Origin: Gekko japonicus
Lineage: Eukaryota
DNA: 64,000 bases
Direction: 5' to 3'
NCBI RefSeq assembly: GCF_001447785.1
Contig: NW_015164186.1
Location: forward strand, 779,781 to 843,780
The notes under the pieces: generated by a model
What the model saw: the letters and a program-made list of their open reading frames with translations, nothing else
The model's database searches: none
What the model was told of the DNA's origin: nothing
Program-made: the position numbers and the translations under genes
In this document: piece after piece, positions 1-64,000 of the stretch
How the letters are laid out: each line of letters opens with the position of its first letter
Position numbering within the stretch: the stretch's first letter is position 1

Positions 1-1238
1 TCCCTACAATTTATCATGAAAGACGATATTATGAAACCCTGGCTAGTACAGCTGCTGCCAAAAGCCTGGAGAAGAATGTCCTGTCCCTTTAATAGAGATT
101 TAATGTATAGAAACCAGCAAGCTGAACGTTTTTCATGGCTTGGAGAGAAATTAACACAAAAAACAGCCCATTAAAACTCTATTAAAGAGACAAAACATGT
201 CTTTCCAGGCTTGTTGGCAACTCTAAAAAAGGATGGGGGAGAAATAACAAGGAAAGGTCAGTGTAAAACAAGAACTATGTTGCTGTTTCCTGTTCGTCTG
301 CACTGTGCACCAATGTGATGAACCTGCTCTATAGAGATCTTAAGAAGTAAACATGCACATAAAAGTTTATACCCTGAATAATAAATCTTCATTGGTCTTA
401 AAGGTGCCACTGGACTCAAACTTTGTTCTATAGAGATCACTGTGAGGATTTTCAGACAGACGATATAATCTGGAAGAGGAATGGTTCCCAAAAGGTTTCT
501 GGTCTGTCATTTCAGACAGAACTATTTTAGAACCGGTTCCCTACTGGAATATATTTGTAATTTCACACACAAACGCTACTGTCCCGTTTAGGAAACGGGG
601 CTGAAGTGTTTGACCTGTCAACCGCTTCCAAGTAGTCTTCAGTTTCCTCTCCTGGTTCCAATGCACTTTATACCGCCGTTTTTCGCCCATGTGGGCGATC
701 TCCAGGTTTTTTTTTTTAAACGTTCACTTTATAGCACTATAACGGTATACCGCTATAACGCAACAGCACTATATCACCCTCATTGGAATGCCTGGAGTGT
801 TTCCTCCAAGCCTAGGGATTTGCTCAGGGCCCCAAAGGTCGTACAGTGTGCAAACAGCATGCTGGGCATAGAAAGAAAAAGAAACTGTGGAGATGCTTAA
901 CTGATTTCCCACAAAGGGCAGAAGGTACCAAGCCTCCTATTCTGGGCCCTGAGAACAGCCACCCCGGGAGTCAGGCAGCAGGACACTCTCCCCTTTCTTT
1001 TATTTTGTGAGAGTGAAAGCTCTGTCTTTACAAGGCGTCAGCTTTTCACTCTCAGTGTTCATTCCAGGGTGCACTTACATTCAAGTCAGTGAGTCTAGAC
1101 ATGGCTTGCAATATAAATCAAATTTATTAACTTAAGGAGGGTTGCAAAGCATAAATCACTCAGTTACAGGCAAAAAGACATAAAACAAACAAACCCCACT
1201 ATTACTACATAAAATCTGCCTATCTGAAAACTTTAGAG

Positions 1239-1515
1239 CAGGGGTGTTGAACTAATTTGTTACGAAGGCCAGATCTGACATAAATTAGACCTTGTTGGGC
1301 CGGGCCATTTGTTTCATAAAATGTAATGCCAGGTAGTGGAGATATAAACTTTACAAAGGACATAAACACAAAGGTTTTTTAAACTTTAAATAAAACATGC
1401 AAAAACTCTTGCAATATTTTGTCTATTTAACAGTCTCTGATAACCGACACCTCTTGCTCTGAATTATTGCATCAAAATGTCTGTGCTATAGCAATCTTGA
1501 GTATGCTATTTAAGT
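1239..1515. mobile_element. hAT-Charlie-like DNA transposon end fragment
   Basis: CAGGGGTGTTGAACT terminus after a CTTTAGAG target-like site; GGGCCGGGCC subterminal motif. Confidence 0.5.
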
Positions 1516-1522
1516 GTTTATC

Positions 1523-2220
1523 TGTAAGCTGTGTGGCGGACTGGGCCTGCGCCAGCTGGCAGGCCCCGCTCTGCCCACCCCTCCTCTGCCTGACCTGGCA
1601 CCTGAAGGGGCAGTTTTTCTCCACTGCCTCTGGGTATTGCTGCCACCACTGTCTCTGTCTTGGTCTCTGCTTAGGTGGGACAGCCTCCTAACCTCCCTCT
1701 GGTCTTACTAGGAACCTGCCTTGGGGCTTCCTGGTAATCTTTGGGCTCCCCTGGAGAGTTGGCAACTGACCATTTTGCCCATTCTCCTCCGGGAGTCCCC
1801 AACCCACCCCTAGCATGTCCAAGCAGCTGGGGGAACTGCGCAGTACAGAGGACTTCTCACCGTCAACAGTTAAAGCATTTATTTGAAAACTCTTAACAAT
1901 TTACAGGCATCTCCACAGTGAACTGAAGAATCAAAATAAAGGTGACAAAACCGCTCCATCTCTCCCTTCTCTACACTCATGCTCTGTCTCGATGGTCTGC
2001 AGGGCAGGCACATCACTTCATTTCATTGGAAAAAGTGGGATCAGCATGTCTCCCAAAACGGCCTCTGTCTCCTGCAGACTCCAACCGACTGTCTGACTGG
2101 CTTCAGACTTCTCACAGACTCCACTGGCTTCCCGCCCAAAACTCCATAATATCAAACAGCAGTTTCCCGCCCAGGAACTGGCTCTCCATCCTGCAGCATT
2201 CTGGTGCAGATCTCCTCACA
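1523..2220 (-). mobile_element. Probable LTR-retroelement LTR
   Basis: TGT..ACA termini; minus-strand AATAAA at 1878-1883; no TSD found. Confidence 0.4.
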
Positions 2221-2231
2221 ACCTTGATGGA

Positions 2232-2450
2232 TAGGGTTGCCAGCCTCCAGGTGGGGCCTGGGGATCTCCCGCTTTTACAACTGATCTCCAGCTGACAGAG
2301 ATCAGCTCCCCTGGAGAAAATGGCTGCTATGAAGGGTGGGCTCTAAGGCATTGTACCATGCCGAGGGCCCTCCCTTCCCCAAACCATGCCCTCTCCCAGA
2401 TCCACCCCCAAAGTATCCAGATGTTTTCCAACCCGGATGTGGCAACCCTA
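2232..2450. mobile_element. hAT-type MITE (TIR TAGGGTTGCC)
   Basis: TIRs TAGGGTTGCC/GGCAACCCTA; 8-bp TSD TTGATGGA/ATGATGGA. Confidence 0.8.
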
Positions 2451-3372
2451 ATGATGGACTTCCTGTCCTCTCTAGGCAGCTGCCCTCAGACTACTGGTTG
2501 GAGACAGGAGGGGAGGGGGGGAATGAGGAGGAGACTAGGCCAAGCCCTACCTCAAGTTTGATGGTCACCTATCCAGCCCACACCAACGTAAACACATATA
2601 CAAAATGGCGTTTCTCCACAAGCAATCAGTGCACTACCCAGCAAATGAATAGCCAGTCAGGGCCATCCAGTTAATTGGTGTCTACTGTGAGAGGAAAACT
2701 AGGGAGAAGGCATAGAGATTCTGTAAAACAGTCTCCCAAGGTCGAATTCTCCCAGGATCAGAAACTGCTCACAGGACACAGGTGCTACTAGTCGTCAGAG
2801 GGAGCACTTCTAAATAGACCAGAATCCCAACAATATTTAGAGTTCTGAAGGAAGATCCAATCACTTTATTAGAACCGGAAGCCTAAATTATCAGGTTCCT
2901 TACAGTGGGTTGTTGTGTAAAATAGTGAAGGTACTACATCTGTATGTTTTCTCTCTGCCCGTTCCTTTCTGGGATTTGTTATGTGTTGATTACAAGTTTT
3001 ACACTGACTTCTCAGTGTAACTTCTCTATGTTCCCCTCTTTTACTGTTATTTGAATTCTAAGTATAAATTTAGTTGCTTTGGATGGACACTCCTGTGCAT
3101 CTGAGGAAGTGAGTACTGACACACAAAACCTTAGGGTGTAATAGTTTAATTTTTTTAAGGTGATGCTGGACTCTTGCTTAACCCCAGCAAACAGGGAAGC
3201 AGCAGAACAGTGAGAGAAGGTCTAAGTTTTAAAATCCTGGTAGTTAAGGTGTTGCATGATAAAAAGCAGGAAAATATGCTTTCAAAGAAATATTTGTAGA
3301 CAAATACTTATGGAAGTAACATTTTTGTGCGTTTTTAGACAGAATCACCAATTTAGGGTTGTCACTTGCCAG

Positions 3373-4568
3373 AAGTACAAGCTGGGTTTCGAAGAGGTAG
3401 AGGAACTAGAGATCAAATTGCCAACATTCGCTGGATTATGGAGAAAGCAAGAGAGTACCAGAAAAAGATCTATTTCTGCTTCATTGACTACGCTAACGCC
3501 TTTGATTGTGTGGATCACAACAAACTATGGCAAGTCTTTAAAGAGATGGGAGTACCAGACCACCTCACATGTCTCTTGAGAAACCTGTATAAGGGTCAAG
3601 AAGCGACAGTTAGAACAGGATATGGAACAACTGATTGGTTTAGCATAGGAAAAGGAATACAACAAGGATGCATATTGTCCCTTTATTTAATTTATATGCA
3701 GAGTACTTCATACGATGAAATGCTGGCCTGGATGAATCACAAGCCGGAATTAAGATTGCTGGGGAAAACATCAGCAACCTCAGATACGCAGACGATACCA
3801 CTCTAATGACAGAAAGTGAAGTGGACCTAAAGAGCCTCTTGCTGAAGGTCAAAGAGGAGAGCACAAACACTGGCTTGAAACTCAACATCAAAAAACTAAG
3901 ATCATGGCATCCAGCCCCATCACTCCTTGGCAAATAGAAGGAGAAGTCGTGGAAGCAGTGACAGACTTCACATTCCTGGGATCCAAGATCACTGCAGACA
4001 GTGACTGCAGCCATGAAATTAAAAGACGCCTGCTCCTTGGGAGGAAAGCGATGGCAAACCTAGACAGTATAATAAAAAGTAGAGACATCACCCTGCCAAC
4101 AAAAGTCCGCATGGTCAAAGCAATGGTATTCCCAGTAGTACTGTATGGCTGCGAGAGTTGGACTATAAGGAAGGCCGCGTGCCAAAGAATAGATTCTTTT
4201 GAATTATGGTGCTGGAGAAGACTCATGAGAGTCCCCTGGGCTGCAAGGAGATCAAATCAGTCAATCCTAAAAGAAATCAACCATGACTGTTCCCTGGAAG
4301 GCCAGATACTGAAGCTGAAGCTCAAATACTTTGGCCACCAAAATGAGAAGGGAGCACTCACTGCAGAAGACCCTGATGCTGGGAAAGATTGAAGGAAAAA
4401 GGAGAGGGGGACAGCAAAGGATTAGATGGTTGGACAGTGTTATCGAGGCAACGAACATGAAATTAAGCAAACTCCGGAGCATGACGGAAGACAGGAGGGC
4501 CTGGCGTGATGTGGTCCATGGGGTCACGAAGAGTCGGATTCGACTGTGCGACTGAACAACAACAACAA
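3373..4568 (+). mobile_element. RTE-BovB LINE, 5'-truncated, frameshifted RT
   Basis: QAGFRRGRGTRDQIANIRWIMEKAREYQKKIYFCFIDYANAFDCVDH and EIKRRLLLGRKAM peptides; (CAA)n tail; flanking direct repeat CACTTGCCAG at 3363-3372 and 4569-4578. Confidence 0.93.
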
Positions 4569-4724
4569 CACTTGCCAGGTTCCCCCCTGGGGAGGATAGC
4601 AGGCCCAACAGGGTATAATGCCATAGAGTCCACCTTCCAAAGCAGCCATGTTCTCCAGGGGAACTGATCACTGTAGTTTGGAGATGAGCTGTAATTCCAG
4701 GGGATCCCCAGGTCCCACCTGGAG

Positions 4725-4928
4725 CAATGCTTCCTCTAAACTGTGGAGGCGTGTGAGCAAAAATTCTACTTTGTGAACTACTGGCATTAAAGTTGTGAGT
4801 GAGCAATTTGGCTACTGCATAAACTAGTTTGCTCTGGAGCCATCCTTCCTGAGCTAAGACAAAAATGTGTGAGCCAGAGGCTAAACAACTGAGCTAGCTC
4901 ATGCTAATTTAACTTAGAGGAAACACTG
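4725..4928. mobile_element. hAT MITE (TIR CAGTGTTCCCTCTAAG family)
   Basis: Perfect 8-bp TSD ACCTGGAG at 4717-4724 and 4929-4936. Confidence 0.85.
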
Positions 4929-5149
4929 ACCTGGAGGCTGGCATCTCACCATACTGTTTATGGATGACGTTCAAATAAAAATCATGGAAACATTCGATTC
5001 TTTAGCTTGTTCCTAACTATCCTTAAGGTTTCACTTAAAATACATGGAGCGAATTTACACTAGCAGACTTCACACAAAACCAACACACCAACGTCAATCT
5101 AAGATGCATGTTTACAGTGTGCACGTGCGTAAATTTCACACCAAGCAGC

Positions 5150-6100
5150 CGGGTCCCAAACACGTTTAGATTAATCTAAACTACATCCCGAGAGGCTTAA
5201 TGGAGCTTATTCCCAGGCACAGAATTGCAGCCGGAGCAGAGAAGCGGTAGACAGCCATATTGCTCTTCCCGTCAAGCACAAAAACAATTCTTCTTCCAGC
5301 GCCTTCACTAAACCCTTTTCCCACCTCCCCTAAAAAAGACCTCATAGCGAGTAGTTGAGATCACGTGAGACGTATATAGCCTGGGGGGGTGCAGTGTGGC
5401 CGCCCCAATTTCTCACTTCCGCTCTGCGGTGGTATGAAAATCTAGTCTATGTGGGCTAGTCCGCACATATCTCGCTCGTCGGACTAGTGCTCCACTCTCG
5501 CCTCCAATGAAAGCTATTGGGGGGGGGGGGTCCCCACTCCCAGTATGCCAAAGGATACAGCGACGCCCCTCGAAGTCCAAGGAGAAGCATCATAGTCAAG
5601 GGTAGCTTTCAACTTTCACCGGAAGTACAGGCTGAGGGGGGGTAACTCTTAAATCCTTTTCTATCTCTATGTTGAGGTCCGCGCTTTGAAAGTTGAAGGG
5701 GTGTGAACCAGGTGACAGGAACTTCCGGACTGGAAAGCGGAAGAGGTCCTGCTAGGGGCGTCTGCTTCCTCGTACTTCTCCCTCTTGCTCCTTCGGGGTT
5801 GCTATGGCGTCAAGGTTACTTCGGCTGTGTGGTGCCCTTCGGGGTCTGAGCGCGGGCCGCAATTCCCTTGGCTCGGCTAGCCTCGGTCCGCTGCGTCTAT
5901 CGGGGGCCTCTCGTTCTATGGGGGCTGGAGGTGAGCGCCTAAGTGTCTTCTAAAGATCCTGTAGCTGGGCCTGGAAGCAGCGGCTGTAGCAACAGGCCTT
6001 TGGTTTTGCAGGGCTGGGAGTGGGTGAAAGCTGTATTCCGCCGGCGGCCGCTGGCCTGCTTTTGCAGAGCCCGTAAATACTCGCTGAATGCTGGAATTTT
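5150..6100 (+). promoter_or_regulatory. CpG-rich promoter of COX5B with ETS/GABP (NRF-2) sites, an E-box, and ZNF143-like and YY1-like motifs
   Basis: High CpG density. CACTTCCG 5414-5421, CCGGAAGT 5619-5626, ACTTCCGG 5721-5728, GCGGAAG 5737-5743; TCACGTGA 5361-5368; ACTACATCCCGAGAGGC 5180-5196. GABP control of mammalian COX5B is established. Confidence 0.75.
5804..5930 (+). CDS. COX5B: COX5B exon 1 (mitochondrial presequence)
   Basis: gctATGGCGTCAAGGTTACTT = MASRLLR; Arg-rich and acid-free; ends GGAG|gtgagc. Confidence 0.93.
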
Positions 6101-9100
6101 ACTGGACTAGGCACGATCCAAAAGCGTCCTATTCATGTTCTTGAGGCAAAAGGCACCGCTTCACACAGACGTGTGATGATTTAACTGGGGGTCCTAGGTA
6201 GAATCTATGAAAGCAAAGTAGACGAAGCAAGACTGAACCCCGCCTGACCTAAAGTAAAGGAAGTTGAAGCAGCGATGTAAAGTGATAAAGCAGCGATACC
6301 ACTGTCTTTACGGTAGCATGTAAGAGGGATCACCAAGTTATCTTTATGATTTATTATGTGCAGTATATTTTCATTGTGGTGGATGATGTTCGTTCGTATG
6401 CAGCATTGAGATTATGCGGTGCAAATAACTCCTTCCTCCCCCCACCCTGTATAGTAGTAATTGTGCTACAAGATTTGTAAATCATATTGAGAATGGATGA
6501 AATCCTCGTGGGCAGGAGTGCGTCCCTTGAATAATAATGACAGTTATGTGTTGGTACTGTGCTTGCAAGAGCCACTGGACTTACTTATTACTACTATTCA
6601 TCATTTATTTTGTACCAGTAATGTGCTACCACAGTACACAAATAGTGTGAGGCTTCAATGGAAGTGTATTATCTGGACAATGATGAAATGGGAGAGCAGA
6701 TCCTGACAATGGAAGAGGAAAGAAGTTGGGGAGGGTTTAGTGGCAATAGTCCTTGAGTTTTCACTTGATAGGCCACCTGCTAGGAGGTGCTGTATTGAAC
6801 TTCTCTTACAGTAGCAGTGAGTGTAGAATGATCAGCTATTTTCTGAAACAGGCTAGAGTTTATACATTATTGAAAGGTGCTATTCAGTCTTGAATAACCA
6901 AGCTTGAATGCATTCACTCTACTTCCTTTTGACTGCTACACTTGCCACTGAAGTCAATGAGCTTCTACAGATATTCTCATAAATTGAGTAGTCTTCAGTT
7001 TCAGAAGACAAAATCTTGAGGTGAGAGAACTTAGTTATACTAAGGATTGTTGTTTTCTGTTTGTGTGGAGTCTATTTAGGTATAAGAAAAGTGATCTCCA
7101 AATTAGCAGTCTTGTGTCAGCTTACAACCTATGCAGAATTTCTTGTCTAGGACCAGATGACTATGCTCTATATAAGAGATGAGTGATTCCAGGGCTCAAA
7201 TAGTGTATTTCCTCACTAACAACCCAGTGAGGTAAACTGCCATTCTTATTTGATATACAAAATTGCCTCTCGTTTATGTTACATTTAAGAAGTGGGACAT
7301 TACTACGTATTCAAAACACCATCCGAGCAATCAGATATTAAGTTCATATGAACCAATTTTTTAGAACCCACATTGTGAGAAGTTAAATAACCTAATAAAG
7401 GAAACCAGTATTCTACAAATTTGGGGTATATTTCCATTGTGGGTGGGAGTGTGGCTAAGCTGGGCCAGCAGCACTGCTAAAGTGATCCTGCTGGGGCAGC
7501 GTTCCTGATGGATTAAAGTACCCTGGTCCTGCTCCTACACCTGACAGACGCTGGCCTGTCTGGTGTTGGGGGGGGTTGTATTTAAAGGCATCATGGAGGC
7601 TGGGCCAGCAGCAGGGCTAACACAATCCTGCTGAGCAAACCTCCCTGACAACTGTAAGCATCCCACCTCCTCTCCTACACCTGACAGGCAGCTGCCTGTC
7701 CAGTGTAGGAGGAGGAGGGGGGAGGAGTATTAGAAGCCACTGTGGAGGCGGGGCTGGCAGGATCACTAAGGCGTTACTGCTGGTGCAGGCTCCCTCATGG
7801 CTTTAAGCACCCTGCAACTATTGCTGCACCTGACAGACAACCACCTGTTAGGTGTAGGAGGTGGGGGGAATGTGTTGGAAGCCATTAGAGAGGCTGGGCC
7901 AGCAGCTTTGCTTCACCTCACAGGTGGTTGGCCACTCCTGATTTCCTCAACTGTCATTAGCTCTCTGCAGTCCCCTGTAACTGTTGGTGGTTTTTTACCT
8001 CAGAACACTGAGCTCTGCAGGTGACCAGAGAGTGGGGGGGTACAGGGAGACAGTAGCCTGGCAGCTGCATAGAAATCAATGGAGGGAGCACATTTTACCC
8101 CTTTTGACCCTCTTAGGGGTCAAATTTCTAAAAATCCCTTCTTATTGAGCATTTCCGCCATGGTAGGAGCACTCTCTCCGAATTTGGTGTTTCAAGGTCC
8201 AGTGGTTTGGCCTGGGTGTTGATTTTACAGTGAGGGGACTTTCTTTTATATATATAGAAGTAGTAGAGGAATTAAAGCTGAGAAAGCTGTCTACAGCCAT
8301 GTGGTGTATCTGTGGTTGGGGTGAGACTAGGACTCAGAGCTTCAGATCCAGAACTGTATTACAGCCTGCCATTAGTTTTCAGACTAGTATTTAGCCTGGG
8401 CTAGTTTACAATATTTTTAAGGTATTCATAGTTGCCTCCCTGCATAAGGCATACCAGTATTGTACTGGTGGTGCTGATTAATTTATGTATTTTTTATGCT
8501 TTCTCTCACAACTTCTAGGATAGTGAACAATAAACCATCCTAAATCAATGTTTCAAGGATTAAAACACTCCAAAAGCACATGAAAAGATCTAAAACTAGT
8601 AGAAGAATGAAAATATAATAACCAGGCTGTGAGCAAACAAATATATGCCTGAGTGAATAAATATATTAAGATATTCTCTTCCAAAATGTGTTGTACAGAA
8701 AAGATTTTAATGGTTTTGACATGCTGTAACTGTGCTAGTGACTTGTAGTCCTACTCTGCATACCTCTCTGGAGTAGAAAGGTAAAGGCACTAGCAAGCCT
8801 TTCTTGGAGCTCTGTATCTTGAATGGATGAATTAGTAAAATGTGTATTAGACTGACAAATATCCCTTTGTCTACCTTTATATTGGGTCTGTATGCCCAGA
8901 AGGGGAGGGGGTTAATGAACTAGTTTAGGTGCTGAGATCCTTCAGTGGTGCTCAAATCATTTTAATATGTGAGGCATGGATAAGTTCATCTTTCATCTTG
9001 TGGGGTGGGACGGGACTAGTGGGAAGAGTCATCCATTTCAAACTGCCCATTTCTCTGCCCCAGGTATGCCAACTGATGAAGAACAAGCTACAGGGTTGGA

Positions 9101-10618
9101 GAGAAAAGTTCTGAAAGCTTTGGAGCAAGGACTGGTAAGTAAAAAGGAAGAAAAGTGTCAGCTAGTTCCTCTCTACTCCACTGCACTTTCCTGTATACAT
9201 TTTTAAATAAATGGTAGCCCACTGACTCTTACAGTCTATGACAACAACCCCCCAGAAGTGTCGCCTTGTCTTGCTCCGTTTACTTCAGAATCTGAAGATC
9301 CAGCAGCTTATTGTATTGCAGTGAGACCAGCCAGGGTGTGACTTGCTTAGGTTTTTATATTGGCCTGGAAACAATGTCTCCGGAATACTAGTGATAGAAC
9401 AGTACCAATTAAGTACTGTAGCTGGAGTGAAATGGCTCAGAGGAAGGAAGATTTGAGGTGTGAAGGTGAAAGTTGATCTTCTGCTAAGAATCTGAGAGTG
9501 GGGAGGAAGAGCAGTACATCACTGAAAATGTGGGGTACCTGTTCTGGATGTCTGGCTTCCCATCTATTGCTCTTCAATCTTATTCTTCCCTGCTTGTTGT
9601 AGGATCCATACAACATGTTTCCAATCAAAAGCCGTGCTGGGACAAAGGAAGATCCCAACCTCGTCCCTTCCATCAATGAAAAGCGGATTGTGGGCTGCAT
9701 CTGTAAGTATCTCCTTAGGCAAATAAGGTCTTTTATTTATTTAGATTTATATCCCGCCTTGCATGACACTAAACGTGATTGGCAGCTACATCATTTCAGC
9801 GGGACAGTCTCCCTTTGATCACCTGATTACATGTGATATTACAGTTGGTTGAGGAAGAGAATGGTCTTTTAGGGCCTGATTTCTTTTGGAAAAAGGAATA
9901 CGGTTGTTGAATGCCATAAAGGCACATTAGCTGCAGTGTAATCTCCGCAAAAGTTAGATTATGGGTACTGTGCAGGTCCATGTTCTGATAAGACCCATAT
10001 GCCAGGACATAACTGGTAATATTGAAGACACTTTTCCACTTCATAAATGCTTCTTCCTTAGTTACCTAAAACCAAGGAGCAATATGTATAGTGTAGCTGT
10101 AGTCAGGGCTGTTGTGCTGCAAATCCATCATGTTCTATGAACAAACTCCATGCTTGTACATGGTGCATTAGTGTCCTTTTGCTAGCATTATTTACAATTG
10201 AATCAGAAAATTTTCTGATTCAGATTTTCCCAGAAAATCCATATCATTACCCAGAACAAAGTCTTGCTTGCCAGCAGTGTGGGGCTGTCAGCAAATCTCC
10301 AGTGGGTTGTTTACTGATTTGAAAACCTTCACTTTTGCCAGTTCATTAAATTGCTATCACTACATAAACGTCAGGTTCAAAGGGCCACGTCTAGTTGTGT
10401 CCCTTTTAGGATCAAGGGAAGAGCACTCTTTTCCTCAAGTGTGTATGTTTGTACAACACTTTTCCATGTAGCAGCTGTCTAATCTTCTGTTACTTCCCCA
10501 CAATGTAGGTGAAGAGGACAACAGCACTGTGATCCATTTCTGGCTGCACAAGGGAGAAGCCCAACGCTGCCCTTCATGTGGGACTTACTATAAACTAGTT
10601 CCAAATGAGCTGATTTGA
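5804..10618 (+). CDS. COX5B: Cytochrome c oxidase subunit 5B, mitochondrial precursor (spliced; exons 5804-5930, 9064-9134, 9603-9702, 10509-10618; 135 aa)
   Basis: Spliced translation: [10 protein letters not shown]...[99 protein letters not shown]. All introns are GT-AG with consistent phases (127+71+100+110=408 nt). Zn ligands CxC and CxxC are intact. Confidence 0.97.
7455..7910. repeat. Diverged tandem repeat, ~140-149 bp x3.2, each unit with an internal hairpin
   Basis: GCTGGGCCAGCAG-like anchors at 7459, 7599, 7748 and 7893; CTACACCTGACAG-N~8-CTGT..GTGTAGG hairpins. Confidence 0.7.
9064..9134 (+). CDS. COX5B: COX5B exon 2
   Basis: cccag|GT ATG CCA ACT GAT GAA GAA CAA ([12 protein letters not shown]); ends CTG|gtaagt. 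Confidence 0.96.
9603..9702 (+). CDS. COX5B: COX5B exon 3
   Basis: tgtag|[33 protein letters not shown]|gtaagt, 100 nt. Confidence 0.97.
10509..10618 (+). CDS. COX5B: COX5B exon 4 (coding part)
   Basis: tgtag|[36 protein letters not shown]. Confidence 0.97.
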
Positions 10619-10721
10619 CTCTTAAGCCTGCAGTGTGCTTTATTTATGGTTGGCTAGACTCAAGATAGAACTGACCAGTCCTTTAGTTCATGAAGCAATA
10701 TACCATGTTCTATATACACCT

Positions 10722-10727
10722 AATAAA
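10722..10727 (+). terminator. COX5B polyadenylation signal AATAAA
   Basis: AATAAA about 105 nt after the stop codon, followed by T-rich sequence. Confidence 0.8.
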
Positions 10728-11896
10728 GTCATCTTTTGACTCCTTGTATTTAATGTTCCTCTTTCTAAAACCAGCATTAAGATTTGCAACAAAAGAGTAG
10801 GAACAGTATACACACTTGCAAAGAGTTGATCCCAAGGCAAATCATCACCCTGTTTCCTCTCCTATCCTGATTAACGTATTTGCATAAATGAAACAAACAT
10901 GTCATGAAGGGAGTGCCGCTCTCCCCTGCAAATGTCCATGCCAGAATCTTCTGTTATGTTTCAGTTGGACCAACAGCAGCAGATATTTCTGTACTGGGAT
11001 GGTGAGTGAACTATACATGAATCAGCTTGTTTGCCTTGCTGTGGTTTCGGGGCTGGGCCCTTCTCTAAATAACCTACTATTCCTTGGGGTTGCTGTATCT
11101 CATCCTTTGGCATTACAACTAGATCTTAGCATCAGCTTTGGTAAGGAGCATTCTCCTGCTGTCCAGAAGTAGGCCCACAGGTACAGTCAGGCTCAGAGGG
11201 AATCATACATCCAGCTCCTTTGGCAGCCACTACCACTTACCTGGGCCATATTTTCCCCACATTGAGACTGCCAGGGGGAAACAAGATCTAGTCCTCCCCA
11301 GTTCCTTGCAGATCCCATTTGTATGTTGTAATAAGATCTCAAGCTTGCAGGCTGCTGTTCTAGTTATCTTCTAGATGCCCACTCAATTTATATAGGGATT
11401 CCCAATGCTCCAGCATACATAACTACCCTACCTACATCATCCTTCTGCAGCTGTGCAGGACAAGGAAGAACAGCACTCACTCAGCCATGGTATTAAAGGA
11501 CAGGACGAAAGAACCCCGCTCGCCCATGTGTCTTCAGCAGCAGTTGGAAGCATGAGAACTGTGAATAAGTACTAAACATCTTGCTTACTAGGGCACTGAG
11601 CTGCTGTCTTGGCACTAAGGTTAAAGTTCTTCCTAATGGTACAGTATTCCTCCTGACTCCAGTGCTGATGCCAAGCAAGAAACCTGAAGTTGGGTCTCCC
11701 ATCCTTCTGAGGGGGTTACTTTTTTAAAAAAAGCTTGTTTTGCCTTCAGGACCCAAAACTACTGCTGAAGGGGTTAAAGATGACAAGGGAAAGAATGAAC
11801 AAAAGGAAAGCAAAATGATTAGGCACAGTCTCCCATGTTCAAAAGCCAGGCTTCTGTAGTGTCCCAAGTGGCTCTCTTGTCCGTGGCTGCTACACA

Positions 11897-11902
11897 TTTA
11901 TT
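11897..11902 (-). terminator. Probable ACTR1B polyadenylation signal (3' UTR about 2.3 kb)
   Basis: TTTATT on + (AATAAA on -), downstream of an AU-rich, UTR-like block at 11930-12120. Confidence 0.55.
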
Positions 11903-14158
11903 TCCCCCTGCCTTCTTTTGAACTTCATAAACATCATGTTTATAACACATGTATTACTAGTACAAGGAAGATAATGGGCAGAACCCAGCTTAATTGCCCT
12001 TCCTTCCAATGCTGATTACTGTAGAGACGACACACACAAAGCGACTGTCTGTTAATTTATAGTTACTATAATGAATTTACAAAATAAAAATACAGGCAAC
12101 TGTGTTAAATTATTGTACATTGCAGTCCAGAGAGGTGGAGGGATGGGGCGGGGTGTTTGTACTTGCCTCCATTTGGTATAGATTGCTCTCGGTGGTAGAT
12201 AATATGAAGAAGCCAATATACACACACGCTTGGAGGGGCAAGAGCCACTGCCCCTTGAGGGGATACAGTCTCACCCCTTAGCAGGGGGTTCTTTTAAATT
12301 AATGTGTTTTCATTTTTTAAAAAAAATTAACCCTTTCCAGTCCAAGGCTAATTGCTATAATGCACCTAGAGTCAGAAAGGCTAGCATCCCATCCTCTCTG
12401 CTGCTGTATACTTTGGCTACTGTGGAACCCCCTGCTGTATTGCAACCCTGGCGTTACCCAATTCTCTAGTCACCCAGCAGGGTATGGGATGTGTGTTAAA
12501 AAACAGAGAGGCAGATTATGGCCACGGTCATCACTGCGCAAGAAAGCACTACCCAAACTGCCTGGAAGGAAGTGGTTGATATAGGGCACAGAGCTTAGAC
12601 AGGAACAGAGAAAGCACCTCTGTTGCTCCCAACAGCAGAAGGGAAACTCTCTTGCTTAAACAAACTAAGCCAAATGAGCTCCCACAGGGACAACCACAGG
12701 GTTTGCTAACATGTACCTTGTTCATCTTTTAAGTGGAAGGGAGGGGGGAGTTGCCTGTTTAGATCTAAAGTTATGTGGGCAACATGAGCTGAACTTTCCC
12801 CTGCCACTTTATCTGCCCCTGGCTGGCCACACAAACTTGTTTTGGGCCCCTCCCCCACCCTCCCAGTCCAGCTTTGCGAATAAAGTGCCTGACGAGATGG
12901 AGCAGGAGTTGGTAAAGTGGCAGAGGTGTTCAGTCCTTACCAAGCATGGCTGCCACCATCACAACCAGCTTGGCATTAACCAAAGAAGTGCCACTGGTCT
13001 GAGAAACCATTCTCAGAGGAAGGGAAAAGAGGTTGGGGGGGGGGGATTGGTGCCAGGTGTCACAGCCACACTATTTTATCCAACACAGGAATGTCTCAGC
13101 AGTAAAGCACCAGCCTCTGAAACCCTCAAAAAAAGGGGAGGGGGGAGAGACAGAACTAATGCATAAGAAATGTCTGGCTAGGCCCAGCAGCAGTTTTGAA
13201 AGCTACCCAGAGCTTCTCTGACCACCAGAGAAATCTCTAGATCTTACCCCTCCCCCTATGAAATTCACAAGCCTAGACTGACAGCATTAATGTAAACAGC
13301 ATTAGTCCCCTGTGTGGTTAGACCACAGGAAGGAAGAGAACACCTTTGCGCAGCAACCGTAGTGAAGCTTTGATTAAGCACACTGTCCATCAAGGGACTG
13401 GCCCTTTCTCTTTCACTATGATTAGATGGATGGGGGAAGGTGGGGGCTTGTGCTAAGGTAGTTCTTCAGCTGCTGTTGAGAACCTTGGCACCAACAGCAC
13501 TGAAAGGCCCAGAGGCTGGGTCCCACTCATAGGCCAGCTGAAGAATGCTTAGTGTGGCTAGCTGCCTGCCATATAAGCAGGGCCATGTTTAGATGCAACA
13601 GGCTGAGAGAGAGAGAGAGATGCTGGATCTAGGACAACTCCTGTGCTATGGCTTAAGCACTCAATGCAGCTGCCACAGGCAGCCGCATCTACAGATTCAT
13701 TATTCTTTGCCAGATGCAGCCTTCCAAGAATTCTCCATCACACTGAAGCCCATGCAGGCCTCTGTCTCACAGGATATAACAGGCATGAAGCAGCTTTCCT
13801 ACCAGCTGGTACAAAGAGCATCAGTGTTACAGATTACATGGTGCTTTTCCTGTGGAACAGGCCAGGAAGAAGAATGGAGCCTTGAGTTCCTTTCCTGGCT
13901 GGGGCCACTGCCCTCCTCCACCACAGCCAAGGCCTCAAAAATACAGCTGTGCCTCCCACCCAAGGGGCACATGCTAGCAACATGCAGTGGACAGGGCACT
14001 AAGACAGGTAAGCATGAGGCCCAGGAGGAAGGCAGGAATTGGCCCCAACCAACAAGGAGGGAGCAGCCCTGGACAGGAAAGGGTTAAGAGAGAAAAGACA
14101 CAACCTGGATGAGTCGCCCAAGGACACCAGCTGCTTTGCCGCCACCCCCCACCCCACC

Positions 14159-24964
<10,806 letters not shown>

Positions 24965-26802
24965 TCAGAAGAATGTAGAAAATGATAAATAAACTTATTA
25001 AAAAAGAAGAAGAAGAGACAAATGTAGACGCTCCAGTGAAAAGAAAGGACCCACAGCATATACAGCCTCATTCCCCTTTGGTGTTCCACTCAACCACCAG
25101 GTGGTTAAGACACCGTTCAGTTTATGTTTTGTTCCCAGGGATATAACCTGAAGCTGTGCTGGGCTGAGAGGAAGCCTACAAAGCATTTGAAATGTAGACT
25201 TCACACTATCATTCTTTATCCCTTTATTCATGCTACAGCATCACATCACGAACAAGGCCCCATACTAAACATTAAAAAACCTCAGACAAAGCCAATCTAG
25301 TGACATAATCTCATCTTCTACTTTTTGAAAGTAAGGCCCACTGACTGCCAGCATGGGCATAACGTCAGCTGAGCACAGCAGATACAACTGCTGATGCCTC
25401 TCAACTGCTCCACTCTTGACTATTTATACCAGTGAAAAGCCACTACACTAGTTACAAGCAACATTTTTTTGTTTTTTGCTTCCAAGTGCTTGCTTAATAG
25501 ATCTAAGGTGGGACAGTCAGGGAAGAACTTCCTTGTGAAAGGCCTCGGAGAACTGAGCTCAAGACCCACTGCCAGTCAGAGACAACAGAGCTGGACTGGA
25601 CAGATCACTAGCCTGACATCCCCAGAATGACTTACAACGTTCTCCCCTCCTGCATCATATCCTCACAACAACCTGGTTCAAGCCGTTTAAGTTGAGAGAG
25701 AGAATGATTTGGCAGAGTGGAGATTTGAAACTGGGTCTCCCAAACCCACGTCAGACACTCTAACCCCTATGCCATGCTGGCTCCCAAAAGAGTCAGAATC
25801 ACCACCCCATCTGGGAAATATGGGAGCCAAAGCAGACTGCATAGAAAGACATGACTGCCTAGGGCATCAGAACAGCCAACAAGTCAATGATTCATGCCCT
25901 GTCACAAGATCAGCCTTCTTCTAGTTCCCCCGTGCCAGAAATAAAGATCCCCCACTGTTGCAAACTGAGCACTCTCCTCTTCTAGTGAGAGGAAAAGACA
26001 ATTAAATACCACATTCCAAAAGCAAGCCAGCTTTATAAAGCTCTTTGAAAGGAGAGTGATAAAGTGCCCCTCCATAATCAGCAGCTACAGAAGAGCCCTG
26101 TTGTGGACATGCCCTCCTCAGAGGATCAGATATCAGCTTGGCTAACTGGCTTTGCTAGCCTCCGAGATTCTGAGGATGGGCAGCTTCGCTCAGTCCAGTT
26201 ACTAATTATTTCTTTGCAGCATGAATAAGCAAGTCTCTTTCATGGCCACACCCCAGTGATGGGATGGGCCAAAACATGCCAAATCCTACTGCACAGAGAA
26301 CACAGTTAAATGATTGAGACCTTCATGCAAAAGCTCTCAATTCCCCAGAGAATCCATTACCAGACAATGAATACAGTTCTTCTGTTCTTGTACATGCCCC
26401 ATGTTTATTCCAAAATAATCCTGCAAGGGCTGGAGATTCTGCAGACATACTTCTCAACATCTAAATTTTTAGAACTCTGAAGTCACACAGTGAAATATCT
26501 TAAAACACGAAACAGGCTAGAGAACTTACGGTGGATTTGACCATCCTCCAAGGAACCTTCCTCCAACTTAAAGTAGCTCTGCCTCCAACAGAAGGCCTAC
26601 TTAAATTGGAGGACAACCTCAGACTTGAGCCAAAGGGAATAAGCACATTCTCCAATGTTAAGCATATGAAAAATAATGTGGTTCAAAAGGGTATACAATA
26701 TGAAATAGGCTTATTTGATGATAGGTCTGTGTTAAATACTTCAGTTGACTATAGGGTGAATGAAGAGGAATCTCAGTCACCACCAAGTGGGAAACCAGCT
26801 AC

Positions 26803-26864
26803 AGGAAGGAAGGAAGGAAGGAAGGAAGGAAGGAAGGAAGGAAGGAAGGAAGGAAGGAAGGAAG
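26803..26864 (+). repeat. (AGGA)~15 microsatellite
   Basis: Read directly from the sequence. Confidence 0.95.
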
Positions 26865-27159
26865 AATGTTTCGTGTGAAAGAGATCCAAGTTCTAGTCTA
26901 CAAGCAGAAGGGTCTAGGAAGACCTCAGATAAAAGCATAATATTTAATTATTTGAAAAAGGGTGGTCTATGTATCTCCTCCAAAAACAGATTTCCAAGGA
27001 TTCCAAATAACAGTTGGAGAATCATGTTCTTTACAATGCAGAAGGGGCTGAAGATGGCAGTGATTTCGAGAATTCCGAACAAGTCTGAATGGATAAGATA
27101 CTTCAAACAAATTCATTGTTAAATATGAGCAACAGTCACAGAATAACCATCCACTACTC

Positions 27160-27511
27160 GGAGCTGCCGTGGCTCAAGTGGTTAAGATGCTGAACTGCAG
27201 GCTGTGGAAGGCCAGTAGTTCAGCAGTTCGAGACCCAAGTTGCCGCATGACGGAGTGAGCTCCCGTCTCTAGTTCCAGCTCCTGCCAACCTAGCAGTTCG
27301 AAAGCAAGAAATTGCAAGTAGATAAATAGGTACCACGTCAGTGGGAAGGTAACAGTGTTCCGTGCGCCTTGGTGTTTAGTCATGCTGGCCACATGACCAT
27401 GGAAACGTCTTCGGACAGCGCAGGCTCTTCGGCTTTGAAACGGAGATGAGCACCGCAACCCTAGAGTCGGACTCGACTGGCTTTCGAGCAAGGGAACCTT
27501 TACCTTTTTTT
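27160..27511 (+). mobile_element. Sauria SINE
   Basis: tRNA-like head (GTGGCTCAAGTGGTTAAG..GTTCGAGACC) and (ACCTTT)n tail. Confidence 0.85.
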
Positions 27512-30500
27512 AAACAGGACTCCCAAAACTTTGCCACCATTATGCACTGCGACATTCATCCCTGAAGACTTCCATTATCTACACAAATGTCCTTCAAACT
27601 GGAAATATTCACTGACAATATACATGTCTTTGCTAGATTTTGCAAACTTCTTCTTATTCAAGTAATCACACAGAAATTGACAGAAATGTAGCTACAATCA
27701 AAGAACTGAGGATCATGCAAAACAGAGGCGTCGCAATCCTCTCCTGATATAGTCCATAGGGTTTGTCACACTCAGAATTAACACAATGTTTTTATTCTAT
27801 TACCATGGCTTCTTCTACAGATTTTAAATTGCTGCTGTCCTACTGGGGCTTTCGAGGTATTTCTGAACACCTAAAAACAGCTCTTAGCATTAGCAATAGA
27901 ACTATGACCAAAACCTTGTATATGAAGGCCAGCTGGCTGGACAGCTCCAAACACGCAGTTGTCCTACGGCACATTTCAAGGCAAGTTCACACAGCCAGAG
28001 GTTCCAGTGTCACAATCACGTGGCAACAGATTGGTATTAACCAGGCTGAACATGGAAGGAGCCAGAAACAGCTCTAGCATGGCAAGGCAAGAGGGCTACC
28101 TCAAGCAATGAATTCTGCATGCCAGTAAGGACAGCAGAATGGGAAGAATACAGATAAAAAGTCATGGCATATAAGAAATCCACTGGAAGAGGGGGGAAAG
28201 GAAAATTGCATAAGAGAATGAACCAAAGGAAAGCTGGTTGATAAAGAGGGAGGTCCCCTTCCAAAGTGGTTCTCAAAAGAAGCATTTTGCTTAATGTTCT
28301 ATATGGACACATGGCAAAAGTAATGATAATAGTTATTATTGTATGGCACTGTGTGGAGAATAGCCAGGAGATCCTAGGATTGTCTGACAGCCACAAGTTC
28401 TTGCTCTTAGCTTAGTACATGGCGAGTTAGACTTGTTTTAGGGGCAGAGAGAGCTCTGAAAGAACTGTGACTGGCCCAAGGTCACCCAGCTGGTTTCATG
28501 TGGAGGAGTGGGGAATCTAACGCAGTTCTCCAGGTTAGAGTCCTCCACTCATAACCACTACACCAAACTGGCTCTCCTGTGGCAAAAGTACTTTTTATAC
28601 AGTGACCACTCTTATTTCCTGCAAAAAAGATTCCAGTGATCAGGGTCAGTGCTTTCAAATAGACAATGGGATGCTTAATGATTCGCTATCACAAAGCCAT
28701 TAAAACTAAAGAGTGTAGAAATCTTTCTTGTTTATCAAAGTATAACAGTGTTAACATCCAATGTTTTGACAAGGGGTGTTTTTCAAGTGTATACTATCTG
28801 AGATGACCCTGCAATCTGTTCTGAGAGGATCACTGGGAAGGAAAATGGCTGGAGTAAATGTAGCAATCTTGGTCAACATACATCTCTATTCCCTTGACAT
28901 TGGAGAACACATGCTAGGAAGCTGCACCTGGTAGGGTCCCCTCCCCATTAGGATACAGATGTCCAAACAGACACTATTCAACCAGGCAAAGGCAATACAG
29001 ACCTGATTTGTGATGCTAACAGAGGAAAAATGCATTTTCATGCAGGACTGTGTACTCACAAAGTATCTCATGCTACCTATGCAAATCACATATGCCTAGT
29101 CTCCAGTGTGATGTGATTACAGCTAATTTGGACAGAAAACAGCCCGTATAAACAAGGTGCTGTATGAGCGCAAAGTCTGTTAGAGTGTGCTTTTGCTTTG
29201 CCACTATCATGTTTTTAGGTCAAGCCACAACAAACCAGCAGTGAGGTGTAATAACTCTGGTGACAGAGCCTGGAAGTGGGATACCCATTTTTCAACAGTT
29301 GCTCAGGAGCAAAGTAGCAAAAGTAGATGTTTTGACTTTTAATGAGTTGGGCCCTTGTTCCAATTTGAGTTCCCCACATTTGCAAAGGAGCTATTGGTAA
29401 CTGTCTTTTAAAGAGTCACAGGGGCCCAATTCCACTTGCAACTGCAACACAGCAGAAGGGGGGGCTTGCTTTCCCCACTTCATTGTCCCAAGCCAAAATA
29501 TCCCCAGTGCCCCATTTTGGAGGCACACATATATATAGTAGTCCAAAATGGGCCAAATAAGACCCACGGATCCATTCCAGTTCCAGAAAACAGTACAGGG
29601 GAGCAGAATCAGACCCCCACATGTCCTTAAAAGGTAGTTCCCCACAGCTCCTGTATGACTATAGGAAACACGCCATGCCTGGGGAAGCCAAACCCAACTT
29701 GTTAAAAGTCATAATGTCAGCCATGAAGCTCAGGGAGGGGGGTGACCTTGGGAAAGTTGCTCTCTACTTCACCCATTTCACGGGGCTCTTGAGAGGCTAA
29801 AATGCCAGTCTGTGTTTCCTGGAGAAGGAGCACAACTACCGCAAGTAGTAATCATATCCAAGAGAACTGCTACTGCAGTCAACAAGAACAATTAAAGCCT
29901 ATAATTGAGATCAACGTGTGAGGTGTAGTCTGCTATAGAGGTCCATGCTACTCCATAATCCTACACCCAACTACACACCTTAACTGAGTCAAGAGGCTGA
30001 AGAGAAAAACAGGCCTTCCACCTTGACAACTGCCCAACAGGAGGGTACATCCCTTATGTCAAATAGCAACACAAAGAGCCAGCCAGTCAACCACACATTT
30101 TAAGCACCCAAGCAGTCCACGTCTGAGATTTTTCCAGTCCTCTATCCCCTTCTGTTTTACGTGCATGTTTACAAATAATTAACCAAACATGCTAGAGGTG
30201 AGAGCCATGTTAGTATCTGATTACCAAGATCCAAGCCCTGTACAGTCCTGCAGCCCACTGGTTGATCTCAGGCTAGCTGTGAGCATAGATTGAGGCAAAA
30301 ACCAAATGTGCCACCTTGAATGATGGGATAGATGGTTCTGTGATGAGTAAGGATTGCCTTCGGGTAACTAGGCAATGAAGCTTTTGTACATCAGAAAATA
30401 GTGTGTTTACCACTTCTGTCAGGCTACTGATATGCCACAGCAATATGTGTTGGCAGGCAGACAAATTTTAAAAAGTAGTTGTGGCCTAATTTTCTGCACT

Positions 30501-31261
30501 TATTTGCAAGGCTAAAGTAAGCCCCTCACACTGCAAAACCTCACACCCTGCCTTGTTCACATGAAGCAGTACTGCTAGATGTATCGTAGTCAGAGGACTG
30601 CTTTGAATCTGTGGTAAAACAAGGGACATTCAGTATGTTTCCTGGGTTTTCTTTATAAGATTCTGGAGTAAAAGATGAGGCATCTGGCACCCCTGATACT
30701 AGCACACTTACAGCTAGAATGGAAGCAAAAAGTGTTATGTAAGTGCTAAACCCCTCATCACCAAATGTCAATCTGTGCATATATGACATTGCTTAAAACA
30801 GCCATGGAGCATTAAATATGATCCATACTGGGCACCAATAAATAATGTTTAAGGCTACAGTATTAAAAATACTTGAAATAATTACCCCTTAATATAATGC
30901 AGGCTTAAATGCACTAGTGATGCCATGGTAATCCATTAGATTCTACAATGTCAATATCACAGAACCACCAAGATGGACATTACAATCTCCAGATCCTGAT
31001 GAAGTTTTGCAGTGCAATTCTAAAGAGTTACCCGATTCTAAATCCATTAAAGTTAATTATCTCTTTAGGACAACACTGATTAGTCAGGAACTCCTCAAGT
31101 ACCCAGAGCACTTTACAAAATGTCAACAGATATTCAATCCAATAATATAACTCCACAGAAATAGAGAAACAAGACCAATAAGTCTCTAAATACAAGGCAG
31201 TCATTATTTAGGCTACAGTGAATTAAGAAATGACTATACTGTATTAAAATACTCTTGGAGT

Positions 31262-31620
31262 GGGGCTGTTGCTCAGCAACAGGGCATCTGCTTTGCACAC
31301 AGAATGCCTCAGGTCAATCCCTAGCATCTCCAGTTAAAAGGATCAGGTAGTTGGTGATGGGAAAGACCTCTGGCTAAGATCCTGGGGAACTGCAACCAAA
31401 CAGAACAAACAATACAGACCTTGATGGGGAGCCATGTTAGTCTGTCTATAGCAGTAGAAAAGAACAAGAGTCCAGTAGCATCTTAAAGACTAGCAAAATT
31501 TGTGGTAGCGTCTGAGCTTTTGTGAGTTACTGCTCTCTTCTTCAAATACAGCTGTATCTTGCTTTTTTCTACTAATACAGACCTTGGCAGACTAGTGTCC
31601 TGATTTAGTTTAAGGTAGCT
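31262..31620 (+). mobile_element. tRNA-derived SINE interrupted by a Penelope-type mini-element (31424-31573)
   Basis: GGGGCTGTTGCTCAG..AGGTCAATCCC head; 13-bp duplication AATACAGACCTTG at 31411-31423 and 31574-31586. Relatives at about 17812-17925 and 41790-41885 (-). Confidence 0.65.
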
Positions 31621-32399
31621 TCATGAGCAATACATTATAGCCCATAATCATATTTATCAATTTCTTAATGCAGCATTTAAGAAATGTCTACTTATTACAT
31701 ACTAGAATAATAATAATTGATACTTTTTATTATCCCACCGCTAGTATGTTACAGCCCACCTTTCTTCTTGCTTGGTGGCACCCAAGACAACTTGCACTGA
31801 ATTCCCAGGTCTCCCATCCAGACACTAACCAGATCTGCTTTATTTTAGCAAGGTGCGTCTTCCAACCATCATCATCCCTTCCCCGTCATGGCCTGCAGGC
31901 AGCCCACATTACTATTATCACGGCTGTCAGGGATTAATGCGGGAGGAAGGGGGGGGGGATGTTTTAAGCCACTCTGGGTCTCACCTCCCTGTTAGAAAGA
32001 ACCGGGGTGTTTGGGAGGGGGCTCAAAACGATATGAAGCTGCCCCAGAGAAAAGAGCAAAGCCCCACCCCACCCGGCCAGCACGGGGACCAGGCCTAGAC
32101 TCAGCTCAAGGGCCTTGGCATTCTGGCTCTTCTTGGGTTTCTTACAAAGCCCCTAGTGTAAGAGCCACAGGCACCTGGCAAGGTGCTTTCTTAAATACTT
32201 AAATTACAGTCAATCACAGTCAAACAATGCCCCTTCCTCTCCGGCTCTCAAGCAGCCAGGACTCTGCAACAACTCTAATCACTTTCACAGTCCTCCCACA
32301 CAATATCCTCAGCTGAATCCCCACAGCTGAAAGCAAGTAAAAAACACTCACCCCTCTAGCAGCTCTATCTCCTGCTCCTGCTCAGAGCTCAGCTGGGTC

Positions 32400-32770
32400 T
32401 GATCTATACCTCATAGCAAAACTCTCGGATAATCTTATGCATTTTGATAAACTTCCTGCCACTTCTACTTTTGTCTCAGTATGGTTCCCAGTTCTAGAAT
32501 ACCTCACCTCCCAACAGGACATTCCCAAAGTAATGACCAATAGCTTCCATTGTTGCTATTGTTTGTTTGTTCCCAAATATGATATGAACACTTCTAGTTT
32601 ATAGATGGTACCCTGTTGTTAGTATTTCTCTCTTGCACCTTTTGTTGTTACAAGTTTTGTAATGCATGTCAGTTCATTGGTTTTCTGTTCTACCTATGTA
32701 TTGTTCTAGCATGTTGAATGTTTATGCACTTCTGATGTTCATAATTGTAACAAAATTTCAATAAACTTTA
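32400..32770 (+). mobile_element. L1/Tx1-like LINE 3' end
   Basis: FDKLPATSTFVSVWFPVLEYLTSQ resembles the L1 ORF2 C-terminal F..W.P.L.YL motif; followed by a T-rich UTR and AATAAA at about 32760. Confidence 0.5.
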
Positions 32771-33029
32771 TTGTATTAGAGATAGACTCTGAGGTAGATC
32801 AGGTTACTCCTGTGCTTCCAGGAATATGACTCTGCCTTCTACATTTCCTTGGAAATGGACATTACCTTCCTTATCTTGCCCTTCTACAAGAATTTCTCTG
32901 CTGCAGGCCTGTAGCTAACAACTTTTTTCTCAGGGGGCCCATATTTTTCTCAGGGGGCCCACCACCAGTATGTTCCCTCTAAGCTGTGGAGATTTGTGAG
33001 CAAAACTTTTTGTGAGCTACTGCCATTAA

Positions 33030-33930
33030 AGCTTCAGTGCGGCCCGCAGGACAGGAATTAGGAGGGCGACGAGGCGCAGCTCCACCAAAGGCAAGAGGCG
33101 CGGGCAGCCAGGGCATCCTTTTACCGCAGCAGCCCCCCCCCCGAATTCCTGCTTTGCAAGAGATAAATTACCTACGTTCCCAGAAGGGGGTTGCAGCAAG
33201 GCTTGGCCCTTCGCCCTCCCTCTTCCCCCATTCCGAAGCAAAGCCTTCCCCCTTCCCAAAAAAACGCCGGCCCACCCACCCGCCTCGCTCGGCCTCTCTA
33301 GCGAACGGGGCTGTTTCCACCATTTCAGAGCTGCAGACGCAGAGGAAAGGCTTCCTGTCCCAGGCAGGGATTTCCCTCTTTCCCCTTCCATCTCGGGGGC
33401 TGCGAGTGGAGAGTTTCTTCCCCGCGGAGGCAGCCAGCCCTTGGACGGTGGGGGGGTCCAAATCCAGCGGGGCCACCACCGCTGAGCCTGGCCGGGCCGA
33501 AGACTTGCAGCGGGCAACAGCCGCCCCCTCATGCTAGACGCTCAACTGCCGCCGCGGCCTGGCAACCACCACCCAAACCCGCACAACCTAGCTTGCCCTC
33601 CCCCTTTTGCCACGGAGGAGGGCAGGGCCAAACTAGGCATCGCGACACTCAACCAATCGCGTCACACATTGCTTTGTGAGTGACAGCCAGCATCTTCCCA
33701 AGGGAGCCTAGCCAAAGGTGCGACTCGCCATTTGACAGCTATCGCCTATTGGCCCCGCAAGACTTGGGTTCCGTATCAGGCTTAGTGGCGCGAACACTAG
33801 GAGCGAGAAGGAAACGCGGTGATGTCATAGCTCAGCTCTTAAAGGTGCAGAGGCCTCGCTACGAGTCCTGTGAGATACCCAATGGCGTTGCTTGGTTTGG
33901 GGTGATTCCTGGTCAGAGTGAAGCGGCCTT
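33030..33930. promoter_or_regulatory. CpG island, probable ACTR1B promoter / first-exon region
   Basis: CpG-dense. CCAAT boxes at 33653 and 33748 (ATTGG), YY1-like CGCCATTT 33726-33733, RFX-like GGCAACC 33561-33567. It is the only such island between ACTR1B exon 2 and the MARCH5-like promoter. Confidence 0.7.
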
Positions 33931-34635
33931 GCTGCTTTTTAAAATGTTTGGCTTGGGGAACTAAAGAGCTGTATTAGGCAGGGTGAGGCCGCTGATTACA
34001 CTAAATATGCCCCAGTTAAAATGTGTGCTTGTATGACACTGCAGTTTCCGTTTAACTAAGAGGGCTTCTGTAAAGAGTAAGACCATTTCTGGTTAAAACT
34101 GAGATGGGTGGTGTCCCACTAAAGTGGTAGTTCTTCAGAATCCATCCCCCCTCTCTGCTTACCTGCGATCTCCTGATTCTCAAGGTGGAGTGTTAAAAGT
34201 CCCACCTCTCTTACCTTTATTGAAATATTTATAGTCTACGTTTCTTTTGTGGCTCATGGCACCTTAGAATTCCAAATTTAAGGGACTGGGTAAAACTCGG
34301 CTCTAGATTATTTTAAACGGATCCTCATGACTTTTACTCCCCCCCCCCATTAAAAACATACACAGTACAATAAAAACCCAATGAACTCTACCCTCCCAAG
34401 AAGATGCTTGCAACTTGCACCCCATAAAAAGCCGTAGAGAACAGAACAAGCTTGCTGCATTCCCTCAAAGCTTTTAAGGACTGCTTAATATTATGCTTAG
34501 GTGATCCTGGGGGGGAGGGAAATCCCCTTTTAAATGCTATAATTGTGAGCCTAATAGGGTGTTTACATACAAGTTCCAGTGTATTTAGGGGAAGTAAACA
34601 CTGAAAAATAATTATAATTCAGAATGCACCTTTCT

Positions 34636-34978
34636 AAGGAGCTGCGGTGGCTCAAGTGGTTAAGATGCTGAACTGCAGGTTGTGGAAGGTGGGTAGTTCA
34701 GCAGTTCGAGACCTGGGTGCCACATGACGGAGTGAGCTCCCGTCTCTAGTTTCAGCTCCTGCCAACCTAGCAGTTCGAAAGCAAGAAATTGCAAGTAGAT
34801 AAATAGGTACCACTTCAGTGGGAAGGTAACAACGTTCCGTGCGCCTTGGTGTGGCCACATGACCACAGAAACATCTTCGGACAGCGCTGGCTCTTCGGCT
34901 TTGAAACGGAGATGAGCACCGCAACCCTAGAGTCGGATTCGACTGGCTTTCGAGCAAGGGAACCTTTACCTTTACTTT
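34636..34978 (+). mobile_element. Sauria SINE with a 12-bp TSD
   Basis: Near-identical to 27160-27511; TSD ATGCACCTTTCT at 34624-34635 and 34979-34990. Confidence 0.87.
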
Positions 34979-36745
34979 ATGCACCTTTCTGGAACTAAGA
35001 ATTCATAAACACAAAAGAAGCAGATAGGAGTTTTTGTTGGTTTCTAGGAATTCACTTTTCTCTTAGAAATCCCATCTGGGAAGGTGGCAGCCACAACTAG
35101 TAAACAAGGCTGGCTATAGTCCTGCAGGACCCTAAGGGTACAGGGTTGCCAACTAATTCATTTATGATTATTGTATTCCACTTTTCCTACAAGGTGCTCA
35201 GAGCAGTTTAAATGGTTCCCCTTAATTTTACCTTCACAACAGCCCTGTGAGGCACATTTTGCAGAGACGTGGTAACTGTCTCAATGTCATCCAGTAAGGA
35301 TTTGAACCCAGTTCTCCCAGGTCCAGGTTCAACACTGTCTGCTATACCACACTGGCTCTCAAGAATTATTTCAGTGTGTATTTAGCTTGCAATTTATTGT
35401 GACCTTTTATCTTTGCAGTCTGAATGTACAAGAAGAAAGACCCCCATCAAATTAAATATGTGTAGGAATGAAAAGGGAAGCACTAAAATTACCTTTGTTT
35501 GATTTCTGGGAGTGTACTTTGAGGCAACATTAGAATGTTTTCTTTCACTCATGAACTTTGGAGCACACAAAGGTTTTGCCATACTGTTCTAAAAAGAATG
35601 TGGTATTTGCAAACAGTCTGCAATCTCCTCTACCTAGGCTATTCAATTTAAACCATTTCATCTTATGCAACTTAAATGGAACTCAAAACTCAGCTCACAG
35701 CAACCCAGATCCACAGAACAATGCAATGTCTGGAGTACAGATGTGGCTGTCTGTCTGCTCTGCCACACAGCTCAGCAAGTGACCTTCGGTGAGTTACTTA
35801 GCTAACTTCCCTCACCAGATTGTTGTGAAACTAAAATATTTCTTTGCACTCCTGTGGGGAAAGCAGGATGCATGAGATTAAATTCCAGGTGTGTGACCAG
35901 TTATAGTATTTTACAATGAAATCTATTCTGCACTTGCTCAGGGACCCTTGTATTATTGCTTCACATTTTAGAAGCTGGTATTGAAATAGGTTGTTGGGGC
36001 TAAACCCTGACACAAGTCATGAGATGGAGAATTTAAGCCAATTTATGTGGCTGTCAAATTCACAATAGCAAGCAACAAACAGGTACGCTTAAGGGAAAAA
36101 CGATGTGTTAATTAAATAACTTCTCATTTTCTTATGGCATGCACATAGCAAATGATCCTGGCATCTGGCAGATATGTGCAGACACTGCTTAGAGTGTGTG
36201 GAGGGGAGCTAAACAGTCTAGAGTTGCTACCTTTTCTTGCTCATTAATTTGTTTAATTATAACAATTTTGCGTTCATGCTGTTATGACCATTTAAAAATT
36301 AAACAGGAATCTAGTGGCACAGTAAGTTCTAAGACATTTTTATTCCAGCATAAACTTCCATGGATTGGAGCCCACTTTTTCAGATGCTAGGAAGAGTTAA
36401 GATGCTGCAAGTAGACTCACAGAAGGCTCTGATCCCTACAAGTTTATGCTGGAATTAAAATGTGTTAGTCTTTAAGGTTCACAGGATTCTTCCTTCAAAA
36501 CAGTTCCGGCAGCTTCTGACATAGAACTCCCAGCATACTGTCTGGTTAGATTTTTGAACAGCTCCAGATGTATAACCAGGAAATTTCTGAAGAACTGGTA
36601 TTCTGGGTAGGAAGCTGAGATATCACATCTCTGAGAGAACAAATACTGGAACAAACAAAGAAAGGACATGAGGTGATGCATGATCAAAAAACTTGCCTGC
36701 CGTCTCATTAGTGAAGAGATTAATAGTGCAATCAAGCAGAGTTAC

Positions 36746-37500
36746 TGTGGTGTATTAAAAATGACTTACATGAATCGCCACATACATTAACGTTCCATGT
36801 TAAGCTTTGAGCCAGACGAAGGCTCCTCCGAACTAACGCACTATTGGTGGCTCCACAACAGCGACCAATCAGAACTGCACCAATTCCCTGAGAGGGAAGA
36901 ACCCTCATTGGATGTTATCCGAGCAACCTCATTGGTTACTTTGTGTAAATAAGCGTGGCTACATTAGCCTGGGAATGTTTAAAAGGAGCCTAGCTCCCAA
37001 TGTTAATCTGTTCTGGTTATGACTTCTTTCAAGTGCTTGTTCGTACCTACAACAAAGTGATCAGCTGTATGTAGCCTAGACCACGGCTTGTCCGTAGATT
37101 CCCTCTTTTGAGGGGAAGCCTGAGGAGGCTCGAGTCTGGCCTGTTGGCACGGCATGCACACCCGCACCCATTCCTCATTCATTCATTCGAACCAGTCTAA
37201 CCCCAGTAGGTTGACCCGGTCCCCTTCAGCAACCAGCAATTATAAGGTAACACATTTCCCCTTGAACTCAACATCAACAGTATCCCTTCCCACCAAAGGA
37301 ATTTTCTTTCCTTGAAAATCGGACACCGTTGCGTCCGCAGGCTTGAGCCGCCACCAACTCCGGGTAGGGAACAGCCGCTGCCACGTCACCGAAGAGATCA
37401 CGGTGATGAACGATCCCGAGTCGACCTCCATGTTGCAGGGCACACCAGCGATGAGAGGGGTGGTGGAGATCTTTTCCTGACAGCTGGTGCAAAAAACGGT
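36746..37500 (-). mobile_element. Ty3/Gypsy remnant: aspartic protease fragment (about 37180-37500) plus LTR-like segment (36746-37054)
   Basis: IAGVPCNMEVDSGSFITVIS..IPLVG..VDVEFKG..*LLVAEGDRVNLLGLDWF has the DSG catalytic motif and LLGxDW; the adjacent segment has TGT..ACA ends. Confidence 0.75.
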
Positions 37501-37712
37501 AGATGCATTTTTCATTTTGTTCCATGCGGCTGCCTTGGTTGCATTCTTTGGGGCCTTGAGAATAAGTGAGTTGGTGGCCCGATCCCGGCAGGACAGGTCT
37601 GGTTCTGTGGTCTTATATGGGTGTACCTATGAGTGTATCTGTATGTAGGATTGCAGTGTTAAGAGCAGGTCAAATTGAAGAAGAAGATGAAAAGTTTTAT
37701 CAACTCTTCTCT

Positions 37713-37855
37713 GACCTGGATAGCCTAGGCTAGCCTGATCTCATCACATCTCAGAAGCTAAGCATGGCTCGTCCTGGTCTGGTTAGTAGCTAAATGGGAG
37801 ACCACCAAGGAAGTCCAGGGTTGCTACGCAGAGGCAAGCAATAGCAAACCACCAA
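37713..37855 (+). mobile_element. 5S rRNA-derived SINE / pseudogene
   Basis: GCCTGATCTCATCACATCTCAGAAGCTAAGCA..GGTTAGTA..ATGGGAGACCACCAAGGAA is a degenerate 5S internal control region followed by a non-5S tail. A weaker copy lies on - at about 31795-31850. Confidence 0.7.
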
Positions 37856-38279
37856 CTAATTATTTTATTTTTCTCTATTGAGAACACTCATAGCTAACCT
37901 AACAACATAACTAAACTAGTAAATCAATTTAGAAAAGAACAATATTTCTCCAGCAGCCTCATATGCCATGAACATGAACCACCACAATTATTTCAGAACC
38001 ACCCATTTTTACAACTATAATCCTGTCCCAGTTTTTGAGAATAGCGATTCTTCTTTCTATGGGATAGATCTATTATTACAGATTCAACAGATTATAGCAG
38101 ATCAAATAGAACTGCTGTGAACAAAAAGGGGGGGGGGGGGGGACCCTGAACACGTCACTGGAACAGACATAGGAACATCTCTTTACTCAAAACTGCGTTT
38201 TTAGAAATCGAGTGTCATAATCAGAAAATCCCCCTACAGGGCGATTGGTAATCCCTGTGAGAAAAATCGAACCCCTGAT

Positions 38280-38900
38280 TCAGTAAACCCGGGGACTCCT
38301 GAAAACTAGACACACAGCAATGACAAGCAAAGACAGGCGGAACTCCGGCAGGTGAAGCTTATCCTTAAAGCCACAAAGAAAGGGCGAGAGGCTGAAGCTC
38401 CTAGGCCAGCGGGCAGCTGTTTGCAGCGCTTTGTAAGCACCTCCCTCCAAAGGTTTGTCTGTGTCTTTAAGAGGACCCGGAAGCAGAGAGGGCGGCTCAG
38501 ACGTAGGACTGTGCATCGTGCAAGTCAAGGGACCTTCCTGTTATCAGCAGTGGTAACAAACCGCGTCAGGGTAGTCTGGTGGTGGGTCTGAAAAGAGGTG
38601 TTTGTACGTCGCTATGGAACCTGCAGGATGCCGTCCTGGCGCTGCCGTCGTTTGCTAACCTGGGTCTTTGGGTCGAGCTGTAGGGCTGATTTTCGCGTGG
38701 GAAAGATCTGATCCATCGAGGCGGCGGCGGCGGTAGCGGCTCCCATGGCAGAGGCAGCCGCAGCTGGAGAAGCATGGGAGAGGTACAGACGTGTTTGTTT
38801 GAATATCAAGTGTAAGATCAGTAAAACGGAATTTTGGCTAGAGGGGCAAAGACGTGCGTGTGCCTTGGGAAGCGATGCCTGTCAGAAACTTCTTTCAACT
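38280..38900 (+). promoter_or_regulatory. CpG island promoter / 5' UTR of the MARCHF5-like gene
   Basis: CpG-rich; ETS-like CCGGAAG at 38477; E2F-like TTTCGCGTGGGAAA at about 38691-38704; short (GGC)n run before the ATG. Confidence 0.7.
38745..38782 (+). CDS. MARCHF5L: MARCHF5-like exon 1 (coding part)
   Basis: cccATGG Kozak in a CpG island; MAEAAAAGEAWE(R)|gtacag; phase 2 matches exon 2. Confidence 0.8.
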
Positions 38901-41900
38901 CTCATAGAAACGGATACCTGACTCCATTGCATTTTTGTCTTGATCGTCTGTGTTAAAGAGGCCTGGCGTTCTTTGAGGGGTGTGCAAGGGTTCTCTCACT
39001 TAAGGACGACGAGTCAAACTTTCAGGAAATCCATATTCATCTCTCTCAGGTGGCTTCAGACAAGCTGGGATGTCTCTGTGTTACCCCACAACCACACAGA
39101 CCCTGTCTGCAACATGGGGGAAAATACTGACCTACTACCTTACAGGATTGTTGAAAGGATTATGAGAGGGGGGAAGGTCATGTTTGGGCACTTGGAAAAT
39201 TTTGCGTGGTGTAACCTGAGCGTGCTGGGTGTGCCCGTGTTACACCTGTGCCCTGGGCATATTTCTGTGTTCTAGGGCATGTTCTGGAACTCAGGCTGCA
39301 ATAGCCAGGGTTCCAGAATGATTAATTAAAATGCTTTTATGAAATACCTTTTGTGTGATTGAAGTACTTTAGGGGTATTATCTCCTTAATCTTTGTAGTA
39401 ACCCTGCTAGGTAGGGCAGTATGATTATCCTCATATTGCAGATAGGTGTTTGGGGCAGGAGGTAGTTAAAAGAGTAACTTGCCTGATACTACCTAGTGAG
39501 TTTATGTCCAAGGTGAGATTTAAACTGAGCATCTCCACCCTACTGTACTTGCTCACCAGGATTGGTAGGACTGATGCTTTACATGGTCCAGAGAAATTCA
39601 TTGGGTCCAGCAGAATTATGATGTAGTGAGATTTAAAAAACAAGAGTAGTAAATATAGGCTGTATACTGCTGAGTGAGATACAAAACCTCAAGGGACAGC
39701 GGCATGTATTTTAGTTCTGGCTGCCTGTTGGCATCTGAATACACTGGTCTTTGGTATAATGGGGGGGGGTTCCCCCTCTGGCCAAAAATATATATATTTC
39801 TCCCTGCTCACTTGTATAAACTTGCTATAGTTAATCAATGGGCTTCAGATGTAAAGACAAATAGGAAGTCATCAGTGGAACTCACTGTCACTTGATGTAA
39901 TAATGACTAAACATGGGAGTAGATTCAGAAAAATCAAATCTTCAGAAATGCTTAGGGTGTCTCTAAATGCTGTATTGCCCTGATAGGTGCCTGGATGACG
40001 GGATAGGTACTGGTACTATTCTTGAATATTGCATACCGAGTCTAGCCTGAAGCATCCAGAGTTGTCATTTGTGGCAGAGGAACAACTGGGCTAGAACTTA
40101 GCTTCAGGATCAGTAATCTGCCGGGGGAAGGGGGAGATGGTCTCCAGCCTAATTTGGGGATAGAGGAGAGAGGTGAAGTGAGAGAGGAGGAGGACCCTAA
40201 CTCCATTCTCACAATGGTTCTACTAGAAAATCTGGTTGTTTTCCAGGGAAGCCATTTTTGAAATGCAGGAGGATCCCAAGGCAAAGAAAGACATAGTTGT
40301 TACAGAAGACACAAGTCCTTTTCTGAACTGGGTGGTTTAACAAAATGTTGGTGGCCAGTTTAGGCTGAAAAACATGTTCATGCATATTTGCTGCTCCCAC
40401 ATTATGCTACATATGTGATTAGGCCATTGGATGTGGGAGTCTTTTTGGAAGCAGCAGCTGCAATGCCAACTCTTTCTTCAGACACAGAGGTTCTGTCAGT
40501 AGGGAAAGCCTGCATTTCCCTTTCAGTTGTTGCAGTGGAAGTGGCTGTGTAGCAGGGGGATGTTCCCAACTTTTAAAAGTCACTTATTTACACCCAAACA
40601 AATATCATTCATTTATGGCACTCTGTTCTATGCCTTTTGGGAACCATACATGGGGTTCCTATCTGGGTGCTTTCTGGGCTGAGAGCTGCATGCTGAGCTT
40701 TACCTTTGTAAAAAGCACCCGGGGAAGTTCCAAGCCTGTTGCAAGCATCTTCTTGCCTCCCTGAGTTCCTCCTTTGGTATCATGAGATACTCTGCTGCCT
40801 ACCTCTTCCAGTGACCTGCCTGTCTCCATGCTTCAGACAAAAATGAGTCTCCGTGGCCCATCTCATCTTTTTATTCATTTTGTCATTATTTAGCAACACA
40901 GAAGGAAGTCTTAAACTTTTTTCCTCCTTTGCTTGGGAAGGCTTCTCAGTGATCATTCTCTCTCTGATCTCCCTTTCCCAGGCACTGCTGGGTCTGTTTT
41001 GCTACCGAGGGTGATGACCGGTCAGCTGAGTGGGTCTGCCCCTGCCGTTGCAAAGGCTCCACCAAATGGATCCACCAGGCCTGCCTCCAGCGCTGGCTGG
41101 ATGAGAAGCAGAAAGGCAACAGCACAGGCAGAGTGAGCTGCCCGCAGTGTGGCACAGAATACCACATTGTCTTCCCCAAACTGGGTGAGTGTGAAACTGA
41201 CTTGGGATATCCAACTTGAGTGAGTGAACATTTCTCTGATTGCTGGGTAGTCTTACATTTCCTTGCAGGTTGTGCACACAGACTCCCCTGATTGCTGATA
41301 GCGCAACCGGAGCAACAGATTTGCTGGTCAAAGGCAAGCGGGTTCTTCTAAGGTGCAAAGGGTTCAGATACCCATCGATCCCCATTGTAGAAGTTCTCTT
41401 CAGAATAGTTTACCTTGCAGGCTATGGCTTTTCCTGGTTTCCTCCTCTCTTCCAGAATGGGCACACAAACCTTTCCTAAAATGTCAGCTGTGCCTAATGC
41501 TGGAATGCAGCCCCCTGACTAGTGTAGCGTTCCATCTTCTGAATTGCAGGGTCACCATTTAAAAAACCCTAACTACCTGTGGGCCACACAGCAGTCTTAA
41601 GCAATGGGTGGTGTGATTCAGCAATAATAACTGCCTGGCAGGATCAGACCAAAAATCCATCTTGTTCAGCACCATTAAGAATGGCCAACCAGAGAGGTTC
41701 GAGGGAAACTCATAAACCAGATAGGATAGTGATGCTTGTTCCCAGAACCTGGTAATCGGAGGTATGAATTTATGTCTGGATCTGAATTGACTTCTCTGAC
41801 TGGCAGCACTCCATCTTCTCAACACCTGTTACCTGAAATCCTTTAACTACATGCCAGGCAAGTGCTCTGCTACTAGCCCCAAGCCCCTCCAAAGTGGTAT

Positions 41901-44900
41901 GCAGCCTCTGCATTTGGAAATTTCATATTGCCTCCACATATTTTATTCTTTAAGACCACAGGTCAATGCAGTATATTTAAAATAAAATGTATAGAAACCA
42001 AGAACAGCAAACAAGAAGACGGATAATCAGAATTTGAATGAACAGTGGATGGTCCCCTACTTGAACAGACACAGGACTTCAGATATTGAGTGATCTGTTT
42101 TAATGACTGTGGTTTTTGGGGTAGAGCATGAATCAGTAATTGGATGAACAGCTTGTAAATCAGTTCAGGTAAATTAAAATTTCTTACAAACTGAAGGGGC
42201 AATTTGTTCATTCCAACAATTTTTTTTTTAAGGGTTAAGTCATGCCCCAAATGTTATATTGTACTGAAATGTGGAGTATTGAAGATTCAAAAGCTTTTGA
42301 AGTCATGCTTCATTTTGGGTGACATTCCTAAGAAAAGCTGCTCCTCTTGGCTTAGAAAACATGCCATCCATGGGCTACATAGTCATTGGGTTTGATCATG
42401 CCAAACTGTTTCTTTTTCTCTTGTTAGTAAAAGAGGTGATGAGCTCCCTGAACCATAGACAGAGGTTTTGTGCTGGGGAGGTGTGAGTGTAGATTGCTCT
42501 GTGTGTATTGCGAGTCAGTGGGGATCAGCAAAAAAACCCCCTAACTATAGCTAGTCTAATCCACTGAAAATTATGTTTTTCAAAAAATTTCTTAAATGTT
42601 ATTGTGATTCATTTAGGAAGCCTAAAAAAATAAGAGCTACATTTTTCTCAGTCTTTCTAGTTTCCTTCTGTTCTTTAGCTGGAATACTGGAATTTGAAGT
42701 TAGGACAAGGTTTTCTTCTTATTGGGCAATGGATATAAAGCATGGAGGGAGAGGCAGTTTTTATCTGGCCTGCAAGTCTACTCTGCAGTTTGTGGGGAGC
42801 ACTGGCCTGCTGGACCATAATATCATCTAGTGGGCTGATTGTCCTGAAAAATTGTTAAACAGTTCAAGTGCTATATTCTATTAAGAGCAGCAAAGCAGGA
42901 GGGGGACCATGTCTGGATATTTGCCCACTGCTGAGGGCTCTGAAATGGACAGTGGTAGTTCCTGTTTCTGGCTCTGGAACAGGAACAGCTGGTGCCCACT
43001 CAGAGCCCCAAGAGTGGGCAAAGAGCCAGATGTGACTCTGAGGCCAAAAAAAGTCTGTCCCCCCGTTATTGGGGTGAGACTGTGGCTCTGTGACAGTTCC
43101 AATCAGGCTCAGTCCATGGCATCCAGTCAAAAGGGTCAGGTAGAAGGTGATTTGAAAAACCTCAATTTAACAGCTTGGAAAGCTGCTGTTAGTCCATGTA
43201 AATAGTACTGATCTTGAATTGACTTGGTATAAATCCCCTTCGTGTGTTCAGATATTTTTAATGAAAGCTCAGATATGAGGGAGCCCTAATTCTGAAGGTA
43301 GTCAGGAAAGCATGAAGCTGTAGAAATGCCTGCGATGACTAAAAGCTTTCACTGACGTTTGTAATCTCCCCCTCCTTAGGACCCTTGGTATATTTCTTGC
43401 AGCAAGTGGACCGGGTTTTATCCAAAGTGAGCCCCTTTGCTGCTGCTGGCATTGTCGTGGGGACATTATACTGGTCAGCAGTTACCTATGGGGCAGTTAC
43501 TGTGATGCAGGTAATGTGAGGGTTTGTGGAAAGTGTGTTTGTGTGTATGTGTGTGCTTGTGTGTAAAGGAATACCACACCAGAAACCTTACGAAGAAGGC
43601 TTAGAGGGGTTGCCAGCTTTAATCAGTAGGTTAATTCAAGAAAGGTTAATCACTATTATCAAGAGATATCTTTTCCCAATTGCATAGGGTTATTTCCAAA
43701 AGCAAGACCATTTGATAGTGGTGCGTTTTTAGGCTGATAGTAACTTTGCTGAGTCTGGTGGCTCTTTGCATCACCAGAGCAAGTTGAGAGTGTTTATTAG
43801 ATCTGTAGAACAAAGTTTGAGTCCAGTGGCACCATTAAGACCAACAACTGTGTAAACTTTCATGTGCAAGCACAGTATCCGAGGAAGCGTACTTGCACAT
43901 GAAAGCTTGTACCATGAATAAAACTTTGTTGCTTTTAAAGGTGCCATTGATCTCAAATTTTGTTCTGCTGCTTCAGACCAACACAACTACCCCACCTGAA
44001 TCTATTAGATCTGTAGAAGAAGTTGATGAGGTGCTATCTAGCTAGTGGTGGGTTCAAATTGCAGGTCAGCCAAGGACTTACTCTCTTGCCTTTAGTTCTT
44101 CATTTGGAAGAAGGAGAATGATGAGGACTTGGCCTTTAAGCTGCTTGGCTCAGGATCTGCCTTTTTTGTTTGTGTTACTCTGTAAATTACCATGCTTAGT
44201 GACAATGCCACAAAATAATGCACTGGTGGGGGGAGGCTGTAAGAATAAGCAATTCAGGGAGAATTTTGTGTCATGCCCTGGAACTAGACTGTGCTCGAAA
44301 CCCGTACTGTGTGTCTTAAGGTTTGTGTTGTATAAATGAAACGTGGTTCTCCTGATTGATAGAAGTAGAAGTTGCCCACCTATCCTATCTATGTTGCTGA
44401 TTGATCTTCTCTCCTTTTGTAGGTTGTCGGCCATAAGAAGGGGCTGGATGTGATGGAGCGGGCAGACCCTCTCTTCTTGCTCATGGGGCTTCCTACTATC
44501 CCTGTGATGCTGGTCCTGGGCAAGATGATCCGCTGGGAAGACTACGTGCTGCGGGTCTGGCGGAAGTACTCCAGCAAGCTTCAGGCTCTGCAGGCTTTGG
44601 TGCCAGGTGAGTCCATCTACCTGCAAGCTGATTCTGATCTGGGCATCTTGCTTTGAATTGGAAGGAAGGAGAGGTAGATTTAGCCATGATACAGTGGGAG
44701 GACTGCTGGAAATTCTCCAAGCACCGGAAGGATTTGTTCAGCAACCTGTCTGGCTGCTAAGGTGTTACCTGGCATCGCTAACACATCTTGGCAACCGCAA
44801 GGGCTAGGATCTTGCAGGTGCTTTTGTGTTAATGACAGGTGGAATTCATAGGGGGTTGAATTTAGTGGTCATTCATCTTTCTGTGCTTTTATGGAATCAC

Positions 44901-46512
44901 TGCACAGGCCCACCTGTGGCAAACAAGAGGAAAGGAGAAAAAGAGTTAGAGATGGGCTGCAAAGTGTGCTGTCCCTTGTGAGCACAACCACCTCTGCCTG
45001 TTGAAAATCCAAAGAACAAGTGGAGAAAGCTGGAGGGAGTAACAGTCAGATGAACCGGGAACGAGGAGTCCCTCACCTCCTTTCTAGCTCTGTTCTTTGT
45101 CTCTGCTTTACTCTTTCCTTAGTGGGGGAGAGAGGAGCAAGGGGGAACTTAACCCTTAAGGGGAGAGAAGTAGAGATAAAGAACAGGTGGGGGAAGATAG
45201 NNNNNNNNNNNNNNNNNNNNNNNNNNNNNNNNNNNNNNNNNNNNNNNNNNNNNNNNNNNNNNNNNNNNNNNNNNNNNNNNNNNNNNNNNNNNNNNNNNNN
45301 NNNNNNNNNNNNNNNNNNNNNNNNNNNNNNNNNNNNNNNNNNNNNNNNNNNNNNNNNNNNNNNNNNNNNNNNNNNNNNNNNNNNNNNNNNNNNNNNNNNN
45401 NNNNNNNNNNNNNNNNNNNNNNNNNNNNNNNNNNNNNNNNNNNNNNNNNNNNNNNNNNNNNNNNNNNNNNNNNNNNNNNNNNNNNNNNNNNNNNNNNNNN
45501 NNNNNNNNNNNNNNNNNNNNNNNNNNNNNNNNNNNNNNNNNNNNNNNNNNNNNNNTCCTCTGCCTATAAGAGAGGGAATTCAGAATTCTCAAAAGTTGGA
45601 GCAGACTTGTGCCATTGTGGTGAGGCTAACATGTAGCCTGGCTCTTAAGGTGCTCTACATGCCAGGCTGTGTGACAAGCGTGGACGTAATCCAGCATAGA
45701 ATAGCTGAAAGGGCAGGTGTTAGACCACCTTGGGTGTGGGAGGCATAGCACAGGCATCCTGTTACTTCTCAAACACCCTGATTTTTCTTCTCTTTCATCT
45801 TCAGGGGTCAGCCGTCCCCTTGTGCAGGCACCACTGGCCGAGTCCCGCTACCAGAATGACCACCTGTCCATCTCGCGCACACTTTGTGGAGCTCTGGTCT
45901 TCCCTACCATTGCCAATCTAGTTGGCAGGGTCATGTTCCGCAGAGTGAACTCCAGCCTACAACGTACCATTCTGGTGAGGAATGGGATGGGGGAAGGGTG
46001 GAGGTATCATGCTTTGGCAGAATTTCAAAGGAGTCACTAGCAGGCACGGTGCCGCAATATCCCTCACCCATCTGCCTGGCGGGACCCTGGGACAGTGCAC
46101 CTGCCTGGCAGATAGGAACCCCCATGTTCAGCCCTCAGTGTCCCTCTAATGAAAAGGTTGCTGGGGCTGGGAGAGACCCCCTGCCAGATCCCTTGACAGA
46201 CTGCTGCCATTTGGAGTAGACAGTATTTCACAACCTGTATGGTATGCTTATTCAGTGCTTATCTTGTGAGGAGGGGGTGGCGGGAAAGGGGAGATAATCT
46301 GTGGCTGTCAACTTCACTTCCACCCTCTGTTTTTCCGGCAGGGAGGCATTGCCTTTGTCGCCATCAAGGGAGCCCTCAAAGTCTACTTCCGCCAGCAACA
46401 GTACTTGATCCAAGCCAACCGGCGCATCCTCAACTATGTGGAGAAGGGAGATGCGGAGAAGGGATTGGCTCAGCTCGACGAGGACAGCGGCAGTGAAGCG
46501 GGGCTCAGCTAG
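38745..46512 (+). CDS. MARCHF5L: E3 ubiquitin-protein ligase MARCHF5-like paralogue (RING-CH plus transmembrane region; 6 exons; 298 aa)
   Basis: Exons 38745-38782, 40982-41184 (203), 43380-43510 (131), 44423-44606 (184), 45805-45974 (170), 46342-46512; total 897 nt, open, all GT-AG. RING-CH CWVC..CRCKGSTKWIHQAC..CPQC; YWSAVTYGAVTVMQ; MERADPLFLLMGLPTIPVMLVLGKMIRWEDY. It differs from the highly conserved MARCHF5 at the N-terminus, linkers and tail, so it is called as a paralogue. Confidence 0.9.
40982..41184 (+). CDS. MARCHF5L: MARCHF5-like exon 2 (RING-CH)
   Basis: HCWVCFATEGDDRSAEWVCPCRCKGSTKWIHQACLQRWLDEKQKGNSTGRVSCPQCGTEYHIVFPKL|gtgagt. Confidence 0.95.
43380..43510 (+). CDS. MARCHF5L: MARCHF5-like exon 3
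   Basis: GPLVYFLQQVDRVLSKVSPFAAAGIVVGTLYWSAVTYGAVTVMQ|gtaatg. Confidence 0.95.
43811..44002. mobile_element. Penelope-type pseudo-LTR mini-element with inverted arms and a hammerhead-like core
   Basis: Arms are reverse complements of each other; 16-bp flanking duplication TATTAGATCTGTAGAA at 43795-43810 and 44003-44018. Relatives at 340-426, 3097-3176, 31424-31573, 36300-36490 and 62833-62871. Confidence 0.65.
44423..44606 (+). CDS. MARCHF5L: MARCHF5-like exon 4
   Basis: VVGHKKGLDVMERADPLFLLMGLPTIPVMLVLGKMIRWEDYVLRVWRKYSSKLQALQALVP|gtgagt. Confidence 0.95.
45201..45555. other. Assembly gap (355 N) in MARCHF5-like intron 4
   Basis: Run of N. Confidence 0.99.
45805..45974 (+). CDS. MARCHF5L: MARCHF5-like exon 5
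   Basis: GVSRPLVQAPLAESRYQNDHLSISRTLCGALVFPTIANLVGRVMFRRVNSSLQRTIL|gtgagg. Confidence 0.94.
46342..46512 (+). CDS. MARCHF5L: MARCHF5-like exon 6 (coding part)
   Basis: GGIAFVAIKGALKVYFRQQQYLIQANRRILNYVEKGDAEKGLAQLDEDSGSEAGLS*. Confidence 0.94.
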   Translation, partial: GGIAFVAIKGALKVYFRQQQYLIQANRRILNYVEKGDAEKGLAQLDEDSGSEAGLS

Positions 46513-46805
46513 GGTGGGAACCAGGCTGTCATAGGCCTGTTGCCTTTGGCCCAGCTCCACTCCCAAAGTGAAGCACCGACACACCGTGTGGGTTTGGCCA
46601 ACTGTGTACAGCGGGGGAGGGTGGTTTTAGGCTGGACTGGAAGAAGGGCTTTGCCAAGGTCTCCTCTGAGAGCAACTCTGATCTTTTTAGGCTGGTGGCT
46701 TATATGGAGTTGGGCAGAATGACCCTGTTCTCTTTAGTTTCCCCTCCACATTCGCTGTTAACCTTGTGTGGATTTGTCCCCGGACTTTCCATAAGTTATG
46801 GTTTA

Positions 46806-46811
46806 AATAAA
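46806..46811 (+). terminator. MARCHF5-like polyadenylation signal
   Basis: AATAAA about 295 nt after the stop codon, with GT/T-rich sequence downstream. Confidence 0.75.
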
Positions 46812-46980
46812 ACATGACTTAAGTTGTAAGCATTGTGTTCACAACTTGGAATTAATAGTACTGCTGTACTGTCTTCCTTCCTTGATCTGTACCACCAAGA
46901 GCTCAGGGAATCTACACTGAGGTTGTTTCATTTAAGGAGATAAGTTAGGCTGGGGAGAAAAATAGCTTGGGTAATGACTG

Positions 46981-47190
46981 CAGTGTTCCCTCTAAGCGGA
47001 ATTAGTGTGAGCTAGCTCACAGTTTTTTAGCCTCCGGCTCACACATTTTTGTCTTCGCTCAGGGAGGATGGCTCCAGAGCAAACTAATTTATGCAGTAGC
47101 CAACTTTAATGCCAGTAGCTCACAGCTTTAATGCCAGTAGCTCACAAAGTAGAATTTTTGCACACAAGACTCCACAACTTAGAGGGAGCA
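46981..47190. mobile_element. hAT MITE (CAGTGTTCCCTCTAAG family), inverted copy with an internal ~22-bp tandem duplication
   Basis: TIRs CAGTGTTCCCTCTAAG/CTTAGAGGGAGCATTG; CTTTAATGCCAGTAGCTCACA occurs twice. Confidence 0.82.
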
Positions 47191-49706
47191 TTGGTAATGA
47201 GCTTCATGGATGAAGAGGATTTGAACCCAGACCCCCACAGACCGCTCTCCTTTCCCACGCTGGCTGTTGTTGACAAACCAAAAAACGATTCAAAAGAGAT
47301 GTTCACTTTATTGATTTAGAGCACAAATGCCCTAGACTTTGGTATACTTACCGCTTTTCCTCTAAGGAGTTCAAATGTAATGTTTTATAGATACTCAACA
47401 AGCCTACAAGGCAAGGGGGAAAAGAGGCTTCTCCAAGATTAAAACATAAGCAAGCTTCATAGCAGGGTGGGAATTTGAATCTGATCACCTCAGACCCAAC
47501 CTGGTACACTGTAGGTTCTGCATCATCCTGGCAATTTCTGTCTTAGATGTCTTATTATAAAACCCTGGACAAATTCATATAGAACATAGGTCTGGCCATG
47601 GTTGCTACTAGCTATGATAATGCAGTGGAACCTCGATCGACAGAGGCACTAACCACTGAATAAAAGTTGTTGGAGACAAAATACGGGGAAGGCCCTCATC
47701 TCCCTAAAGCTCCGCTGGAAGTAGAATGCCGGACCTTGGTCTAATCCAGCAGGGCTGCTCTTCTCCTGCTACAGCAAAGAGTGGTAGTTGGAAACTGGGT
47801 CAGGGCCCAGTGCATGGAAACTCACTGGCATTCCCAAGTGGTTAATGAATAATGGAGGGTTGCCCACCTGGCTCCACTGCAGGGGACTGTTAAGTTGGGT
47901 CTTTTGGTTAAGTCACGCAATACTGATTTTTGGATTCATGGAGGAAAGCGCTGGGCCAGACACTGATGCCTGACTGCACATGATCCAAGTCTCTCACTAA
48001 TCCTGATTACCTTTCCCAGGTGCAGAATGCATGACATTTTAACAGCCTCCCTGTTGGATAATGCTAGTAAAAGATCATGCACCCTAGTCTTCAAGCCAAT
48101 AATGTGCAGTACAGACAGTCAAAGGACAGGGAACTGGAACCTCAACTGCACTGCCGTAAAACAAGTTCAGAATGTGCCTGGCGATCTGTAAGAGCCTCAC
48201 CTTTCTGCCCCATGACGTTACTTTCTTTCTGGCTCACTTTGGCCTACTGCAGTTTAAAAGCATACGAGATAATATTCTTGACGCACCAGACTATCCTGGA
48301 GCAAACCTCAGCCAGGATGGAAGGTATGCATTTCTGCATTGAATACCCTTTGCCAGGTCCTTACAATATTCTTGAGTTTCCTATAACAGCAGATCGTAGT
48401 ATCACCTTCTCTAGGTATCGCACAGCATTAATGTACATCTGAGAACCTTGTTTACTTCACTGCAGCAGAGTACAGTTACTGTTATAAAACACTTAACAAT
48501 GATCCCCCTAAATAAAACTAGTTGAAAGGGTATAAAAGGCCTATTTATCAAATCTTCTCTACAAATAAAATTCTGTTCAGGTTTTTTTTCTTTTGAATTG
48601 TGTAGTCCTCTGGACATTTCTTTCACAGATAAGCTGTAGACTTAAAGAAACTTTTAGGTGCTGTGAAGTTTAGCAAAAGCAGTTCAAATTACGGTCTACC
48701 CTGAGTGTCTACAAAGGACCCCTCTTCAATAGATCAAACCAATGGAACACAGAATGTGATATAAACTAAACTATTTGAATTAAAAAATGAACAATTCAAA
48801 TTACGCATAATGCATAGGCCAGGTACAAAAATGCAAAACATCAACAAATTGCCAAAAAATATAAGTATATAAATAAGGTAATATATGTATGAACAACAGG
48901 GAATAACAAAATAATATGTAAAATTATGAGTATATAATCATTGAAGAACAGCATAGTATTGATATTAGGTGTGAAACAATTACTATATGAATAATAATGA
49001 AAAAATATGCAACTGAATATAAATTGACTGCAAAGAAGTCTATGGGCGAAGAGGCGGGTGCTAACAGTCTCTTCCTCTTTCTCCTCTACCTTCTGTCTCA
49101 TATGCAGATGCCAACAGTGTTCAGACTTTTTAATCCCAGAGGGAGGTAAGCTCTCCTGCTAGCTCAGTCTCCCATAGGGAAGTAAGCAATGCTCAGGCTC
49201 TTAAGTGGGGGTGGGTGGCATATCAGTCCTACATCCCTTTCCTGAGGCCTATCTACACATTGTGCTATCCACAGGTCTGCTTTGAGTGCCCTCGAACCAG
49301 ACCCACACAGGGAGTTTTCTGATGAAACATAATTCTCAGGTTGCACAGGCACAATGAGGATTGAGACTGTGGTGGGCAATGAGGAAGGAACAACCCCACC
49401 CCCCCAGCCTCTACCACTTAACCACACAAACCACACCACCTCTTCCACGAGTGATCTACAATGCATTTTCCTACAATGCCTTCGCCTGGCTCTTATGTAC
49501 TCCAGTGAAGTTTACGCAGCAGAACTTCCTGGAGCATTGTGGGGGCCCCCACATTTTCATAAGGGAAGGTGCCACTTGGGTTCACCCCAGAGCAGCAAAA
49601 TTCAGTGAGGAGGGCGGGGTATAAATTGAAATAAATAAATAAATAAATAATACGTGTTGGGCGTGCCCAAAATCAGCTTTTTTTTAAACACCTAACCTCT
49701 GCCACT

Positions 49707-51172
49707 TAGAATCATAGAATGTTAGAGTTGGAAGGATCCTCGCAGGTCATCTATTCCAACCCCCTGCACTCTGCAGGAGCATAGCCGAAAGATAGCCTTA
49801 CAACATACCCGAAAGATGGTCGTCCAGCCTCCACTTGAAAATGTCCAGTGAAGGAGCATCCACCACCTCCCGAGGCAGTCTGTTCCATTGCTCAACCACT
49901 CTTACAGTTAGGAAGTTCCTCCTGATATTTAGCCGGTAACGACTCCCTTGTAGTTTCCACCCATTAGATCTAGTCTTGCAATCCGGAGCAAGAGAGACTA
50001 GATCCACTCCATCTTCTACATGACAGCCCTTCAAATATTTGAAGACTGCAATCATGTCCCCTCTAAGCCTTCTCTTTCCCAGGCTAAACATACCCAACTC
50101 TTTCAGCCTTTCCTCATAAGACTTGGATTCCAACCCTCTCACCATCTTGGTTGCCCTCTTCTGGACACGCTCGAGCTTGTCAACATCCTTCCTAAAATGT
50201 GGTGCCAAAAACTGGACACAGTACTCCAAGTGAGGCCTGACCATAGCAGATTAGAGCGGAACTACCACCTCCCGTGATTTGGACACAATGCTTCTGTTAA
50301 TGCATCCTAAGATTACATTAGCTTCCTTCGCAGTCACATTGCACTGCAGGCTCATGTTTAGCTTGTGATCAACCAGAACACCTAGACCCCTTTCACATGT
50401 GCTGCTGTCAAGCTGAGTCCCTCCAATTTTATATCTGTGCCTTTGATTTTTTGTACCTGAGAAACTTTGTCAAATGCTTTACTGAAATCTAGATACACTA
50501 TCTATATCCACAGCATTGCCAGAGTCAACTATTTTAGTAACTCTGTCAAAAAAGGAGATAAGGTTGGTCTGGCATGACTTATTCTTGAAAACCCCATGCT
50601 GGCTACTACCACTTAACTCATTCCGTTCAAGGTGCTCACAGACAGAGCATTTAATAATCTGCTGTAGAATTTTTTCCAGGTATTGATGTCAAACTGACAG
50701 GCCTGTAATTTCCTGGGTTCGTCTTTTTTCCCTTCTTGAAGATCGGGACAACATTTGCTCTTCTCCAGTCTTCCGGCACAACACCAGTACTCCAGGACAT
50801 CTCAAAGATTAGAGCCAGAGGCTCTGAAATAACATCTGCAATTTCTTTTAGCACCCTGGGATGCAAGCCATCATGCCCTGGAGATTTGAAAGTATTTAAG
50901 GCCGCTAGATGCTCCTTACTTACTCTGGACTGGCAGTTCCTCCTTCCTTCATATGCCCTGCATTCTTCAGTTTGTATACAGCTCGCCTTACAGTTAAAGA
51001 CCGACACAAAGTGAGAGTTGAGTAATTCCGCTTTGTCTTCATCCCTTGTTAAGGCTTGACCGTCTTCCCCTAGCAATGCGCTTACCCCATCCCTGTTCTT
51101 CTTTTTGCTCCGAACATAGGCATAGAAACCTTTCTTGTTATCTTTAGCATCCCTCGCAAGCCTCAGCTCCAT
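49707..51172 (-). mobile_element. CR1 LINE, 5'-truncated, with an internal deletion in the RT region
   Basis: VRPHLEYCVQF..FRKDVDKLERVQKRATKMVRGLE and VPEDWRRANVVPIFKKGKK..PGNYRPVSLTSIPG; ATTCTATGATTCT-type 3' tail; deletion junction near 50459. Confidence 0.93.
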
Positions 51173-51720
51173 CTTGGATGCACTGCTTGTTCGTACTGAA
51201 AAATATCCATCTCTGAATCTGACAAATGATAGAAGTTAAAAGGATCACAGATATTGACAATTTTCACATGGAAAGTAGCCTTCACCCAGTTGCCTTATAT
51301 TTTTAGGGAATAGTATCATTTCTTGTCTGGCCACAAGATGGTGCTGGTGGCCTAAATTAGACCATCTCCCTTTTATTTTTAGATAAGAAAGGGAATTTAA
51401 AAGTAGGGCAACAAAAGAAGCAAAGTATATTTGGTATGTGTGAGAGCACTTTTTAGGTATGCAGGAAAACCTTCCTTTGTAAATTAAAAAAGCACCCCTC
51501 CCAAGAAAAATGGTCCAACTAAGACTGAGCATGCTCATTGCCCTCCAGGAGACAGGGAATGTTGTCCAGAGCAGCTGAGCATCCTTTACAGAGGAGGGGA
51601 GCAGAAAATAGAGGGGAGAATGGAAAAATTGGCCTGATGGAACTCCTAAGAGCTCACGATATGGTAAAGAGGAAGATCTGTGTTGGGAGGAAAATTCCCA
51701 GGCATGTGTGCCTTCCCCAG

Positions 51721-51926
51721 CAATGTTCCCTCTAAGCTGTGGAGTCTTGATAGCAAAAATTCTACTTTGTGAGCTACTGGCATTAAAGTTGTGAGCCAGT
51801 GATTTGGCTACTGCATAAGTTAGTTTGCTCTGGAGCCATCCTTCCTGAGCTAAGACACAAATGTGTGAGCCGGAGTCTAAAAAACTGTGAGCTGGCTCAC
51901 ACTAACTCAGCTTAGAGGGAACACTG
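51721..51926. mobile_element. hAT MITE (CAGTGTTCCCTCTAAG family)
   Basis: TIRs present; 8-bp TSD TTCCCCAG/CTCCCCAG. Confidence 0.85.
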
Positions 51927-52199
51927 CTCCCCAGTAATCTCTTCATAGCCCTCCCAATTTCTACCTCTTACCATTTATATTTTATCCAACTTTTCAGATA
52001 AAAACTGTCTCCCCAGTTTATGTCAATTGAAACTAACTCCATGGCGGTGGTGGCAGCCAGAGCTGTTCACAAAAGAAAAAGAGAGACGGGCTCTGCCTTC
52101 AGCAGAGTGGGGGTTAGAACCAAGTGGTGCATTCCTGACAGGCACTGGCATCCAAGTGGGGCCAGCCTAGTCTTCCCTGGCTGGTGTTCTCGCTGGAGG

Positions 52200-52406
52200 T
52201 ACGGTTGCCAGCCTTGGGTTGGGGAATGCCTGGAGATTTTTTTTTGGGGGGGGGTGAAGCCTAAGGAGTGTGGGGCTTGGGTCATAATGCCATAGAGCCC
52301 AACTTCCAAGGGGGCCATTTTCTCCAGGTGAACTGATCTCTGTTGCCTGGAGGTCAGTTGTAATAGTAGGAGATCTCCAGCCGCCACCTGGAGGCTGGCA
52401 ACCCTT
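52200..52406. mobile_element. hAT-type MITE, same family, opposite orientation
   Basis: TACGGTTGCC..GGCAACCCT ends; internal similarity to the reverse complement of 2232-2450. Confidence 0.7.
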
Positions 52407-54469
52407 GAGGGAGGCAGTGCCACTGCTCAGTGGCCTTAGGCCAGGATGAGCTTGCTGTCACAGGGTAGCTGGAATCTGGAGCAGAGTTCTTTCTGCTAAT
52501 ACAGACGGCAGGGACTTGGGTGGGCTTCTGAGTCAGATCTAGCAAGACAGTTCTTAAGGATGCATACCTGCCACCTTGCATATCAACGTGGGATAGCATT
52601 CCCATCTTTCTGCTTGGGAGGAGGTGGTCCTGATTCATCCTTGCGCTGCCATTTTCCCGGTAAGTGTAACCAGCTTCCCCGCCCTTCAGGATGCCCCTCC
52701 CCATTCTATTTCCAGAAGGGCTCTTCAAGGTGTTGTGCTGCCTACTAACCACCCCTCCCCATCTTCTTGCTTTGTGCTTAATTTAGATGCTTTCGGCAAT
52801 GCAACCCACATTTGGCATCCTAGATCTGCACAGTTGCTAAGTGACAAGTCTCTGTGGTTTGGCTCCGGCCTGAATCATCAAGTGCCCCCCTCCCCATCAT
52901 CCCGCACAGATATCCCCCAGCCTCCTCTTCTTCTCCTCATCCTTTTAGAACTTTCCCATAATTTCTCTGCTCCCCATTCATCCCAACAAGGCTTGTTCAG
53001 GAGAAGACACGTGCATGCATGTGTGCGTGCACACCCACACACAGAGCGGCTTATGGCCTGTGTTCATTAGTGGGACAGGAAGGAAACCATGTGGACTTTC
53101 TGCCTCAGGCACCAAAACTGTTGCAGGCCAGCTCTGCCTCTTGGGGCTTGTGAAAAGTTGATGTGCCAGTCACAAAACTGGGTCAGGCCTACACTTCTGG
53201 ATGCCTGATTTATTCTCTGGGTAACAGGGAGAGCTGCAAAAGCCTGCTGCAGTTCATCCATTCATAGTTTCCATGAAAAAAACCAAGGGTCCCTTCCCAC
53301 CCCATGGGAGTTGTGCACACTGATCCCACGAAGGGCAGGGGGCTACCACTATATGCTGGTGCAGCAGTGCTACTTTCAAATCATCTCCAAGTTTGCTCAG
53401 GAAAATCACTTTGAGCTCAGACTTACACCACACATTAAAAAGGGATACAGTGACCATGCAACTCCTGCTGCTAGGACTTTGGATCAGATGTGCACCTGGA
53501 GTTCAGTGCAGGGAACTCAATTCCCAGATACACAGAGGCCTGATTCAGATCAGGACTGCAGCATTTTCCCAACCTGAACTAGTCCCATGGGGAATTTATT
53601 TGCCCCACTGAGGAAACTTACATGTAGCCAACCGCACATGTAAGTTTCCCTAACAGACAACTATTGGATCCATGGGCCCCTCTCAGGCTGAGAACGGTCC
53701 CAGTCCAAGTCAGGCCCACCACACATACCTAGGAATTAAGTCTTCAGCCGGGAATGGTCCTAACACAACTGCTGAAAGTACATGGGGACTTTGTAACATG
53801 TGAGTTGGCCCTTGATCAGCCTCACATACCACCACCATAAGAGTAATAATACTGGCCTGACAGGCTTGTTGTTAGGATTCCAAGATCATGTATGTGGGCA
53901 GCTTTGAACATTCAAAAGCACTGTTTAATTTCTAAGTGTTATGTGTTGTTAGGAGTAGGTCATCTTCCAACACAGTATAGCTTGGATCCTCAGCCTTTAT
54001 GGATGAGGAGAACCCATTCAAGCAGTATCCTCAGAAGCTCTGCATGGCTCGGTCTTGCTTTGGAAAAACAACAGTTGTTTGGTGTCTCTTTAAATAACCA
54101 TGCAGGGGGAGGGGGGAAGCAAAACTTCTTGGTTCTTTGGGGGTTTAATGATGCCTCTGGAAAGCAAACCCAGGATGGGAGAGGAGCTGAGTGAATTATG
54201 CCAGGTCGATCCACCTGCTGAGAGGCAATCTTCGCACCACAATCAAATTGCCTGCTCCCTCTGGAAAGGGAGCTGTGTTTTGTTCTCACTAACTGTGGAT
54301 GGAAATGTTACATAAACTCTTCTGACACACAAGAAAGGACAGCAAAACTATCCTGTAAACACAGCCTAAGACAAGACTCAGGGCCAAGTTACACAGGAGG
54401 TATGGGTTGTGCAACTGAACTTCCTAACCCTTCTGCTTTTACTTAAATTAATCTGGGGGGGGGGGGATT

Positions 54470-54716
54470 GATAGTGTGGCACAGTGGTTAACAGCGATGG
54501 ACTCTAATCTGGAGAACTGGGTTTGATTCCTCATTCGTCCACATGGAGCCAGCTGGGTGACCTTGGGTCAGTCAGAGTTCTCTCGGAGCTCTCTTAGCAC
54601 CACTTAACTCTCAGGGTGGCCTGTTGTGGGAAGAGGAAGGGAAGGAGATTGTAAGCCACTCTGAGACTCCTTCGGGTAGAGAAAAGTGAGGTATAAAACC
54701 CAGCTCTTCTTCTTCT
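54470..54716 (+). mobile_element. tRNA-derived SINE with CORE-like body and (TTC)n tail
   Basis: A/B-box head TGGCACAGTGGTT..GGTTTGATTCC; GTGACCTTGGG. Related minus-strand copies at about 28445-28577, 25620-25782 and 35200-35360. Confidence 0.7.
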
Positions 54717-55920
54717 CAGGTAGCAGCCTGGGGAAGGGGATGTTCATCCCTTTCCCTGGTACCATTTGTCTGATCATAGCCATACTGTCCCTGAAACTAT
54801 CGTTAGCCCTATGGACAGAGGGAGTGGGGTGGGATACAGGTACAGAACCTGGATTTCCTGGCCACCCACACCTTGTTTTCATGCATAACAATGTTCTGAG
54901 CATGTCTTCTGACTGGAAGGAGGCCATTACTGACCAGTGACTTGTGCAGAGATGCACCAGACAGCCTCCTCTGGGGGTGACTGATTCCGCTGCTGTCTCT
55001 ACAGTAAGAATAACTGAACTCTGCAGTCACGCCCAAGGCAGAATAACAGCAGCAGAGTTATCCAGTGGAGTGATTAGAAAGAGACCAGTTCAGAGACGCA
55101 TGCAGAGACATGACAGGCAGCCTCATCTTTGGATGGATGTGCACTTGTGTTGTGCTCTCCGGACATTTTAATTTTTTCATTTATACATTTCTCATGACAC
55201 ACTAGCAGTTCTCTCATGTCCCACAGACTGAGAATTATTGCTGTAGTGTGCCATGTGCAGAAATGGTGCTATTATAAGTAACTGTAATAAATCCTTCAAA
55301 GTGCATTTTCATGTGCCCAGGGGATACAGCTGAGGCAGGATCTGGTGGATTTGGGGTGGAGTGTGAATAAATATGCAGGGTTGGGGCAGGGTTTGGCAGA
55401 TTTTAGGTAGATTCTGGTACAATATAGAGTTTGCATGGTTTTTACACACACACCCATTCCCAGTTACCTGGCAGAGCCCCACCTCCCAAGGCCAACCACT
55501 GCCGGAATCCTGGCCCATTTGCGGTATAGCCCTGAGCTCCCCAACCCTTCCCTTATACTAACCAGGAGCCCAGCTTGTGTGTCATTAATGACATAGGTGG
55601 GAAAGAATGGTAATTGGAATCATTGTGTGCTACGTAGGACTGGCTTATTCTCCCTGGAAACAGCACTGAAGAAAGACAAAAAGAAAGAGTGGCATTTGTC
55701 ACAGCCGCAGCATGAATTGATCTCTGTACTTCAATCTACTGCAGCATGCCAGGAGGAGGGGCATCAACTCCCCCCCCCATGTGCTGTTTTCCCAGCCTGA
55801 AGCAGCCCTGGAGGTTGTCTATTTGTCACATTGGGGAAACTCTGGTGTACTCCGTCAGTTCATACTGAGCCCTCAAAGGGACAAATAACATGCAGAATCC
55901 ACTGGCTTTTCACACTGCCT

Positions 55921-56525
55921 AGTGACAGACTTCACGTTCCTGGGATCCCAGTTCACCGCAGACTGTGACTGCAGCCATGAAATTAAAAGACGCCTGCTCC
56001 TTGGGAGGAAAGCGATGGCGAACCTAGACAGCATGATAAAAAGTAGAGACATCACCCTGCCAACAAAAGTCCGCATGGTCAAAGCAATGGTATTCCCAGT
56101 TGTCATGTATAGCTGCGAGAGTTGAACTATAAGGAAGGCCGAGCGCTGAAGAATAGGTTCTTTTGAACTATGGTGCTGGAGAAGACTCTTGAGAGTCCCT
56201 TGGAGTGCAAGAAGATCAAATCAGTCAAGCCTAAAAGAAATCAACCCTGACTGTTCCCTGGAAGGCCAGATACTGAAACTGAAGCTCAAATACTTTGGCC
56301 ACCAAATGAGAAGGGAGCCCTCACTGGAGAAGACCCTGATGCTGGGAAAGATTGAAGGTCAAAGAAGACGGGGACGGCAAAGGATGAGATGGTTAGACAG
56401 TGTCATAGATGCAACAAACATGAAATTGAGCAAACTTCAGAGGACGGCGGAAGACAGGAGGGCCTGGCGGGATCTGGTCCATGGGGTCGTGGAGAGTCGG
56501 ACTCGACTGTGCAACTGAACAACAA
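55921..56525 (+). mobile_element. RTE-BovB LINE 3' fragment
   Basis: Closely similar to 3957-4565; ends CTGAACAACAA. Confidence 0.92.
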
Positions 56526-58050
56526 AGTGCTAGTTATCCCCAGGGCCATTTCAAGTTAGGAAAATGACATGGGGGTGGGGTGGGAGGTTGTAGGGTTTTA
56601 AGAGCCCAACAAACATACAATGTCTTAAATTGTTACTTGGGGTATTAAATAAAGAATAGATAAAAATCCCAACTCATTAAGCTATCAGCTCAGTATTTAT
56701 AACTATGCGTTTATGTAAATATACACTCACACAATTGCTTCCTCTCAAATCTGAACTTCTGTTCACAAACACACACACACTTGCTTTCCCCCCTACCACT
56801 GAGAGATAATGGCATATCAGGTTGAATGCACTTTCTCTTGGAGTTGGGTCTTCTGGCACTTCTGCGGAGTTCTGTCTACTTTTTCCTCAGCAGTTCAAGC
56901 TACTGGTCAGCCTTGTTAAAATGGCTTCCATCTGGCTCTCACCCCCTTCCTTGCTTTGCATCTGCTGTTTGTGACATGCTGCTGTGCTTGATCTTTCAGT
57001 CCTTTCTGAACTCTTGCCAGGGGTTCCCTGCCTCCCGACGAGTCCTTTCATCTCTACCAACTCCTCAACTGACCCTTTCCCAACTGTCACTCACTTCCAG
57101 CTTTCTCCCATCTCCCCAACAACTAGATCCTCTCGGCAGCCTACGGATGCCATATGGCCACTCCTTATGTAAAGTTCACTGCGGGATAGTGCTCTCTTTC
57201 TGGGAAGCCTGTCTGCCATAGTTGATCTCACTGAGGAAAACCCTGATAAAGCACCCAAGGAACCTGAGAGTTTCCTAGAACACTGTTTAAAAAACACTGG
57301 CCTAGTGGGAAAGGCCTTCAGGTTTTGAAATACTGTGTCTTGCCTTCGGTCTCCTGTGACTTCCCTTCTAGGGAAGTGGCAGATACAGAAGTTCACAACC
57401 CTGCATCTCGTCATTTTGGTTTTGGAGTCCTGCTACTCTGACACTGAAAAAGAGCTTTAGTTTCTGCAGAGAAACAGCCATTCAGCCTCATCACAGGGCC
57501 CCTGACTGTGCCAGCCCTCCAAGCAGGCAGTCATGCCGTGCCAAGGACCCAAGTTCCCAGCAAATCTGGGATCCCAGATGTCCTCCCACAAGAATGTTCT
57601 AACAAGTATGTGCAATCTGCTGTTGGTGCCAGATGGGTTCTAACTGAGGTTTGTTTTTCCAGAGACATCCATACCTCTCAGGCATCTTAGATGCTAAGAT
57701 GAATTCCAGAGGGGAAAGCCCCATTACCCGATTGTAGCAAATGCAACAAAGGGTCTGGTGGTACCTTCTAAAGGAACCCATTTATTGTGGTACAAGCTTT
57801 GGTAGGACCAGAGCCTGTTTGGACCATAGCATGAAATGTTATCTTCAGTTTGTGGATCCACACACACACATGCACGCACGCATGCACACATGGGTAAAGA
57901 GGGAAACGGGGGGGGGGGGCTTGCCCTGCAAAAGATCTGTGGCATTTCAATGCAAAGCCCAATTTGCCATTAAATTCCAGGGGCTAAGCACGGTGGAGGG
58001 GTGGAGGTGGTGAAAGTAGACACACTTGACTAGGTCTGCAAGTCTGGGCA

Positions 58051-58268
58051 TAGGGCTGCCAACCTTCAGGTGAGGGCTGGAAATCTCCCAGAATTACAGC
58101 TGATCTCCGGATGACAGAGACCACTTCCCTTGGAGCAAATGGCTGCTTTGGAGGGTGGACTCTCTGGCACAATACCCTGCAAAGGTCCCTCCCTTCTCCA
58201 AACCCTGCCCTCCCCAGGTTCCGCCCCCAAATCTCCAGTTATTTCCCAGGCGGGAGTTGGCAACCTTA
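58051..58268. mobile_element. hAT-type MITE, same family as 2232-2450
   Basis: TAGGGCTGCC..GGCAACCTTA; 8-bp TSD TCTGGGCA/TCTGGTCA. Confidence 0.8.
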
Positions 58269-59749
58269 TCTGGTCAGCGTGAAGACAGTCTAGTTGCAAG
58301 CTGATTCTCAGTACTGGGTTTCAGTTATGGCATTTCAGAAGTAAAATAGAAAATGATCTTTCATTACTCATGAGACTGTATGTAAGGGATGGGATTGGGG
58401 GATTGGGGGGGGAGCAATTGTTACAGGTTTGTACGGGCCCAAAAGAAGCAACACTTGGTCACGGTGGGTTTCTGCATATCAGCAACATGTCTGTCACATT
58501 TCTGTGCAGGTTTATTTTCCAGTTTGCTAACATATTTGAAAGGATCTGCCACATATACAAACAATGTCAGCCATAATCTAGTGAGATCAGAAGGCACTTT
58601 GGGGGATGGGGGGGGGGAGCGCACATAACTTTTCTGGCTATCTGCTTTGAAAATCTTCTTGCAAATATGGGTTTTGTGCAAATAGTAACAGCAACAGACG
58701 TTTCACACAGAGGGCAAAAGGAGTCATTTTCTATTTGATCTGGCACTTGTAGCTTTCTGGTGGAGTTTACCATATCCAGTCTTGGGTACCGCCTACGTAA
58801 ACTGTAAAGGTTATATTCTTAATGTTTGTGAAGCACTTTGAATACCGTGCTACATACACGTGAGGTAGTTATTATTGACATAAGCAACCCCAATGGTCTC
58901 TAAGAGAGGTTGTATTTATAGAGACTCAGAGCGCAAGATATGAAAAGGTGCTCCCCCCCCCCCCCAAAAAAAAAACCTTTGCCTTACTGAAAAGGATGGT
59001 AGGGCACAACTGTCCAGTGTCATGGCTCTAAGGGCTTTTTGCTGCTTCTGCAAGTGTTTCTGCTTGACTGTCTAACTAGACATATGGGAGAAGGTGCCAG
59101 AACAAGTCAGTGCCTTGAAGTAGAAAACCTCATGCAACCATTTCAGGCAGGAGATTTCAGGGGGCAGGAAGGGAGACATCTATCCCTTGGGGTGCAAACC
59201 ACTGGAAAGAAGGCCCCTTGCAATGGATTGTAAGTTTCATGCTACAGACAACAGTGAACCTGTAGTATGTTATTGTAGTCTCAAAGATGTGGAAATGGAA
59301 TGGTGGGCTCCAATGATTGCTTGTGCTGGAAGCAAGAGACCGACCAGTTGGATCGTTGATTTGATCTGGCCAGGCCATTTTGCAAACAGCATTTATCATA
59401 CTAATGAGACAACAAGGGAATAAAAAGGAAATAAATCCAGAGTGACTCATTCTATCAAAGAGGGAAAACACATCAATTCCCCTCAATTAAAGAGGATTTT
59501 AAAAAAAAACCTTGAACATTTAAATCAACCTGTTCATTCCATATCAGTGTATGGAGATGACGTCTCTCCAGCTAATTCATCTGACTAGTGTCTTGATATT
59601 TAGCTCATTGATGGGATGAAATTAAGTTATCTTTCGCCGGTTCGTGTTGCAAATGCATTAACTCCCTTCCTTCCAGAACAGCAGCACTTTCCTCTCTAAA
59701 ACAACCCTGCTCTGTGACCTGTATTTATTACAAACTAGCATAAAAAAGC

Positions 59750-60049
59750 GGAGCCTGGAGGACTGAGCCGAAGCCGCGCCGGAGCATGCCGTGCGATGGA
59801 AGGGCCCTGCTGACCCAACACGGAAAGACCACCGGAAGGGAAGGAGCCAGAAGCCGAGCTGCCGAGCCGACGAAGCCGACCTGGGAAGAAAAGATCGACC
59901 AGTCCCTCCACTAGGTGCCGGTAGGGATTGTCCCCACCCCCTAGTATCTGTGGCCATAGGTTAGGGATAACTGATTAACTGTAGCCGCTCAGAGACCCCT
60001 TGGGGGGTTCGAGCGGGGTAGTAAGTTGAAATAAATAAATACATAAATA
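59750..60049 (+). mobile_element. Young L2-type retroposon 3' end with an 11-bp TSD
   Basis: TGTAGCCGCTCAGAG..GAGCGGGGTA..(TAAA)n tail; TSD CATAAAAAAGC at 59739-59749 and 60050-60060; CpGs retained. Confidence 0.75.
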
Positions 60050-60142
60050 CATAAAAAAGCATCATATTGTGATGGTTAGGGTACATCTTGAAGCGAGGTC
60101 CAGATTTAGTAGGGTCCCCCTGTGGTGCAACATGTGGTCTCC

Positions 60143-60348
60143 CAAGGTTCCCTCTAAGCTGTGGAGTCTTGTGAGCAAGATTTTTACTTTGTGAGCTACT
60201 GGCATTAAAGTTTTGAGCAAGTGATTTGGCTACTGCATAAATCAGTTTGTTCTGGACCCATCCTCCCTGAGCTAAGAAAAAAATGTGTGAGCCGGAGGCT
60301 AAAAAACTGTGAGCTAGCTCACACTAACTCAGCTTAGAGGGACCACTG
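60143..60348. mobile_element. hAT MITE (CAGTGTTCCCTCTAAG family)
   Basis: Full-length similarity to 51721-51926; a 5' fragment also lies at about 32966-33030. Confidence 0.82.
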
Positions 60349-60391
60349 GTCCACACTGATATGGATTGCTCTTCTCCCATGGTTTCCAGTT

Positions 60392-61087
60392 TGTGAAGGT
60401 CAGGCCACCCTGAGAAAGGGAGGTTTCAGCCTCACTGAAACATAGTTCTCTGCTCTTGTTTCTGATTATGATAGCAAGGGCTTGCAGCGGTCTCAATAGC
60501 TGGGTGGAAGGTCCAGGTTCGCAGGTAACATAGAAGCAAGCTAACCATACAAACTGGTTGAACCAGCAAGGATCTCTGCTTAAATATCCTGGAGAGCAAG
60601 AGGCCAAACCTGGTCTTGGGCTTCATCTGGCCAGGGCTTGGTTGAGCACCAATTCTGCAAAACACCACATGTACTTAGGCAGTGGTCTGGCTCAGCAGCT
60701 GGAACTGAGCTGCCAGCCTGGTGCCTCTTTGTTGATGAGTTAGTTGCCTTCTTGCGGGCCCACCATCTCTGTTACTCCCGACGGGTGGAAGGAGAACTTG
60801 GGGGACTGGGAGTCCAGGCTCTGGCCCTACAAGGCAGGGGGGTGGCTGCCCTGGAGTCTGCCATGTTGGCAGCATCGCCTGGAGCTAAGCCTTCAAGGGC
60901 AGGCCCTTCAACTGAGGCTTTGGGGTCCAGGGGCTCTGGGTCTGGAAGGAGTTCTAGCTCTGGTCTAGTGGTGCCGGGTGTCCCCTGAGCCTCCTGGTCT
61001 CCCCCCCCCCCGGGTGCTCTCTGGCTCATCCTGGTCATCTTCTGAGGAATCTGTTGCCAAGTCTGGCCTGGGGAGGAAGTCATAACA
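60392..61087 (-). mobile_element. Probable Gypsy-type LTR
   Basis: TGT..ACA termini (TGTTATGAC on -); TATA-like GATATTTAAG; Pro/Glu-rich low-complexity ORF ending PSPPSSPSTRR; no TSD found. Confidence 0.45.
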
Positions 61088-62621
61088 TTGTGCCTCTGTC
61101 CATAGCAGTGAATTACAACTAGTCATTGAGATACGAAACAGCAAAGGCCTGCACTTGGGGACACCATTCGGATCAGGGAGAACCTGCCCCTATAGATCCC
61201 AGGGCCAGGAACCTAGAAATGGGACCCTTTTCTATACATACCACCACCACCACCACCCCCGTACTTCATAAAGCTCAACACTCCAGGCCCCAAATCTAAA
61301 TTAGGGGCATCAACCCATTACATCATATTTAACCGGTTAATCACCTGCTTTTGTAATCAGTAAACTGACTAATTCCGATTTGCATATGATCCAAATTTCA
61401 AGATAGTGAAGGAAGTATGAGATAACATATCACTGAATCAACAGAAGCTCCCACGGAGGAGGAAATGTCTTCGTTAATTTTTTTTTTGCTTTCATTCCTT
61501 ATTACAATAACATTCCAGAACACCGGTAGCTTCAGAAAACAAACAAGGGTGCCTTAACCCTCTGCCCCAATCATTAACGTGGGTTCCCCACCCATTAAAT
61601 TTGGTCCCTACCGTTAAACAAGTAAAGCTTTCCCTTTGACTCATTTACCAATAGACTGTAGAGCATTCGTGTCATACACGTTTTTGTTGTGCTCTCAGGG
61701 CAATACCAGTTTCTTGCTCGACCCTCCAAACCTTGGCTCCTTCCCAAAACAGCAGAATCTGTTTCAGGGGTTGCCAGCTTTTTCTTTAATGACAGCTGCT
61801 TCTGAGTAAGGAAAAATACCTTGAGCCACTTCCTCCCCAACCAGGCACGATACCAAATTTTGCATGGATTAGGAAGAGCACCAGGAACGAAGCCATCAGC
61901 TAACCAGCCCAAGGAAAAAATCCCACACAACACAGCAGAGACCTGTGCATGATCACTTCCCGGGTCTTCCAGGGGATGCCTGAGCTAGTCTGCTGCAGCT
62001 GGTGAGCTACTGGTAGTTCACACATTACTTGTAGGAGACCCCTGGTTTCTTTCCTTCAGGACTATGGAATCTACCCCTTTTGCCGAAGAACTTGTTGCGG
62101 TTCCCCATTGGCATACTGCTTATGCTTCCTCCTGCATCCCATCAGGACTTCTGGGAACTAGAAGCCCCCTTACAGAAATCTCTCCAGCTGGCAATGCATT
62201 TCCTGGCCAGCTGCTTCCTTTACCTGCTGGGCTTCCTGCAGCACAGAGAATGGCAGGAAATTCCTTCCCTGTCACTGGCTCAAAAACAGCAGGTGGCTGC
62301 AGCTTCCTTCTCACAGTGTGGCAGGCATTGTAGCTCCTTGCTCACTTTTACATTGTCTAGGCTTGCCAGGCTTTAAATTGGTGGTCCCTTTGAAGTCAGT
62401 TTGATCTGTAGCAATTATCAGTTGGTGTTATTTACTTCCATGCCATGAAATGCTTTATTAGTCCTCTGTTAACAGGACATCATCTCCCCTGGTAACCTTA
62501 TTGGGGTGCCAAGGATACAAAAGCGGGATTTCTCAAACTCATGCAGATTGCCTTGAAACAAGCCCCTCTTGTCTCCATGCGCACCTAATAATATTAGGCA
62601 GGGCTGATGTAAAGAGTACTA

Positions 62622-63085
62622 CAGGGGTCATTTCGTAGAAAAAGAGGTGCAGGAGCTCATTAGCATAACTCATTAGCATAACTTATTTGCATATGCCACA
62701 CCCCTTGACATCACTGGAAGTGTGTCAGAAGGCAACACCCACCACTCAGGCTCCACTGGACTGTTTTGGATGGCTAGCTATTGGGAGAGGGGGGAATGTG
62801 CAGATCTGTCCTTGCAGAGGAGGGAGAGCTTGTCCCTGAATAAAACTTGGTGTTAAAGGTGCCACTGTACTGTTTTGGATTGCTAGCTATTGGGGGGGGA
62901 ATGCACTTGTACCTGAAGGCGGGCCGGGGGAGGGGCTCTGCAGCTTACCTGGCTGCTTCTTGCTCCTCATGGGCCGACTGAGGGCTGCTGGGAGCAGGGG
63001 GCGGGGCTTGTTGCATGTGCCAGCCCCCTGAACTCCTTACTGCCGGAGCTCCGCTCCTGTGCGCTCCTGCAGGAAATGACCCCTG
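62622..63085. mobile_element. Non-autonomous DNA transposon (hAT-like, TIR CAGGGGTCATTTC)
   Basis: CAGGGGTCATTTC..GAAATGACCCCTG; no clean TSD seen. Confidence 0.7.
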
Positions 63086-64000
63086 ACGAAAACCATTAGG
63101 CAACTAGGGTTGTCAGTTTCCAGGTGGTGGCTGTCTTCTACCATTGACCGCATCTTGATCTGCCACATTCAGCTTTTTATGACATGAAGATAAGCATCGT
63201 CTCCTTCTACGGTCTGCACATCAAATGGCTGATAGGGACAGGAGCTGTGGCTAACAAAGGCTTAGCAACTCTACTAAGATAATGCTGTTGAAGTGCTCTG
63301 AATACTTGATATAAATGCCAAGGGCTGTTATAGTGAACATCTCCCTGCTAAGTACATATGGTATCTACATTAAAAAAATAGCAGAGTTGGTGTGATTTAG
63401 ATCTAGAAACCAGCAAAGGGATTCGACCCTAACCTGCCCTCCAAAAAGTTGCCATAAATGTAATAATAAGCAGAAAGAAGAACTTTGGAACTACAAGCAG
63501 ATCAGAAGTGGAGCCTGGCAAGCTACAGGCAGAATTTAGGGGTACCTGGTGAGGGCAAAGGATGGCACCTGGCCAATCAAAGGAAGCTTAATTTGGACAG
63601 AAATTAGGGAGCAGATGACAAAAGCCATGCACAAAGCCTGCCTCTGATTCTGTTCCCTCGCCATGAAATGTCCTCTGGAAGCCTTAGGAAGTAAGCTAAA
63701 ATCCTGAGACTTCAGAACAGACCTTGATATCCGGCAGCTCTATGCTTCTAGCTTCCTTGGCAGGATATGCTAGCACTGATGCTGATCAATGCAAGCCTCA
63801 CCTGCTACTACATTGGCCCTTTTCTCCACATTCTTTCATTCACTCCATTATTACAGAGAGTCCAGATAAGGTCACTACCAAACCAATGCATTCCAGTGTT
63901 TTCCATGTTGCCCTCAGGTCTTTTTTATAACCTGGCTTGCAGTGATTTTGCTGAACGCAACAGGAAAACAGTTGCCAGGCCACCCTGACCGGGCAGAGTG

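What the first reader, a model, noticed from the sequence alone, without database searches (positions are those of the whole stretch)
38745..46512. Intact second MARCHF5 (MITOL) paralogue next to ACTR1B-COX5B, probably an ancient duplicate absent from mammals
Seen: a complete 298-aa, six-exon gene with an intact RING-CH domain, hydrophobic segments, CpG promoter and polyA signal. Known (from memory): human MARCHF5 starts MPDQALQQMLDRSCWVC, ends NYPEQEEA and is very conserved. It lies on chr10q in the same arm region as ACTR1A, no MARCH gene sits beside human COX5B/ACTR1B, and fish have a march5-like gene. Inference: this is the whole-genome-duplication sister copy linked to ACTR1B. That would give reptiles a largely unstudied second mitochondrial outer-membrane E3 ligase (MARCHF5 regulates fission, MAVS and MCL1/NOXA).
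Basis: partly seen in the sequence, partly recalled or inferred. Interest (0 to 1): 0.7.

Follow-up and report, generated by a model that had tools for sequence, protein, structure and literature searches.

The report
Known MARCHF5 sister gene mammals lack
This is an intact, transcribed second copy of the mitochondrial ubiquitin-ligase gene MARCHF5 that sharks, fish and lizards share and that has not been found in mammals or birds; it likely works as a similar membrane ligase, and it was already listed in a 2018 gecko genome paper, though we found no test of its function in reptiles.

Summary
Six exons (38745-46512) encode a 298-aa RING-CH protein with four hydrophobic segments, and all five introns are spliced in three RNA-seq runs. 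A separate canonical MARCHF5 lies on another scaffold, between an IDE-type and a CPEB gene. Trees place the window protein in a clade (100/100) with chimaera, sharks, gar, teleosts, lungfish, coelacanth, caecilians, salamanders, turtles and lepidosaurs, so the duplication predates the shark/bony-fish split. Its scaffold shares FAM178, Arp1 and CNNM paralogues with a second scaffold, which fits whole-genome duplication. No bird, crocodilian, frog or mammal copy turned up. It is not new: Hara et al. 2018 (PMC5901865, Table S10) list this very protein as an 'elusive' MARCH5-like gene with 0 bird and 0 mammal orthologues. It belongs with fish MARCH5-A, which was called 'fish specific'. It likely works as an outer-mitochondrial-membrane E3 ligase overlapping MARCHF5. 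It has evolved about five times faster and has a conserved acidic tail that MARCHF5 lacks. Its function is untested here.

The parts
38400..38900 (+). CpG-rich promoter / 5' region; transcript reaches upstream to at least 38486
   Evidence: CpG o/e 0.80, GC 0.55; contig start and read depth
38745..38782 (+). coding exon 1 (ATG, 38 nt)
   Evidence: joint 38782>40982 in 27 raw reads over 3 runs
40982..41184 (+). exon 2 (203 nt): RING-CH domain, C15 C18 C34 C36 H44 C47 C66 C69
   Evidence: Pfam RINGv E 2.2e-13; ligand conservation
43380..43510 (+). exon 3 (131 nt): hydrophobic segment 1 with a GxxxG motif (104-108)
44423..44606 (+). exon 4 (184 nt): second GxxxG (127-131) and hydrophobic segment 2
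   Evidence: 84% identical to the canonical exon
45201..45555 (.). N stretch inside intron 4; does not touch an exon
   Evidence: reads skip it
45805..45974 (+). exon 5 (170 nt, one codon longer than the canonical 167): variable loop and hydrophobic segment 3
46342..46512 (+). exon 6 coding part: hydrophobic segment 4, acidic C-terminal tail with the [ED]DS[GS] motif, stop TAG
46806..46811 (+). AATAAA, likely polyadenylation signal
   Evidence: assembled contig reaches 46747
20720..23522 (-). neighbour: Arp1 (ACTR1B) exons, opposite strand
   Evidence: Pfam Actin; 88% identical to a second Arp1 on C12293
9603..9704 (+). neighbour: COX5B exon

Best explanation
The gene is an intact, spliced paralogue of MARCHF5 that split from it before sharks and bony fish diverged, likely in a vertebrate whole-genome duplication, and it likely encodes a four-pass outer-mitochondrial-membrane RING-CH ubiquitin ligase with substrates overlapping those of MARCHF5. 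Shown here: gene structure, splicing, a separate canonical MARCHF5, tree position, the paralogous gene block, and retention of all zinc ligands and both GxxxG motifs. Inferred: the cytosolic RING-CH binds an E2 and ubiquitinates membrane substrates recognised through the transmembrane helices, as mammalian MARCHF5 does for MCL1:NOXA and MAVS. Partial redundancy, in a GC-rich and fast-evolving region, would explain about fivefold faster change and separate losses in mammals, archosaurs and frogs. The conserved acidic tail would be a paralogue-specific regulatory (possibly phosphorylated) segment.
For: Structure and splicing. Canonical copy on C6130, with the same five intron positions and phases and 197 of 272 aligned residues identical. 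It lies between an M16 peptidase (8-10 kb) and a CPEB ZZ exon (224 kb). Paralogue clade 100/100 in a 34-row IQ-TREE run and 259 of 398 rows in FastTree, support 99. AU tests reject a sauropsid-only (p 1e-7) and a teleost-only (p 6e-6) duplication. Paralogous block: C4476 has CNNM x2, FAM178 and Arp1; C12293 has FAM178, Arp1 and CNNM. The eight zinc ligands, K41, W51 and K55 are unchanged in all 230-235 paralogue rows with a residue there, of 235 aligned. The equivalents of H43 and C65/C68, needed for ligase activity of human MARCHF5 (PMC13649115 passages; PMC7370232 passages), are kept. 4 of 4 exonic variants seen in reads are synonymous. Distance from the duplication node is 0.57 versus 0.10, and GC3 is 0.68 versus 0.43, matching the published profile of 'elusive' genes. 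Published listing with 0 birds and 0 mammals.
Against: There are no localisation, activity or substrate data for any reptile copy. No lamprey, hagfish or amphioxus sequence was in the trees (the outgroups were molluscs), so the split cannot be tied to a particular duplication round. MARCHF5's own neighbours are not mirrored beside the window gene: none of 5 CPEB and none of 13 M16 matches are on C4476, and the ankyrin exon tested on C4476 matched C5551, not C6130. That C6130 and C12293 lie on one chromosome is recalled from human 10q23-24, not shown. Both white-shark copies are listed with the same longest contig length, 122,117,421. 18 columns differ consistently between the clades (one probably an alignment artefact) and the tail differs, so equal specificity cannot be assumed.
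Confidence: 0.75

Rival explanations
1. The paralogue has specialised, for example as an infection-induced or differently localised ligase with its own substrates, controlled through its acidic tail, and is not a partly redundant MARCHF5.
For: [ED]DS[GS] is present in 165 of 190 paralogue tails and 0 of 69 canonical tails (median tail 23 versus 7 aa), with 18 clade-diagnostic columns. It has been kept in sharks, ray-fins, lungfish, amphibians and reptiles. A review reports trout MARCH5A playing a greater role than MARCH5B against VHSV (PMC4897099 passage). Splice-joint reads for the last two introns are comparable to or above the canonical gene's: 24/58/35 versus 5/50/21 in three runs.
Against: RING, transmembrane segments 1-2 and the central loop are nearly unchanged against MARCHF5 (exon 2 79%, exon 4 84%). 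No copy has been found in mammals, birds, alligators, Xenopus or stickleback, and cichlid copies have drifted to about 52% identity with other fish copies, which fits dispensability. The trout result is known to me only through a review, and equating Rebl's MARCH5A with this clade is inferred.
Confidence: 0.25
2. The pair arose by a local or segmental duplication in an early jawed vertebrate and only later came to lie in a paralogous block.
For: No CPEB or M16 paralogue lies beside the window gene. No cyclostome test was possible.
Against: The gene lies 18-190 kb from Arp1 and FAM178 paralogues that recur in the same order and orientation on C12293. In green turtle, coelacanth, gar, cloudy catshark, leopard gecko and worm lizard the two copies are on contigs of different length, the paralogue often on a small one (about 16-21 Mb in sea turtles, skate, whale shark and zebra shark).
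Confidence: 0.12
3. It is a pseudogene, a retrocopy, a recent reptile duplicate, or simply the relocated MARCHF5 orthologue.
For: Only its faster rate.
Against: Intact frame, five spliced introns, synonymous-only variants; a separate canonical gene exists; AU p 1e-7 against a sauropsid-only origin.
Confidence: 0.01

Closest known systems
'Elusive' MARCH5-like gene, group AmnPhylome_0001257_sub_001, Hara et al. 2018 (PMC5901865, Additional file 9, Table S10 row 182)
   Same: The row lists XP_015263653.1, which is letter for letter the window's protein. It is present in 10 of 19 species and absent from human, dog, opossum, chicken, zebra finch, two alligators, Xenopus and stickleback, with 0 birds and 0 mammals in a deep search, and is paired with MARCH5.
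   Different: It appears only as a table row (0 hits for 'march5' in the main text).
Fish MARCH5-A / trout MARCH5A (Rebl et al. 2011 via review PMC4897099; Wu et al. 2017 PMC5526904 supplement)
   Same: Zebrafish NP_956033.2, gar XP_006625374.1 and the coelacanth copy, labelled MARCH5-A by Wu et al., fall in the window protein's clade, as does trout NP_001157538. Six exons and four transmembrane domains are reported.
   Different: It was described as fish specific and listed only for fishes; the clade also holds amphibians and reptiles.
Mammalian MARCHF5 / MITOL
   Same: Same exon-intron plan, RING-CH ligands, GxxxG motifs and four hydrophobic segments; 72% identity to the canonical copy of the same genome.
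   Different: Sister clade, not orthologue. About fivefold faster evolution, a longer acidic C-terminal tail, and a different gene neighbourhood.

Membership tests
MARCH5/MITOL subfamily of RING-CH E3 ligases | N-terminal RING-CH (C4HC3) domain with all eight zinc ligands | tested here: met
   Pfam RINGv E 2.2e-13; C15, C18, C34, C36, H44, C47, C66, C69
MARCH5/MITOL subfamily of RING-CH E3 ligases | Four membrane-spanning segments after the RING | tested here: met
   Four hydrophobic stretches by hydropathy, aligned to those of MARCHF5; the AlphaFold model was too weak to add support (pLDDT 54)
MARCH5/MITOL subfamily of RING-CH E3 ligases | Residues needed for ligase activity (H43, C65/C68) and GxxxG dimerisation motifs | tested here: met
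   H44, C66, C69 and GxxxG at 104-108 and 127-131; roles from passages of PMC13649115 and PMC7370232; that these two motifs are the ones changed in the 4GL mutant is inferred
MARCH5/MITOL subfamily of RING-CH E3 ligases | Outer mitochondrial membrane location | not testable with these tools
   inferred from homology only
MARCH5/MITOL subfamily of RING-CH E3 ligases | E3 activity on MARCHF5 substrates (MCL1:NOXA, MAVS, fission factors) | not testable with these tools
   no assay possible
Orthologue of mammalian MARCHF5 | Nests in the MARCHF5 clade | tested here: not met
Orthologue of mammalian MARCHF5 | Lies between CPEB3 and IDE (human order recalled) | tested here: not met
   the copy on C6130 does; the window gene does not
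'Elusive' vertebrate ohnologues (Hara et al. 2018) | Present in at least two reptiles, absent from mammals and birds | tested here: met
   no named bird, crocodilian, frog or mammal row in the clade; published 0 and 0
'Elusive' vertebrate ohnologues (Hara et al. 2018) | Has a widely kept paralogue and evolves faster, in GC-richer DNA | tested here: met
   0.57 versus 0.10 changes per site; GC3 0.68 versus 0.43
Whole-genome-duplication ohnologue pair | Both genes lie in paralogous blocks | tested here: inconclusive
   C4476 and C12293 share three paralogue families, but canonical MARCHF5 is on a third scaffold whose link to C12293 is recalled, not shown
Whole-genome-duplication ohnologue pair | Duplication dated between the invertebrate chordate split and the jawed-vertebrate radiation | tested here: inconclusive
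   older than the shark/bony-fish split and younger than the mollusc split; no chordate outgroup was available

The most novel reading that the evidence does not exclude
Most jawed vertebrates carry a second, separately regulated mitochondrial ubiquitin ligase whose conserved acidic phospho-tail gives it its own substrates (for example an infection-induced brake on MAVS signalling). Mammals, birds plus crocodilians, and frogs each lost it independently, and some fish 'march5' data actually describe this gene.
Probability: 0.2. Interest if true: 0.45.

Novelty: already known. Interest (0 to 1): 0.22.

Why it matters
Modest. The gene's existence and its absence from mammals and birds are in print as a supplementary table row, and RefSeq annotates it as 'MARCHF5-like' in many reptiles. 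'Fish-specific MARCH5A' is really a jawed-vertebrate paralogue. The zebrafish Swiss-Prot entry MARH5_DANRE and many teleost records named plain 'MARCHF5' belong to it, so fish-mammal comparisons can mix paralogues. It is also a natural, long-diverged variant (72% identical, different tail) for mapping which parts of MARCHF5 pick substrates.

Tried and rejected
AlphaFold2 on a 26-row alignment gave mean pLDDT 54 and pTM 0.34; it was not used and no fold search was run. A PDB sequence search found no MARCH5 structure, only two RING-CH domains. The ESM Atlas returned MARCHF5-named clusters without a useful taxon breakdown. Earlier scan findings: none. The sequencing-run search listed no holder on record as RNA; raw RNA runs under the same species label were laid instead. 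An attempt to link C4476 directly to C6130 through an ankyrin paralogue pointed to C5551. An HMM search of 50%-identity representatives was screened for diverged bird, frog or mammal copies; of 10 looked up, 3 carried names (cichlids, a pipefish, a sawfly) and 7 were unnamed, one of which looks turtle-like by sequence. One cichlid-cluster protein carries a second label 'Mustela putorius furo' beside 'Oreochromis niloticus'; it was rejected as a mislabel, since a canonical-type protein has the same double label. 109 of 127 ORFs downstream (47-64 kb) had no Pfam match, so the next gene was not identified. Rebl et al. 2011 is not held. The zebrafish march5 morphant paper (PMC6999709) gave no accession in the passages searched, so which paralogue it studied is unresolved. 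Searching 'marchf5l/march5l/marchf5-like/march5-like' gave 0 papers. The supplements of PMC10208646 had no march5 hit. A beta-TrCP degron reading of the tail was considered and dropped, because the spacing does not fit the DSGxxS consensus (consensus recalled).

Full report
Observation. The gene is as described. Six exons at 38745-38782, 40982-41184, 43380-43510, 44423-44606, 45805-45974 and 46342-46512, with GT..AG introns, join to 897 nt, or 298 aa plus stop. Exon 2 is a RING-variant domain (Pfam RINGv, E 2.2e-13), followed by four hydrophobic stretches. The 5' region is CpG-rich and an AATAAA lies at 46806. The joined protein is identical to database protein P0239, XP_015263653.1, labelled 'MARCH5-like' of Gekko japonicus.

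Expression. Three raw RNA-seq runs under the same species label each show reads across all 5 introns (2 to 31 reads per joint per run), and one assembled contig of a fourth run covers all six exons from 38486 to 46747 without a difference. The four exonic variants in these reads are all synonymous, a small sample. For the last two introns, joint reads were 24, 58 and 35 for the window gene and 5, 50 and 21 for canonical MARCHF5 in the same runs. The two genes are therefore expressed at the same order of magnitude. Tissues are unknown, only 3-12% of each run was read, and the 3' UTRs differ in length, so no finer ranking is claimed.

A separate canonical gene. Exons 2 and 4 find exactly one other close match in the genome, on scaffold C6130 (79% and 84%). 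That gene has exons of 44, 203, 131, 184, 167 and 117 coding bases with the same intron phases, and 197 of 272 aligned residues are identical. It is flanked by an M16 peptidase (IDE type) at 8-10 kb and a CPEB ZZ exon at 224 kb, both on the opposite strand. This is the CPEB3-MARCHF5-IDE arrangement recalled for human.

Phylogeny. Of 450 proteins then in hand, 398 of 200-480 aa were put in a FastTree run (52 short, long or domain-duplicated rows left out). They split into 259 paralogue-type, 124 canonical and 15 mollusc rows without overlap. A careful IQ-TREE run on 34 of 60 selected rows (long, partial and redundant rows dropped) gives the paralogue clade 100/100 and the canonical clade 88/82. 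The paralogue clade holds chimaera, sharks and rays, bichir, gar, teleosts, lungfish, coelacanth, a caecilian, axolotl, turtles, tuatara and squamates. AU tests reject a sauropsid-only (p 1.1e-7) and a teleost-only (p 5.6e-6) duplication. The distance from the duplication node is 0.57 for the window protein and 0.10 for its canonical partner; it is 0.38 versus 0.12 in sharks and 0.54 versus 0.07 in coelacanth. No cyclostome or amphioxus row was available, so the upper date is loose.

Synteny. The window's scaffold C4476 carries two CNNM genes (245 and 307 kb), FAM178 (632-727 kb), COX5B (789 kb) and Arp1 (800 kb). Scaffold C12293 carries FAM178 (155-167 kb), the other Arp1 (276 kb) and a CNNM (976 kb), with FAM178 and Arp1 in the same order and orientation. 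This is a paralogous block, matching human 2q11.2 versus 10q24 (recalled). In six other species with both copies listed, the contigs differ. Whole-genome duplication is the likely origin (about 0.85) but is not proven here.

Losses. No named bird, crocodilian, frog or mammal protein falls in the paralogue clade, while these groups are plentiful in the canonical clade. My own test has a gap: only the best 120 of 232 and of 871 hits were listed, clusters show at most 15 members, and cichlid copies have drifted to about 52% identity, so a diverged copy could hide. The published search is deeper. Hara et al. 2018 (PMC5901865; I read passages, sections 9 and 10, and rows 3, 182 and 183 of Additional file 9) found 0 bird and 0 mammal orthologues among gene sets of 112 mammals and 68 birds plus transcriptomes of 66 and 55 species. 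They also found none in two alligators, Xenopus tropicalis or stickleback. If the absences are real, the tree implies separate losses in mammals, archosaurs and frogs (inferred).

How it likely works. All eight zinc ligands, K41, W51 and K55 are unchanged in every paralogue row that has a residue there (230-235 of 235). The equivalents of H43 and C65/C68 are kept. Their mutation abolishes MARCHF5 function (PMC13649115 and PMC7370232, passages). Two GxxxG motifs are kept too; such motifs mediate MARCHF5 dimerisation. The best reading is a four-pass outer-mitochondrial-membrane E3 that recruits an E2 with its RING and recognises membrane substrates through its helices, as proposed for MCL1 and reported for MAVS (PMC4918326, search listing only). 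Location, activity and substrates are inferred, not shown. What differs from MARCHF5 is 18 diagnostic columns (one probably an alignment artefact) and a longer acidic tail: [ED]DS[GS] occurs in 165 of 190 paralogue tails that could be anchored and in 0 of 69 canonical ones. It resembles a CK2-type phosphorylation site (consensus recalled). The one functional hint is that trout MARCH5A plays a greater part than MARCH5B against VHSV, known to me only through a review passage (PMC4897099).

What is known. This exact protein is row 182 of Table S10 in Hara et al. 2018, classed as 'elusive' and paired with MARCH5. Its faster rate and higher GC (GC3 0.68 versus 0.43) fit that paper's general profile. 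Wu et al. 2017 (PMC5526904; passages and supplement rows) list MARCH5-A for seven fishes, including gar and coelacanth, but no tetrapod. I found no functional study of a reptile or amphibian copy in the held library; subscription journals are mostly missing, Rebl et al. 2011 could not be read, and six figure supplements and one large text file of Hara et al. were not searched.

Verdict. A real, intact, expressed MARCHF5 paralogue of jawed-vertebrate age. Novelty: already known. Interest 0.22, carried by the untested function, the conserved tail and the naming confusion in fish.

Noticed in passing
P0309 (NP_956033.2, Swiss-Prot MARH5_DANRE) and many teleost records: Entries named plain 'MARCHF5' belong to the paralogue clade, so fish studies and comparisons may use the wrong orthologue. 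Which copy the zebrafish morphant paper PMC6999709 used could not be told.
   Followed up: partly
P0467 and its cluster (cichlids): The cichlid copy is only about 52% identical to other fish paralogues, while the zinc ligands look intact: strong lineage-specific acceleration.
   Followed up: partly
P0185 and P0278: Both white-shark copies are listed with the same longest contig length (122,117,421), which would put the two paralogues on one chromosome in that species.
   Followed up: no
alignment A1, rows P0278, P0289, P0050: Cartilaginous-fish paralogues have serine in place of the first glycine of the first GxxxG motif.
   Followed up: no
window 38720-38731: A GGC-repeat stretch just upstream of the ATG shows 3-base insertions and deletions between RNA runs.
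   Followed up: no
window 43807-43990 and 46980-47100: Short, highly transcribed interspersed repeats in intron 3 and just past the 3' end attract thousands of unrelated reads.
   Followed up: no
window 3357-3803 (+), 49801-51235 (-), 37243-37626 (-): Retroelement fragments: RVT_1 match at 3357-3803. The others resemble LINE and LTR-retrotransposon pieces by eye (recalled); the two frames scanned there had no Pfam match.
   Followed up: no
G000 scaffolds C6130, C6731, C12893, C3387: Peptidase M16 middle-domain matches lie on four scaffolds, more than the two genes (IDE, nardilysin) recalled for human; there may be another retained duplicate.
   Followed up: no
window 47000-64000: No Pfam match in 109 of 127 ORFs tested; the gene downstream was not identified.
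   Followed up: partly
L048:6038-6968 (-) and L050:8492-8830 (-): Two ankyrin-repeat genes on C4476 beside the CNNM pair, consistent with the ANKRD23-ANKRD39 order recalled for human 2q11.2.
   Followed up: partly
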